In this document: in pieces, positions 1 to 64,000 of the stretch
Layout: every line of letters begins with the position of its first letter
Position numbering within the stretch: the first letter of the stretch is position 1
Source of the DNA: an uncultured delta proteobacterium
GTDB lineage: Bacteria; Desulfobacterota; Desulfomonilia; Desulfomonilales; Desulfomonilaceae
Direction: 5' to 3'
DNA: 64,000 nt
NCBI GenBank assembly: GCA_963843165.1
Contig: CAWJJL010000052.1
Coordinates: 1,145-65,144 of the forward strand
Program-made: the position numbers and the translations under genes
Notes under the pieces: model-generated
Told to the model about the DNA's origin: nothing
The model's input: the letters and a program-made list of their open reading frames with translations, nothing else
Databases searched by the model: none

Positions 1-133
1 GCGGTCAAGGCCAGATTGTGCCCTGATGGAACCCGGCGCCGACTTGCTGTGACTTTAGCCAAACACGCCCTATCTAGATTCTGCTGTCGCTTTATTGTAT
101 GAAAGACAAAATCCCATGTAGGAGCTCAATCGC

Positions 134-583
134 ATGAAGCAGATTCCCAATCCGTATGTACCGAGAACTTGTTTTTTCTGCGGAGCCGATAATCCCATTG
201 GATTGAAATTGATATTCTACGAAACTGAAAGTGAACCCAAGGAACTGGTCTGCCGCCTCAATCCTGCTTCACTTTATGCCGGCTATGGCAAAATATTACA
301 TGGGGGTATTCAAAGCGGCCTATTTGACGAAATCATGGGGTGGTCCACTTTTCAATTAACCGGGAAACTCGGTGTAACAGGTTCACTACAAATTGAATTT
401 CTTAAACCTCTGTATGTGGAGCAGGAAATCGAAGTTCGATGCAGGTTTACTTCGCAGGATGGGCCAAGAATGAACTTTTCAGCGGAAATTACTGATCAGG
501 ATGGAGCAATCTGCACAAGAGCAACAGGTACGTATGTAATCGTTGACGCTGAGAATTTCAAACGCCTGGTCGGGCAAGAATAG
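134..583 (+). CDS. PaaI-family (hotdog fold) thioesterase
   Basis: 149-aa ORF. An N-terminal Cys pair (CFFCG) is followed by the hotdog-core motif HGGIQSGLFDEIMG typical of PaaI-type thioesterases. Confidence 0.65.
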   Translation: MKQIPNPYVPRTCFFCGADNPIGLKLIFYETESEPKELVCRLNPASLYAGYGKILHGGIQSGLFDEIMGWSTFQLTGKLGVTGSLQIEFLKPLYVEQEIEVRCRFTSQDGPRMNFSAEITDQDGAICTRATGTYVIVDAENFKRLVGQE

Positions 584-636
584 GCTAGGCTTAGCTGACG
601 CCTCTCTCATGAAATCCGCTTAAGAAAGGAATAATC

Positions 637-1284
637 ATGTCCTTAAAAGAAGAACTGGACAGGCAACGAGAAATATCTCACAGACGCATTCCGGAGGATA
701 AATGGCAGGTCATGCAGGATGCTGCACAGGATTTGGCTGAGTCCGGGATAACTGAAAGATGTCTGAAAGTTGGGGATCTGGCGCCCGATTTTGATTTACC
801 AAATGCTCTTGGAAAATCAGTTGCTTTACGGGAACTTCTGAAAAGAGGTCCGGTGGTGTTGAGTTTTTACAGAGGCGGCTGGTGACCGTACTGCAATTTA
901 GAGCTGCGGTCGTTGCAGCGCCAGATGGAACGCATTAGGGAACTGGGAGCAACTGTTGTGGCTGTATCGCCTCAAACGACTGAAAGCTCTTTACAAACAA
1001 TGGAGAGAAATCAACTTTCATTCGATGTCCTTAGTGACTCAGGGAACAAGCTTGCGCGGCAGTTCGGAATCGTGTTCCAACTCCCGACTGAATTGAGGCC
1101 AATTTACGCAAAGTTCGGAATTAATCTTCCTTCGGTCAATGGCGACGATTCATTTGAGCTGCCGCTCACGGCAACTTACGTGATTGATCAGGATCAAAAG
1201 ATCAGGTTCGCTTTTGTGGATGCAGATTATACTAAAAGAATGGAGCCTGAAGAAATTGTGGCGGTACTGCGAAAGATATCGTGA
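637..1284 (+). CDS. Peroxiredoxin-like (AhpC/TSA, thioredoxin-fold) selenoprotein; in-frame UGA at 883-885 read as selenocysteine (UxxC redox motif)
   Basis: ORFs 637..885 and 913..1284 are in the same frame and are separated only by TGA 883-885. Read-through gives SFYRGGW-U-PYCNLELRS, where Prx-like proteins carry WCPYC. The downstream part (VVAVSPQ..., FDVLSD...) continues the AhpC/TSA fold. Confidence 0.75.
891..919 (+). promoter_or_regulatory. Candidate bacterial SECIS hairpin downstream of the UGA
   Basis: Two alternative stems start 6-18 nt after the UGA: CTGCAA(891-896)/TTGCAG(913-918), or GCTGC(903-907)/GCAGC(915-919) with a G/U-containing loop GGTCGTT. Confidence 0.4.
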
Positions 1285-1594
1285 TGACGGAGCATGATTC
1301 ATTCGCGGTTCAAGTCAGCAATTAAATCTTCCACATCATGGTAACTCTTTGATACGTCCTTCTTTCAGATCATTCATGGCTTCTGCATACCTCTGCTGCC
1401 ATTCATCAGTCCAGAAACCACGATTGATCTGTTTCCTCTTCGGAGTGACTCTTCACTGCCTGTTCGTCTGTCTTTGTCGTCACGCTCACTCCTCATTGCG
1501 AGATTTTTCTCACAATCTCTATGATGAAACATATCACTTGCAACTGATGCGGTCAACAACCCCCTCGAACGGAAAGGCTGCAAATTCCTGATAC

Positions 1595-2879
1595 TCAACC
1601 CGCCCTAGCCAAGGCTTTCTTGCCGATATCTTTTCTGTAATGCACGTTTTCCCAAGTGATTTTATCTACTGCTTGGTAAACTTTATGTATGGCCTGAGAG
1701 ATTCCGTTGCATTTGGCGGTAACCCCCAGAACCCGGCCTCCTGCGGTGATTAACCCTTTCGGTCCACTGGCGGTCCCCGCGTGGAAAACTTTTACTCCTT
1801 TCAGGGATTCGGCATCTCGAATTCCCGTGATGGTTTTACCTTTTTCGTAAGCTCCCGGATATCCTCCTGAAGCCATGACCACGCACACCGAATCAAGAGG
1901 CTCCCACTGAATTGTCATTCCTTCGAGGGTCCCTTCAATAGCACGCAAGCATCAGGGGCACCAGGTCGGATTCCATTCTGAACAGCAGCGGCTGCGCTTC
2001 GGGATCACCCATGCGCGCATTGAATTCCAGCACCTTAGCTTGTCCATCTTTTATCATCAATCCGGCATAAAGAAATCCAAGATATGAAGCATTTTCGGCT
2101 TCCAATGCACGTGTTACTGGAAACATGATTTTATTCATGATTTGATGATGAAGATTTTCGGTCACTACCGGTGCGGGCGAATACGCGCCCATTCCTCCAG
2201 TGTTGGGCCCCTTATCGTCGTCGAATACAGGTTTATGATCCTGAGAACTCGCCAGGGGGAGTACAAATTTGCCGTCGGTCAAAGCTATGAACGATGCTTC
2301 CTCACCTTCCAGGCATTCCTCTATGATGACCCTGTTTCCCGCGTCGCCAAAGGCTCGATCTTTCATAATGGAATTCAAGGCTGCGAGAGCTTCTTTGCGA
2401 TCATGACAAACAAAAACTCCTTTTCCCGCGGCAAGCCCGTCCGCCTTGACCACTACAGGCAAAGGTAGTTCCTCCAGATATTTTGACGCGGCCCCAAAAT
2501 TTTCAAAAACCTCGAAATCTGCACTTGGTATGCCATATTTTTGCAGAAGGCTTTTAGTAAATACTTTGCTCCCTTCAAGTTGAGCGGCTTTGGCGGAAGG
2601 GCCAAACACTTTAAGTCCGACTTCCTGAAAAGCGTCAGTCAAACCGTTTACTAACGGGGCTTCTGGGCCCACGACAGTGAGATCTACATTCTCTTCCAGG
2701 GCAAATTTACGAAGCTCCCCGATATCATCCGCGGAGATGTTTATCATCCGGCATTTCGGTTCTCCGGCTATACCCACATTTCCCGGTGCTGCAAGCACTT
2801 CAGAGACTAGTTCCGATTGGGCCATTTTCCATGCCAGAGTATGTTCGCGTCCCCCCGACCCGACAAGCAGGACCTTCAT
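1595..2879 (-). CDS. purD: Phosphoribosylamine--glycine ligase (PurD), frame broken as sequenced near 1938-1948
   Basis: The 314-aa ORF (MKVLLVGSGGREHTLAWK..., ATP-grasp) and the 117-aa ORF (AIEGTLEG...VVMASGGYPG...) form one PurD alignment with a 1-nt frame change at the junction. Confidence 0.85.
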
Positions 2880-2880
2880 C

Positions 2881-3372
2881 TTATTTCGCTCCTTGTGGTG
2901 ATTGGGCCCAAAGACCTTTCCGTTCTCTTTTCGCCTCCTGCTCGAGTTCCATATATGGCCTTACGTCAAAGCTCTTTTCGTCTCGATCAATTTCAGCCAG
3001 ACCCTGTCTGATCATTCTGGCAATAATATCTTCTCCGGACATATATAAAAAACCTTCTTTTGTGCCTTGTGGGTCATCGCGAGTAGTCTTAATCCGAACC
3101 CATTGATTTTCCAGAGAGTAGGTCAGGTAGGTCCTTGCCGGCTGTTCTTGGGACTGCGGCACATGCAAGCCGATCAATCGGAATCGAATAATATTTCCCA
3201 GGCTTCTAAGGCTGAATTCTTTTGAACTGATTATCTTGTCAACCCGCCACAGGTATTCCCCGCCTTCCATAGGAGGCCGGCTCACCATATAAAGATAAAA
3301 CGCTATTAGAATAAAAATTGCGGCAAATCCAGCCCAGAGTTTCCATTCCCCCTTCAATTGCAATTTGGCCAT
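2881..3372 (-). CDS. Thermonuclease (SNase-like) family protein with N-terminal membrane anchor
   Basis: C-terminal motif IIARMIRQGLAEI...ELEQEAKRERKGLWA is typical of staphylococcal-nuclease homologues, and a TM helix (WAGFAAIFILIAFYLYMV) is present. Start chosen at the internal Met (MAKLQLKG); the upstream extension to 3504 is possible. Confidence 0.55.
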   Translation of the reverse strand: MAKLQLKGEWKLWAGFAAIFILIAFYLYMVSRPPMEGGEYLWRVDKIISSKEFSLRSLGNIIRFRLIGLHVPQSQEQPARTYLTYSLENQWVRIKTTRDDPQGTKEGFLYMSGEDIIARMIRQGLAEIDRDEKSFDVRPYMELEQEAKRERKGLWAQSPQGAK

Positions 3373-3510
3373 TGAATGATCTCCTGAAGATCTGCATGAC
3401 GATGAGATTCGCGAAATGAGGAATTTTAGGACTAGCGGAGCTAATAAGGCAAGTGATTGAACGACAAGGATTCCGAAAAAAGATCTTCTCGAACGATGCA
3501 TCACGATCGG

Positions 3511-3717
3511 CTACCGCTCTTTAGCCAAGTCGGCGATTTTGGTGACTTCCGAGGTGAAGATTTCCTCTGCCTTGGCGAGGTCCGGGCCGATATAGCGCTG
3601 ATGAAGTCTCATATCAAAAGGAGACCTCACGATCACGGCATAGTCCTCCGAATCAAACTGGGCCAGTTTAACGAATGAACCGTGTCTGCCTTGGGCTTGC
3701 CTGGTAAGACGAAACAT
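3511..3717 (-). CDS. Hypothetical small protein (68 aa)
   Basis: ORF only; no recognisable motif. Start placed at the internal Met MFRLTRQ. Confidence 0.3.
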   Translation of the reverse strand: MFRLTRQAQGRHGSFVKLAQFDSEDYAVIVRSPFDMRLHQRYIGPDLAKAEEIFTSEVTKIADLAKER

Positions 3718-3848
3718 TATATATATGTAGCATGGCCCCGACGAATAGGGCAAGAAGTCTAGGCTGTATTGTTATTAGGAATTGCCCGGTTGATGAGCTA
3801 TACTGACAAATCGATTTTTGAAAACCGGACCGGGACGCAAGGTAATTG

Positions 3849-4600
3849 ATGGACGACGGGCTGGTAATAGAAACTCATGGCCTTGTGAAGGATTATATTG
3901 ACGGAACCAATGTTATCCACGCCCTTCGTGGGGCAAATATAAGAATTTATCGCGGGGAGATGGTGGCCATAATGGGTCCGTCAGGCTCCGGCAAATCCAC
4001 CCTTCTTTACGTCCTGGGACTTTTACATGCTCCGACTTCCGGCATTTACCTATTCAAGGGTCAAAATGTCCTGGATTTCAGCCTCAAGAACAGGCGCTGT
4101 TCAGGAACAGGGAGATGGGATTCGTCTTCCAGAGTTGCGATCTCTTAGCGAACTCAACTGTGTTTGAAAATCTGGAGCTTCCTCTGATTTATGCATCATC
4201 CGATAAGCGCACTCGAAGGAAGAAAATTTTAGATGCGCTGGACAAGGTAGGACTATCGCATCGAGTTGATCATTGGGCCAATCGTCTGTCCGGGGGAGAG
4301 CGCCAGAGGGCCGCCATGGCAAGAGCGCTCGTTAATAATCCATCATTGATATTAGGCGATGAGCCCACGGGTCAGCTCGATCAGAAAAACACCGATATAG
4401 TTGTTCAACAGCTACGATCATTAGCACGCCAAGGTTATACAGTAGTGCTGGTGACGCATGAAGAAGAAATAGGTCTGGCTTGTGATCGAATCATTAGAAT
4501 CCGAGACGGTTCGGTGGTCTCGGACGGTATGGAACAGAGAGCATCTGAAAGTCCTTCTCCAAAGAAACTAATTTCTGTAGTGCAGCAACATAATTCGTGA
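3849..4600 (+). CDS. ABC transporter ATP-binding protein (LolD/MacB-type), frame broken near 4080-4084
   Basis: Walker [10 protein letters not shown] lies in ORF 3846..4148. FRNREMGFVFQ, the signature LSGGERQR and Walker B LILGDEPT lie in ORF 4115..4600. The two parts join with a 1-nt shift. Confidence 0.8.
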
Positions 4601-4684
4601 TTTCAACTCTGGCCAGTCAGAAAGCCTTTCGGTCATCCGCAGCTAGTTGCTTCCGATCGAAAGGTAGCGCTTGAAACAAGGGAT

Positions 4685-5347
4685 TTGTCTCGTTTGGTCA
4701 GAGGTAAGACTCTTGTCAGCAATATCAGCCTGAACGTGCATGAGGGGGAAGTATTAGCAGTAGTCGGACCTAGTGGAGCCGGTAAGTCGTCCTTCTTACG
4801 GCTGCTCAACCGCCTCGATGAGCCATCGGGCGGGACAGTGCTCCTCTATGGTCAAGATTATCGTGAGCTAGCCCCGCGAGAGTTAAGGCGTCGCGTTGGG
4901 ATGGTGATGCAGTCTGCTCATCTATTTCCCGGAACCGTCGCGGACAATTTGCGGTTCGGGCCGCACCAACACGGCCAAGATTTGACTACCTCAAAGATCG
5001 ACGCTCTGCTGGAACAGGTAGGATTGGAAGGGTTTGCCTCACGAGATGTATTGTATCTGTCTGTCGGCGAAGCCCAACGCGTTTCATTGGCAAGGACTCT
5101 GGCGAACCGACCGGAGGTATTGCTGCTGGATGAACCCACTTCAGCCCTGGATCAACGGGCAGAACGCGAGATTGAGTCCCTATTAACGCTCATCCTCAGC
5201 AACGAGCATTTGACAGCCCTGATAATTACCCACGACAGCGCACAGGCAGCCCGCATTGCCAGCCGAGCCATCTTGATCAACGCCGGTAGACTGATCTGCG
5301 ATGGCACAGTCGCAGAGGTGCTCCATGCTGAATCAACTCTTCACTGA
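4685..5347 (+). CDS. ABC transporter ATP-binding protein (FetA/YbbL-like)
   Basis: Walker A GPSGAGKSS, signature-like LSVGEAQR and Walker B LLLDEPTSALD. Family-like sequence (VALETRDLS) continues upstream of the TTG at 4685 without an obvious start codon, so the 5' end is uncertain. Confidence 0.7.
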   Translation: MSRLVRGKTLVSNISLNVHEGEVLAVVGPSGAGKSSFLRLLNRLDEPSGGTVLLYGQDYRELAPRELRRRVGMVMQSAHLFPGTVADNLRFGPHQHGQDLTTSKIDALLEQVGLEGFASRDVLYLSVGEAQRVSLARTLANRPEVLLLDEPTSALDQRAEREIESLLTLILSNEHLTALIITHDSAQAARIASRAILINAGRLICDGTVAEVLHAESTLH

Positions 5348-6125
5348 TCCTATTGCGTTGCGCGCCGCACAGGCAGTAAGTGCAGCCGGGTTTGCAATGC
5401 TGGTAGCCTTTCTGGCACGCCGACTGGGCATTTACTTACAACGGGAAGCAGGGATTGCGCTGGTACGCGGGATTACCCAGATCATCATCGTCGGATTATT
5501 GCTGACATTCGTTTTAGGAGCCGCTCAGTGGCTCAGTGCGGTTGTGCTTGTGGGCATGATGCTGGCCGGAGCAGTCATTGCCGCTCGCCGGACGAAGCAC
5601 ATCCCCGGTATCCTTCAGGTGACAACCCGCTCGATTCTTATGGGCGCCGGGCTGGTTATAGGAATCATGGTCATTCTGGGGGTCATCGATAGTACGCCGG
5701 CGGCCTTAATCCCGGTCGGGAGCATGCTGATCGCCAACGCGATGAACACGACCGCCCTGGCGCTGGATCGATTCCGAGCAGAGATCGAGGCCCACGCCGG
5801 GCAAGTGGAGGCTGGATTAGCACTAGGAGCGTCCCCCAGCGCAGTCGTCGCGCCCTATATGAGTGAGGCTGTACAAGCCAGCATCATTCCTAGCATCAAC
5901 AATTTGCGCTCGCTGGGGATTGTATGGATTCCTGGCGTTATGGCCGGTATGATACTGGCGGGGAGTGACCCTGTTCTTGCAGCAAGCTACCAGTTTGTAG
6001 TGGTCGCGATGCTGTTTGCTACGGCTGGAACAACCGCACTGCTCTGCACATTTTTCGTGCGCTCGCATGCCTTTTCAGGGGCTGAACAACTGATTCTCCG
6101 GATGGCGGAGAAAGAATCCAAATAG
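5325..6125 (+). CDS. Polytopic membrane permease, FetB/YbbM (UPF0014)-like partner of the preceding ATPase
   Basis: About 266 aa with multiple hydrophobic helices, overlapping the stop of the ATPase gene. The size and pairing match the FetAB arrangement. Confidence 0.5.
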   Translation: MLNQLFTDPIALRAAQAVSAAGFAMLVAFLARRLGIYLQREAGIALVRGITQIIIVGLLLTFVLGAAQWLSAVVLVGMMLAGAVIAARRTKHIPGILQVTTRSILMGAGLVIGIMVILGVIDSTPAALIPVGSMLIANAMNTTALALDRFRAEIEAHAGQVEAGLALGASPSAVVAPYMSEAVQASIIPSINNLRSLGIVWIPGVMAGMILAGSDPVLAASYQFVVVAMLFATAGTTALLCTFFVRSHAFSGAEQLILRMAEKESK

Positions 6126-6164
6126 AATATACATTGGAGCAGTAGTCGATCTACGCCATATCTA

Positions 6165-6190
6165 ATCCCTTAATGCTTTATTAAAGGGAT
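6165..6190. terminator. AT-rich hairpin between convergent genes (possible bidirectional terminator)
   Basis: ATCCCTTAAT...ATTAAAGGGAT imperfect inverted repeat in the 105-bp gap between the permease (+) and the nucleotidyltransferase (-). Confidence 0.3.
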
Positions 6191-6230
6191 GCAGGCCATT
6201 AACTGTTTCCGGGCGCTTTTTTGGCCACAC

Positions 6231-6962
6231 TCACTTATCAAGACCCTTTTCTCGAACGAACTTTTTGAAATCTTCATAACTTTCGGGAGTTCCTATATCG
6301 AAGAAGGAGCGTTTGGAAACCAGACCGCACATCCGTCCGGAGTCGGCCAATTTCGGAAAGATCTCTCGCTCCATCGAGAAGGCCCGATCACCCGGAAGCT
6401 CACTGATGAAGTTTTTGGAAATCAGCGAGAAACCTGCGTTGATTAGGCCCGGTCCTCTGATTCCCTCCTGTTTCTCATGAAACCCTGCTACGAGGCCGTT
6501 CTCAGTCACAGTTACGGAACCATAACGGCCCGCATCTGCGACGGGCAACAGCGACAAAGTCACGTCAGCGGCCTTTTTGTGGTGTAATTGAATCAGTCGG
6601 TTAATATCTCCATCGAAAAAAGTATCCCCATTGATCAGTAGAGAAGGGTCTGTTGCAAGATTTTCAGCCTTCTTCACGGCGCCGCCTGTTCCCAATGGAG
6701 TTTGTTCATGTGAAAAGCGAATACGGGAATTAATATTATTTAACTCCGTGAAATACTCTTCAATGAAATCGCCCATATAGCCGACCAAGAGCACGAACTC
6801 GCGGATTCCTTTTTCCGCGAGAGAGTCGATCAATATTTCGATAAATGGTACGCCGTATACCAATGCCATGGGTTTAGGACGGTCGGAAACTATCGCCCGA
6901 AGCCTGGTTCCCATTCCTCCGGCAAGGATCAGTGCTGTAATGGGCAAGCTCCGCGACGACAA
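6231..6962 (-). CDS. Sugar-phosphate nucleotidyltransferase (mannose-1-P guanylyltransferase / HddC-like)
   Basis: N-terminal LILAGGMGTRL motif, followed by PLGTGGAV and LINGD. Start placed at TTG 6962, just after the repaired stop of the upstream gene; the ORF extends to 7022. Confidence 0.75.
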   Translation of the reverse strand: MSSRSLPITALILAGGMGTRLRAIVSDRPKPMALVYGVPFIEILIDSLAEKGIREFVLLVGYMGDFIEEYFTELNNINSRIRFSHEQTPLGTGGAVKKAENLATDPSLLINGDTFFDGDINRLIQLHHKKAADVTLSLLPVADAGRYGSVTVTENGLVAGFHEKQEGIRGPGLINAGFSLISKNFISELPGDRAFSMEREIFPKLADSGRMCGLVSKRSFFDIGTPESYEDFKKFVREKGLDK

Positions 6963-6966
6963 TTTT

Positions 6967-7726
6967 TTACACCTGTTGACCGGAGCGATTGCATCTGCAA
7001 GCCGGGTCCGGTTTAATTTCACAAATCTGAAACTGATTGCGCCAGAAGTCCATCACGAATAGGCCGGGCAGTATGTTATCCCAACTCCCCACCAGAAACC
7101 TTGATGGCTTCCGTCACCTCAATGGATGCTACTGCACTTGCAGCCGAAGAGAGGATTCCCACACTGGAAGCTCTCGGATGATTTTCCACAGCGCCCGGAT
7201 CCGGCCACAGGCACCTCAGACATGGCGTGCGTCCGGGGATTATGGTCATAACGTTGCCCGCGCATTCAACCGCGCCCCCGAAAACATAGGGAATGCCTCG
7301 ATCAATGATTGCATCATTGATAAAGTACCGTGCCTTCATATTATCCAGAGCGTCTACCACCAGATCAACCCCGTCAACTAGCTCTTCGACGTTATGCGAT
7401 CCGATTGTCGCGGCAATCGCCTCGATCTCGATTCCTGAATTCGCCGCCAACAACCGTTCTTTGGCAGCTTGCGGTTTCGAGACCCCTCGCGCGACGTCGG
7501 CCTCATCATAAAGGATCTGTCGATGGAGATTGTGCAACTCAGGTGAGTCCAGGTCCGCAATCCTCATGAACCCTACGCCGGCCCTTGCCAACAGAGTCGC
7601 GATGAGCGACCCGAGAGCCCCCAATCCGGCCACAAATACGCGAGAATTCTCAATCCGTGATTGACCCTCCTCACCGATCATTTTGAGCAGTATGTGACGA
7701 CTGTATCGAGGTATAGGAGGTTCCAT
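6967..7726 (-). CDS. ThiF/MoeB/HesA-family E1-like adenylyltransferase, frame broken near 7076-7082
   Basis: RYSRHILL, GLGALGS (nucleotide-binding) and the CLRC motif. After the apparent stop, the +1 frame continues with the family-typical tail DNILPGLFVMDF...KPDPACRC. Confidence 0.75.
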
Positions 7727-7911
7727 ATTGAATGGCTCCGTCAGGAATCGAGGGCTCACTTCGGCAAGCGAATGACCAGGGAGAGAAAAACTCTTTTGCA
7801 AAAGATTTTTCTCCCTGGAACCTCTTTCCAGCCCAGTTGCGCAAGAAGCAAGACCTGACCCCACGCAGTAGCCCCTCAGCTACGAGGGTCCCAATGCGGG
7901 GTCACCACATC

Positions 7912-8370
7912 CTACGTGAGCGGATTGGCATCTGAGGGGGCGGGTTCACTCGCAACTTGGCCCAACGGCGATGGCCCGATTTCCGCGAGCCGGTCGGTCA
8001 TGGTCTGGACGGCTGCTACGAACTTTTGGGCCATAGATGCGGACATATTGAACATCTCAAGGCGGCGTGGGTCAATGCCGGTGTCCTCGAGGAGCTGTTT
8101 GGTATATTCCACCACCTGCCTGGCTCGTAGGTTCCCTTCAACAAAGTGGCATTCGCCTTCCATACACCCAGCGACGAATACAGCATCGGCGCCGTAGCGG
8201 AATGCTTCCAATAGGAGAATCGGCTCCACCTTTCCGGTACAGAGCAGCTTCACGATCCTGACATTGTGTGGATACTGTAGCCGCATGGAACCGGCCAGAT
8301 CCGCGGCATTATACGCGCAATAAGTGCACGTGAACGCTATGATTTTCATATCTTGAGTGTCCATCGGCAT
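7912..8370 (-). CDS. mvhD: Methyl-viologen-reducing hydrogenase delta subunit (MvhD)-like protein
   Basis: IIAFTCTYCAYNAADLAG...VKLLCTGKVEP...GADAVFVAGC..GECHF is the MvhD/FlpD signature; the gene lies 10 nt downstream of the Hdr fusion gene. Confidence 0.8.
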   Translation of the reverse strand: MPMDTQDMKIIAFTCTYCAYNAADLAGSMRLQYPHNVRIVKLLCTGKVEPILLLEAFRYGADAVFVAGCMEGECHFVEGNLRARQVVEYTKQLLEDTGIDPRRLEMFNMSASMAQKFVAAVQTMTDRLAEIGPSPLGQVASEPAPSDANPLT

Positions 8371-8379
8371 TCTTCCTGA

Positions 8380-11300
8380 TTACATTACCTGCACTTTGGC
8401 GAGCACCTGTTCGTCCGTGTGGTGCTGGAGTCTAATCGCCTTGCGAGGGCAGACACTCGCGCATATGCCGCAACCCTGGCAAGACGCGGTCTCGATGTAC
8501 GCCCTGTTGGTCGCAGGATCTATCACCGGGACATTGTACGGGCAGGCTCGCACACATGTTAGGCATGATGCACAAAGCTCCGGATCGACCACCGACACCT
8601 CTCCGGAAACCTGCAGGAAGTCTTTACTCAGGACACCGGCGGCTCGAGCGGCAGCGCCCCTGGCCTGGGCCAAGGTTTCGTTAATGTACTTCGGTCCGTG
8701 TGCAAGGCCGCACAAATAAATGCCCTCGCTCGCGAAGTCCAGGGGCCGCATCTTCATATGGGCTTCCATGAAAAAGCCCACATCATTACGCGGAATTTTC
8801 ATCAGCGCGCCGAGTGTTTCCGTCTCCGGATGCGGTCTTATGGCCGCGCTCAGCACGACCCGATCCGCGGGAAAGTTGCACTTCTCCCCTCAGGATTTCA
8901 TCGTACACAGTGATTTTCAGGCCTGCGCCGTTTTTCTCGACGACAGGTTTTCGGTCTCTGTCGTAACGAAGAAAGATTACACCCGCTTCCCTGGCCTTGC
9001 GGTAAAAGAGTTCTTTGAAGCCATAAGTCCTTATGTCGCGATATAGAATATATATATTGATGGATGGATCCATCTGCTTGAGCGCAAGAGCGTTCTTGAT
9101 CGCCTCGCCGCAGCAAACTCTGCTGCAATACAGGTTATCAGGTTCCCTCGAACCCACACACTGTATCATGACGAGATTTTTGACACCCTTCATCCGATTG
9201 GGCTCGTCCTGGAGGTATCTATCCAACTCCGTTTGGGTCCATACCGAATCCGATTGCCCTCGCAGGTACTCTGTAGGCTCGTATTCGCGTCCGCCGGTTG
9301 CTACGACGATCGCGCCGCTCTCGATATCGGACTCGATGCCGGTCTCACGATTTCGGACCTTCACGGCAAAGCGCCCCACATGCCCTGAATGATGTGTGAG
9401 TTCCGAATTCAACAGGATTCTGAGCTTCGAATGGGACTGCACTTTACTTTGGAGCTCCGCCACGAACTCGCTCACATCGAGGCCGTTCATAGTCCGGCGA
9501 AGATTCAGGGCCGCTCCGCCCAGATATCCTTCCCGCTCCACCAGCACAGCATCAAAGCCTTGATCCGCTAAAGACAGAGCTGCGGTCATGCCGGCAATTC
9601 CGCCGCCGATGACCAGTCCGGATGGAATGACCGGAAAAGTGTGCTCCTGGACCGGTTCAAGGCGTGCTGCACGTGAGACCGCCATTCGTATCAGATCTTT
9701 AGCTTTTAGCGTAGCCGGTTCAGGTTCCTGCTGGTGAACCCAGGAGCATTGATCGCGGATATTGGCCATCTCAAAGAGATATTTATTGATTCCGGCCTCA
9801 CGGCAAACATCTCTAAACAAAGGCTCATGAGTCCTCGGCGTGCAAGACGCGACCACCAATCTGTTTATGCCCTTTTCCCGGATCTTCTCTGCAATTGCGA
9901 CAGTGGTGTCGGTGGAACATGTGAAAAGATTGGACTCGGCATGAACCACGTTCGGCAGTGTTCGTGCATACTCCGCGACTTCCGGCACGTTGACGATCCG
10001 GGCGATATTGGAGCCGCAATGGCAGACGAATACCCCGACTCTGGGCTCTTCACCCCGGATGTCACGTTCCTCGACGAATATTTTCTCTTTGACTAGAGTC
10101 CTACGGACCTCGCTCAGCAGTTCGCCCGATAATGCAGCCGCTGATGCGGCGCCCATTACAGACTCGGGTATATCCATAGGGGCTTCGAACGCGCCAGCCA
10201 CAAAAATCCCGTGCCTACTCGTCTGATTGGGCGTGAAATCCCCTGTTTCAGCGAAGCCGAACCGGTTCAGATCGATGCCGCACCGGTCACCAAGCTTTTG
10301 AGCGGAAGCCGACGGCTCAAGACCTACGGAAAGAACGACCATGTCAAAGATCTCGGTTGTCATACCGCCGTCTTCGCCGCGGAATGTGAGCGCAAGGTTC
10401 TTGGTCTGCTGCTGCTCTTTAATTGTTGAGACGATACCTTTTATATATCGCAGCCCAACATTAGAGGCCGCGTTCTCGTAATAGAATTCGAATCCTTTGC
10501 CGAATGCACGAATGTCATTATAAAAAATGGTCGGCTTAATGCGTGCGTCATGCTCTTTGGCTATGATGGCTTCCTTGGTTGCGTACATGCAACAGACGCT
10601 GGAACAGTAGTCGCGATTACATGTCACATCGCGAGAGCCCACGCACTGTATCCATGCGATCTTCTCCGGATGCTCGTCATCCGACGGTCTGCGCACCTCA
10701 CCAGAGGTAGGACCGGAAGCGGAGAGGAGCCGTTCGAACTCCATAGAAGTCAGCACGTTGGGCATCCGACCATAGCCGTATTCACCTTTGATCTGAGCCT
10801 GAAAAGTGTCGAAACCCGGTATTAATATTACCGAACCGACATCCAAGGTCACTTCTTCGGGTAATTCGTCATGACGAGGCGCTTTGGGTTGGCAAACACG
10901 AACACATTCGAGGCATTCGGAGCACACGCCGCAGCTCAGACATCGTTCGGTTTCAGCCTTAACTGATTCTTCATTAAGCCCCAGAACACTCTCGCGGAAA
11001 TTTGTCTTGCGCTGCGCTGCAGGTACCTCTTCTTTGCGTTTGCGGGGAGCCGGTGAAACGCCCTCAATATTAGGATCAGCTATGGGGCGGTCTACCTCTC
11101 GGCCGGTTCTGAGATCCTCGCCCTCCAGATACCGCCTGATGGACTCCGCAGCTTCCTTGCCCCCGGCTATTGCCTGAATCACGGTTTTGGGGCCGGTTGC
11201 AATATCACCGGCTGCGAAAATTCCTTGCACAGATGTTGAATAAGTAATCGGATCAACAACAATGTAATTGCCTCGCAGTTTTTCCATGTCTCCGAGGAAT

Positions 11301-12808
11301 TCCGGAAGCCCCGCATCCACTCTTTGGCCGATTGCAAGGATGACCGTGTCCGCTTCCATTCCCATGGCGCACTGATCGTCAAAGCTGGGGTTGAATCTCC
11401 CTGGGGGATCGAAAACACATGTGCATTTGTTGAAACAGACGCCTCTGACCGCAACCCCATTTTCTTGCTTCACGAATTCAAATGGACCCCAGCAGTTGTG
11501 GATGATGACCCCTTCCGCTTCGGCTTCGTGGACTTCTTCCACATGCGCGGGCATCTCGTCACGATCTTCGAGACAAACCATGTGGACTTCTTCACCGCCG
11601 AGCCGAACCGCGGTACGCGCCACGTCCACGGCAACATTGCCGCCGCCTATAACGAGAACTTTGGCGCCGAGCCGGACTTTTTCCCCCTGAGCCGCGGCTT
11701 TCAGAAAATCGACGCCCTGGAGAACTCCGGGCGTATCTTCCGCCTCGATTCCGAGCTTTGCGCCAGCGGTCAGACCTGCTGCTATGAAGACCGCCTCATA
11801 GCCTTGGTCTCGCAGATTATCCAGTGTGACGTCCTTGCCCAAAGCAGTCGAGCAACGGATTTCCACGCCACAGCGTTTGATATATTCAATGTCCCTGTCC
11901 AAGATCGCTTTGGGGAGGCGATATTCGGGAATGCCGTAACGTAAAACTCCGCCGGGCTTCTCATCCTTTTCAAAGACCGTGACCGAGTATCCCTGAAGAG
12001 CCAGCTGATAAGCGCAACTTAATCCTCCCGGTCCGGCCCCGATGACCGCTATTTTTCGATTCTTAGCTGCTGAGATTTCCGGAGTATCATCGTCGATCGC
12101 CTGCTCAGACAAGAACCATTTCACGTCATTGATCGCAATTGCTTCATCTACACGGGCTCGGGTGCATTTCTCTTCACAGAATCGCACGCAAACTCTCCCG
12201 CACACTGAGGGGAGGGCACAATCCTTACGAATAAGATTAAGGGCTTCTTTATATTTCCCTTTGCGAGCCAGGGCCAAGTATCCCTGCACGTGTATATGAG
12301 CGGGACAAGCAGCCTTGCACGGGCTCACTCCGGCCTTTTGGATTACTGCTTTATTCGGTATTGCTTGGGGATAGAGTTTGTGGATTGCCTTTCTCGGCCG
12401 GAGGCTCGCATCGAATTCGTTTGGGACTTCCACAGGGCAGACTTCGAAGCAGTCTCCACAGGCATTGCATTTCTGCATATCCACGTATCTGGGATGTTTA
12501 AGTATCCGAGCCTGGAAACGTCCCGCTTCGCCATCCACGCCCAGGATTTCGGAATTGGTCAGGATCTCGATATTCGGGTGTTTGTCGACTTCCACCAGCC
12601 TTGGTGAAATCGTGCACATCGAGCAGTCGTTGGTGGGGAAGGTCTTATCGAGTTGGGCCATTCGCCCGCCGATCGCACTCTTTTCTTCCACCAGGTAGAC
12701 TTTATATCCTGCATTTCCCAGATCGATCGCGGCCTGCATTCCCCCTATGCCTGCTCCCGCGACCAGCACCGCTCCGATTTTGTTCTTATTTTCGATTTTC
12801 TCGTTCAT
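8380..12808 (-). CDS. hdrL: Giant HdrA-like flavoprotein with inserted GltD/NfnB-like NAD(P)H module and a second HdrA unit (HdrL type); frame broken near 8866-8875
   Basis: N-terminal GAGIGGMQAAIDL plus ferredoxin Cys motifs. A GltD-like block follows with VIGAGPGGLSCAYQL and VIGGGNVAVDVA, then an HdrA core (CVGSRD...YCSSVCC) and a second unit (VIGGGIAGMTAALSL...CVGSRE..YCSRVCC). The 158-aa ORF 8380..8856 supplies the HdrA C-terminus after a 1-nt shift at a CCC run. Confidence 0.85.
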
Positions 12809-12871
12809 TGAAACGATATAACCCTCGATCAGGTTTAGACAAAACAGTTAGGAGTTCTTGAAGGGGGTCAA

Positions 12872-12899
12872 GGGGAAACTCTCTGCAAGAAGTTTCCGC
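12872..12899. repeat. Palindromic intergenic repeat, copy 1 (hairpin GGAAACT-N10-AGTTTCC with G-rich left flank)
   Basis: Seen in the 110-bp gap between hdrB-like and hdrL. It shares the GGGGGTCAAGGGGAA...TGCAAGAAG pattern with the two copies between hdrC and hdrB. Confidence 0.6.
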
Positions 12900-12918
12900 C
12901 TGAAAATTCCTTCAACTC

Positions 12919-13773
12919 TTAAGCGGCTAGGCCTTTGCTTCGGAGCAGAGGAGCAGGATCTACAAGGTGTTTTCGCCACCAGGAGCCGGTTTCCGGTATG
13001 CTCATGGCAACAGCCAAAAGTTCGGTGATATAGACTACTGGTATTTGAAAGCTAGTATTCCTCTCACTCTCGATCTCTTTTTCACGTGTGTCGAGATTCG
13101 CCTGACACATGGGACAATCTGTAACTATAATCTCACCGCCAGCCTCCTGCGCGGCTTGGAACAAATTACCGGAAAGCTTCCGGACAACTTCCTGTCGGGT
13201 CATGGCCAAGTTCCCGCCACAACAATCGGTCTTGTAACTCCAATTGACAGGGTCAGCACCGATAATTTTGAGAATTGCATCGATTTCTCTCGGGTCTTCC
13301 GGATGCGGGTGCTTCATCGCGTGAGGCGGCCGAACCGTGAGGCAACCATAATACGGGACAGTCTTGAGGCCGACCAAGGGTTCCTTGATGCTAGCCTGAA
13401 TCCTTCGCAGAATCTCTTCTTTGAGCAGCATGTCATTTATGTGAAGAACTTCGACACCGGTTATAGCTGAACTATTGGGGTGATCTTCGGGATGTTCTTT
13501 AAGATGAGCCTGACATATCTTCAGCCGGTGGAAACAGGCCGCGCAGGGAGTCAGAAGCGGTCTGTCGTAATCAGATGCTATGAGCAGATTTCTCGCAGGT
13601 AATTCAATGGAAGCTTCGGGGTTCAGTATGTGGGCGCTGCTGGCTCCGCAACAACTCCAGTCCCCGATTTCCACCAGATTTATGCCGAGGCCCCGGAAGA
13701 CAGCTAGAATACCCGCGTCGTAATCATGGGCTGTCCCATGCAACGTGCAACCTGGAAAATAGTTCACATCCAT
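12919..13773 (-). CDS. hdrB: Heterodisulfide reductase subunit B-like protein (two CCG domains)
   Basis: MDVNYFPGCTL..., WSCCG and TDCCGG/CPMC motifs. Start moved to the internal Met because the upstream 90 nt of the ORF is a palindromic repeat. Confidence 0.8.
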   Translation of the reverse strand: MDVNYFPGCTLHGTAHDYDAGILAVFRGLGINLVEIGDWSCCGASSAHILNPEASIELPARNLLIASDYDRPLLTPCAACFHRLKICQAHLKEHPEDHPNSSAITGVEVLHINDMLLKEEILRRIQASIKEPLVGLKTVPYYGCLTVRPPHAMKHPHPEDPREIDAILKIIGADPVNWSYKTDCCGGNLAMTRQEVVRKLSGNLFQAAQEAGGEIIVTDCPMCQANLDTREKEIESERNTSFQIPVVYITELLAVAMSIPETGSWWRKHLVDPAPLLRSKGLAA

Positions 13774-13801
13774 GTGAAGACTCTTTTTGCGGAAGGGCTC
13801 T

Positions 13802-13839
13802 CTGGGGAACCCTTTTTTGTGTAAAAAAGGGTTCCCCAG
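13802..13839. repeat. Palindromic intergenic repeat, copy 2 (perfect 17-bp stem)
   Basis: CTGGGGAACCCTTTTTT-gtgt-AAAAAAGGGTTCCCCAG. The flank CCCCTCCCAAAAAACTCT is the reverse complement of the flank of copy 3. Confidence 0.7.
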
Positions 13840-14036
13840 ACCCCTCCCAAAAAACTCTAACATTGTATCAGCCGGCCAGTCGATAAGTTCCGGCTTGGAT
13901 CATCTTGCCAACTTTCCTTCATATTCCCGGGCCATTGATCTAGCCCTAAGGTTGCGCGGGCCGAAGGCTATTGGAAAAACTATTTGCCGGCGCTCTGTTG
14001 TGCCGCAAGCCATATAAGAGTTTTTGGGGTGGGGTT

Positions 14037-14070
14037 CGGGGAGGGTCTTTTTGCAAAAAGACCCTCTCCG
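14037..14070. repeat. Palindromic intergenic repeat, copy 3 (inverted orientation relative to copy 2)
   Basis: GAGGGTCTTTTTGCAAAAAGACCCTC is a perfect palindrome preceded by AGTTTTTGGGGTGGGGTTCGGG. Confidence 0.7.
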
Positions 14071-14088
14071 GCATTCCTCCCAAGAATC

Positions 14089-14709
14089 TTATCCGGGCTG
14101 CTTGTCCACTATATTGCGCACTTCTTTGCGGCCGCGAATTCTCTCCGGGATTAATCGTATCCGGCCCCGGGTGAACATTTCTCTTCCAATGCCCAGATCT
14201 TCGAGAAGTGTCATAGTCTTTAACTTGTATCGCGTAATCAGTTCAATTTCGTGAACTCGTCCGTGAGTGCGGATTGCATTCATGAATGCTTCGTGGAAAG
14301 CTTTGACCCGCGGGAGGCTCACTGTTCCGCTCTTAATGGACATCCGACGCAGGGAGTCCATAGCATGTGCTAAATCAATATCATTGGGACACCTGGTGGA
14401 GCACGTAATGCAAGAGGCGCAAATCCAGATGGTCTCCGATCCCAGCACCTTTTCCCTTTGACCGAGCTGAATATGCCGGATCAAGATATTGGGCGGAAGA
14501 TCCATAGCATATGAAACAGGGCAACCGCTCGTGCATTTTTCACAGTGGAAGCACGCGGAAACCGACACGCCGGAGAGACGCTCGACTTCCGCCAGGAATG
14601 AACCGTTATCCGGCTGGAGGGGGACAGCGTTCAGCAAGATGAAATTTCTCCATGGAAAGTCGGCTTTAGTACTAGGTTCTACAATAGTCCGCTCAAGCAA
14701 CGGTGTCAA
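14089..14709 (-). CDS. hdrC: Heterodisulfide reductase subunit C-like 4Fe-4S dicluster protein
   Basis: Two ferredoxin-type motifs, CFHCEKCTSGCP and CASCITCSTRCP, in a protein of HdrC size that lies directly upstream of the hdrB-like gene. Confidence 0.75.
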   Translation of the reverse strand: MTPLLERTIVEPSTKADFPWRNFILLNAVPLQPDNGSFLAEVERLSGVSVSACFHCEKCTSGCPVSYAMDLPPNILIRHIQLGQREKVLGSETIWICASCITCSTRCPNDIDLAHAMDSLRRMSIKSGTVSLPRVKAFHEAFMNAIRTHGRVHEIELITRYKLKTMTLLEDLGIGREMFTRGRIRLIPERIRGRKEVRNIVDKQPG

Positions 14710-14866
14710 GTATGGATCGTGTCTATAGTAGCTATTCTCAGGCGCTGCTATTGCCCGGAAAAAAAAGCTACAGATCTCTTGTGAAGAAACACAGAGATCT
14801 ATAGCAAAGAATACGGATTCTTATCGCGTTCCTTTGTTCACGCGGGTGAAATGCTATAAATCTGTC

Positions 14867-16324
14867 TCACTCTGCCGGATCAATGCCGGCAATAACTCTG
14901 GCGAGCTTCTTCTTGTGATCCAGGTTTCCCTGACGAGCAATCATAATTCTCTGGGCCTGTGGAGATCCCGCGCCATGCAATGATTCCGTACGATAGCCCA
15001 CTGCAGCGCATCCCAGAGTAATGTTTTCAATCAGGCGCAGCATTCGCATCCGGTTCTCCGTAGGGACCGTGTCCACACCTTTCAAGTATTTTTCCACATA
15101 ATGTCCGAATTCCGGGTGTCTCAGGTCCTTCTCTGACGGCATGGTGACCATAAGACCGCCGGCAATATCCTCGGCTAATCGTGCCAATTCATAAGGGAAG
15201 CGAGTCACATTCAATTTACAGACATTGGCTAAAAGCAAGTCGATGAGATAAGTGCCTGATGCTGTCCGGCGCCCCTGCGAGGAGCAGGCTATACCGCATG
15301 CATAAAGTGTTTCATTGAGATGAATCATTTCGACAATTTTGTCATTGATGTGAGATGCCCTGGCTGTCCCGTTGTATTCGGCCATAGTAGCGGCAGCGCC
15401 AATTAGTACGTCACCAACGCCGACTTTACATCCTCCGTAACTCTGTCGGTGATATCCGGCGAATCGTTCCACCAGCAATCCTGAATACTGGTGTTCGCGG
15501 CACATGAACACCCGTTCCCACGGCACAAAAACATCTTCAAAGATGACCAGGGCTTCCTGGCCGCCGTAACGGGCGTTTCCCACATCAATATCAGAGCCTT
15601 CCAATTTTCTCGTATCACATGATTGCCGACCGTATATATAAAGTATCCCATTAGCATCGCTCGGAATAGCGAAAGACACTGCGTAGTCCTTGTCTTCTTC
15701 TGTCATAGCTATCGTCGGCATTATAAGAATCTCGTGAGAATTAACGGCGCCGGTCTGGTGCGCTTTGGCGCCTCGAATGAAGATCCCTTCGGACGATTGT
15801 CTCGCTACGCGCAGGTACATGTCCGGATCGACCTGCTGACTGGGACGTCGGGAACGGTCCCCTTTCGGGTCGGTCATGGCTCCGTCAACTACCAAGTCTT
15901 GATCTTGAATGAATTTCAAATATGCGCGAAACCGCTCGTGATATTTGGTTCCACCATCCTGGTCCATCTCAAATGTCACGCTGTCAATGGCGTTTATCGC
16001 GTCCATACCTACACAACGCTGAAAACAAGCGGCTGTCTTTTGACCCAACAGTCGCTGCATTTGAACCTTTTTGATCAGGTCGTCAGTACTTTGGTGAAGA
16101 TGGCAGAATCGGTTCACATTTTCGCCCGTCAAATTCGATTTCGCGGTCATTAAATTGCTATGTTCTTCATCCACAGCCAATTCATAGGTTTTGGCAACTG
16201 AATTGACTGATGGTCGAATGATGGGATGATCGACAGGATCTAGGACCTTTTCCCCCAGTAGGTATACTCTCAAGTCCAATTTTCGAAGGCTGTTTAGATA
16301 ATCAGCTACAGTTTTCAGAGCCAC
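14867..16324 (-). CDS. abfD: 4-hydroxybutyryl-CoA dehydratase / vinylacetyl-CoA isomerase family (AbfD-like; 4-hydroxyphenylacetate hydroxylase fold)
   Basis: About 485 aa with family-typical blocks (NRFCHLHQS, CFQRCVGMD, GAKAHQTGA, YHRQSYGGCK). Start set at the GTG preceded by GGAGGTG (VALKTVADYL). Confidence 0.75.
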   Translation of the reverse strand: MALKTVADYLNSLRKLDLRVYLLGEKVLDPVDHPIIRPSVNSVAKTYELAVDEEHSNLMTAKSNLTGENVNRFCHLHQSTDDLIKKVQMQRLLGQKTAACFQRCVGMDAINAIDSVTFEMDQDGGTKYHERFRAYLKFIQDQDLVVDGAMTDPKGDRSRRPSQQVDPDMYLRVARQSSEGIFIRGAKAHQTGAVNSHEILIMPTIAMTEEDKDYAVSFAIPSDANGILYIYGRQSCDTRKLEGSDIDVGNARYGGQEALVIFEDVFVPWERVFMCREHQYSGLLVERFAGYHRQSYGGCKVGVGDVLIGAAATMAEYNGTARASHINDKIVEMIHLNETLYACGIACSSQGRRTASGTYLIDLLLANVCKLNVTRFPYELARLAEDIAGGLMVTMPSEKDLRHPEFGHYVEKYLKGVDTVPTENRMRMLRLIENITLGCAAVGYRTESLHGAGSPQAQRIMIARQGNLDHKKKLARVIAGIDPAE

Positions 16325-16641
16325 TGGCCACCTCCGTTTATCAGGCCGCTTTAAGATTTTTCCTAATGAGCCAGTTAAGCGAAAACGCAAGACCGGGCGA
16401 GCCGACAACAGCGCCCATGACTCAGAAGGTTGATATCGGGAATTATTATAACCTCATTTGATAATAATCTACAGATTTCGACCGAATTTGCGCCACTCGC
16501 TTTGTACTTCTATGAACAATCAGGTTCTTCCTTTGAATTTCTCAGCGTGAAAATTTTTCTGCAGCTTTCCCATGAGGTTGCTTGGCAATTTATCGATCAA
16601 AAATTGAGCCGAATAGGCTCAGGGCAAGCCCTCGACTAAAC

Positions 16642-16670
16642 TTGACATCCATAATTCTAATCTTTGAAAT
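16642..16670 (+). promoter_or_regulatory. Candidate sigma70-type promoter upstream of the GGDEF gene
   Basis: TTGACA-17 nt-TGAAAT, followed by hairpin ATGAGCC-tagtt-GGCTCAT (16669-16687). Confidence 0.25.
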
Positions 16671-16965
16671 GAGCCTAGTTGGCTCATTGTCGCTCTCGCA
16701 AGTCCACTCTCATTTCACATTTCAGCTCAGTTAAAACATAAGCCATTAAAAACGGTGAAGATTTCCTCATGTCCTACCCTGACGTAGAGGCTGGTATGAT
16801 AATTGCTTGGCGAGGGACAGGGGTAATATTCCGAATCATCGAATACTATTGATGATTACCTTCATCGAGCACTGAACAATGGTATTACATTGCGTCCGCA
16901 AAAGACCAAGAGGCCCGAAAGTTGACACTTGGAATCCGGGGTGGAGCACCTCAGTGCGTTTGATG

Positions 16966-19176
16966 GCTTTCCGCCGATCAGAATTTTCGGCCCATGTTCG
17001 GTTGCTAACGCTTACCCTATTGATAGTAGCCTGCTTTTGCGTACCAACTCTTGCGGAAACTTCGATCCCTACCTTGATATTGAAAAAAAATGTCGGCAAA
17101 TTCGATTTGAGGGGTCATGTAGCACTTTATGAAGATAAGAGTGGCAATGAGACCCTTGACACTGTTCGGCAAAAGATATTCCACACTGTGCCTGAATCAA
17201 TGCCGAGCCTGGGTTGCTCCCAATCAGCATATTGGGTCAAGCTGGTCATCGAGAGTGAGACCCCTGGACCGATAACCGTTCTATTACAGCTTGCGAACCA
17301 ATATCTGGATTTTATAGAATTTTATGTTATCTCTAATCGAAATTCTCAGGTTGAAAAATATCGTGGCGGCGCACGGGTTCCCTGGGAGGATAGGGTTTCT
17401 CAAGGGCGCTATCCTGTTCTGTCCCTCGATTTCTCCCATAATGAAGAGAAAACGATTTTCATCCGAGTACAATCTCGGACCCCTTTGAGAATACCACTGG
17501 ATCTCTCTACCGAAGTGGCTCATGAGCGTACCGAACTCGCAGTGTATCTGTTTAACGGGCTGTTTTTCGGAGTTATGGGTTTTCTGATCATTTACAGCCT
17601 GTTTGCCTGGTCAATTCTGCGGCAGAATGCTTATTTTTACTACATTTTGGTTATTGTCGGAGTTGTTGCTTTCAAAGCGGCTAATAACGGCTTCTTTCCC
17701 CGGGTGACAATCTTTTCTCACCCAGAAACCATCTTGCACCTCCTTACTGCCGGCATAGGTTTTGCATTTATATTCAACATAATTTTTGTGTCATCATTTA
17801 TGAATTCCAGGACGAAGTACCCGATTCTCTATGGGATTCTCCGTATTTTTCTGATATTTGCGGTCATCAATCTAATTTTATATTTTTACGATTATTATCT
17901 GGGCAATGCTTTCGCTATGATTTACGGCCCTATTCTAGGGTGGATCTTGGCCATAATCATAGGCTTAATGTGGTATTGGGGAGAATCCCATGCCCGATAT
18001 TTATTTTTCGGCCATATCTTATTGCCGATTTTCGCTATGGTGCATGTAGGTGTGATGTTCGGTCTTATTCCATTCAACTTTGTACTCACCCAGTTGCTGA
18101 AGGTCGCCTATCTCTCCCAAGGAATGTTTTTTGCTTTAGCACTGGCAGATAGATATTCCATGATGCAGAAAAACTTTCAGCGTATCCTGGAAGATGAGGT
18201 TGCCGAGCGGTCAGAAGAGCTGGTCATAGCTAACGAAAGTCTGCACCAGGAAATCAATGAGAGAAAACGCGTTGAAAAAGCAATCGAGAGAGCCAAGAAC
18301 GAATGGGAACAAACTTTCGACACAGTTCCGGATCTAATTGCCATTATCGATCGAAATTACAATATACTACGGGCTAATAAAGCCATGGCAGATAAAATAA
18401 ACGCTCACCCTCGGGAGATAATCGGCAAGAAGTGTTACGAGGTATGTCATGGCATTGGAGAGCCAATCCCGATTTGTCCCCTTCATCAGAGTCTGGCTGA
18501 TGGCAAGGAACACTCCGGCGAAATATTGGTAACGAAACTTGGAGGCACATTTCTAGTTTCGGTTACGCCTCTCCCGACCGAAAATGGTGAACCTGAAGGT
18601 TTTGTGCACGTAGCTCGAGACATCACTGAGCGCAAAATCCTGGAAGCACGACTTCGCAAACTTGCAATAACTGACGGGTTGACAAACATCTGGAACCGCC
18701 GGCACTTCATTCACCTTACCGGCCGAGAGCTCGAACGAACAAGACGTTATGGCGGGCAACTGGCAATTGCGATCATAGATCTGGATGATTTTAAATCAAT
18801 AAACGACACTTACGGCCATGATGTTGGTGACGAGGTTCTGAAGAAAGTGGCAGAGATTGTCCGCATGACTCTGCGCAAAGTGGATATCTTTGCTCGATAC
18901 GGTGGGGAGGAATTCGTCATTGCCCTTCCCGAAACCGGGCTGAGTCAAGCTGTTAAGGTAGCTGAGCGGCTCTGTCAAAATATTGCCGAAATTTCTCTTA
19001 ACTCTAGTTGTTCACCTCGGCACCTAACCATGAGTATCGGGTTAACAGTAACTGGGCCCGATTCAGCTGACCTGATGAAACTCCTGAAGCAAGCTGATGA
19101 AGCACTTTATCAGGCCAAGCGTAAAGGTAAGAACCGAGTCGAGGCCTTCTGCTTAGAACAATCACAGTATTCTTAA
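16966..19176 (+). CDS. 7TMR-DISM sensor / PAS / GGDEF diguanylate cyclase
   Basis: Signal/anchor sequence, a periplasmic domain, seven hydrophobic helices, a coiled linker, a PAS domain, then a GGDEF domain with RYGGEEF and an RxxD I-site (RKVD) five residues upstream. Confidence 0.85.
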   Translation, partial: AFRRSEFSAHVRLLTLTLLIVACFCVPTLAETSIPTLILKKNVGKFDLRGHVALYEDKSGNETLDTVRQKIFHTVPESMPSLGCSQSAYWVKLVIESETPGPITVLLQLANQYLDFIEFYVISNRNSQVEKYRGGARVPWEDRVSQGRYPVLSLDFSHNEEKTIFIRVQSRTPLRIPLDLSTEVAHERTELAVYLFNGLFFGVMGFLIIYSLFAWSILRQNAYFYYILVIVGVVAFKAANNGFFPRVTIFSHPETILHLLTAGIGFAFIFNIIFVSSFMNSRTKYPILYGILRIFLIFAVINLILYFYDYYLGNAFAMIYGPILGWILAIIIGLMWYWGESHARYLFFGHILLPIFAMVHVGVMFGLIPFNFVLTQLLKVAYLSQGMFFALALADRYSMMQKNFQRILEDEVAERSEELVIANESLHQEINERKRVEKAIERAKNEWEQTFDTVPDLIAIIDRNYNILRANKAMADKINAHPREIIGKKCYEVCHGIGEPIPICPLHQSLADGKEHSGEILVTKLGGTFLVSVTPLPTENGEPEGFVHVARDITERKILEARLRKLAITDGLTNIWNRRHFIHLTGRELERTRRYGGQLAIAIIDLDDFKSINDTYGHDVGDEVLKKVAEIVRMTLRKVDIFARYGGEEFVIALPETGLSQAVKVAERLCQNIAEISLNSSCSPRHLTMSIGLTVTGPDSADLMKLLKQADEALYQAKRKGKNRVEAFCLEQSQYS

Positions 19177-19316
19177 TAACTAAGCTGCGCTAATCTCTAA
19201 TCCCACCATCTCACATGATCATGAAGTATTCTTGACAAATCGGAAATTCCGGTAATAGTGGTAATAACGGAGATAATAGAAAATTCGTTCCATTGAGTGG
19301 GAGTGAGGATCGGCAG

Positions 19317-19886
19317 ATGGAAGTGTTGACGGTCTATCAGGCAAGCAAGTACTGCGGCGTTTCACCGAAGACCATAGCAAATTGGATCGATGAAGGGCAC
19401 ATAGTTGCTTTTCGAACGGTCGGAGGACACCGTCGGATCAAGAAACAGGATTTAGACACTTTCTTGCGCACAAGAGGGATGCCGATTCCGACGGAGTTTC
19501 GACAAGAGGATAGAAAAAAGATTCTGGTAGTAGATGACGATAAATTGATTGTTGAAACTATCGTTACCGCCCTCGAGGAAGAACCACATAATTATGAGAT
19601 TGTTTCCGCATCAGACGGTTTTGAGGCAGGTCTCCAGGTCAGCCATTTTAAGCCCGATCTCTTAATACTCGACATCATGATGCCCGATATCGACGGGTTT
19701 GAAGTTTGCAAGAAAATTAAGCAGGATGCTGCTACAAATCACGTAAAAATCATGGTTCTTTCCGCTTACATGGACGAAGACAATTTTGAAATAATGAAGG
19801 AAAAAGGCGCCGATGTTTGTTTTTCCAAGCCATTGCCGTTGGAAAAATTGAAAAAAGAAATTGCGAAACTTCTTGGCGTTGCCTGA
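19317..19886 (+). CDS. Response regulator with N-terminal excisionase/MerR-type HTH and C-terminal receiver domain
   Basis: The HTH region is VYQASKYCGVSPKTIANWIDEGHI..GGHRRI. The REC domain is KILVVDDD...LLILDIMMPDIDG...K. Confidence 0.8.
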   Translation: MEVLTVYQASKYCGVSPKTIANWIDEGHIVAFRTVGGHRRIKKQDLDTFLRTRGMPIPTEFRQEDRKKILVVDDDKLIVETIVTALEEEPHNYEIVSASDGFEAGLQVSHFKPDLLILDIMMPDIDGFEVCKKIKQDAATNHVKIMVLSAYMDEDNFEIMKEKGADVCFSKPLPLEKLKKEIAKLLGVA

Positions 19887-19918
19887 GTTGAAATTGCGTT
19901 TTAGAGGAGAGTTTGGGT

Positions 19919-20788
19919 ATGAGCCTGAAAGAAGCCTTGGCTGGCAAACGATTTGCTGTGACGTCTGAGATTTACCTTCCCCACGATAAATCTCCTGAGA
20001 ACTACCTCGACGAAATTTATAATTTGCGGACAAGGATAGATGGTCTTCGATTTCAGCCTTTTTCAGCGGACGCGGCGGTAAGTAGTTCACTCACACTGTG
20101 CCGCATACTCCGTGAGAAGAAATTCGATCCAATTTTTCAGGTAACAACTCGGGATCGAAATAGACTGGAAATTCAGGACGCTCTTGTTCATGCTTCATCT
20201 CTCGGCATAGAGAATCTTTTGGTGTTCACGCAAGATTACAGGGTCACAGGAGATTCGCTCCAGGAGTTAATGTTTTTTCATGTCGACATGGGCAAGTTCT
20301 TTTCTGTTATCGACGGCTTACAAAAAGGAACGGACATACATGGAAAAGATCTGGATGCCGAGAGAACTTTTTTTATAGGGTCCGGGGTGGACGCTACCGC
20401 GGGTTCGAGACTTCCTGACATGGAGTTACGAGAGATGGAGCAATTGGCTAAAGGAGGCGCTCAATATTTCATTACCAGCCCAGTGTTCGATGTTGACCAA
20501 TTCGCAGGCTTTGTGAATAAAGTGGCTCCTTTAGGTATTCCGGTGATAGCCGAAGTCATCATGCTTCACACTGCAATGGAAGCCCGCCTTTTATCACGAT
20601 ATAGCGGGTTGAATATTCCGGAACGCGTTATACAAGAGATGGAGAAGGCGCCGGTAAAATTCGACGCTTCGGCCAAGATTACTCTTGAACTGATAGAGTC
20701 TCTCAGAGGCTTGTGCGCTGGGGTGCACATTGCTCCTTTCGGTTGGGAAGCGAAAATCGCCCCTCTAATTCAGAAAATCAGGCGATGA
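19919..20788 (+). CDS. metF: Methylenetetrahydrofolate reductase (MetF-like)
   Basis: 289 aa; the blocks FAVTSEI, QVTTRDRN, LLVFTQDY, YFITSPVFD and GVHIAPFG fit the MTHFR TIM-barrel family. Confidence 0.7.
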   Translation: MSLKEALAGKRFAVTSEIYLPHDKSPENYLDEIYNLRTRIDGLRFQPFSADAAVSSSLTLCRILREKKFDPIFQVTTRDRNRLEIQDALVHASSLGIENLLVFTQDYRVTGDSLQELMFFHVDMGKFFSVIDGLQKGTDIHGKDLDAERTFFIGSGVDATAGSRLPDMELREMEQLAKGGAQYFITSPVFDVDQFAGFVNKVAPLGIPVIAEVIMLHTAMEARLLSRYSGLNIPERVIQEMEKAPVKFDASAKITLELIESLRGLCAGVHIAPFGWEAKIAPLIQKIRR

Positions 20789-20917
20789 GCTTACGGATTA
20801 AGTTATACCTGTAAAGGCTTCTTAGATCGATTGATCTCTGCAAACAACCTGCTGATCCTCTCCCGGACAGGTCTGTATCGGAATTGTGGTTCTTGTCAGC
20901 GCCGGGATGCAAAATTC

Positions 20918-21136
20918 ATGAACGAGAACATACCCGGAATCTTTGTACCCAAGCAACTAATAGAAGAATTAGAAGGAGCCCCCAAAAGCAAAGCATTGGA
21001 AACCGGAATAGGTATAGCGGCCGGGACCATCAAAGGGATCAGGGACAAAGCCTTGGCCGACGGCGTCCATATCATGGCGATATGTAAAGAAGAAGTCGTG
21101 CCACGGATCTTAGACTTGGCTGGAATTAATAAATAG
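20918..21136 (+). CDS. Stand-alone MTHFR C-terminal-like fragment (72 aa)
   Basis: MNENIPGIFVPKQLIEELEGAP...GIGIAAGTIKGIRDKALADGVHIMA parallels the C-terminal segment of the preceding metF (GLNIPERVIQEMEKAP...GVHIAPFG). Confidence 0.45.
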   Translation: MNENIPGIFVPKQLIEELEGAPKSKALETGIGIAAGTIKGIRDKALADGVHIMAICKEEVVPRILDLAGINK

Positions 21137-21158
21137 CTTGCGATTGGAGGAGACAACG

Positions 21159-22655
21159 ATGCCTAAGCGAGAATTCCTTTCTGTCATTGATATGACTAGG
21201 GAAGAAATTCAGGACCGCCTGGATACTTTACAACGCAGCTATCAAGAATTCTTTATGGTCGCAAGAGAAGGTTTTTTCATATCAACCCGTGAAGGTCAGT
21301 TCATTGATTGCAATGACGCTCTCGTAAAAATGCTGGGCTACAACGTGACAGAGGAGCTTTTGACACGTGAACTCGAAAAAGACCTTTGGATGAGACCTGA
21401 AGACAGGCGCGCTTGGCAACGTTTGATGGAAAGCAAGGGAGAGATCTCTGATTACGAGGCCCTGTTTAAGAGGAAAGATGGTTCTCCTTTTTATATAGAG
21501 ATTTCCGGTCAAGTTTGGCGTGACAAACACGGCAATATAGCAGGATACCGGGGTTTTATGGTGGACCGATCACAGGAGAAAATTCTACAGGAAAAAATCA
21601 AAGCGTCGGAAGTCAAGTTTCGTGACCTGTTCGAGAATATTCAGGACGGGGTATTCATCGCGGATGCTCATGGAAAGGTGCTCGACTGCAACAGCGCACT
21701 ATGCGAGATAGTAGGATATACCAGAGATGAGTTTCTCCAGATGGACTATTATCGAGAGCTTTTCGCCAATCAAGAAGATATCGCGGAGTTTAGGCGGCTT
21801 GTAACCGACGAAGGATCAGTCAAGGATTGGGAGTTACAAATTTTTATGAAGGACGGTAGCAGACGAGACATATCCATGAGTGGTTATGCCAGCAGAAACA
21901 GCGCGGGTGAAATAATCAATTTTCAGGGGCTCATGCGCGACGTAACGGAATCCAAGCGCCTACGTGCTCAGCTGATACAGACTGAGTCGGCTATAGGTAA
22001 AATGGCTTCACAATTAGCTCACGAACTCAACAATCCAATCTATGGCATTATGAATTGTCTCGATTTGCTCAAAGATGTCGTTCCTGAGAGTAATGAAAAG
22101 CGCAAATATCTCGATTTGGCCTATAATGAATGCAAACGGACATCCGGGCTACTTATTAAGATGCTGAAATTTTTTAAACCAGACAATGAAGAAAAGGGCC
22201 TCACAGATGTCAATAAGCTTTTGGAAGAGACGCTTCTTTTCTACGAACGTCAATTCAAGAACCAGAATATCCGCGTCGAAACTGATTTCGCTCCTGATCT
22301 ACCCCGTATAATGGCCGTCGGCAGTCACCTGAAGCAAGTATTTATAAATATGGTGATAAATGCAAATACGGCAATGCCATCCGGCGGTGAACTGAAAATT
22401 TCCAGCCGATGCCGCCCCGAAGAGAGTGAAATAGCCATAATTATCAAGGACACCGGTGTGGGTATCCCCCCGCAGAATGTGGACAGAATTTTCGAAGCTT
22501 TTTTTACGACCAAGAAAAAGGTGAAGGGCGTAGGCTTGGGCCTAAGCATAAGCTACGGATTTATTCGGGAGCATGGCGGTAGAATAGAGGTGCAGAGTGA
22601 GATCGGAAAAGGAACAACATTCACGATTTGTCTGCCGCTCAATGGCAAATCATGA
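21159..22655 (+). CDS. PAS/PAS sensor histidine kinase
   Basis: Two PAS modules, an H-box (LAHELNNPI), and N, G1 and G2 boxes (NANTAM, DTGVGI, GLGLSI). Confidence 0.85.
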   Translation: MPKREFLSVIDMTREEIQDRLDTLQRSYQEFFMVAREGFFISTREGQFIDCNDALVKMLGYNVTEELLTRELEKDLWMRPEDRRAWQRLMESKGEISDYEALFKRKDGSPFYIEISGQVWRDKHGNIAGYRGFMVDRSQEKILQEKIKASEVKFRDLFENIQDGVFIADAHGKVLDCNSALCEIVGYTRDEFLQMDYYRELFANQEDIAEFRRLVTDEGSVKDWELQIFMKDGSRRDISMSGYASRNSAGEIINFQGLMRDVTESKRLRAQLIQTESAIGKMASQLAHELNNPIYGIMNCLDLLKDVVPESNEKRKYLDLAYNECKRTSGLLIKMLKFFKPDNEEKGLTDVNKLLEETLLFYERQFKNQNIRVETDFAPDLPRIMAVGSHLKQVFINMVINANTAMPSGGELKISSRCRPEESEIAIIIKDTGVGIPPQNVDRIFEAFFTTKKKVKGVGLGLSISYGFIREHGGRIEVQSEIGKGTTFTICLPLNGKS

Positions 22656-22814
22656 TCTATTATTTTAGAGTGGAGTTCTAATAAACGGCTTTTTGGCTTG
22701 TCTCAGAATCTACCTCCTGTTACGGTTTTCATAATATCCATTCAGTGCGGAATCTAGGTTTCGCGTTGCTGACAATCTCGGAATTTGCGGATCAGAGTTT
22801 GATGCCGTTGAGAC

Positions 22815-24009
22815 TCACTTCGGCCGATCAATGTTAATCGTAGGGACCATTCTTACCGAGAGCGGCTGATCGTTTGACAGAATTTCCTTGCCTTGGGTAA
22901 CAACAACGTCTCCTTCCTTCAATCCTGCGAGCACAGTGGCGTATCGTTGATTACTTTCGCCGACTTTGATCTGGGTAAGTTGAGCTTTGTTTTCGTCTCC
23001 CACCAGATAGACGGAGTTATCGCCGTTGCTTCTGTTCTGATCGAGAAGCGCCACGATAGGAACACGAAGCACATCCGGTATAGTTTTGACCGCAATTCTC
23101 CCGCGGCCCACCATACCTTGTAGTAATCTCATATCGGGATTCGTGACATAAATCCTGACTTCGAATAACCTGTTGTCATTAGCTACAGGTTCGACATAAG
23201 TCAGCCGACCCGAAAAAGTCTCACCCGGGTAGCAATCGAGCGTGACATCAGCCTGTTGGCCACCTGATCGAATTTTCGTCAAGGACAGTTTTCCTACATC
23301 GAGATCTGTAATGAATGCTTCGAGATAAATTCTATCGTAATCACTGATTTGGAAAAGTCTCTTGCCCTCGGATACCCAATCGCCTCGTTCCACATATCGC
23401 TTTGAAAGCACCCCAGTAATGGGCGAGATCACTTGCGTCTTCTTGAGATCGTCCAAAGCACGTTCTAAGAAAGCCTTATCTGCATCCACTTGGGCTAGTG
23501 AGTTTTGATAAGCAGTAAGTTTTTGATCATATATAGTGTGGCTTACGGACCCGCTGTCATAGAGTCCTTTATTTTTTTCCAACTCGGATTTATTAAACGC
23601 CAGCGATGCTTCCTCTTTTTTCAAATTTGCGCTGGCTTGTGCAGCCGCCTCTTTGATTTTTTTTTCCTCCAATTTAAGAAGCAACTCGCCTTGTTTGACA
23701 AGCTGACAATCCTCAACTTCAATCGTCGCAACCTGAGCAGATACTTCGGCAGCTAATGTTGTATTCGCGGCAAATTTCATGACTCCTGATAGCTGCAAGG
23801 CAACATCAATCGAGCCTTTGTCCATGCGCATAGCTCCCACTTTAATGGACGGCAGGGTGGCGTCTTGCTCCGTTTGTCAGAGCAACCGGTGCCAAAAGCA
23901 GAACCAGTAACAAGACGAAAACAGGAACATGAATCAGTCCGTGTTCATAAGGGCACCAGCAGTGGGCGTGATTGTGATATCCGCGATTAAATTTATCTGG
24001 ATGCGGCAT
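22815..24009 (-). CDS. RND efflux periplasmic adaptor (HlyD/MFP family), frame broken between 23845 and 23878
   Basis: The 341-aa ORF has the lipoyl/barrel motifs but no N-terminal anchor. The 62-aa ORF immediately upstream supplies a TM helix (VPVFVLLLVLLLAPVAL) in another frame. The exact start is uncertain. Confidence 0.7.
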
Positions 24010-27000
24010 CTTGTTTTTCCAAATCTTCAAAACGAAGAGGTTTTACTTTCCATACGATTTGTTTGAGATCGTCCAGCAAGGTATAAATTACAGGTATGAA
24101 AATCAGCGTAAAAAGGGTGGCCAACGCTAGGCCCCCAACAACCGCCATTGCCAGGCCGTTATAAATTTCCGCGCCGGCACCGGTTTTCAAGGCCAAAGGC
24201 AGCATGCCCAGAACCATAGCTATTGCTGTCATGAAGATGGGCCTCATCCGTCTCTTGCTAGCGAGTACAAGTGCTTTGTCTCGTTCCAGCCCATGATCCT
24301 CAATGAGTTGTACTGCATAAGTAATTAGAAGAATAGCATTTTTCACTACCAAGCCAACCATCATAATATATCCGAGTATTGTGAAAGAGTCGAATGGTGT
24401 TCCTGTGAGTCTTATAAGGAAATTCGCCCCGATTATGGACAGCGGTACACTGAGGAGGATCGAAAGAGGCCTGAGAAAGGATTGAAACTGCATCACCAAT
24501 AGCAGATAAACCACAATCACCGACAGCGGGAACACAAAAACAACTGCTTCCCTGAGGGCCTGCAGTTCATTCACAGCGCCAAACGTAACCATCTCATATC
24601 CACCGGGAAACGGGACCGTGGATAGAATCCTCTCCTTTACTTCTTTAAAAACATCTGAAAGGGGTCGGTCCTGCACAGTAAGCTGGACCCGGGCGCTGCG
24701 TTTTGAATTGTAATGATTTATCTGAAGGGGTCCGAGTGTCGTCACCACTGACGCAACGCTTGTCAGAGGGACATGAGTTTCGGGAGAACCCGGAGATGTC
24801 AGGATTATGCCGGAAACATCGTTGACAGTCTGGAAATTTGTTTCAGGACCCATAACTCTGACATAGTAATAACGACCTTCCACATCATATTGCGAGCTGG
24901 TTCGCTGCCCACCTATATGGGATTCCACAGCGTCCGCAATATCTTTGACATCGAAACCAAAATGCGCAGCTCGTTCCGGATCGACTCTTACTTCCACTTC
25001 AGGCTTATTCAGATACAGGTCAGTGTAACGAAAAATCACTCCCTTGGTGTCTTTGCCTATTTCCATAATCTGTTTTACCAGGTCGTCTACAGTCGTGTAA
25101 TTTTTGCCCACAATGCGTACATCAACTATATTCGATCTGGTCATAATGTTGCCGAAGAGCGGGAAACGAATAGGGTTGATCGCTTTCACGGGAAGGTCCC
25201 TCGCTGCCTCATGAGCCGCTAACGCGATCTGCTGAATCGGAACTCCGCTGTCTTCCTCGCGGTCGCATGTAAGATAAATTCTGTTTCGCTGCATAGTCCG
25301 ATTAGGAGTTGCAACCACATGTCTGACTCCTTTGATGTTTTTCCACCTGTCTTCGAGAATGCTCATCAACCGACTATTCTCATCAAGGCTGGTCCCTTCG
25401 TACGTTTCGACTTGCACTCTGATCAGATTAGTCCCTCCCGTAGGCAAATAGCCCATTCCTGGTAGAGCCCAGTAGGACAACAAAAACAGTCCCAAAACGG
25501 CCGCTACAAGGATGAGCTTGCGGGGCAGACCACTCAAGAAAAATTCCAAAGATCTCAAAGTCATCTGAGCTGCCGATGCACCGAGCCTATCAGTAAATCT
25601 TAAAAGGAACTGCTATCGGTTTGAGCCAGCCGACAAATTCTGTGTCGCGGCTCATCCAGCGGGCTGCGAGCATAGGGACTACAGTGAAGGCATCAAAGAG
25701 AGACAGAAACATTGCACACGAAATTATGAACGCAACTGGACCGAACAGTGTGCCCACTTCTCCTTTGAGCATGAGAACAGGCAAGAACACCGCCGCTGTT
25801 GTCAGCGTGCACATGAATGCCGCCATGCCGACCTCGCGGGTTCCGTCGACACATGCTTGCACTATGCTCTTGTGCTCTTCAAATCTGTGTCTATATATAT
25901 TCTCGAGCACAACAATAGCGTCATCTACAATCATTCCGATGGAGAGAGCCAAACCCGCCAATGAAAGAACATTTATGGAATAGCCGAACAGATACATTCC
26001 GATGAAAGTCCCAACGATCGACACCGGAATCGACGTGGCGACTATAAGAATGCTTCTCCAATTTTTCAGAAATATGAAGAGCACCAGCAATACCAGGAGA
26101 ATGGCTTCGATTAAGGCCTTTCTGACAATGACCACCGCATCGCGGATATAATGGCTCTGGTCATATATTTTCTGAAACTGAGCCCCTTGAGGGCCGTATT
26201 CCTTTTGCAACAGCCCCAGCTCCCGGTCCACCGAATCTATTGTTTGAATGATATTTGCGCCTACTTGATTGAAGACATCAAAAATAATTCCAGGCGTGCC
26301 GTTTATGCGGCAATACGAATTCGGCCTTTCGTATCTGTCCTCGACTGTGGCAACATCCGAGAGGTAAACTATGGGGGCGCCCGGCTTTGAAATCCGTACC
26401 CGTCGAAAGGCATCGGCGTTTAGCAGTAATCCTACTGTACGAACAGTCCATTCTCTAGTATCTTCAACAAAATAACTCCCGCTCTGATTGAGATTAGTAC
26501 GATCGATAAAACCTTTTATGTCCGAAATAGTAAGTCGACGTGCCTTCAGCCTTTCCGGGTCGAAGGTTATACGCATTTCGCGATTTTTGTTTCCATCGAA
26601 CTGACAGTCTCCGACTCCCGAGATCCTTCGAATTCTGGGAGCTATGTCTCGATCGGCCCAGCTGGACATAGTCACGATGTCAGCCGAACCTGTCATGGCA
26701 AATTGATAGACAGGCAAGCTGACTCGATCGCTTGCTTTGAAAATTTGAGGCTTGTCTACCTCCTTAGGGAGATCTTTGACTCGATCCAAATTTCGCTGAA
26801 GTTCCGACGCAGCCACATCGAGGTTTGTCCCGGATCTATAAAATACAAGTAATATAGACTCTCCCAGGCGAGAGTAACTTTGCGTATTAAGCATGTTGGA
26901 TACGCCGCTTATGCCCTCCTCAAAACGAGTAGTGATTTCACCCTCAACGTCTTCAGGAGCGGCGCCCGGAAATGTGGTCACGACAACAAGGAGAGGCTGT

Positions 27001-27122
27001 TCTGTATCGGGTTTGAGTTCCACACTGATAAATTTTAGGCACACGTAGCCAAAGACAATCACTAATAGTACGCGAACTATCACGGTTATAGGATAACGGA
27101 CTGAAGATTCTGCTACATGCAT
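23993..27122 (-). CDS. RND (AcrB/HAE1-type) efflux pump, frame broken near 25590-25600
   Basis: The 510-aa N-half and 523-aa C-half together have AcrB length and topology. The alternative frame reads through the junction as ...PFK-FTDRLGASAAQMTLRSLEF.... Confidence 0.85.
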
Positions 27123-27341
27123 TGTCTATTTCAAAAGCTACTGAATCAGCTTAATTTCTGACGGTTCGCAAATGATGGAGTAATCCCTCATAGGGGAATA
27201 TAACAAAATTCGGATCAGTTGGTTTCGGATCGTTCCAGGCAATGCGCCTAAAGGAGACACGTGGAAAGCATGTACGATTGGTCTGGTCATGTCAAGGCAT
27301 GTGATTTACGTGGTGAAGTTATCTGAGATGCTGAATTCCCT

Positions 27342-28571
27342 TTATTCATGCCTTAAAGCTTCTATCGGATGGAGTCGTGAAGCCTTGAACGCCGGGTAAA
27401 ATCCGAAGAAAACACCGACCGCGCCGGAGAACAGGATGGCCACGCAGATGGTCAAGGGATCCACAAGAGCGGGCCAGCCGCTTGTACGGGCGAAGATGAA
27501 AGCTCCGACTATTCCGAATATCGTTCCAATGAATCCTCCGTTAACAGAAAGCACAACCCCTTCAATGAGAAATTGGGACAGGATATCTGCGGATCTGGCG
27601 CCCACGGCCATTCGTACACCTATTTCCCGAGTGCGCTCAGTGACGGATACCAACATGATATTCATGATTCCTATACCGCCGACGAGCAATGATATTGCCG
27701 CAATAGCACCCAAAAGCGTAGTCATTATATTTAAACTTTTTTGAGCTGTTTCGAGGACTTCGGTGAGATTGCGAATTGTAAAATCCTTTTCCTGATTACG
27801 ACCGATTTTGTGACGTCGCGTGAGTAATTCATCTATCTGTTTTTCCGCATCAGGAATAAGAGTCAGATCCTTTGCCTGAACCATAATAGCCTGAATCTCA
27901 TCGGGAAATGGAGTGCCGAAAAGTCTGTTCTGGGACGTTCTCAGGGGAACGAAAACCGCATCATCCTGATCATCGCCCCGTGGTGACTGTCCTTTACGAT
28001 CCAGCACTCCAATGACCGTAAATGGGACGCTTTTAATTCTTACCATTTTTCCCAGCGGGTACGTGTCTCCGAAGAGATTTTCAACAACCGTCTGGCCTAG
28101 CACAGCTACTTTGGCTGCCTGCTTGTCCTCCTCATGTGTGAACAATCGGCCTGACAGGATCGGCCATTCTCGGATTTCAAAGCTGCTTTCCCATGTTCCG
28201 GTTACACGCGTTCTCCAATTCCGGTTAGCATAGACGACCTGGGTGACTTCTCCCCAGTTCGGCGCCGCGAGTTTGACAGCGGGACATTCTCGAATTATAG
28301 CTTCGGCGTCAGTTGATTTCAGCGTGTGAACTGATCCTGAACCCATTCTTGCTCCACCTTGAACAGTAGCGCCTGGAATTACAAGAATAAGGTTGCTTCC
28401 TATTGAACGGATTTGGTCACCGATCATCTGGCGGGCGCCAGCTCCGACCGCCACCATTACGATCACCGCGCCCACTCCGATCACGATGCCGAGCATAGTG
28501 AGAAGTGCCCGCAGCACATTCACTTTTAATGCGCCCAAGGCAATTTTTACGCCGTCCAAAGGATTAATCAT
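27342..28571 (-). CDS. ABC transporter permease, MacB/FtsX family
   Basis: 409 aa: N-terminal TM helix, a large periplasmic domain, and a C-terminal FtsX-type three-helix bundle ending ...PAFKASRLHPIEALRHE. Confidence 0.85.
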   Translation of the reverse strand: MINPLDGVKIALGALKVNVLRALLTMLGIVIGVGAVIVMVAVGAGARQMIGDQIRSIGSNLILVIPGATVQGGARMGSGSVHTLKSTDAEAIIRECPAVKLAAPNWGEVTQVVYANRNWRTRVTGTWESSFEIREWPILSGRLFTHEEDKQAAKVAVLGQTVVENLFGDTYPLGKMVRIKSVPFTVIGVLDRKGQSPRGDDQDDAVFVPLRTSQNRLFGTPFPDEIQAIMVQAKDLTLIPDAEKQIDELLTRRHKIGRNQEKDFTIRNLTEVLETAQKSLNIMTTLLGAIAAISLLVGGIGIMNIMLVSVTERTREIGVRMAVGARSADILSQFLIEGVVLSVNGGFIGTIFGIVGAFIFARTSGWPALVDPLTICVAILFSGAVGVFFGFYPAFKASRLHPIEALRHE

Positions 28572-28606
28572 AGCGTAGCTGATTCTCGTTCATGTGTTTG
28601 CGTGTA

Positions 28607-29781
28607 TTAGAAACGGAGTCGAAGGCCCGACGATTGAGCATTCTTTTTAGTAGAAACAGAATCAACGACCACACGGTCGCCGGCCGTTAAATCATGCGAC
28701 ATAATCTGTATTCGTTCACTTCCGATCATCCCGATTTTTACACTCACGGGATTAAGCTTATCCTTTTCAGCCAGTTTCCATACTCTGCGTTCGCCGGATT
28801 TCAAGGGCGGAAGATCAAATGTTTGACCTGTTGGCGTGAAACGAAAAGCCTGATCAGGAACCATAAGAGCGTCATTGACTTCGCTAAGATGAATCTGAAC
28901 AGTAGTTGTCATACCCGGTCTTAACTTCAAGTCATCATTATTCACGTCAAGAATCACATTGTATGTGACCACATTCTGCTGAATCTGCGGATCGTTGCGA
29001 ATCTGCGTGACCGCTGCACTGAAGAACTCGTCAGGAAACGCCGGAACCGAGAAAGTAGCCTTCTGGCCTACTCTGATCCTGCCTATATCAGCTTCATCCA
29101 CACTGGTGTAAACCTGCATGACAGTGAGGTCCTCAGCTATTCTGAAAAGCACTGGAGTTTGGAAACTCGCAGCGACCGTCTGTCCAACATCCATGTTTCT
29201 CGCTGTGACGACTCCATTAACCGGGGCTACGATTTGGGTGTACTTCAGGTTCAGTTCAGCTTCCTCCAGATTTGCCTCCATCTGGGCTATGGCCGCTTTA
29301 GAAGCGTCGATCTGTGCGCGAGCAGCATCAACATTGGTTTGAGCAGTATCCACATCCTGTTGGCTGATAGAATTCGTTCTAATGAGTTCCTCTTTTCGGC
29401 GAAGAGTGCGGACTTGGTCAACGAGACTAACCTCAGCTTTTTCCAGATTGGCCTTCGCTGAAAGTAGGTTGGCTTTAGCTTGTCCGACTTTTGCCTTATA
29501 GGTATCCGGGTCGATTAAGGCAATTAACTCGCCTTCTTTGACGACAGATTCGAAATCCGCGAACAACTTTTTAATGTACCGGAAACTTGGCTACCGACCT
29601 GAACTTCGACACGCGGTTTTATTGTCCCGGTAGAATTAATTTCGGCTTTCAGGGTCCCCTTTTCGATGGGAACGGTGATGTATCTAATCTCCGGCCCGCT
29701 GCTTCGACCGGAGCCGAATACGTAATAGAGTCCAACTACTACCAGCGCTACAATCAACACAATGGTAATTGTTTTCTTCAA
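28607..29781 (-). CDS. MacA-like periplasmic adaptor (HlyD family), frame broken at T5/A5 run 29568-29572
   Basis: The 85-aa ORF (signal anchor plus VGSQVSGTLK) and the 319-aa ORF (LFADFESVVKEGELIALID..., coiled-coil, barrel) join if one A is added to the AAAAA run. Confidence 0.8.
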
Positions 29782-30476
29782 TTGGTTTCTCCGCTATTGC
29801 GCACATCACCCTCGACATTACCGTCTCGGATAAGAATTTTTCTATTGGTCACCTGCCCCACTTCCGGATCATGAGTAACCAATATGAATGTGATCTTTCG
29901 GTCCCGATTTAGTTTTCTAAAGACCATCATAATTTCTGCGCTGGTGCGCGTATCCAAATTGCCGGTGGGCTCATCTGCAAGAATAATCTCCGGGTTGTTA
30001 ACCAGAGCCCTTGCGATTGCAACTCGCTGCTGCTGGCCACCTGACAATTGAGTAGGTAGATGATCCGCCCTGTCGGCCAACCCCACAAGGTCGAGGGCTT
30101 CTACCGCTGCTTCATGGCGCAAACTGCTGGTCATACGACCATAGATCAAAGGAAGTTCTACATTTTGGACTGCGTTGATCCGAGGAAGCAGGTTAAAGCC
30201 CTGGAATACAAAGCCGATCTTTTTGTTTCTTACGTCTGCTCGCTGGTCCCGATCCAAATTCGATACATCCTCTTCGTCCAAAAAGTATCTACCGGATGTC
30301 GGAACATCCAGGCACCCCATAATATTCATAAGTGTGGATTTGCCGGAGCCTGAAGGCCCCATAATCGAAAGAAACTCTCCGGAATCTATGGTCAGATCAA
30401 TTCCCTCTAATGCTGGAACTTTGACTGTTCCAGCCATATAAATCTTTGCCAAATTCTCCATTCGAATCAGTGCCAA
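29778..30476 (-). CDS. ABC transporter ATP-binding protein (MacB-type ATPase)
   Basis: [36 protein letters not shown] and [11 protein letters not shown]. Its stop overlaps the adaptor gene start by 4 nt. Confidence 0.9.
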
Positions 30477-30634
30477 ATCTCTAGGCCCCCTATACGTAAG
30501 ACATGATGTCTAATTGGAACGGTGAAACGGTGATTATTTTAACGCAACAATTTGTAATTGAATATACGAGAAATTTGTGAATGCGGATGATGGTGCGGGG
30601 AATGCCACCAGACATTCCCCTTTGATGTGACTTA

Positions 30635-31204
30635 TTAACCTTCTATACCGCCTCGGCGGTTTTCGCCGTGCATTCTGCCCCAATGTCGCATATGCATTCG
30701 GGAGCGGAACCCTTTTTCAGCTTGCCAATCTGATATGCGGCCTATCTGCTCCGGGGTTAATAACGCCAGCCGGTCTCGCCGCATTTTCAACCTTTCACGC
30801 ATAATGTCGCTCCGAAGTTTGACAATTTGATCATCTATTTGTGCGAGTTTCTGTTGATCGATTTTGCCTGATAGCATCATGGTTTTCTTTTCGTCCATAA
30901 GAGAAGCCAAATCTGTGCGGGTTTTGCGTGTACGATCTTTAAAACCTACCTGAAGCGCTCTCAATTGTTTTTTCTGATCCTCCGTAATACCAAGTCTCTT
31001 TTGGATTGCTTCTAATGTGGGTCGGTGATGCCCGGGTTTCGCAAATTCACCTGGCCCGGCGGATAGATTGTCACTTGATCCTACTCTCATTGCCGTTGAC
31101 TCAGGCGGTGTAGTCGGATTGTCCTGGGCTGCGAAACCGTGGGAGCCGATGCCTACCGCCACGGCCACAACTAAGAACAATACTAGCAGTGCACTTTTGA
31201 TCAT
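30635..31204 (-). CDS. Periplasmic Spy/CpxP-family (LTXXQ motif) protein
   Basis: Signal peptide, helical Lys/Arg/Gln-rich sequence, and LTPEQ and ITEDQ motifs. Confidence 0.55.
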   Translation of the reverse strand: MIKSALLVLFLVVAVAVGIGSHGFAAQDNPTTPPESTAMRVGSSDNLSAGPGEFAKPGHHRPTLEAIQKRLGITEDQKKQLRALQVGFKDRTRKTRTDLASLMDEKKTMMLSGKIDQQKLAQIDDQIVKLRSDIMRERLKMRRDRLALLTPEQIGRISDWQAEKGFRSRMHMRHWGRMHGENRRGGIEG

Positions 31205-31535
31205 GTGGAATGCCTCCTTATTCTGTCTTTAGCGTATTTGACGCAAAAGGAGATAAGTCGTTAAATCGGGATAATTTCTGGATCGGAGATGGCTTGGCGG
31301 GGGGTCTGAAATGAACTTAGATTGCGTTATGACCAGACTGATTGCAGATTCTAAAATGAAAGGGCTGAACCCGAGTAAGCCCATAAATGACTAGAGTGCC
31401 TGTATAAGTCGCAGAGCTTTATTCGGGTGACCTAAGTATTCCAAAAATTGAATCACTGTGCATTTTTCCAGGTAAAATTTGCTTTCAAGACGGCAGCGGG
31501 TCGGGTTTTTGCAAAGCTGCGCCTTCAACTCAATT

Positions 31536-32261
31536 TCATTTCTTGATCTTGGATAAATCCACCCCGGTGAGATTTGCTCCTTCCAAATTTGCTCCTGTCA
31601 AATTGGCATCTGTTAAATCCGCACCGGTCAAATCGGCCCCGGATAAATTAGCACCCGTCAAATCCGCGCCGGCGAATATGGCCCCGGTTAGATTTGCACT
31701 GGTGAGAATTGCCTTGGCCAAGTTGGCGACAGTCAAGGCAGCGCGACTTAAGTCGGCCATAGTGAGATTGGTACCGCCCAGATCTGCCCAGAACATCTCC
31801 GCGTCCGAGAAGTTGGCGATCGTGGCGTTGCTTCTTGAAAAACTGGCCTGAGATAAATCCGCACCGGAAAAATTAGCTCCCACCAGGTTAGACCAAAAAA
31901 AATCGGCATTTACCAGAAAGGCACCTCCCAGATCTGCCATAGTGAGATCCGCACCGGTGAGGTTGGCGTCATTCAAACGAGCTTTTGCGAGTACTGCACC
32001 AATTAAAATACATCTCGTCAGATTGCTTCCCGCAAAATCGGAGTCTGGCAAATTTGCTTTCGTCAAATTTGCGCCGGACAAATTTATTCGGGAGAAGTCA
32101 ATTCCCTCGAGGTCTATACGCACCAGATTAGAACCGGGCAGGTCAATTCCGGATAGGTCAGCCCCGGACTTGGCGGCAGAAACAAGGAATTCCTTCAAAG
32201 TTGCGGCTTCTCCGTCAAGAATTATTTTATGGGTGAATCGATTTTGGATCCGGATTCTCAA
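31536..32261 (-). CDS. Pentapeptide-repeat protein
   Basis: About 35 consecutive A(D/N)L(S/T)G-type pentapeptides (ANLTGADLTGANLSGADLTG...). Confidence 0.9.
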   Translation of the reverse strand: MRIRIQNRFTHKIILDGEAATLKEFLVSAAKSGADLSGIDLPGSNLVRIDLEGIDFSRINLSGANLTKANLPDSDFAGSNLTRCILIGAVLAKARLNDANLTGADLTMADLGGAFLVNADFFWSNLVGANFSGADLSQASFSRSNATIANFSDAEMFWADLGGTNLTMADLSRAALTVANLAKAILTSANLTGAIFAGADLTGANLSGADLTGADLTDANLTGANLEGANLTGVDLSKIKK

Positions 32262-32361
32262 TTTTTTCCGTGGCCCTCGGGATACCGGCCGCCTTGGTGA
32301 ATCGATACCCCAGTAATCACGACGTGTTTGTCCTGATTAGACAGAGATTAAGAACGTAAAA

Positions 32362-32384
32362 GCCCCTCCCTTGCAAGGAGGGGC
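32362..32384 (-). terminator. Intrinsic terminator after the small secreted-protein gene
   Basis: GCCCCTCC-7 nt-GGAGGGGC, followed by TTTT on the minus strand. Confidence 0.5.
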
Positions 32385-32483
32385 ATTGAATGATTTTCTT
32401 GATTTATCGAAGAGCAATTTAGCCGGACTGACAGGTGTAATAAGAATCCACCCAAGTGTAGGCCGACTAAGCAAAGAGCTTTC

Positions 32484-32750
32484 TTAGCTCTTTCTGGCCT
32501 TCTTAACTGGCGGTGGTCCAGCGGGGCATTTTTCGATGGTCATCCACTTGCCCGACCATTTGATGGTAGGCGCACAAGGACCACAAAGTTTTTCCATTCC
32601 TTTGGCTGAACCTTTGCAAAGGACTTGGTCTTTACAGGGCGGCATCTTCACAGTCGGCATCCCGTAGCAGCCCCAATCCATAGCAAAAACCGTCCCTGCC
32701 AGCGCCAGAGAGCCCAACAGAACCACGAAAAGAACCAACAACTTCTTCAT
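32484..32750 (-). CDS. Small secreted Cys-rich protein (88 aa)
   Basis: Strong RBS AAGGAGGG, a signal peptide (MKKLLVLFVVLLGSLALAGTVFA) and 7 Cys in the mature part. No family recognised. Confidence 0.5.
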   Translation of the reverse strand: MKKLLVLFVVLLGSLALAGTVFAMDWGCYGMPTVKMPPCKDQVLCKGSAKGMEKLCGPCAPTIKWSGKWMTIEKCPAGPPPVKKARKS

Positions 32751-33090
32751 CCTAAACCCTCCTTAATCGAAGCATACTCCATTGAAAGAGCTATCAGACT
32801 TAAATTTGGGACAGCCTAACACGCCACTTACGGCCTTGTCAAGAAAAAATCCTGGTCGCCAGCAGAGTCTACCTGCCTTTCGGCGATCCGCAAGGATTCA
32901 CGTCTTCACTAGCTGTCCATGAATTCTTTTTAGAACTAATTCGAAGCAATTTGCAAGAAAAATTTTCCTCGATCCAGACACAAATCTATGTCATGCACCA
33001 GGAGGGACCCGCCAAGCCAATGGAAGCCGTGCATTTATTTTTTCAGTAGCCGGCTTATGATCCGCATCCACGGAATGACTCACTGACTTA

Positions 33091-34753
33091 TTATGTATAA
33101 ATTAGAATGGTTTGGACCAGGGGCTTACGACCCAAGATTCGGTTTATGTGCCTGCGGACCGTTAATCGAATTTCCTCTTTCGCGTCTTCCCATTTGTCGG
33201 TGGTCCTCGGCTGCACCTCTTCAAGTAGTTTTTTGAGCGCGATTGTCACTCCTTCCAGCAGCTCTGGTTCCACGTCCTGAAATGTAACGCCTAATGATTG
33301 AACTACCGGCCCGGAGATGAGTTGCGCGGTTTCTCCGTTTACGAACAGCACAACCGTGATCACCCCCACCTCTGAAAGAACACGGCGGTCTCGCAGAAAC
33401 ATCTTGGCCGATTTCTCCCACGCCTTTCCCATGCACAAAAATTTTCCCGACCTCGAGTTGCCGGAGCACTTTAGGTCCGTCAGCAGAGAGTTCAATTAAA
33501 TCACCATCCTCCGCCACCAAAACTCTTTCGGGTGGAATGCCTTCTTCTATAGCGATTTCTGCATGACGCAAAAGATGTCTATATTCCCCATGGACAGGAA
33601 TAAATGAAATCGGATGCACTCGTCGGATGAGATAGCGTAATTCCTCTTCGCTGGCATGTCCCGACACATGAACATCCGATATCTTTTCGTACATCACCCG
33701 GGCGCCCCTACGACAAAATTCATTTATGATCTGATGAATCGCTCTTTCATTCCCTGGAATGAACCGAGATGAAAGGACTACAACATCACCGGTTTTAACT
33801 TTAAGATATTTGTGACGGCCGAATGCCATTAAAGAGAGCGCGGACATAGGCTCCCCCTGTGAACCCGTGGAGAGCACAGTCAATTTGCCGTCCGGCAAGG
33901 AATCCATGTCCTTCATATCAACGAGGATTCCCCGGGGTATTGTCAAATATCCTCTTTCGGAAGCTATTCTCGTGTTTGCAAGCATTGAGCGACCTACCAG
34001 AACAACTTTCCGAGAAAACTCTTCCGAAAGATCCATTACTTGCTGTATGCGATGAATGTTGGAAGAAAAACTCGCAATCAGGACACGCCCCCTCGATTCC
34101 GTGAAAATTTTTTCGAAGGCCGGGCGAATCATACTCTCGGACAACGTTGTGCCCGGATTTGATACGTTCGTACTGTCCGAAAACAAAGCAAGCACACCAT
34201 TGCGAGAAAGAGAAGAGATCTTCTCCAAATCACATAGACGGCCATCTACAGGGGTGGGGTCCAACTTGAAATCCCCTGAATGCATGATGAGTCCGGCAGG
34301 AGTCGTAACAGCGACCCCCACGCCATCCGCCACGGAATGGCACATAGCGAAGAGGTCTATTCTAAACGGCCCCAGTAGGATGGGATCGTCGACCGATGCA
34401 ATATTTCGCTGGGTACTGCCCAACAAATCAAATTCATCCAACTTGTTCTCTATGAAGCCCGTCGTAAGGTCGGTGGCATAAACAGGAACTGAAATTTTCT
34501 TCAAGACGTAGGGTAAGGCTCCAATATGATCCTCATGCCCGTGAGTCAGAATGATTCCCAAAATATTCCATCCCTGGCGAAGAATTACATCCAGATCGGG
34601 TATGACAATGTCTACACCCGGCATGGACTCATCCGGAAACATTAGCCCCGCATCAATAATAATTGCGTCGTTCTCGAAGACGACAGCCATCATATTGAGG
34701 CCTATTTCTCCAAGTCCGCCTAAAGGAAGGATTTTGAGTGTCGCATTCTCCAT
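33091..34753 (-). CDS. rnj: Ribonuclease J (metallo-beta-lactamase / beta-CASP), frame broken at TTT run 33397-33399
   Basis: The HGHEDHIG motif and beta-CASP blocks are present. The C-terminal domain continues in ORF 33091..33495 (LRDRRVLSEVGVITVV...) after a 1-nt shift. Confidence 0.85.
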
Positions 34754-34766
34754 AATGTTTACCCGA

Positions 34767-35828
34767 TCACGCCAAATACTTGGCTACAAGTTCCCCTATT
34801 TCGGATGTCGAGTGGCCCATGCGGCCTGCTTCGAGGCTTTTTAGATCATTAGAGATCACCTTAACTACCGCATTCTCGACGGATTGAGCTGCCGTCGACT
34901 GTCCCAGGATCTCAAGCATTAATCCCCCCGCCAGAATACATGCCAGAGGATTAATCACATTTTTGCCCGTGTACTTAGGTGCTGAACCGCCGATTGGTTC
35001 GAACATCGATACACCTTCCGGATTTATGTTCGCCCCCGCGGCTATTCCCATGCCGCCCTGAATCATCGCACCCAAATCAGTGATAATATCCCCGAACATA
35101 TTATCTGTGACAATGACATCAAACCATTCAGGGTTTTTCACCATCCACATACATATCGCATCAACATGGGCATAATCCGTTGTTACGTCAAGATACTCTT
35201 TTGAGAGTTCATTGAATCTTCTTGTCCAGAGATCCCACGCATACGTGAGAACATTGTTTTTCCCGCAGAGAGTCAATTTTTTGGATTTTCCCCTGGCGCG
35301 TGTAGCGTCAAAGGCGTACCTAAGCAGACGATCGATGCCTTTGCGCGTGTTTATGGATTCCTGAATAGCAATCTCATCGGGCGTACCCTTTTTGAAGAAT
35401 CCACCTGAGCCTACATAAAATCCCTCAGTATTTTCCCTTACTACCAGAAAATCGATCTGCTCGGGAGTCTTATCTCGGAGAGGAGTTTCCACACCCGGAT
35501 AGAGCTTCACCGGCCGAAGATTGACGTATTGATCCAGTTCAAAACGGAGCCTAAGAAGAATACCCTTTTCGAGAAGTCCTGGGGGAACATCCGGGTGACC
35601 GATGGCTCCGAGATAAATTGCATCTACTTGCTTCAATTCTTCCAGAACTGAATCGGGCAAAATCTCACCTGTCCTCAAGTAGTAATCACCACCGAGTTCG
35701 AAATCGACAAAATTCAAAACGAACCCGTGTAGGGATGCCACGGCCGACAGCACTTTTTTGCCCTCCCGTATAACTTCACCCCCGGTTCCGTCCCCCGGAA
35801 TAACTGCAATTGCATAAGACATCGGCAT
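34767..35828 (-). CDS. Isopropylmalate/tartrate dehydrogenase-family oxidative decarboxylase (closest by motif to tartrate/D-malate dehydrogenases)
   Basis: [32 protein letters not shown] and [12 protein letters not shown] motifs. An RBS precedes MPMSYAI. Confidence 0.8.
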
Positions 35829-35981
35829 AATGAAACCTCTTCCACTGATAGTTAGCTGCAAGGGCGATCTATGATCGCCCTCCTGTGCAACGGCCCCCAT
35901 GTTATCATTTTGAAAGTAAAATGGTGTATAGGCATTCGCAGTCGCGACATTTTATGTTGTCACGATCTTATGACAGCAGCA

Positions 35982-37130
35982 TCATGGATTAAGACCGAGG
36001 CCTCGGCTTATGATCAGTTTCATGATTTCGCTTGTGCCCGCAAAGATAGAAAGAGCGCGAACATCTCGATAAATCTTGCACACTCTATACTCTTCCATAT
36101 ATCCGTAGCCGCCGTGAAGTTGAAGAGCCTGATATGCAATTCTATTTACCATTTCGCCCAGCCAATATTTCGCCATTGATACTTTTTGAACGATATTTTT
36201 GCCTTCAATGTGATCTTTTATAAGGTTGTCCAAGAAAGTTCGGCCGATTTGAACCTCCGTGGCCATGTCAGCCAACCTGAACGCATTGTACTGAAAATTC
36301 CCGATAAGTTTACCGAATGCCTCACGCACATTCACATAGCTGAGCGCCTCCTTGAGCGCTTCTTCCGCCAAGAGCTGGCACTTGATGGAGACTTCCAGAC
36401 GCTCCTGCTGGAGTTTCGCCATCATGTACTTGAAACCCTTTCCTTCTTCTCCCAATAAATTAGCAGCAGGGACACGGCAATCCTCGAAGAAAAGCTCAGC
36501 CGTTTCCGCCAGGTGGGCTCCCATTTTTTCCAATTTCCGGCCCCGATGAAAGCCGGGCGCATCCTTGTCGACCAGGATGAGGCTGATGCCTCGATGGCCG
36601 GCGCCCGAATCGGTCTTGACCGCGAGGACTATCACGTCCGCAATGTAACCATTTGTAATAAATGTTTTCTGTCCATTTATTACATAGGAGTCCCCGTCTT
36701 TGACAGCTTTGGTTCGAATTGCCGCGAGGTCGGAGCCCGTATTGGGCTCGGTCAGCCCTATACATGTAATGACTTCACCCGTTGTACATCCCGGCAGCCA
36801 GCGTTTCTTCACCTCAGGCGACGCGTAGGAGTAAATATATGGGGTAGCGACATCGCTGTGCAACGGGACTTCAATACCGTATCCATTTCCCCGTAGCAGC
36901 TCCTCATTAATGATGACGGAGTAATCGAACCCCAATCCCAGACCTCCATATTCCTCCGGCAGCCACGGACACAAAAAGCCTTGTTCGCCCATCTTGAACC
37001 ATAGGCTCCGTGGAACGGCCTGCTGTTTTTCCCATTCGGCAACATTGGGAGTGATCTCCTTGGCCACAAACTTCTTAAAGGAATCCCGAAAGATCAGGTG
37101 CTCCTCACTGTCAAATATGGTATCGGTCAT
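35982..37130 (-). CDS. Acyl-CoA dehydrogenase
   Basis: 382 aa with the canonical GLTEPNTGSD, ITNG and QLHGGYGY...RDVR...IFAGTSEI motifs. Confidence 0.9.
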   Translation of the reverse strand: MTDTIFDSEEHLIFRDSFKKFVAKEITPNVAEWEKQQAVPRSLWFKMGEQGFLCPWLPEEYGGLGLGFDYSVIINEELLRGNGYGIEVPLHSDVATPYIYSYASPEVKKRWLPGCTTGEVITCIGLTEPNTGSDLAAIRTKAVKDGDSYVINGQKTFITNGYIADVIVLAVKTDSGAGHRGISLILVDKDAPGFHRGRKLEKMGAHLAETAELFFEDCRVPAANLLGEEGKGFKYMMAKLQQERLEVSIKCQLLAEEALKEALSYVNVREAFGKLIGNFQYNAFRLADMATEVQIGRTFLDNLIKDHIEGKNIVQKVSMAKYWLGEMVNRIAYQALQLHGGYGYMEEYRVCKIYRDVRALSIFAGTSEIMKLIISRGLGLNP

Positions 37131-37292
37131 TAATTCACCTCTTTGAATCAGCTATTTATTTATACGATTTGTTTAAAGTTGAAAATTTCGGATTTGGACC
37201 GGGTTTCATAATGCCATCCGATCGAAAAGGGGAGGAACAGCAACCTGGCAGAATTGCTGGTAACCAAATACGAGGGTGTCGTATTATTTGAA

Positions 37293-37316
37293 AGGGGCGA
37301 TTCATAAATCGCCCCT
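37293..37316 (-). terminator. Hairpin (10-bp stem) downstream of the FAD-oxidase gene
   Basis: AGGGGCGATT-4 nt-AATCGCCCCT, followed by TTT on the minus strand. It belongs to the GGGGCG hairpin family seen elsewhere in the window. Confidence 0.45.
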
Positions 37317-37335
37317 GCAAATGTGGGTTACTTGG

Positions 37336-38937
37336 TCATTTCGGCAAGTCGTCCGGAGATTCCCAGTCCTTCATAAAGTGCATCCACGGTGCTCGCTCCA
37401 CAAAGACATCGTGGGCCAATGGAACCGGTGGATGGCACTTCCACTTGGGATCGAACTCCTCTTTTACCTTGAGTAGAAACTCATGGTAGTTTGGGCCATA
37501 TTTCGGTCCTGTTAGGTAGAGAGGCTGATGAGGACCGAGAAGAGAGGTGTAGAAACGATTCTTTATGTTCATCTTGGATGTATCCAGGTAGAACTGGTCA
37601 ACCTTATCCGTATCGTCATCCTGATCCCAGTAGACCAGGAATTCGGAGTATCCCTGGTGACCTAGCTCGAAGCTCTGGAACCAGCCAGGATCTCCGTAAT
37701 CAGGCATCAGCGGCGGAGTGTATTTCTTCTTCAGTTCCGCGTATGATGGGCCATGGTCCGGCGATTGGGACAGAGTCTCAATAACATAATCCACAGATAC
37801 GTAACCGCCGCACATGAGCCACATGCCGGCGGAGTCGGCATTCTTGATCCACGACTCGTCCGAAGGCTTGGTCCTCCGCGCCTGGCCACCCAGTTCGGTC
37901 ATGATATCCATGAGCACGGCTTCATCGTACGCCATTTGTTCTTCCGATGTGAAGCCGATCAGAAGAACTCGCACAATAAAGAAATTAGCGACAGTCTCTT
38001 CATTTTCCTTGCCCCAGAGATCCCAAAATTCCTCTTTGCATTCCGCTTTGGCAATGGCGCGCCAGAACAGAGGCACCTTGGTAACCGCCCCGGCGATCTC
38101 GGCATGCCCGATTTCCCTCATGGACTTCACCTGAGCCTCTTTGGACGGCATGATGAAGTTGATCCATTTGACCCGTTTCTCGGGAAGAGCGAGCGCGGTA
38201 TTGGGCGAAATTCCCGTGGGCACAAGGCGTTCGGGTTGGAAAGGAAGCGTCTTGATGGCCATTCTGGTCACGATCCCGAGGCAGCCGCGCAGGCCGGTAT
38301 ATCCCCTCAACAGACCTCTGAGGTCCGGTCCCGGACTCTCTCCCCAGAAGGGGTCGTCGCCTGTCGCCAGAGATCCCAATTTGAGTAGCTCACCGTCCGG
38401 CATGACCACCTCAGTCCCGAGGATGCGTCTGTGGGGAAGCCCGATCCGGTGGCTCAAAGGAGACCAACCGTCACCAATTAGGTTCGCGATGGCCGAAGCT
38501 TGCGCGCCGCCACCTCCGATCACCACATAGGCCCCGTGCTGCATACATTCCTCTTGGATGGGCGAGTAGATCATCCCGGGGCCTACTTCCACATAAAAAT
38601 GTTTCTCATCGAGCACGAAATCGTTCATGCGTTTCAGATCGATCAGCAGTGCATCCTCTACATGGGGATGAGAGCGCGGCCCATAAAATCCTGTGCTGTA
38701 AGGCACATAGGGGATGTCATTACGATAGCAGATTTTGACTATTCTCTGAACTTCCTCTGTGGTCCTTGGCATGATCACGCATCCCGGGATGGTGGTCATG
38801 ACCCGTTCATATCCCAAGCCATTCTCATATCCGCCGGGACCGCTTCTATAGCCTTCGCAGATCACCGGATCATCGGAGATGTACTGAGTGCCGACTATTG
38901 CCTCCAAGGCCTTGTAGATTTCTTTTGATATCGCCAT
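37336..38937 (-). CDS. FAD-binding (PCMH/FAD_binding_4-type) oxidoreductase
   Basis: 533 aa. The N-terminal region (ALEAIVGTQYISDD...PGCVIMPRTTEEVQRIVKIC...IPYVP) fits the vanillyl-alcohol/GlcD-type FAD domain. The C-terminal part is divergent. Confidence 0.7.
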   Translation of the reverse strand: MAISKEIYKALEAIVGTQYISDDPVICEGYRSGPGGYENGLGYERVMTTIPGCVIMPRTTEEVQRIVKICYRNDIPYVPYSTGFYGPRSHPHVEDALLIDLKRMNDFVLDEKHFYVEVGPGMIYSPIQEECMQHGAYVVIGGGGAQASAIANLIGDGWSPLSHRIGLPHRRILGTEVVMPDGELLKLGSLATGDDPFWGESPGPDLRGLLRGYTGLRGCLGIVTRMAIKTLPFQPERLVPTGISPNTALALPEKRVKWINFIMPSKEAQVKSMREIGHAEIAGAVTKVPLFWRAIAKAECKEEFWDLWGKENEETVANFFIVRVLLIGFTSEEQMAYDEAVLMDIMTELGGQARRTKPSDESWIKNADSAGMWLMCGGYVSVDYVIETLSQSPDHGPSYAELKKKYTPPLMPDYGDPGWFQSFELGHQGYSEFLVYWDQDDDTDKVDQFYLDTSKMNIKNRFYTSLLGPHQPLYLTGPKYGPNYHEFLLKVKEEFDPKWKCHPPVPLAHDVFVERAPWMHFMKDWESPDDLPK

Positions 38938-38952
38938 GATTACTCTCCTTGC

Positions 38953-40278
38953 CTAGCCTTTAATGGATGCGCAGATAACTTCCGAAATATCCAAGACCTG
39001 CACATCGCCGCCGCTGTCTTTGACCGCCTGGGCGAAATTGTTTTTGCACCAGGGACAGGATGATACCAGCGTTTCAGCGCCGATTTCCCTGACCTCTTCG
39101 AGTCGATGCGCTGCAGCCCAATTTGCAAAATCCGGATATGCTTCTTGTGTTCCCCGACCTGCCCCGCAACAGAATGCGTTTTCTCTCGTCCGCGGCATTT
39201 CTACGAGGTTCACCCCGGGTATCGCATGGAGAATATTTCTGGGCTGGGCGTATAGCCCATGTGTGCCGCGCCTTCTCTTGAGTCTTGGTTCCACACATCC
39301 CATCCACCCCCGCTTTCCTTCGTAGGGAGTCCAGGGGTCACTCAAACGGCTGATGCTGCAGGCGTCATGATATGTCAGGCGTGTTTCAAAAGGATTCTTC
39401 ATCTTAAGGTTGCCGCTCTTGATCTTTTCATCCGCATACTCCACCAGATGGACGACCTTGAATCCCAGATCATCCGTGGCGATGTTCAGGAGCTTAGGAT
39501 AGTCAACCTTCCACATACGGTAGCCTTCAGCGCAACTGAGGACAACCATCTTGGCCCCGGTTTTGCGAATCTCTTCCACATTCCGCTGGGCCAGGGCTTT
39601 GGCCTGATCAAGCATGCCGACGGAGAAAGGCGTGTTGCCGCAGCACCATTCGTCCGGCATCAGCATGAATTGCGTTCCCGCTGCTGTGAGAATTTTTGCG
39701 GTAGATTGGGCGATCTCCTTGTTCACATAGGAAGCGGTACAGCCGACGAAATAGAGCACATCCGCTTTTTTCGCAAGAGTGACCCCTTCAGGTATCCAGG
39801 CCGTTCGTTTCTCATGGGGAGCGCCGTACATATTGTGAGTGTTCGCTATATTTTCAGCGATCTTCTTGTGGGCAGGCATCGGACCGACGCCATCCTGGAC
39901 GGCCTTGACCCTGAGCGATTCCAAAGTGAGTCCAATTTCCAGGTCCAGGTTTCGCTTGCATCCCACATCGCAGGCTCCGCACAACGTGCAGGCATACATG
40001 ACTTCCAGGGCTTTTTCATTCCAGTCCAGCAACCCTTCAGCCATTGCATGTCCTATCCGCATCTTTCCGTATGCGCCATAGGCATCGAACTCATATTTGG
40101 CCGCGCTCGGGCACCGGGTCATGAACTTGGCGCCCGGCATATAGGTGTGCTCGACCCAACTGCAGCCTTTGCATTTGATGCAACGGCTCATGTCGTACAC
40201 GAAATTCTGTATATCAGTGATGTCGAATTTGAAGTCCGATCTTGGCTTGTAATATCTTATGGGCAATTGATCCGCCAT
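38953..40278 (-). CDS. Fe-S oxidoreductase with ferredoxin-like clusters and two CCG domains (GlcF/HdrD-like)
   Basis: CIKCKGC...C and CTLCGACDVGC cluster motifs, then two CCG motifs (FVGCT...WCCG and AFCCGAGRG). Confidence 0.8.
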   Translation of the reverse strand: MADQLPIRYYKPRSDFKFDITDIQNFVYDMSRCIKCKGCSWVEHTYMPGAKFMTRCPSAAKYEFDAYGAYGKMRIGHAMAEGLLDWNEKALEVMYACTLCGACDVGCKRNLDLEIGLTLESLRVKAVQDGVGPMPAHKKIAENIANTHNMYGAPHEKRTAWIPEGVTLAKKADVLYFVGCTASYVNKEIAQSTAKILTAAGTQFMLMPDEWCCGNTPFSVGMLDQAKALAQRNVEEIRKTGAKMVVLSCAEGYRMWKVDYPKLLNIATDDLGFKVVHLVEYADEKIKSGNLKMKNPFETRLTYHDACSISRLSDPWTPYEGKRGWMGCVEPRLKRRRGTHGLYAQPRNILHAIPGVNLVEMPRTRENAFCCGAGRGTQEAYPDFANWAAAHRLEEVREIGAETLVSSCPWCKNNFAQAVKDSGGDVQVLDISEVICASIKG

Positions 40279-40291
40279 TGCGTCTCCCTCC

Positions 40292-41750
40292 TTAGAAGCA
40301 CAGATTTGAAGGATTCATGATATTGTTTGGGTCAAACACCTTCTTCAGCCGTTTCAGATGATGAGCATAAGAAGCTGCCTTGTCATAGACGATCGGGGCA
40401 AGGTCACCGTAAGGCCTTGTAAATACGGCCCCTTCTTTTAGAAGCTCCATAGCGGCCACTTTGTAAAGTGAGCGAATGATTGCCTTCTCGGCTTCATCAG
40501 CGGGATCGTAAAAGAAGGTGAATTCGGGTCTGCACGCTCGATTGTGCTCAATCGGCTGGATGTACATGCCAATGTCGCTGCCGGCATAGCCGTACTCTGC
40601 AGCAATTTCTTTGATCACGGTCACAAAGTACTGCGCATTGGACGGCCGTGCGTGGAAAAATAGGCTTTGGCACGCCCCTCTGACACGGTTTTTCCAGTGT
40701 GGCACGTTGGCCGGCCACGGGTTGCGCAGTATCGGCAGGAGTTTGTTTCTTATGCCCGGGAAGCCGGGAAGAGTCTCACCCAACTTCAGATTCGAGAACT
40801 CGTCTTTCATTACCTGAGCAAGAAAGTTTTCTTCGTATGCGATTTTTTCTTCAGGACGTCTTAAAAGCCCGCTGATCACCAAAATCAGCGTCCAAGGAGG
40901 CAGACTGGCTTTCAGTTTATCAAAGTCGCTCGGCCAATCCTGGGCCAGGATCGCTGCCAGATCCACATTATTAAGGAGCAAGACCTCCTGACCGATCCTG
41001 CGCGGCAATATGCGGTGCAGAAAATCCATTGCATAATCCAGATCGTCAATTGCAGCGAACAGGATTTTATCGATTTTGGGGATCGATTCTATTTTCAAAT
41101 TCGTCCAGGTGACCACTCCCATTGTGCCTTGTGCGCACTGAAAAAATCGGTAAAAATCAAGGCCCGGGCCTGAGGGATTCCCTCCCTTTGACGCGGAATC
41201 CGGGTATCCGTTAACGCTGGCCGATCCCATTCTGAAAATCTCCCCAGTAGGCCACACCACTTCCATGGCCTCCAGGGGTTCGCCGTAATCGTACACCTGA
41301 TTAGTGGGCTCTTCCCGTTCCATGAAATCGGTAAGCACGGAACGTTCAGCAGGCGGAGTCAAGGGCATAATTACTCGAAAGCCTTTCTTTTTGAGTTCTC
41401 TGGTAAGCTTGTCCCAGGTAACTCCGGCTTCGAATCTTACCCGACGGTTGTCGGCATCGATTTCCAGGATCTTATCCATTCTCGACAAATCGAGAATCAG
41501 GCCACCCTCCTTGGGAATTGTGGCGCCGTAGAAATGGACCTTGGAACTGCATGGCACAACGGGCAGTTTGTTTTGGTTACAGAATTTGATGATTTCAGCG
41601 ATCTCCTCAGAAGTTGACGGTTTGACCACGTAACTGGGAGCCCCAGGGGGGTAATAGCTGAAATCGGTCGCGTAGGCTTGAAGCTGAGCAGGGTCCTCGG
41701 AGAAGTTTCTCAGCCCCAACAATTTTAGACAAGTTCGATTTGACGTCCAC
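40292..41750 (-). CDS. FAD-linked oxidase (GlcD-like), frame broken near 41715-41730
   Basis: The 476-aa ORF carries the FAD_binding_4 domain. A GTG start with a GGAGG RBS at 41750 gives the family-typical N-terminus VDVKSNLSKIVGAEK in another frame. Confidence 0.75.
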
Positions 41751-42119
41751 TGTTAACCTCCGTTTCTTCTAAAATTCCCGCTGAGTAAATGTTTTTAATT
41801 GAGACTGGCGCCATCTCTCGCTTACATGGATCGAAATTCGGAGATGGCTATTTTGTTTGAGTTATGAAATCAGACGTTTGCGCCTTCGTGCGTTAAGACC
41901 CTTTATTTTCATGGATAGCCCCCGAGTTGAAAAAAAGGACATTGCGCCCAGTCTGAAGCGGCCTATTGATGAAACTGTTAGCACCTTAGTTACTTACGCT
42001 TTGATAGTTAACACGTTAAGCAGTTTCGGTATCAAAATAGAGGACCCGCGAGATTATGTCAAGTTTTTTCCTAGCACTCTCGTAATCGTTCAGTTACGAG
42101 CGGCAATTTGCCGTTTCGT

Positions 42120-42195
42120 GTCATTGCGAGGAGTGAAACGACGAAGCAATCTCAGTTTTCAAAGGCAGAGATTGCTTCGCTACGCTCGCAATGAC
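42120..42195. repeat. 76-bp imperfect palindromic element of the widespread GTCATTGCGAG...CTCGCAATGAC type
   Basis: The outer arms GTCATTGCGAG/CTCGCAATGAC and inner arms GAAGCAATCTC/GAGATTGCTTC pair. The spurious ORF across it reads ...RLLRYARNDN.... Confidence 0.7.
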
Positions 42196-42423
42196 AATCT
42201 TTCGCCACTAGTGACTGAGCAGATACGCACTCTCTCATTGATTCCCCGAGAAACCATATTTTTTGAATCAATCCCGAAAGAACCGCATCTGTGTCTGTTG
42301 ATAGCGGCTGCTTGACTGCGCACATTTCGTGAAGGGGGTCCATTAGAGTTGACCACTCCCAGAATTTAACAATTGTTGACACATTACATCGGGAATACAA
42401 GAAAGTGGGATCCGAGGTGTCAT

Positions 42424-43194
42424 ATGAAAATCACAAGAAATAAAGTCTTTTCGAATATAGCGATAGCCATGGGCGTGGTAGCCGTATTCTTGATGGGAAC
42501 AAACCCCGTCAGCGCGGACCCCGAGTCCGGCTGGTGGAATGCTCCGGGCGACGACCCCGCAAGAGAGGGGCAATTTTTCCAGCCCCCTGGTTGGGAGGGG
42601 GGATCGAAAACCACTGACAGCCGAACTGGAGCTGTCCATACCTATCAATATAGGACCGATTCCAATACCGGCGATCGTATAGAGGTGGATCGGGATTACA
42701 CCATCAATAAGAACAAGGATATGACCGACTTCAGATCTTTACAAACCACAACTCGCAAGGATAAATCGACTAGCCAAGAAGCCTTCGACGAGAAAGGAAA
42801 CCCTTCCAATGAAGTGGACAAGGATCGCAATGGCCGAGTCACATCTACCAAGACCTACTACAAGGATGGCAGCGGCTACGAGCAACACAATAATTATCCA
42901 GGAACCAATAAAACTTCTTCCGTCACTATGGTTCACAGCGGCGTCACGACGACCACAAATTACGGCACGGACGGTCAGGAAACCTCCTCGTCGTCTTTTG
43001 ACGCCAATACCAACACCAAAGTGAGTAGAGGGTACGTTAACGGAAAAATGACCGACGAGATTATGACACTAAAAGATGGCAGCACTCTACGCCGTGGTTA
43101 TGGGGCCAATGGCAATTTAGGGACGGTTGAGACGGATGACCCAAACACGGGAATAACAACCAACACGATCTATAGAGCCGACGGTTCCACGTGA
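42424..43194 (+). CDS. Secreted Thr/Asn/Asp/Gly-rich repeat protein (first unit of the cassette array)
   Basis: Signal peptide (MKITRNKVFSNIAIAMGVVAVFLMGTNPVSA), then loosely periodic 11-12-aa units (EAFDEKGNPSN, TKTYYKDGSGYE, TTTNYGTDGQETS, IMTLKDGSTLR, NTIYRADGST). Confidence 0.5.
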   Translation: MKITRNKVFSNIAIAMGVVAVFLMGTNPVSADPESGWWNAPGDDPAREGQFFQPPGWEGGSKTTDSRTGAVHTYQYRTDSNTGDRIEVDRDYTINKNKDMTDFRSLQTTTRKDKSTSQEAFDEKGNPSNEVDKDRNGRVTSTKTYYKDGSGYEQHNNYPGTNKTSSVTMVHSGVTTTTNYGTDGQETSSSSFDANTNTKVSRGYVNGKMTDEIMTLKDGSTLRRGYGANGNLGTVETDDPNTGITTNTIYRADGST

Positions 43195-43613
43195 ACATCA
43201 CAACCGCAAAGTCGGTCCGGATGGCAACTCTATCGCCCTCTCCAGGAACGGATACCAAGGATGGCGCAAGCCATACGGTTAACTACGCGCCTCGTTGCCA
43301 CGTGCCGGGGCTCCCCAGAACTCGCAAACTCGCTTTCCCCCGGTCCGGGAAGTGCAGGCGGCTCACAAACCAAAAAGACGTTCGATCCATGATCGAAACG
43401 GCAAGCTCATCGAGTGCGGCGAATACCGGAGTGACAAATAATTACCAGAGACACAACACAACAACATACAATCCGAATACCGGATTCATGACATCAAAGT
43501 CTGAAACTCAGGCGGACGGTGTACATACGATTAATTATACGGGTAATTGCAGTCATTCGGCGGCTCTGACTGTCACAAGACCTCCGAGTTCCCACCGATC
43601 CAAAGACGAATAA
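43191..43613 (+). CDS. Probable continuation of the preceding repeat protein in shifted frames (ends ...INYTGNCSHSAALTV...)
   Basis: The composition and the NY(T/S)G(N/S)CS motif recur at 47.49 kb in the third unit. The reading frame changes at 43194 and probably again inside. Confidence 0.3.
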   Translation: MNITTAKSVRMATLSPSPGTDTKDGASHTVNYAPRCHVPGLPRTRKLAFPRSGKCRRLTNQKDVRSMIETASSSSAANTGVTNNYQRHNTTTYNPNTGFMTSKSETQADGVHTINYTGNCSHSAALTVTRPPSSHRSKDE

Positions 43614-44016
43614 AATAACCGCAGCCAAGTCCTGTGACAACCAGGGCAACTGCAGAGAATGTCGACCCGAAGAATATTCAAGTTTGGGCGGGCGGGCCCA
43701 GTATTTCCGGTATCCCGACTAGCACAGAATCCAAGCGACCACGAGCTTGGAGACAAGCCACAGGGCCTCACGGAAAATGCCAGAGAAGAATGTCAAATCC
43801 GACGTCCTGAAACAGGTCGGGGACAAGTCAAGCGGACACGCCGCAGACGGCAGAAACAAGGTGAAGGAAGGTATTCGCCACAGGTGAGATTACGCCCGGG
43901 AGCAAGATTCCGTCTGCCGTGCCGCCAACCAATACCCCGTCCCACAGCCCGGCGCCTCCAAGGTAACTCGTGATGCCGACAGCATAGCCAAAGATCGCCA
44001 GGAACAAATTAAACGA

Positions 44017-44370
44017 TTGGGGCTGGACAAGGTCAAGAATGGCCAGGCAGTGCAGAAGCCGGAGGGTCTCACTGGGGCCAAGGGGCAGGCGAACGCTGAG
44101 CTTCTGAAACAAATCGGGGACAAGTCGAGCGGACACGCGGCAGACGCCAAAGAGAAGATGAAGGAAGGTTTTACCAAAGGCGAGTTTAGTCCCGGCAGCA
44201 AGATCAAGGAAAAGGTCATTCCCTTGAGCCAATCCTCCAGTCGGGCTTTAAGGGGCAAACAAGCATCAGCCTCAAATGCATTCAATGGATCAGGTGAAGA
44301 CCAAATCAAAGCCTCAAAATTGGAGTTCCTCAGCAGGAACCCAGGGAGCAGTCAAACATCATCCAAATGA
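44017..44370 (+). CDS. Lys-rich tail ORF of cassette unit 1 (ends ...KASKLEFLSRNPGSSQTSSK)
   Basis: Contains AELLKQIGDKSSGHAADAKEKMKEGF, duplicated at 43.80 kb. Its C-terminal peptide and stop position are conserved in front of all three ankyrin genes. Confidence 0.4.
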   Translation: MGLDKVKNGQAVQKPEGLTGAKGQANAELLKQIGDKSSGHAADAKEKMKEGFTKGEFSPGSKIKEKVIPLSQSSSRALRGKQASASNAFNGSGEDQIKASKLEFLSRNPGSSQTSSK

Positions 44371-44846
44371 GAAGCCCCGATCTAATTGATAGGAGAAGGA
44401 CAATGAATAAGATCATGACATTCCTGGCTGTGGCGCTTTTGGCGATTCCTACATACTCGTTTGCGGCTGAAAGCCAAAACCTGGAGTCGATACTTCTGGA
44501 AGCGGCATCGGCAGGAAATACGGATATGGTCAAATCGTTTCTTGATAATGGCGCAAATATTGAAATCGAGAACGATGTTGGAGCAACGCCTTTAATTTTT
44601 GCCTCAGCCAAGGGTCAAAAGGAGGTTGTCGCCTTACTCCTCGAGCGAGAGGAGCGAACGTCAACGCCAAAACAAGCAGCGGGATAACTCCTCTTATGGC
44701 TGCGGCATCCGGAGGTTATGCGGAGATAGTTAAGCTGCTGCTGGCCAAGGGAGCGGATGTTTCCGCCAAGGACCAGCAGGGCCGCACTGCTTTTAGTATG
44801 GCGGAAGCCGCAGGCGAATCGCAGGTGGCTGATTTACTCAGGTCGG
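44303..44846 (+). repeat. Cassette repeat copy 1 (junction plus ankyrin 5' part)
   Basis: Aligns base for base with 46180-46720. In the first ~240 nt of the ankyrin ORF I count about 29 differences by hand. Confidence 0.8.
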
Positions 44847-45034
44847 AACAGCTCCTAAGGAACAGACACGCGTCGCATCACAGAGCCGAAGCTATGCCCC
44901 GCCGGTCCTTCCGATTCACGGTCTCGCAGAGGGCGAACCGAGCAGCCCAACGCCTGATTTACGCAAGGGCAGTGACGGATCTGCCGCGGGTCAACCTGGC
45001 GGACTCCTGGACAATCCTTTTATCGGCCAGATGA
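44403..45034 (+). pseudogene. Secreted ankyrin-repeat protein, copy 1; frame broken near 44650 and again after ~44845
   Basis: Signal peptide MNKIMTFLAVALLAIPTYSFA and ANK repeats (GNTDMVKSFLDNGANIE, GATPLIFASAKGQKEVVALLLE; then ITPLMAAASGGYAEIVKLLLAKGADV in ORF 44696..). An extra GA relative to copy 2 is present at about 44650. Confidence 0.7.
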
Positions 45035-45095
45035 TGAGTCGAATATTTGGCTGTTCAGGCCTCGCCTCAGGGCAGTCCTGACATGCAGATGAACG

Positions 45096-46041
45096 TTGCG
45101 AAACTTCACCTCCGGCCAAGCCGCTCAAAATCAGTTTCCCGCCCCGGGCGCCAATGCTCAGGGCAACGCCCCGGCAGGTAACGCTCAACCGGCCCCAGCT
45201 GCACAGGCAACGACTACCGTGACAAAAAACCCTGACAATTCGACGACTACCGTGACGAAAAACCGTGACAATACGTCGACTGCAGTGACCAAGGACGAAA
45301 ACGGCAAGAAAGTATCGAGTGCGACTTTGAATGACAAGGGGATAAAAACAAGTGAAACACACTTCAAAAACGGCAAGAAAACATTGACTGCGACTTTTGA
45401 TGACAAGGGACAGAAAAAAAGTACGACATCATTTGACGAAAACGGCAAAAAGAGCGACTTGGACTTTTGATGACAAGGGGAAAGTGACAAGTCAAACGGA
45501 CTTCGAGGAGGGCAAGAAAGTATCGACTGAGACTTGGGATGCGGGAAAGAAAGCAAGTTTCACAAGCTTTAACAAGGACGGCAAAAAAGCACAATCTGAT
45601 ACTTATGATGATAAGGGCCATGTAACAAGTTCCACAGACTTTGGCCCGGACGGCAAGAAAACATCATCTGCGATTTATGATGATAAGGGCCATATAACAA
45701 GTATCACACGTTTTGGCCCTGATGGCCGGTTGCCGAAATCTGTTGATACCGTTGATGTTAACACGAACGCAATAACAAAAACCGTGCAATGCGACACGCC
45801 GGGCAAGTGCCGTATCCAGACGACGCTGCATAACCTCGCAGGAAATAACCATGATGGCGTTAGTGCAAACAAGTTGCAGGGCTTTGCCGGTCAGAAGGTC
45901 CAAACCGGGCCCAAGGAGCAGGTCAAGGCCGACATCCTGAATCAGATACAGGAAACAAATCCGGCTCCAATATCAAGACAGGAGCACTGGATGCCAAGAA
46001 GCACTCCGACGACAAATTTCAGAGCGGCGTCAACAGTCTGA
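45096..46041 (+). CDS. Repeat protein of cassette unit 2: about 15 tandem 11-12-aa units (consensus S/T-x-T-F/Y/W-D-D/E-K/N-G-K-K-x-S), frame broken at an A5 run near 45455
   Basis: The units read TATFDDKGQKKS, TTSFDENGKKS, TWTFDDKGKVTS, QTDFEEGKKVS, SDTYDDKGHVTS, STDFGPDGKKTS, SAIYDDKGHITS, ITRFGPDGRL. The pattern resembles half-units of YD/Rhs or MORN-like beta-hairpin repeats. Confidence 0.5.
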
Positions 46042-46179
46042 AACAGGATTTCAACAAACAGGCGATTACACGGTAACACTTTCAAAGAGAAAGTCATTCC
46101 ACAAACCCAGTCTTCCAATCAGTTTTCGGAAGGGATGAAGCATAAAACTCATAATATGCAGGCGGAAAAATATAAGGCA

Positions 46180-46720
46180 AAATCAAAGTCTCAAAATTGG
46201 AGTTCCTCAGCAGGATCCCAGGGAGCAGCCAAACATCATCTGAATGAGAAGCCCCGATCGAATTGATAGGAGAAGACCATGAATAAGATCATCACATTCC
46301 TGGCTGTAGCGCTTTTAGCGATTCCTACATACTTGTTTGCGGCTGAAAGCCAAAACCTGGAGTCAATACTTTTGGAAGCGGCATCGGCGGGAAATACGGA
46401 TATGGTGCGGTCGTTTCTTGAGAACGGCGCAAACATTGAAATCAAGAACGACGTTGGAGCGACTCCCCTCATATTCGCTTCCGCCAAAGGGCAAAAAGAG
46501 GTTGTCGCCTTACTCCTGGACAAAGGAGCGAATGTCAACGCTAAAACAAGCACTGGCATAACCCCTCTAATGGCTGCGGCGGCCGGAGGATATCCGGAGA
46601 TAGTTAAGCTCCTGCTTGCGAAGGGAGCGGATGTTTCCGCCAAGGACCAGCAGGGCCGCACTGCTTTTAGTATGGCGGAAGCCGCAGGCGAATCGCAGGT
46701 AACTGATTTACTCAAGTCGG
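46180..46720 (+). repeat. Cassette repeat copy 2
   Basis: See copy 1. The spacing from copy 1 to copy 2 is 1877 bp. Confidence 0.8.
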
Positions 46721-47073
46721 CCCAAAAAAGTTCGGCTCCGGAACAACCGCGCGTGGCATCACAAAGTAGAAGCTATACCCCGCAAAGGTCCGCCGGGCCT
46801 TCCGATTCCAGTCCCGCTGATAGCGGACCAAGCAGCCCAACGCCTGACTTTAGCCAGGGAAGTGACGGATCCGCAGCCGGCCAACCTGGTGGGCTCCTGA
46901 ACAATCCTATAGTTGGGCAGATACTGAATCAGGTACTGGGTGGTCAGCAATCGGGTCCCGGAAACGTACGGCCCAGCGCCATCCTCCAGAACCGCTCAAT
47001 CCTGCACGCTCCGAACCAGCCTCCCGCCCAGGCGGGGAACGGTCCGCGACCAGGGCCCTGCTCCAGCAGGTAA
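46279..47073 (+). CDS. Secreted ankyrin-repeat protein, copy 2 (intact; 3 ANK repeats plus Pro/Ser/Gly/Gln-rich tail)
   Basis: 264-aa uninterrupted ORF with RBS GGAGAAG, signal peptide MNKIITFLAVALLAIPTYLFA, and ANK consensus blocks (TPLIFASAKGQKEVVALLLDKGANVNAK, TPLMAAAAGGYPEIVKLLLAKGADVSAKD). Confidence 0.8.
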   Translation: MNKIITFLAVALLAIPTYLFAAESQNLESILLEAASAGNTDMVRSFLENGANIEIKNDVGATPLIFASAKGQKEVVALLLDKGANVNAKTSTGITPLMAAAAGGYPEIVKLLLAKGADVSAKDQQGRTAFSMAEAAGESQVTDLLKSAQKSSAPEQPRVASQSRSYTPQRSAGPSDSSPADSGPSSPTPDFSQGSDGSAAGQPGGLLNNPIVGQILNQVLGGQQSGPGNVRPSAILQNRSILHAPNQPPAQAGNGPRPGPCSSR

Positions 47074-48235
47074 TGGCCAGAACAAGGGGGACCGCCAAGG
47101 TGGCTAACCATCCTAACCTCGTGACCACCCCTTTGACCGCGGCAGGGCGGATTTGAAGGGGACGAAAACATTTAATCGGACCACGCAAGACCCTTAGATC
47201 TGCGCGACAGCAAAGGATCCCAATACAGGATCTGTTACGAAAATGGACACAATTACGGATCAGAACGGCAAAGTTACGCAATGCAAAGACCACGCTCATA
47301 AACCCTATTCCGGAGGGAGGGCAACGGATTGAACAAAAAGCCTACTTTTGCAAATGGCAAGACTAGGCGGAGTGACACTGTCGTGAGCGCGAAGGGACAG
47401 CTCCCACCACAGTAATTTAGGAAAACAATAACATTACCTCCATCAGGCACGTGTATCCGAGCGGCGATACCGATACTGCCAATTATAGCGGCAGTTGCTC
47501 AAAGGTAAGTGATCCTGCGGTCCCTTACGGCTGGTGTAGTGGATACCGATCGCAAGACGAATAAGATGACCACAACTAACTATGACAATGACGGCAAAGC
47601 TATCGGCCCGCCGCAAGGTTCTACATCCCCGCGAACATGAAAACACAAGCGGCAACGCTCAAGGCAAAGCAAAACCAGAAAAACCTCGCCGGAGCGAAAC
47701 AGCAAAACTGGTGGGGAAGAATATGCAGGGAAACGGACTGGCAAACAAGCTCCACGGCCAACAGCAAAACCTGGCAGGAAACACAGCAGGGTCTTACTAG
47801 CAACAAACAGCAGATACAGGCAGATGTCCTGAATCAGATACGGAACAAAGCGGGCTCCAAAGTCAAGACGGGGCATGGAGGCAGAAGACGGGAAGCAGTG
47901 CAATTAACCCGAGTCACGGCGTCCAGCGCCGACGCGGCAAATTTACCGGAGAGCAAGCAGCACATAACACAAGTTTCAGTACGGCGAGAACAAGAATCTG
48001 AAATGCGTTTTAAAAAGACGAGATTACCCACGGGAAAGTTTCAAAGAAGAGAGTGATTCCGAAAACCCAATCTTCCAATCAATTTCGAAGGGAATAAGTA
48101 TAAAACTCATAACATGAGGCGGAAAAATTCAAAGCAAAATCAAAGTCTCAAAATTGGAATTCCTCAGCAGGATCGCAAGGAACAGTCAAACACGATCTCC
48201 ATAAGAAGCCCCGATAGAATTGATAGGAGAAGAAC
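47074..48235 (+). other. Cassette unit 3 repeat/Lys-rich region, coding-like in several frames (degenerate as sequenced)
   Basis: Fragments homologous to units 1 and 2 lie in different frames: DPNTGSVTKMDTITDQNGKV, TANYSGSCSK, TNYDNDGKAIG, ADVLNQIRNKAGSKVKTG, and the conserved tail SKLEFLSRIARNSQT. Confidence 0.35.
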
Positions 48236-48660
48236 ATGAAAAAATTGTAACATTCCTCACGATAGCGCTTTTCACGATTCCAACATATCTGTTTGCGGCT
48301 CAAAGCCAAAACCTGGAATCGGTGCTCTTGGAAGCGGCATCTAACGGACAAACTGATATGGTAAAGGCATTTCTTGACAAAGGCGCAAATATTGAAGTCA
48401 AGAACGATGCTGGAGCGACGCCATTAATTTTTGCCTCGGTGAAGGGCCATCCGGACGTGGTCAAATTGCTCCTGGAGCGGGGCGCCAACGTTAACGCCAG
48501 GACAAATACCGGGAATCACGCCGCTTATAGCCGGGGCATCCGCCGGTAATGAGGCAATTGTACAACTTCTGCTGGAAAAGGGCGCGGATTTGTCCGCCAA
48601 GGACCAGCAGGGCCGCACAGCGCTGGATATAGCTGAAGCCACAGGAGATACGCAGGTGTT
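48137..48660 (+). repeat. Cassette repeat copy 3 (more diverged)
   Basis: Same junction sequence AAATCAAAGTCTCAAAATTGGA.TTCCTCAGCAGGA and the same ankyrin 5' part. The spacing from copy 2 to copy 3 is 1957 bp. Confidence 0.7.
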
Positions 48661-49545
48661 GCTCTCCTCAAATTACGCGAAGGAACTTCCGGCATGGCTT
48701 CGGCCCCGAATGCGCCTCCCGGTCAGATGCTCAACTTGGAGCATGGGTTAAGCCCATGCCCCAATCCGGGAAAGTTAACGATACGTCTTCGGCGCAGGTT
48801 CCAATCGCTCAACCGCCTGTAGCTCAGCCTACGGTAAATCAAGCTCCAGTGGCTCAACCTGGGCGACGCAAGCTCCGATGGCCCAGGTGCACACCGAAAG
48901 CATTCGTGAAGCGGATAATCCTTCGGGTCTGACGGTTCGTTCCGAACCTTCGCCGCAGGGACGAGTCATGGCATATCTGCCGGTTGGCTCAAGGTGAGTT
49001 ACTCAGGAGAGCCAAACAACGGCTGGGTCAAATTATCCGGACCCATTGCGGAAGGCTGGATCGCCGCGAGATATGTGGGATCGGGCGACGGCGAGGCGTC
49101 GGTCATCAAGATCGATAGCCCCGATCAGTGTCTGCGAGTAAGAAAAGGCCCCGGCGGCAATTATGACAAGATCGGGTGTCTGCCGATGGGCGCAAAGGTA
49201 AAAGTCGCGGGTCCGGCGCAAAACAGCTGGGCTAAAATAGTCTCGCCGATGGAAGGTTGGGTGAGCGCCGGACAAATTCAGGGGCCTGGCGTCTTTCCTG
49301 CGAAACCGGCTACTTCGGGTGTGCAAAAGGCTCGGCCGGCGACGTCACAGAGCGCAGGTTACAGAAGAGAGCGATCTGACAGCGACTCCGACTTCGACAG
49401 GACCAGTAGACAGATTGATAGAGAAATGAGCGACATGAGAGCCCAAACTCAAAGCAGCCCGATTGGTCCGCAGGTCTTACCGGGTAGTGGCGGGTTTGGG
49501 ATCGGACCTTTCGGGATCGGCCCAGGAGGCATAGGTTTCAGATAA
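48236..49545 (+). pseudogene. Ankyrin copy 3 fused to a Pro/Gln-rich linker and two bacterial SH3 domains; several frame breaks as sequenced
   Basis: ATG 48236 is followed by an A6 run that shifts the frame. The ANK blocks are GQTDMVKAFLDKGANIE, TPLIFASVKGHPDVVKLLLERGANVNA and ITPLIAGASAGNEAIVQLLLEKGADLSAKD. The SH3b units are LTVRSEPSPQGRVMAYLPVGS...GWVKLSGPIAEGWIAARYV and CLRVRKGPGGNYDKIGCLPMGAKVKV...WAKIVSPMEGWVSAGQI. Confidence 0.6.
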
Positions 49546-49855
49546 TGCTTCAGGACCCGAATCGAGATGAGTCATGAAATCATAATCAAGAAGGTGTTTC
49601 AAAATCTGCAGTTAGTAATTGGCATGGCGTCTCTGTCCAGTTACCCCTATTTTTGATTTTGAATTCGTTAAACTTGTTGTGTTGTACCAGGTTTCGAAGA
49701 GTTCTCTCTCGCGTCGCGGGGATTGCAATCCTTGTAAATAGAGCTAACACATCAATTATAGTGCTTCTCAAAAGTTCTGTCGAAATAGAATTGCACTGCT
49801 GTACAAGCCAACGGTTGCAGCCGGAATGATATAGATCATGGAGTAGTATGTATGA

Positions 49856-49986
49856 GCGACTGGCACTGCCGCCCCTGTTCTGGTAGGCACCGGCGTCCCT
49901 GCCGGTGCGAAACATAATCGACCGGCACGGAGGCCGGTCACTACCGGAAACTTTGTCCATGCCGATCCATGCAAGATGCCCGTCGC
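49856..49986. other. GC-rich nested-helix element (candidate structured RNA or paired palindromic operator sites)
   Basis: The closing helix is GCGACtGGCA/TGCCcGTCGC and an inner helix is CTGGTAG/CTACCGG. These enclose two hairpins, GCACCGGC-6-GCCGGTGC and GACCGGC-6-GCCGGTC. Confidence 0.25.
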
Positions 49987-50141
49987 CACCATATCCTCTT
50001 TTTTTCGCGATTATTTTTGAAAATCCCTATTGTCAGGGATAACTCCGATTTTCAGTTGCTCTTACGCACCGCAGGACCCCTGGCCGACTCGCATGGGGAG
50101 GTAATTTCTTATTAAATTGAAGATGTATAAAAATTAAGGTA

Positions 50142-50170
50142 TTGACAATTTAAACATTTATTTTTTAATT
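50142..50170 (+). promoter_or_regulatory. Candidate sigma70-type promoter of the MarR gene
   Basis: TTGACA-17 nt-TTAATT in a very AT-rich stretch just upstream of the RBS AAAGGAA and ATG 50184. Confidence 0.3.
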
Positions 50171-50183
50171 ACTAAAGGAAATC

Positions 50184-50660
50184 ATGTTAAGAAATCAAAA
50201 CGACAACATTGTATCTGATACGGCTTACAAGAGCGACATGAGCGTCGACGAGAGAGTCATGATGGCAATCGTGCGCGTTGCCGAGCGCTTCAAGAAAAAC
50301 TCTTCTGCCATATTCAAGAAATGGGGCCTTACGTTCTCTCAATATAATGTGCTCAGGGTCCTGGATGCCTCCGAAAACGGCCAGAATACAATGAAGAACG
50401 TGAACAGAATCATGTTGGTTTCCAGCGCCAACATGACAGGTATTGCCAAACGACTGGAAAAAAACGGGTTTATCATCAGGACTAGCGATCCTTACGATGA
50501 TCGTGCCAAAAGACTGCAGATCACACCTGAAGGGACGAAGGTGCTAAAGGCTATCTCAGATCATAAAGAGCGAAATTTGAGAAAGTACTTGATGAAACTC
50601 TCCGACGAACAAAAGGCGGCTGTCCTGGAAACCCTGCAAAAGATCCTTATGAAGACTTAA
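50184..50660 (+). CDS. MarR-family transcriptional regulator
   Basis: 158 aa with a winged-helix core (LTFSQYNVLRVL...MKNVNRIMLVSSANMTGIAKRLEKNGFI.R...DDRAKRLQIT.EG). Confidence 0.85.
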   Translation: MLRNQNDNIVSDTAYKSDMSVDERVMMAIVRVAERFKKNSSAIFKKWGLTFSQYNVLRVLDASENGQNTMKNVNRIMLVSSANMTGIAKRLEKNGFIIRTSDPYDDRAKRLQITPEGTKVLKAISDHKERNLRKYLMKLSDEQKAAVLETLQKILMKT

Positions 50661-50958
50661 GAAAAGCTAGTATGTAATTTGATAGGCGCATTGAAGTGCA
50701 ATAATTCCATATAATTATTAGATTCCCGCCTGCCAGTCAATAGTCGGCAAAACACAATCACCATCAACGATACAGAGAAAGATCATCCCTGCGGGATTGG
50801 TGAACCATAAGGTTAAAGTTAGCGCCAATGGGGGTACGGGGGGATTTGAGCAGCAACGCTGCGTTCTGCGCGGGACGGTCCCACTAGCAATCTCCCAGAG
50901 CTTGAACGATTTCGCGGTCCGACGGCCTCACAAGGACAAATCTATGCTTGCCCGCTTG

Positions 50959-51051
50959 ACAGAAAGATTTTCTGTATTGAAAAACTTTTTCTTGACAATG
51001 CATGGCTATAGACAATATTCTGGATGTAGATAATCTTTCTATGGACAGAAA
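50959..51051 (+). promoter_or_regulatory. Candidate promoter/operator region of the IclR gene: repeated ACAGAAA/TTTCTGT half-sites and TTGACA-18-TATTCT
   Basis: ACAGAAA-gat-TTTCTGT (50959-50975) overlaps a TTGACA. A second TTGACA lies at 50992 with TATTCT at 51016. TTTCTAT-gg-ACAGAAA lies at 51036-51051, next to the RBS. Confidence 0.3.
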
Positions 51052-51066
51052 ATAAGGAGAGCTTCT

Positions 51067-51903
51067 ATGGCAACCTCAATAGATGGCACCAAACCCAAAT
51101 CCACTTATTCCGGCATTGTGCCTGCCGTGGAAGAGGCGTCTCGAGTCCTGATAACTCTCGCCCGTAACAATGCGGGAAAGATGACTCTGACCCAGATCCG
51201 CAAGGAAGTCGGTATCCATAACAGCAAGGCGTTCTCTATCTTGAACACGCTGCAGAAGTTTGGATTCGTTCAGAAAGATCCCGTAACCAAAACATATTCA
51301 TTGGGAATGGGGCTGATCTTCCTATCACAAAAGGTCCTTGACACCCTGGATTTGCGTGAAGTTGCGTCTCCGTTTCTCAGCAGACTCTCATCAGGAACAA
51401 ACAGCACGGCGTTTCTAGGATTGATCTCGGGCAATTACGTTTATGTAGTGGCCAAAGATGAGGGAAGCCAAACGGTGGCCGTTACATTCAGGATTGGACA
51501 GCGATTTCCCCTGTTCTGGGGCACTCACGGCAAGGCTATACTGGCATTTTTGCCGGAAGAAGAGCGCAAGCAAATTTTGGCGAGCGATGGTCTCTCTTTT
51601 CGTAGTCAGGGAGCACCGATCGATTTACGTGATCTGGAGAAAGAACTTATTGCGTGCAGAAAGTCCGGTTACGCAGTTGATCTCGATGAAACAAAGATAG
51701 GAATTCGTTCCGTGGCCGCCCCGGTTTTCGGCCCCACGGCAAAACTGATCGGGGCGTTCGTTGTTATTGGCACATTTCCCGGTGAGTTGGCGGACGATTA
51801 CGGGAGGCGCGTGGCTAAAGAGGCACGGGTCTTCTCGCAGTCGCTGGAGGGTTACCCCAATCCAACAGCGCGAACTGAGCGTGGAACAGTATTGATCAAT
51901 TAA
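51067..51903 (+). CDS. IclR-family transcriptional regulator
   Basis: The N-terminal wHTH region is LTQIRKEVGIHNSKAFSILNTLQKFGFV. The C-terminal effector domain includes GYAVDLDE...GIRSVAAPVF. Confidence 0.85.
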   Translation: MATSIDGTKPKSTYSGIVPAVEEASRVLITLARNNAGKMTLTQIRKEVGIHNSKAFSILNTLQKFGFVQKDPVTKTYSLGMGLIFLSQKVLDTLDLREVASPFLSRLSSGTNSTAFLGLISGNYVYVVAKDEGSQTVAVTFRIGQRFPLFWGTHGKAILAFLPEEERKQILASDGLSFRSQGAPIDLRDLEKELIACRKSGYAVDLDETKIGIRSVAAPVFGPTAKLIGAFVVIGTFPGELADDYGRRVAKEARVFSQSLEGYPNPTARTERGTVLIN

Positions 51904-51972
51904 TAATCAGAATGTCCTGGCACTATTGGGAGCGCATGTGCCTCAACTGCCGGGACGGATAGGAGCAAGAAA

Positions 51973-52449
51973 ATGAAGCATAATATTAAGTTCAAAGTGA
52001 ATGGTGATGAATGTTCGCTAGCAGTGGATCCCTGGCGGACCTTGAATGAGGTTCTCCGTGAAGACCTCAATCTGACCGGCACAAAATTTGGGTGCGGCGT
52101 GGGTGATTGCGGGGCTTGCGCGGTCATTGTGGATGGTCGAACTGTCAGCTCATGCTTGACCCTGGCTGTCTCGGTGGATGGAAAAGAAGTTAAGACCGTG
52201 GAGGGTCTTGCCCCTTCGGGGGAAGAGCTTCACCCGATACAGGATGCTTTTGTCAAACACGGTGCAATTCAATGCGGCTTTTGCACCTCAGGTATGGAGA
52301 TGGCTGCGGTACACCTCCTGAGTCACAACCCGTCTCCCACCGAGAAGGAAATTAGAGCCGGCCTATCCGGCCATCTGTGCAGGTGCACGGGATACAATCA
52401 GATTGTGGAAGCCGTTTCCGTTGCGGCAGAAACCATGAAGCAGCGCTAA
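51973..52449 (+). CDS. Xanthine dehydrogenase/CODH-family small subunit, [2Fe-2S]x2
   Basis: GCGVGDCGACAV and QCGFCTSGM...CRCTGY motifs. Confidence 0.9.
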   Translation: MKHNIKFKVNGDECSLAVDPWRTLNEVLREDLNLTGTKFGCGVGDCGACAVIVDGRTVSSCLTLAVSVDGKEVKTVEGLAPSGEELHPIQDAFVKHGAIQCGFCTSGMEMAAVHLLSHNPSPTEKEIRAGLSGHLCRCTGYNQIVEAVSVAAETMKQR

Positions 52450-52467
52450 TTGTGAAGAGGTTGAGCC

Positions 52468-53342
52468 ATGAGATTGCCAAGATTCGAATACTTTGCCCCA
52501 AAGACCTTAGTATCCGCATTGAGTATCCTCGCGGAACAAGGAGATGGCGCTCATCTGTTCGCGGGTGGAACCGATGTAATGGTAAAAATGTCTGCTGGTC
52601 GTTTGAAGCCAAAGGTCATCATCCATTTGATGGATATTGAAGGACTCGACGGGATACATTTCGACCCAACTGAAGGTCTGACTTTGGGTGCCACAGCTCG
52701 GCTCGCAGAAGTTGCTTCCCATCCCGACATCCTGGAGAATTACCCTGCCCTTGCTCACGCAGTTCAGGTAATGGCAAACGTTGAAGTTCGCCATATGGCC
52801 ACTGTTGCAGGGAATCTCTGCAATGCTGCCCCCTCTGCCGACACGGCACCTCCTCTGATTGCCATGGGAGCCGAAGTCACACTTGCAAGCGTGAATGGAG
52901 AAAGGCGATTGCCCTTGGATCAATTTTTTAAGGGGCCCGGACTCACAACAATGCAGCATGGTGAGGTCATGACTTCCATACATGTTCCGCCTCCTCAGCC
53001 GAAATCAGGCGCTTCATATATGCGGATATCTGCTCGCTGCGGCGTGGATATTGCTGCCGTGGGCGTGGGTGTCATGGCCGCTTTCAACGGGAAAGGGTGC
53101 AAAGAGGCCAGAATTGTCCTCGGCGCGGTCGCGCCAATTCCCATGCGTGCAACAAAGACCGAAGATCTTATGAAGGGCCGGCAATGGACGCAAACCTCAT
53201 CGAAGAAGGAGGGGACATGGCCGCCGAAGAAGCTAAGCCCATCTCAGACGTAAGAGCTAGTGCAGAGTGGCGCAAAAAAATGGTTGCCGTATTGACCAGG
53301 CGGACCCTCGAGGAAGCCCGTGAGCGGGCAACAAGGCGTTAG
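52468..53342 (+). CDS. Xanthine dehydrogenase/CODH-family FAD-binding medium subunit, frame broken near 53175-53182
   Basis: FAGGTDVMVKM and ATVAGNLCNA motifs. The C-terminal SDVRASAEWRKKMVAVLTRR lies in ORF 53097..53342 after a 1-nt shift. Confidence 0.85.
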
Positions 53343-53362
53343 TTCGTGAGAAAGGAAGAATT

Positions 53363-55733
53363 ATGAAAGAGTTCAGCGTTATCGGCAAAGATATTCCAAG
53401 GAGCGACGCCACGCCAAAGGCAAGGGGGTCAGCCATATACACGGATGATATGAAGCTCCCTCGAATGCTACACGGACGAATATTGATGAGCCCATTCCCA
53501 CATGCGCTCATCAAACACATCGACACGAGCAAGGCCGCGTCACTCCCTGGCGTCAAGTGCGTCATCACTGCGGAAGATACCCCCAAGATCAAATACGGTA
53601 ACTGGAGGCTTTTTCCCGAAACCCAGGACGAGTATCCCTTGGCCGTTGATAAAGTCCGATTCATAGGGGACGAGGTGGCTGCAGTGGCCGCCACAGACAA
53701 AGACACGGCAGAAGAAGCTCTGGAGCTGATCGAGGTGGAATACGAAGAACTCCCGGCAGTCTTTGATGTTGATGAGGCCATGCGGCCTGGGGCGCCGATC
53801 ATACACGATTACTGCCCCGACAATGTCAGTGTCAATCGGAAGATCGAGTACGGCGATGTGGAAAAGGGTTTTGCGGAGTCAGACTATGTCAGGGAAGACA
53901 CCTTCGACCTTCCTCCGGTGATCCATGCTTATCTTGAGCCCTGCTCGGCCCTGGCCCAAGTGGACTTGGACGGTCGCATCACTCTGTGGACTTCCACCCA
54001 GGTGCCGTATATCGTCCAGTGCCTCCTGGCCTCAACGCTCGGCATGAGGGAAAACGATGTTCGAGTGATCAAGCCTTTTATAGGTGGCGGTTTCGGCGGG
54101 AAAATGGAATTGCGGACATGGGAATTCTGTGCCGCACTCATGGCGAAGAAGACCGGGCGGCCTGTAAAGTTCACACTCAGCAGGGAAGAGGAATTTTTGG
54201 TCGGCAGGAGAAGACATCCCATGAGGATTCATCTCCAAGGTGGGATTCAAGAAAGACGGGACCCTGGTCGCCAACGACGTGAGAATTCAATTGGACGGCG
54301 GGGCATACAATGCAATGGGACCCACAGCCACGTTTTTGTGCGGCAGCTTCGGGGCCATGCTCTACCGCTATCCCAGCTATCGATTTCATGGGCAACACGT
54401 GTATACCAACAAGCCTCCTGCCAGCGCAATGCGTGGTTTCGGCGCTCCTCAGGCCTTTTACGCCAAAGAGACTCAGATGAATATCGCGGCGGAGGAACTG
54501 GGGATCGATCCGATTGATCTCAGAATAAAGAACGCCCAAATGAGCGGGGACGAAATTCCTGGTGTGGCAAATGTTACCAGCTGCGGCTACATTGAAACGC
54601 TCAAGAAGGTGGCTGAGATGAGCGGGTGGAAGGAAAAACGCAAAAACTTGAAACCGGGCCAGGGGATTGGCATCGGCTGCTATAGTTTTATATCCGGAGG
54701 AGTGTTCAACTGGTTCAACACCGAATATCCCTTCTCTGCGGCAGAAATTAGAGCATTCTCAGATGGTACCGTGCATCTTCTTACCATGGCCGCGGATATC
54801 GGGCAGGGCTCGGATACTGTGCTCAAACAGATCCTGGCAGAAGACCTGGGGCTCCGAATGGAGGACATCCGAATCACCTCTGCGGATACGGCCATGACTC
54901 CCCCGGCAGATTTGGGCGCATGGGGAAGTCGGCTCACCTTGATGGCAGGAAACGCGGTGCTCGACGCGTCAAGCAAGATCAAAAAGCGGCTATTTCGTGC
55001 GGTATCCGCTCGCTTTAATCTCAACGTCATACATCAGCTCGAATGCAAGAACGGAAGGGTGCAGTCCAAGGCCAAGCCCGAGTACGGTATGAGCTTCGCA
55101 CAGGCAGTCGCCGGGGAGCAAAGGGCAAGCGGTGGGGAACCACTTGTCGCCCGCGGCTCATACACGCCGAGAGACAAGGGAATGGTGACTCCTGCTCTTG
55201 GTTTCGGCGCTCAGGTGGCTGAGGTGGAGGTCGATCGAGAGACCGGCCTGGTGAAAGTCAAGCATATGTGGACGGTCCATGACTGCGGGACCGTGATAAA
55301 CCCGAGAGGCGTTGAGGGACAGGCTAACGGATCTATTCAAATGGGACTAGGGTACACACTATCAGAACAATTGATCATGGATGGCGGCAAAACCCTCAAT
55401 ACCAATTTCGTGGACTACAAAATGCCGATGGCCACCGACATGCCGTTGAGCGAACAGGGCCACGTTGAGACCTATGAGCCGGAAGGGCCGCTAGGGGCCA
55501 AAGAAGCCGGAGAAGGGCTTGCATCACCCACCGCTCCTGCCATTTCCGACGCCGTATGGCACGCAACAGGTTATCGGTGCAAAGAATTGCCCATAACTCC
55601 CGAGAAAGTGCTCCGATACCTCGAGGAAACACCAACATCCGAGCAGGAAAGCGACGAACCATCGCGGCGTTTGCAGGAAGTGGCAACGGTTGCGCAAGGC
55701 CTGTTCAAGCGGGCGTTATCGCTAATTATGTGA
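53363..55733 (+). CDS. Xanthine dehydrogenase/CODH-family molybdopterin-binding large subunit, frame broken near 54233-54243
   Basis: N-terminal a/b-hammerhead (GKDIPRSDATPKARGSAIYTDD), GGGFGGK and MRGFGAPQ motifs, and C-terminal GAKEAGEG. The two ORFs join at ...MRIHL-K-VGFKKDGT. Confidence 0.85.
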
Positions 55734-55804
55734 TGATGTCGAGATATGATCGAGGCACTGAGAGCAGATGCTATAACTCACAGTTGGGGGAAAAATTCTT
55801 TCGT

Positions 55805-55829
55805 AGGGGCGGTTTTGAAATCCGCCCCT
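55805..55829. terminator. GC hairpin between convergent genes (terminator-like, GGGGCGG family)
   Basis: AGGGGCGG-ttttgaaat-CCGCCCCT in the 112-bp gap between the large subunit (+) and coxG-like (-). Confidence 0.45.
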
Positions 55830-55845
55830 GCCGCAACTTAACAAA

Positions 55846-56298
55846 TCAGGTAAGGGCCTTTAATTTTTCCTGGAGATTGTGGGTAAATTCTTTTTCCACG
55901 TCTTTGGCCTTGCTCTTCATGATCCGATCGCCGAACATGGCGAGTTTTCCCACGATATTGACATTGGCCTGATACGAGACCTCCACCTCGCCATTAGCGG
56001 TCTCCTTGAGATCCACCACGGTTTTCTGTTTGAAATGACCGAGTTTGGTGATGTCCTCACCCTCGCCCTCGAGTTCCAGATGATTCGGGGCCTCAACCTT
56101 GGTGAGCACATTGCGGAACTTCAGTGTCACCTTGATAGGGCCGACTTTCTGTTTCACTACCGCATCGTAGGTAATATCGTCTATCTTGGCGACCTTCTCT
56201 GCCCCAGGCATGCACGAGCCCAGGGTCTCGGGTTCCAGGATATGGTCCCAGACCTTCTGGATTGGCGCCTTTAATGCAAATTTTCCTTCTATGAGCAT
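55846..56298 (-). CDS. CoxG / SRPBCC-family protein (carbon monoxide dehydrogenase subunit G-like)
   Basis: 150 aa. The pattern MLIEGKFALKAPIQKVWDHILEPETLGSCMPG... is typical of CoxG. Confidence 0.8.
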   Translation of the reverse strand: MLIEGKFALKAPIQKVWDHILEPETLGSCMPGAEKVAKIDDITYDAVVKQKVGPIKVTLKFRNVLTKVEAPNHLELEGEGEDITKLGHFKQKTVVDLKETANGEVEVSYQANVNIVGKLAMFGDRIMKSKAKDVEKEFTHNLQEKLKALT

Positions 56299-56445
56299 GA
56301 ATTCCTCCTGCTGGTCTCCTTAAGCACTCAACGTGACATATCAGAGTTGCGGAATAAATTGCCCGGCACAGCACCGAAAACGCAAGGGCGCCGGCGTTTC
56401 CGCAAGCGCCCTTTACATCTGTCCGAGTGTCGCCGGACACTCGGG

Positions 56446-56667
56446 TTATTTGTCGGTCTGCGCCTTTTCGAGCAGCTCCGCAACGGTAATGTAAGCCTTA
56501 TTTCCCGGTTCCGAGGTCTGTGAGAGAAGCAGGTCTATGTATGATAGACCCTGTGCTTCAAACCAAGCCCTATGTGCCTTGTCACCCGTGCCGAACATAT
56601 GTCTGGCGCAGTCAATTGCGCTTCCTGTCTTTGCCATCTTTCCACATACGGGACATTTGTAATTCAC
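56446..56667 (-). CDS. Small hypothetical protein with N-terminal CPxC knuckle (73 aa)
   Basis: MNYKCPVCGKMAKTGSAIDCARHMF...; it lies 15 nt downstream of the molybdoenzyme large-subunit gene. Confidence 0.4.
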   Translation of the reverse strand: MNYKCPVCGKMAKTGSAIDCARHMFGTGDKAHRAWFEAQGLSYIDLLLSQTSEPGNKAYITVAELLEKAQTDK

Positions 56668-56682
56668 GGTATACCCCTTTGT

Positions 56683-58947
56683 CTATTGGCTTTTTTTCTC
56701 TTTCAACGCATGAAGCACCTTCTCGGGAGTTATGGGCAGTTGCTTGACCGTTATCCCCAGTGCGTCATAAAGAGCGGTCGACAATGCCGCGGCCGTGGGA
56801 TTGGTAAGGCCTTCTCCTGCCTCTTTGGCTCCAAAAGGACCTTCGGGCTCGTACGTGTCAACCTCCATGACCTCAGTCTCGGGCATCTCAGGCGCTCTTA
56901 TCAGCTTATAGTCAACCAGATTGGGATTGAGGATCTTCCCGTCCTCCATCGGCAGGTCTTCCAGGAAACCGTACCCCGCGGCCATCGAAATAGCGCCTTC
57001 AAGCTGACCATGAAGACCAAGGGGATTGATCGGCTGACCGCAATCATGCGCAGTCACACAGTTGAGCAGACTTATCTTTCCTGTCTCGGGGTCAACATCA
57101 ATCTCCAGGGCTTGTACTCCGTAACTGTACGCGGGAGAGATCATCCCCTTGCGGTGCGGAGTGTAAAAACCTCTGCCCATGATGCGCTGTCCGGATTTGC
57201 CTCTCAATGCTTCTTTCACTACCTGGAAGTAATCAAGGCCCCTCTCCGGTCGTGCCACCGTATGAACCCATCTGTCCTTGATGTCCAGATCATATACTAT
57301 GTTGACTCCCATCTTTGCAGCTGCAAATTCAAGGAGCTGGCGCTTGGCCTCCGCCGCCGCCCTTTTGGTGGCATTGCCCGCCATCAGCGTCTGCCTGGAA
57401 CCCCAGGCGCCCAGGTCAGGTGGACATTCAGCCGTATCTCCTGAGTGGACCCTGATATCCTCGACTTTCACGCCCAACTCCTGTGCGCAGATCATCGCCA
57501 TGGTGGTGTTCGAACCCTGGCCGATCTCCTGGGCGCCCACGTGAAGGTCCACCTTCCCATCGTAATTGATTGTCACCACTGCCGATGAGAACGAATAGGG
57601 GGTGTCGAACCAGTTGAAAATACCACCGGACATGAATCCATAACATGAAATGCCGATTCCTCTGTTAGCAGGAAGCTTTCCGCGAGATTTCACCCAATTT
57701 TCGATCTTGTCTATACACTCGGCCAGACCGCAACTGGCGATCGTCGCCTGGCCCGGCACTTCATAGTTCGGCGTATGGCCGTTCATGCGCCGGATCTCGA
57801 ATCTGTCAATTCCCAGTTCCTTGGCAATGAGGTCTATCTGGGTCTCGGAACAGAACGTCGCCTGAGGGGCGCCGAATCCACGCATTGAGGTGGAAGGTAT
57901 CGTATTAGTATAAACCCTGTACCCGTCGTATCTGTAACCCTCCCATTTATAAGGAAAGGAATGAAAGAATCCGGTGAGGTACAGAGCGGTCGCTCCCATG
58001 CTGGTGTACGCGCCTCCTTCGGTGAATACACGGGCCTCTCTTGCCATGAACTTGCCGTTCTTTTTCACGCCCGTGCGCACGTAATAATACATGGGCGTGC
58101 GGCTCTTGGAGGCAATGAAGTCCTCCTCACGGGTGAACACGATCTTCACAGGCTTGTAAAGTTTCATGGAGAGAACCGATGCGCAGAACTGGGCCCCATC
58201 CAGCTCGAACTTCCCGCCGAATCCTCCGCCCACGTAATGCGCAATTACCCGGATGTCGCTCTCTCGTATTCCAAGAACTCCTGCAAGCAGGGCCTGCATA
58301 TAGTAAGGGGCCTGGGTGGAAGTCCATACTGTGAGTTTGCCTTCAGGCGTGTATTCAGCCACCGCGCAGCGTGTCTCCATACACATGTGCGCCTGACCTG
58401 AGCACTTGAACCAGTCTTCCCTGATATAGTCCGAGTTCTCAAAGGCTTCTTCCACATCTCCCCATTCGATATGACGAGTCACGTTTATATTGCGCTCAAC
58501 ACCCTCATGAATCTGAGGAGCCTCTTTCTTGATCGCCTCCATCGCATCGTACACACCGGTAAGGACCTCGTAATCCACTTCAATCAGGTCCAGGGCCTGC
58601 TCTGCTATCTCTTCAGTAATCGCAGCTACTGCCGCCACAGGCTCACCGATGTAACGGACCTTCTCCAACGGAAGTATCTGCTCGTCACAGAGTTCGCTGT
58701 ATCTACGCCAGATCCCCTGCTTCACGCCAAGCGTGTCCTTACCCGTAACCACTGCCTTGACTCCCGAAAGCGCCAGGGCCTTTGAAGCATCAATATTCTT
58801 GATTTTCGCATGAGGATGCGGACTTCGAAGAATCTTGCCGTAAAGCATGCCCGGACGCGTGATATCAAAGGTATACTGCGCTCGTCCGGTCACCTTTGCG
58901 ATCCCATCTATATTATGAGTGTGTGTGTTTAAAATATTGTATTTCAT
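56683..58947 (-). CDS. Xanthine dehydrogenase-family molybdopterin-binding large subunit (aldehyde oxidoreductase / 4-hydroxybenzoyl-CoA reductase alpha-like)
   Basis: Intact 754-aa ORF with GRAQYTFD, GGGFGGK, MRGFGAPQ and GAKEAGEG motifs. Confidence 0.9.
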   Translation of the reverse strand: MKYNILNTHTHNIDGIAKVTGRAQYTFDITRPGMLYGKILRSPHPHAKIKNIDASKALALSGVKAVVTGKDTLGVKQGIWRRYSELCDEQILPLEKVRYIGEPVAAVAAITEEIAEQALDLIEVDYEVLTGVYDAMEAIKKEAPQIHEGVERNINVTRHIEWGDVEEAFENSDYIREDWFKCSGQAHMCMETRCAVAEYTPEGKLTVWTSTQAPYYMQALLAGVLGIRESDIRVIAHYVGGGFGGKFELDGAQFCASVLSMKLYKPVKIVFTREEDFIASKSRTPMYYYVRTGVKKNGKFMAREARVFTEGGAYTSMGATALYLTGFFHSFPYKWEGYRYDGYRVYTNTIPSTSMRGFGAPQATFCSETQIDLIAKELGIDRFEIRRMNGHTPNYEVPGQATIASCGLAECIDKIENWVKSRGKLPANRGIGISCYGFMSGGIFNWFDTPYSFSSAVVTINYDGKVDLHVGAQEIGQGSNTTMAMICAQELGVKVEDIRVHSGDTAECPPDLGAWGSRQTLMAGNATKRAAAEAKRQLLEFAAAKMGVNIVYDLDIKDRWVHTVARPERGLDYFQVVKEALRGKSGQRIMGRGFYTPHRKGMISPAYSYGVQALEIDVDPETGKISLLNCVTAHDCGQPINPLGLHGQLEGAISMAAGYGFLEDLPMEDGKILNPNLVDYKLIRAPEMPETEVMEVDTYEPEGPFGAKEAGEGLTNPTAAALSTALYDALGITVKQLPITPEKVLHALKEKKSQ

Positions 58948-59426
58948 GCTTGGTCCTCCCTATATTTCCCCTGGCACACCGCATCCACTGCCCTTACGAT
59001 GCTGTTGTACCCGGTGCAACGACACAAATTCCCATCAAGACCCTCTCTTATCTCTTTTGTCGTTGCTTTGGGATTTTCCTCCAGCAAGGCCGTCGATGAC
59101 ATCAACATGCCGGAGGTGCAGAAACCGCACTGGTAAGAACCATGATCCAGAAAAGCCTTTTGGATCGGGTGAAGCTTTCCGTGATCTTCAAGACCTTCCA
59201 CTGTAGTCACATTCATCCCGTCCGCCTGAATGGCTAATATTGAACATGACTTTACTGCCATCTTTTCAATCATGACCGTGCATGCGCCACAGGAAACCGT
59301 CTCACATCCCCTCTTGGTCCCGGTAAAACCCAGGTGATCGCGTAGCACTTCCACAAGAAGCGTCTTCGGATTTATATAAAGCTCATACTCTTGACCATTG
59401 ACTATGATTCGCAATAATTGTCTTTC
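58944..59426 (-). CDS. Xanthine dehydrogenase-family small subunit, [2Fe-2S]x2
   Basis: GCETVSCGACTV and QCGFCTSGM...CRCTGY motifs. RBS AAGGAGG precedes MERQLLRIIVNG. The stop overlaps the large-subunit start. Confidence 0.9.
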   Translation of the reverse strand, partial: ERQLLRIIVNGQEYELYINPKTLLVEVLRDHLGFTGTKRGCETVSCGACTVMIEKMAVKSCSILAIQADGMNVTTVEGLEDHGKLHPIQKAFLDHGSYQCGFCTSGMLMSSTALLEENPKATTKEIREGLDGNLCRCTGYNSIVRAVDAVCQGKYREDQA

Positions 59427-59443
59427 CATATCATCCCTCCTTA

Positions 59444-60319
59444 TCAAGCCTTTTTCGCAGCCCGTTCCCAAGCCTCTTTCACCATCCTCATCGTCAAAAC
59501 GCTCACCAAATGCCGACGGAAATCTTCGGATGCGTGAATATCCGCCACAGGCTCGGACTCCTCGGCTGCGGCCAGCCCCACTTGCTCCAGCAGATCATTT
59601 CCAAGTTTTTGACCCACAAGTTTGGCTTCGGCACCTTTGGCTCGTATCACCGTAGGTGCTGCGTTCCCAAGGCAAATCCTCGCCTCCTTACAGGTCGAAT
59701 TGCCGTTCAAGGTCACACAAGCCGCTACGGAAACAATCCCCTGATCACTCTCCAGAAGGTTGAACTTCTTATAGGCTACTCCCGTCTTAGCGGAAGGAGC
59801 AGGAACCTGAACCTCCAGCACCATCTCGCCTTCTTCCAGCGCTGTCTCAAAAAGATCGGTGTAAAAATCGTCCAGAGAAATCGTCCTCTCACCCTTGGCG
59901 CTGCCAACCTTGATGCTGCCGGACAATGCCATCAGCACCGGCGCTGGGTCTCCGGCGGGGTCTGCATGGGCCAGGTTGCCTCCAATCGTACCCCAGTTCC
60001 TCACCTGAATATGCGCTAGATGACTCTCCATCTCCGAAAGCGCCACATATTTCTCTCTTATCAAGTCGGACTTCTCAATCGTACGGTGGGTGGTCGTAGC
60101 CCCTATCTTCAAACCAGCTTTCGCATCAAACTTGATGTAGTTGAGTTCCTTCAACCACTTAATATCAATCAAGTTGTCCGTCGCAACCAACCCCTGACGC
60201 AAAAGGATCAGTAGAGACTGACCCCCGCAAATTATCTTGCAGTCGTCCTTATGCTCAGCCAAAAGATCAAACGCCTCTCGTGCACTACCGGGCTTAAAAT
60301 ATTTGAAATCCTTTATCAT
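59444..60319 (-). CDS. Xanthine dehydrogenase-family FAD-binding medium subunit
   Basis: ICGGQSLLILL, GTIGGNLAHADP and the C-terminal HASEDFRRHLVSVL. RBS GGGAGG precedes MIKDFKYF. Confidence 0.85.
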   Translation of the reverse strand: MIKDFKYFKPGSAREAFDLLAEHKDDCKIICGGQSLLILLRQGLVATDNLIDIKWLKELNYIKFDAKAGLKIGATTTHRTIEKSDLIREKYVALSEMESHLAHIQVRNWGTIGGNLAHADPAGDPAPVLMALSGSIKVGSAKGERTISLDDFYTDLFETALEEGEMVLEVQVPAPSAKTGVAYKKFNLLESDQGIVSVAACVTLNGNSTCKEARICLGNAAPTVIRAKGAEAKLVGQKLGNDLLEQVGLAAAEESEPVADIHASEDFRRHLVSVLTMRMVKEAWERAAKKA

Positions 60320-60321
60320 TC

Positions 60322-60570
60322 TTACCTCCCTTCTATACAATCCTCCACATCGCTCAACCACTTCGAACTGCGTACCAACACCGGCGGCTCCGGAATCTCC
60401 TTTATCCGAGAACCAACATCAATCTTAAACCCACTCGACTCCTGCCAAACACACATGTCCTCCGTCATACGGGAACGACCAGAGCAAAGATAATAGTGAC
60501 GTCCCCGAAATACCGCGCACTCCCGACATAATGACTTTGAAAATGGACATAACATCTTGGATTTTGTCAT
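60322..60570 (-). CDS. Small Cys-rich hypothetical protein (82 aa) leading the molybdoenzyme operon
   Basis: MTKSKMLCPFSKSLCRECAVFRGRHYYLC...; its stop lies 2 nt before the ATG of the FAD-subunit gene, inside that gene's RBS. Confidence 0.4.
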   Translation of the reverse strand: MTKSKMLCPFSKSLCRECAVFRGRHYYLCSGRSRMTEDMCVWQESSGFKIDVGSRIKEIPEPPVLVRSSKWLSDVEDCIEGR

Positions 60571-60709
60571 ATAAAACCTCTTACTGACCTATATCGCCTT
60601 CTTTGTGAGATTAAATTAGTTAGAACCGTCTGCTAAGATAGTGCTATCATTACTAAAACGCGAGCGTTGGTAATCTCCGTTGCCGAGGCACGCGTTTCTA
60701 CAAGTGTAA

Positions 60710-60773
60710 GGGCAGCCTTCGAATCTGCCCGTCTCAGGATAGTGCATGCAAAGGGCGGGTTTTAATCCCGCCC
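60710..60773. repeat. Two adjacent GC hairpins of the GGGC(A/G)G family
   Basis: GGGCAG-9-CTGCCC (60710-60730) and GGGCGGG-ttttaat-CCCGCCC (60753-60773), in the 269-bp gap between two minus-strand operons. Confidence 0.5.
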
Positions 60774-60839
60774 CGACTGCATCGTGCTTCGATCTTTGCT
60801 CGTTTAAGAAACTAAACCGAATCATGACGATGTCCTGAC

Positions 60840-62865
60840 CTACTTGTGAACAAATTCCGCTTTAGCCTTCGAGCCTTTTTCAACAAAAGTGTTCATTCCA
60901 ATGCGGCGATCTTCTGTGCTCCAGCATTCGCCGAACAGCCTTGCTTCGTTCTTCAAGCCATCATCCAGTTCCATCTTGGCGCCTTCCAGGATGGCCTGAA
61001 CAGCTAATTTATCGATGGCTTTCGAGTGATGGCCAATATCAATATCCGGCAATGTGGCCGGCACGTTCGATAGCGGTCCCGTTTCGATTTTCTTTGGCTT
61101 GGTCTTCCCGGAAAGGAATTCGTGAGCCAGTTCGATGGCTCTATCCAGGACGTCTCCCTCAACTTCTTCGTCGATATAACCGCATGCCAGCGCCTCGGCT
61201 GAAGAAATCGGATTCGCTGTCCGTATCATGTAGCTTGCTTTTTCGAATCCGATAAGCCGCGGTAATCGCTGGGTTCCACCCATGCCGGGGATTGCCCCGA
61301 GGTTCACTTCGGGTTGACCTGCCAGGACTTTCAGTCCTTTAGGTGCCACCCTTGCGTCACAGCACATGGCCAACTCGCTTCCACCGCCAAAAGCAAGGCC
61401 ATTTAGTGCGGCCACGGTGGGCTTTCCTAGATCCGCTATTTTGTTGCAGGCTAGTTGGGCATTCCGAGCAAACGCTTCAGCTTGCGAAGGACCAGTGAAA
61501 GTTGACATTTCTTTAATGTCCGCTCCCGCAACAAAAGCTTTATTGCCATAACCTGTTACAACGAGAGCCTTTATGGATGGATCACTTTTTGACAACATCG
61601 CCCCAGTAACCTATTTCCTTGTTAAGTTTGCCGTTTAGAGCATTCAGAGCTTTTGGCCGACGAACTGTGAGAATTCCTATATCGCCTTTTTTCTCCAGGA
61701 TTATATCGAAGACTTCCCATGGCTTGCCCGAAGCAGCCTGGGCCTTGAGAGTCTTGGAAACAGGCATGTCAGGATACTTTTTCGCAAATGCCTCGACCAG
61801 AGCCAAAGCCTTGTCAACGCCAATTTCATTCATGAAACTGAACGGGGGTTTCATGTCAAGGGACACACCTACCAACAGGTCAAAGTCGCTGGTGGTGATG
61901 ATTTTCGAGTCCAACATGTCACACACCATCGCAAAATAAGCCCCCATAATCTCATCCGCGATTTGCCTCTCCTTTTCGGGGGGAACTTCGACCTTCTCCC
62001 CACGAGCAGGGACTTCCCAATCCTCTTTGGCGTCCACCAATTTTCTCAGCCGCTCGTGTGTCCTGTACCAGGGATTGAGACGTTTGTTCATCTCATCCAA
62101 TCCGTGAGCGCTTATTGGATTGCCGCCAACAAAATTTTGCGCTGCGAAAGGACCGATTGTCAGACCCAGGCACTTCGCTGCAACCGTATCAACCTGTTTT
62201 GTATCACCGAGTCCCGCCTCCACGCACTGTATCCCGGCCAGCATCAACCCCTCGAAAACAGGGTCTACCGCATATCCATACCTGGAACCGACCTTGACCG
62301 GAATTTTACCTGCCGTCTCGTAGAAGCGCATCATGAATTCAGTGAGTTCTGGGTTCGTATCCTTGCTCGGGATAATTTCCATCGCGGGATTACGATCAGC
62401 TGGGAAGAAATAATGCGTGCACAACGATCTACCTTTGTGCTTCAGCTCTTCAAAGATACGTTCCGGCTCGATATGGGAGGAGTTGCTGCTCAGGAATGCT
62501 TCGGGACTCACCATGTCTTCCACTTGCTTGAAGATCCGACGCTTAAGAGGAAGGTCTTCTGTTGCAGCCTCCAAAACCCATTCCGCACCTTTGAGCTGTC
62601 CGTAATCCGAACTAAAAGTCACGAGGCCCTTCATATTCTCGACTTGATTGGGTTTGAGCCTGCCGGTCTCGCCGGCTTTATCCAACTTCTTGAACAGTTT
62701 TGCCTTTCCCTTTTCCAGAGCTGCGTCCACAACGTCTATGACGACGACCTGAACGTCGTAAGGATGCAAGACTTGAAGGAATTGCAGAGCGATATCAGGA
62801 CCAATGTGCCCGGAGCCGATCACTCCGATCTTGTTGATGAGACGCCCACGAAATGAAAACGCCAT
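60840..62865 (-). CDS. Fused 3-hydroxyacyl-CoA dehydrogenase (N) / enoyl-CoA hydratase (C), frame broken at C4/G4 run 61601-61604
   Basis: The N-terminal VIGSGHIGPDIA Rossmann fold and the 3HCDH C-domain are followed by the crotonase start GILTVRRPKALNALN at the end of ORF 61582..62865. The crotonase continues as SDPSIKALVVTGYGNKAFVAGADIKEM in ORF 60840..61598. Confidence 0.8.
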
Positions 62866-63796
62866 TTTCCATCCTCCTTGCGCTGATTGGCTCGGTGATA
62901 TTTAAGTACAGAGAGTGGATGAAGTCTTTAATTATCACCACTTCGGGTGGATTGTAAAGGAAAAGAACAGGCTTGCAGGAGGCGGCAAAACGGCATTGGC
63001 ATTGAGTTATGCGCCTGAGAATGCGGCTTTTGGGGATATTGATTCTTGCAAAAAATTCCCTAGAGTGAACTTTCTGTGTGCAGAAAAGTCGAGCTGTGGA
63101 TTTTTTTTCTTGCCATTGAGATCCATATTAGATAGCAATGTCAAGCGCATTCGAGTATCATGTTATGATCAGAGAATATGGATTAACCCTAAAATTGGTC
63201 TGAGACACGTAAACCAACTATGTCAACCATGGTACACTCGGTTTTTAGACGATTTATTGTGAAGTCATAGAGGTGAAATCGAGTGGTGCGAAATTCTTGA
63301 TAATGAACCATTGACCCACTAACAATGAACGCGGAAACTCTTTTGGTTATTTAACCTCTGTTCCCCGAGTTAATGACCTCGGCAGAGTGTATCGCGACCG
63401 TAGTTGTCATTTTTGATCGTTCTCTATAGAATACGAGCGATTCCCCAAGTGAACGATCTCAGAAAATCTATCGTTACAAGGTGGACTTTGGCCCTTCTCC
63501 CGAGAAAGTCTCCCTCAAGGTTCAAGTTTTTGTCGTTATGCATCTATCTAATGGAGACTATTCGAGCGCCATTCCTTCGGATTTGCACAGGAGCTGGGAT
63601 TTTCGGGTCCAAACTTTATCTACGGTTGACCGGAGAATTTTCTCTTTGAACAGAATACCACCCCATGTTATGTTTATTTGGAGCATAAATCGTCATAATG
63701 TCAGCAAATTCCCGGCCGGCAGACCTCCGGATCTGATCGCGTCTTATGGCAGAACCAACTGGTAGAGACTTTACCGCTGGTATAAAGGAGGAAAGT

Positions 63797-64000
63797 ATGT
63801 CGTTAGAAGGAAAACTTGCATTGGTAACGGGCGCGAGTATGCCGAAAGGCATCGGGAGGCACACTGCCCTCACGCTCGCTCAGCGAGGAGCGGATGTGGT
63901 GGTAACAGGCTTTCGCCACATGGAAGGGGCTGTGGCGCTGGCCGAAGAAATTAAGGCTATGGGACGGAAAGCTATGGCCGTTCAAATGGACGCCACTGTC
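63797..64000 (+). CDS. Short-chain dehydrogenase/reductase (FabG-like), 5' part; runs off the window
   Basis: RBS AAGGAGG is followed by ATG 63797 and MSLEGKLALVTGASMPKGIG (TGxxxGxG) ...GADVVVTG.... This ORF is not in the supplied track because it has no stop within the window. Confidence 0.75.
   Translation, partial: MSLEGKLALVTGASMPKGIGRHTALTLAQRGADVVVTGFRHMEGAVALAEEIKAMGRKAMAVQMDATV

Follow-up and report, generated by a model that had tools for sequence, protein, structure and literature searches.

Positions 42424-49545 of the window, i.e. of the whole 64-kb stretch of DNA analysed, contain a cluster of four genes, all in the same orientation, which encode Sec-exported modular proteins in the order A1, Ank::A', Ank::A', Ank-SH3b, the internal genes consisting of an ankyrin head fused to an A-type body. 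Throughout the array each stop codon is separated from the next ATG by 9-18 nt, with an AGGAG inside. The segment is a genuine operon for exported proteins assembled from ankyrin, SH3b, Rhs-like beta-hairpin and lysine-rich modules. Its features are listed below.

41723..42423, plus strand: upstream intergenic region, bounded by the start of A1 and by a divergent FAD-oxidase gene on the minus strand (40292-41722).
42424-44389, plus strand: gene A1, defined by frameshift-aware alignment to residues 1-614 of P0122, start and stop verified.
44303..44338, plus strand: junction motif copy 1, encoding KSKPQNWSSSAG, part of the A1 C-terminus.
44403-46266, plus strand: gene Ank1::A', defined by frameshift-aware alignment, boundaries checked.
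46180..46215, plus strand: junction motif copy 2, encoding KSKSQNWSSSAG.
46279-48217, plus strand: gene Ank2::A', with a Pfam Ank match of 86.8 bits and 381/595 residues identical to the fusion of the related locus L001.
48137..48172, plus strand: junction motif copy 3, encoding KSKSQNWNSSAG.
48236-49545, plus strand: gene Ank3-SH3b, 280/393 residues identical to P0009, with an SH3_3 match of 44 bits, start context checked.

The array promoter presumably lies within the upstream intergenic region, where sigma-70-like matches are weak only and no Rfam match was found.

A1 opens with a Sec signal peptide. Rhs/YD-like beta-hairpin module 1 comes next, with the Cys motifs NYTGNCS...CDNQGNC, and then a Lys-rich tail that contains two repeats of DVLKQ(V/I)GDKSSGHAAD and has QNWSSSAGTQGAVKHHPNEKPRSN just before the stop codon. 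As had been noticed from the sequence, this leading unit carries its own signal peptide, a typical Sec signal starting with MKITRNKVFSNIAIAMGVVAVFLMGTNPVSA, and lacks ankyrin repeats. About 8 frame breaks interrupt A1; in the homologues P0122-P0125 the protein is intact and 574-741 aa long. Ank1::A' starts with a signal peptide, followed by 4 ankyrin repeats and a P/Q/S linker that is disordered and bears GGLLDNPFIGQ; beta-hairpin module 2, with VQCDTPGKC, leads into a Lys-rich tail that has KSKSQNWSSSAGSQGAAKHHLNEKPRSN before the stop. The gene contains about 9 frame breaks, including a +2 nt change within the Ank domain near 44646-44649. In Ank2::A' no break occurs before about 47040, leaving signal peptide, Ank domain and linker intact (264-aa ORF, 46279-47073). 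About 16 breaks fall farther downstream, where a beta-hairpin region of module-1 type (NYSGSCS) is followed by a Lys-rich tail; NWNSSAGSQGTVKHDLHKKPR stands at the end of this tail, before the stop. In Ank3-SH3b a signal peptide precedes 4 ankyrin repeats and a linker; after these come the two SH3b domains, a charged segment and a C-terminus rich in Gly and Pro (ending in GPFGIGPGGIGFR and the stop). This gene has 6 frame breaks, one of them a -1 nt change right after the ATG.

Pfam searches detected ankyrin repeats in all three copies (46279-47070, 86.8 bits; fragments at 48205-48546 and 48443-48748), SH3_3 in 48919-49542 (44 bits, cutoff 27) and, marginally, RHS_repeat and DUF2963 in 45388-46038. 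The ankyrin, SH3b and beta-hairpin content reported by the sequence-only reading is thus real, and its Cys motifs (NYTGNCS, NYSGSCS, VQCDTPGKC) and tail motif D(V/I)L(K/N)Q(I/V) are present. SH3b domains are confined to the last gene, where two had been proposed; two SH3_3 stretches (62 bits) are found in its orthologue P0009, and the first one is interrupted in the array copy by a frame break near 48989. Profile searches agreed with the earlier view that no enzymatic domain, mobile-element gene or known system is present: no enzyme, toxin, defence or mobile-element domain and no curated-family match was found in the array products.

Protein A is predicted to form about 19 plus about 9 beta-strands (pLDDT ~70-90), arranged as single-layer beta-sheets in two modules of about 200 and 100 aa with Cys pairs, followed by a tail of pLDDT ~28. 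The modules, of which proteins of the array carry one or two, are rich in T/D/G/K with a period of ~12 aa (24 aa per double unit). A-type tails are disordered and polycationic (~170 aa, net charge +16 to +20), have a repeated amphipathic DVLNQI motif, and terminate with KSKSxNWNSSAGSQG..KPRSN, a conserved peptide; conservation in A-type proteins is highest at the extreme C-terminus, and the N-terminal modules are variable. The AF2 model of Ank2::A' exceeds pLDDT 90 for residues ~30-150 and has a disordered linker; AF2 docking of the linker motif onto the Ank groove was not obtained.

The 36-nt junction pattern, described at 44303, 46180 and 48137, has three matches there with 0 mismatches and none in 100 dinucleotide-preserving shuffles. 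Likewise, the ~1.9-kb period is borne out by the direct-repeat families D1-D3 (127-246 nt, 63-91% identity), spaced by 1876/1877 and 1956/1957 bp. The translation KLEFLSR...SQTSS originally given for the junction is in the wrong frame: the real peptide is KSKSQNW(N/S)SSAGSQG..KPRSN, followed by the stop codon, which is the conserved C-terminus of each upstream protein, since the same motif occurs in L003, L005, L006, L010 and P0122-P0125. A repeat unit made of an ankyrin gene plus a 1.1-kb stretch must also be abandoned, the natural unit being the gene, either A or Ank::A'.

This is a very rare family. Its only hosts are a few uncultured deltaproteobacteria of soil and sediment; their MAGs, labelled uncultured 'delta proteobacterium', make up a small clade and derive mostly from Microflora Danica samples. 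This sustains the view of a lineage-specific family of exported proteins. L001 encodes an A protein of 814 aa, Ank fusions, a 287-aa secreted protein and an Ank-SH3b of 391 aa; L005, an A of 424 aa, a 692-aa fusion ORF, a 353-aa protein and an Ank-SH3b of 396 aa; L010 (Logan assembly, run SRR26671185), an Ank-SH3b, an A of 741 aa, an intact 580-aa fusion and a 255-aa protein. The small secreted protein of other loci is absent from this array, L002 and L003, and the A-then-Ank order is not universal, L010 beginning with Ank-SH3b. The suspected read-through of ankyrin into the next repeat region is confirmed by one uninterrupted ORF in L005 (692 aa) and another in L010 (580 aa, on a contig from a short-read run); in the 424-aa ORF P0004, too, Ank is continuous into the repeat module. 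The array did not arise by duplication during assembly: one to three Ank units are found in five other assemblies (L001, L002, L005, L006, L010).

About 35-40 one-base frame breaks (40 called) are found in the 7-kb array, against 1 in the other ~57 kb. A general error rate is therefore insufficient, and a locus-specific cause must be assumed. The breaks are probably consensus artefacts of strain-mixed long-read metagenome assembly, and errors would arise where such an assembly crosses a locus heterogeneous within the population; related MAGs, which this DNA presumably resembles in origin, are Nanopore-only assemblies, produced with Flye and Medaka (PMC12313526). The alternative is that the array consists of genuinely decaying pseudogenes, the breaks being real mutations in a family still functional in some relatives (L005, L010). 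The local density of breaks is in line with such decay, as are their location outside homopolymers (mean longest run 2.78, against 2.71 for the background), the lack of enrichment of any methylation-like motif around them, and the broken state of the close relatives L002 and L006. However, the breaks are almost all private to a lineage: the syntenic relative L002 has a frame-restoring length at 21 of the 40 sites, and L006 has a different set of about 34; its Ank-SH3b and fusion genes contain no in-frame stop, and across 19 breaks they are 72% identical to L001 at the aa level.

Codon-position divergence bears on the same question. Compared with L002, it amounts to 6.2/2.8/22.1% (positions 1/2/3) for Ank1, 3.9/1.9/24.7% for Ank2, 3.7/2.3/17.9% for Ank3 and 2.9/2.4/8.3% for the SH3b part, with 3.1/1.5/19.2% for the flanking genes. 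Ank and SH3b codons are still under purifying selection, and in the broken Ank and SH3b parts divergence is concentrated at third positions just as it is in the intact Ank2 and in the flanking genes, which speaks against decay. In-frame stops are absent from Ank1::A' and Ank3-SH3b; the alignment of the latter to P0009 shows 5 frame breaks and 0 stops. Its 6 indels are accompanied by no nonsense codon and no excess of position-1/2 substitutions, giving an indel to substitution ratio of ~1 or higher, while in true pseudogenes of bacteria substitutions outnumber indels several times over. Parallel decay on three independent occasions, each time without missense decay, would be unparsimonious. On the side of decay, A1 (10.9/11.7/16.1%) and the A' part of Ank2::A' (7.3/6.5/14.2%) show a weak codon-position contrast and a few apparent in-frame stops, which relaxed constraint fits as well as fast evolution. 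On balance, consensus errors appear more likely than biology as the source of the breaks, and long pseudogene decay, although a serious possibility, is the less likely one.

Ankyrin copy number varies from one to three among relatives, module content also varies, and recombinants are present: the single Ank-SH3b of L003 bears a fusion-clade head, and in L006 the flanks are 98-99% identical to this 64-kb stretch and the array is different. Expansion and collapse are therefore driven by exchange between the ankyrin heads and conserved tails, through unequal crossing-over and gene conversion. The Ank tree has two clades, fusion and terminal, whose domains share ~72% nt identity, and their split is older than the divergence of all sampled relatives. 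Recent amplification, as first suggested, consequently holds for copy number, which changes recently, and not for the fusion/terminal split. The array shares head-to-tail units, conserved junctions, copy-number variation and recombinant or collapsed forms with other tandem arrays of paralogous surface or exported genes; it differs from them in that its units are complete, translationally spaced genes of new composition, with no linked phase- or antigenic-variation machinery. The sharp differences between arrays with near-identical flanks, the recombinant heads and the shuffling of type 1 and 2 modules among units and genomes could also indicate a recombinational variation system, in which one expressed gene and partial or silent cassettes vary an exposed surface protein by gene conversion, with the conserved junction and Ank head as anchors, and population heterogeneity and apparent frame breaks as the outcome of exchange. 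Such a system is improbable: every unit has its own RBS, start codon and signal peptide, so that none resembles a silent cassette, in L005 and L010 the units are complete ORFs, and no invertase, recombinase or reverse transcriptase is found among the called genes of related loci.

The proteins may constitute a non-enzymatic cell-envelope scaffold or adhesin. SH3b domains typically bind peptidoglycan, and would tether the terminal protein to it; the ankyrin domains would act as protein-docking modules, whose most obvious ligand would be the conserved tail peptide or the (V/L)LNQI motif of partner proteins; the beta-sheet modules may be rigid spacers, and the polycationic tails may bind anionic envelope or matrix polymers. 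The locus has no linked outer-membrane export system, which counts against this model, as does the AF2 result on the linker motif. This scaffold or adhesin, encoded by a four-gene cluster with consensus-error frame breaks, is the best explanation of the whole, with a probability of about 0.6.

The terminal protein, with its two SH3_3 domains, recalls the SH3b (PF08239) and TIGR04211 SH3_and_anchor (YgiM-like) proteins, but its match to the latter is weak (34.9 bits, below the cutoff of 65) and it has no membrane anchor; a named family combining SH3b with an N-terminal ankyrin domain was not found. Like Rhs/YD-repeat proteins (PF05593; T6SS Rhs cores, TcB/TcC, the teneurin YD shell), A is made of consecutive beta-hairpins. 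Its family profile matches bona fide Rhs-repeat proteins (E 1e-23 to 1e-8) and one Rhs core in the PDB (E 0.002), and Foldseek retrieves an Rhs core, teneurin and TcB/TcC. The beta-hairpins are not wholly unfamiliar, since the profile reaches Rhs-repeat proteins and the fold is predicted to be one of single-layer beta-sheets.

This similarity raises the question of an effector-immunity locus of the polymorphic-toxin type, where A would be an Rhs-like exported effector damaging envelopes through its polycationic tail, the signal-peptide ankyrins periplasmic immunity proteins, and the downstream units orphan effector-immunity cassettes. An ankyrin gene directly follows each A-type C-terminus, the tandem partial cassettes look like orphan modules, and the tails are strongly cationic, with amphipathic DVLNQI repeats. 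Self-protection by a periplasmic ankyrin is documented for Bd3460 of Bdellovibrio, whose gene lies beside that of an exported partner, which it binds in the periplasm (PMC4686830). The array similarly encodes signal-peptide ankyrins beside a putative exported partner, but the Bd3460 partner is a DD-endopeptidase, whereas that of the array has no enzyme domain and is often fused to ankyrin, and it would be unusual for an immunity protein to be joined in cis to A', as the ankyrin is in intact relatives. Moreover, profile searches gave no Rhs core, autoprotease or toxin domain match; A has neither the aspartyl-protease motif and toxin tip nor a VgrG/PAAR or DUF6531 partner. Its modules, of only ~19 and ~9 strands, are far below Rhs cocoon size, making cocoon closure impossible, and it terminates in a conserved disordered Lys-rich tail, a conserved extreme C-terminus after variable N-terminal modules being the reverse of polymorphic toxins. 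T6SS, T5SS, T1SS or T7SS genes are linked in none of the contexts. The effector-immunity interpretation is accordingly very doubtful.

The best structural matches of predicted A are Borrelia OspA, with its single-layer sheet, and the CPAP/TCP10 G-box (Foldseek E 2.6e-8 to 1e-4), which share with it an extended antiparallel hairpin ribbon devoid of a hydrophobic core, at low TM-scores (0.2-0.5); in sequence they are unrelated to A. The former is a lipoprotein of spirochaetes and the latter belongs to a eukaryotic centriole protein; the similarity informs on the shape of the modules, not on their action.

The array at 42424-49545 (forward strand) is an operon-like cluster encoding apparently exported, non-enzymatic modular proteins, in which A-type proteins (signal peptide, beta-hairpin modules, Lys-rich tail) are paired, in a conserved manner, with signal-peptide ankyrin proteins, and the terminal protein carries two SH3b domains. 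It represents a rare, lineage-specific family, built of known module types in a new combination and remodelled by unequal crossing-over. Its units, collinear in a four-way DNA alignment, are the following.

42424-44389, forward strand: A1, the leading A-type copy
44403-46266, forward strand: Ank1::A' (U1), ankyrin head fused to an A-type body
46279-48217, forward strand: Ank2::A' (U2), ankyrin head fused to an A-type body
48236-49545, forward strand: Ank3-SH3b (U3), the terminal ankyrin-SH3b gene

The 36-nt junction pattern, reported at 44303, 46180 and 48137 by the sequence-only reading, was found at these three positions with 0 mismatches and had 0 occurrences in 100 shuffles; spacings of 1876/1877 and 1956/1957 bp separate the copies of direct-repeat families that are 127-246 nt long (63-91% identity). 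The translation initially proposed for the junction, KLEFLSR...SQTSS, was in the wrong frame: the true product is the C-terminus of the A-type proteins, ...KSKSQNW(N/S)SSAGSQG..KPRSN*, common to four intact A-type homologues (P0122-P0125) and to the related loci L003, L005 and L006. Downstream of the KPRSN* end, 9-18 nt including AGGAG precede the ankyrin ATG. The longest surviving open frame within the 7-kb array is 273 aa, while flanking genes are intact; near relatives of the intact ankyrin ORF (46279-47073) are limited to a handful of metagenome contigs. A Rfam search of 41-51 kb gave no match, and promoter and terminator scans were uninformative. The coding strand is A-rich (AT skew 0.2-0.38 in 43000-48000, against about 0-0.1 elsewhere), because the proteins are rich in Lys, Thr, Asn, Gln and Asp. 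A diversity-generating retroelement, suggested by this skew, was dropped, the differences between units being indels and no reverse transcriptase gene having been seen close to the array.

Domain content, as read by eye, was borne out by the HMM searches that had been proposed, with Ank in three copies and SH3_3 in the terminal unit above Pfam cutoffs, and marginal RHS_repeat and DUF2963 matches for the Thr/Asp/Gly/Lys repeats. All three ankyrin copies match, including the broken ones; ankyrin repeat proteins (PF00023/PF12796) are defined by at least two 33-residue helix-turn-helix repeats above the gathering thresholds, and 46279-47070 scores 86.8 bits for Ank (cutoff 21.1) and 80.9 bits for Ank_2. 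The end of the last unit (48919-49542) scores 44 bits for PF08239 SH3_3, above the gathering threshold of 27, and an Ank-SH3b orthologue, P0009, contains two SH3_3 stretches (62.2 bits). AF2 predicts for Ank2 four helix pairs, i.e. a four-repeat ankyrin domain with pLDDT above 90, followed by a disordered linker with only a weak helix across the conserved GGLLNNPIVGQILNQ motif; in the model of Ank2 plus linker, the LLNNPIVGQILNQ motif is not docked on the ankyrin groove. The P0125 model opens with a signal-peptide helix, followed by about 19 beta strands that form a first module (about residues 64-268, pLDDT 70-90); a disordered linker separates it from the second, which has about 9 strands (about residues 344-429), and about 170 residues make up a C-terminal tail with pLDDT about 28. 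Foldseek matched the A beta modules to single-layer beta-sheets (engineered and native OspA, CPAP G-box) and, also with low TM-scores, to the walls of Rhs core, teneurin and TcB/TcC. With a net charge of +16 to +20, a pI of about 10.2 and 13-15% Lys, the tails are polycationic; the ankyrin domains are mildly acidic (pI about 5). Sec signal features, namely a basic n-region, a hydrophobic h-region and a small-residue cleavage site, were read by eye in MNKIITFLAVALLAIPTYLFA|AE and MKITRNKVF...NPVSA|DP, and AF2 places an N-terminal helix in both Ank2 and P0125. Paired cysteines in the A modules (NYTGNCS...C...C...C; V.C..P..C) are compatible with an oxidising, exported location.

The loci of these relatives indicate the expected form of the window genes. 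In L001, the A protein has 814 aa and a signal peptide. An ORF of 424 aa leads from the ankyrin domain across a P/Q-rich linker and on into a beta-hairpin module; a second ankyrin (244 aa) abuts a 426-aa continuation in a different frame, and genes for a secreted protein of 287 aa and an Ank-SH3b protein of 391 aa come next. L005, on a 2.6-Mb contig, encodes A (424 aa), a 353-aa secreted protein, Ank-SH3b (396 aa) and a single 692-aa ORF, which starts inside the first ankyrin repeat, proceeds through linker, repeats and tail, and is one frame break away from its own signal-peptide start (5720..6139). L010, a Logan contig from run SRR26671185, carries Ank-SH3b, A (741 aa), an intact Ank::A' fusion (580 aa) that begins 18 nt past the stop of A, and a secreted protein of 255 aa. 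The guess that the ankyrin once continued into the next repeat region was therefore correct, since single-ORF fusions of 424, 692 and 580 aa exist in L001, L005 and L010, respectively.

The small secreted protein (255-353 aa; L001 14634-15497, L005 8195-9256, L010 6686-7453) is a conserved fourth member of the locus, with a signal peptide, G/P/N/K-rich composition, the motif GYGGNNGNGVVPPGPDRVPGSTPPP and a C-terminal Cys pair; its gene is absent from the window, L002 and L003, and present in L006. There, a 345-nt pure-A run (7672-8017), poly-Lys if translated, lies within the gene and has the look of an artefact of assembly or masking. Neither A nor the small secreted protein is covered by a model in Pfam, NCBIfam or PADLOC. 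The family is rare: a scan of JGI metagenome contigs yielded one further locus only, and an A-family profile run against 1.84 billion representative proteins found only about 16-20 true relatives. On a more distant JGI contig (L011, 714-2051, minus strand) a 445-aa ankyrin protein, without an obvious signal peptide by eye, is divergent from an Ank-SH3b gene, and a downstream 684-aa gene call leaves the contig.

A tree of ankyrin heads separates two clades, terminal (SH3b-linked) and fusion, with about 72% nucleotide identity between them. This split is older than all sampled genomes, so that the architecture is old; of the recent amplification originally suggested, what stands is a fluid copy number, ranging from one ankyrin in L003, through two in L005, L006 and L010, to three in the window, L002 and L001. 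The sole Ank-SH3b gene of L003 (10001-11215) joins a fusion-clade ankyrin head to a SH3b body, which indicates a collapsed array, produced by recombination between ankyrin heads, and rules out L003 as the ancestral two-gene form. Compared with the window, L006 is 98-99% identical in its flanks but has a different A gene, one fusion fewer and the extra small secreted gene. Two beta-hairpin module types are shuffled among units and loci: the window has module 2 in U1 and a module-1-type body in U2, both L001 fusions have module 1, and the L005 fusion has two module-2-like blocks. Flanking genes vary as well (FAD-oxidase/CCG and MarR in the window, PIN-PhoH and flavodoxin/PAS kinase in L001 and L003, LpxB in L010), and the cassette is therefore self-contained.

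Frameshift-aware protein-to-DNA alignment counted 40 frame breaks in the array, or about 35 after correction of U1, where a reference of the wrong module type had inflated the count over 45050-45920; realigned to P0124, this segment has 3 breaks. The counts by unit are the following.

Frame breaks and in-frame stops in the array units
A1: about 8 frame breaks, 3 in-frame stops
U1: about 9 frame breaks (corrected reference), 0 in-frame stops
U2: about 16 frame breaks, 3 in-frame stops
U3: 5-6 frame breaks, 0 in-frame stops

Outside the array, the window has a single demonstrable break, in the large subunit of a molybdenum hydroxylase of xanthine-dehydrogenase type, whose L006 orthologue is intact (one 793-aa ORF); in the window (53363-55733), MoCoBD_1 is split between overlapping ORFs at 53363-54517 (384 aa) and 54240-55733 (497 aa). 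A homopolymer origin of the breaks was rejected, the mean longest run being 2.78 against a background of 2.71 and homopolymer density not exceeding that of the flanks, as was a methylation-motif origin, no k-mer being enriched after multiple testing. L002 is syntenic and 91% identical across 14.6 kb; of the 110 indels that separate it from the window, 93 fall within the array, and at 21 of the 40 window breaks it carries the frame-restoring length. About 34 breaks, different from those of the window, occur in L006; those in its fusion and Ank-SH3b genes come without in-frame stops, and despite 19 breaks its alignment to L001 keeps 72% amino-acid identity. The window and L002 were also compared by codon position.

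Percentage of differing sites, window versus L002, at codon positions 1/2/3
Flanking genes: 3.1 / 1.5 / 19.2
Ank1: 6.2 / 2.8 / 22.1
Ank2: 3.9 / 1.9 / 24.7
Ank3: 3.7 / 2.3 / 17.9
SH3b part: 2.9 / 2.4 / 8.3
A1: 10.9 / 11.7 / 16.1
U2 A' part: 7.3 / 6.5 / 14.2

The ankyrin and SH3b parts, broken copies included, resemble the flanks in this respect, while the pattern is weaker in the A parts. The pattern in three independent assemblies, many private indels but next to no missense or nonsense decay, is unlike that of old pseudogenes; real, very recent decay is the less likely explanation. Related MAGs are Nanopore-only Flye and Medaka assemblies from very complex soils and sediments (PMC12313526), and the locus is hypervariable between near-identical backgrounds. 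Consensus errors arising from mixed haplotypes are the preferred explanation of the window breaks, with a probability of roughly two in three. The practical warning is that dense, non-homopolymer frame errors which mimic pseudogenes may build up at hypervariable tandem loci of long-read metagenome bins. In the ENA assemblies L001, L002 and L003 several flanking genes are also split (Oxidored_FMN, 143+226 aa; PIN_4/PhoH, 269+242 aa against 511 aa in L003; FAD_binding_4/FAD-oxidase_C in L002), and frame errors are therefore genome-wide there, unlike in the window.

The absence of an enzymatic domain or known system, noted from sequence alone, held in NCBIfam and PADLOC searches, where ankyrin matches to models of defence or effector proteins were generic and far below cutoffs; among PADLOC anti-phage models none matched over its full length, the matches being confined to ankyrin segments of PDC-M72A, the Ankyrin model and MzaA. 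As for a possible likeness to Rhs/YD repeats, one window fragment reaches 24.2 bits with RHS_repeat (cutoff 22) and P0124 reaches 19 bits; A finds a PDB Rhs core at E 0.002, and the next matches of the A profile, after the true relatives, are proteins of 1000-5500 aa, Rhs-repeat by Pfam (E 1e-23 to 1e-8). By analogy with Bd3460 (PMC4686830), a signal-peptide ankyrin beside the exported cell-wall enzyme that it inhibits, the array might pair a Rhs-like effector with a periplasmic ankyrin immunity protein. It shares the signal peptide and the adjacent exported partner, but the latter lacks an enzyme domain, and the array lacks defining features of Rhs and polymorphic toxins, which makes this reading a long shot. 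Rhs/YD-repeat toxins have a cocoon-closing repeat region of several hundred to over 1000 aa, unlike the two short P0125 modules, and a core with a C-terminal autoproteolysis motif, a variable toxin domain and a cognate immunity gene; A proteins match no Rhs-core or toxin model in NCBIfam or Pfam, and their C-terminus is instead conserved, disordered and Lys-rich. Polymorphic toxin loci combine a conserved N-terminal body with variable C-terminal tips and downstream orphan tip and immunity pairs, whereas in the array the polarity is reversed, N-terminal modules varying and module 2 and the extreme C-terminus being conserved, and each downstream unit is a full gene that has a signal peptide of its own.

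The array products may rather serve as an envelope scaffold or adhesin, in which SH3b would bind peptidoglycan, ankyrin domains would be docking sites for partner proteins, single-layer beta-sheets would act as spacers and polycationic tails would bind anionic polymers. It is improbable, though conceivable, that the operon encodes a self-assembling envelope tether defined by gene number, each ankyrin capturing the C-terminal peptide of the preceding protein. The N-terminal ankyrin would bind KSKSxNWNSSAGSQG..KPRSN of the protein encoded immediately upstream, A1, Ank::A' extenders and an Ank-SH3b anchor would form a head-to-tail chain rooted in peptidoglycan, and unequal crossing-over would tune chain length and module content. 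The one-tail-per-ankyrin bookkeeping suggests such a chain, but the duplication unit alone yields the same bookkeeping, and gene order differs in L010; a tether, if real, would represent a modular bacterial envelope polymer of a new kind. Provided that the genes are functional, the array constitutes an undescribed architecture, with an exported ankyrin head, Rhs-like single-layer beta-sheet modules, a polycationic disordered tail and a paired ankyrin-SH3b protein, subject to fast recombinational remodelling in a poorly known soil/sediment lineage, and could reveal how diderms assemble non-enzymatic envelope or matrix structures out of eukaryote-like repeats.

MarR (50184-50660) and IclR (51067-51903) are direct neighbours in the window, whereas in L006 two adjacent ORFs of 153 and 228 aa, transposase-like by eye, lie between them (12098-13158).
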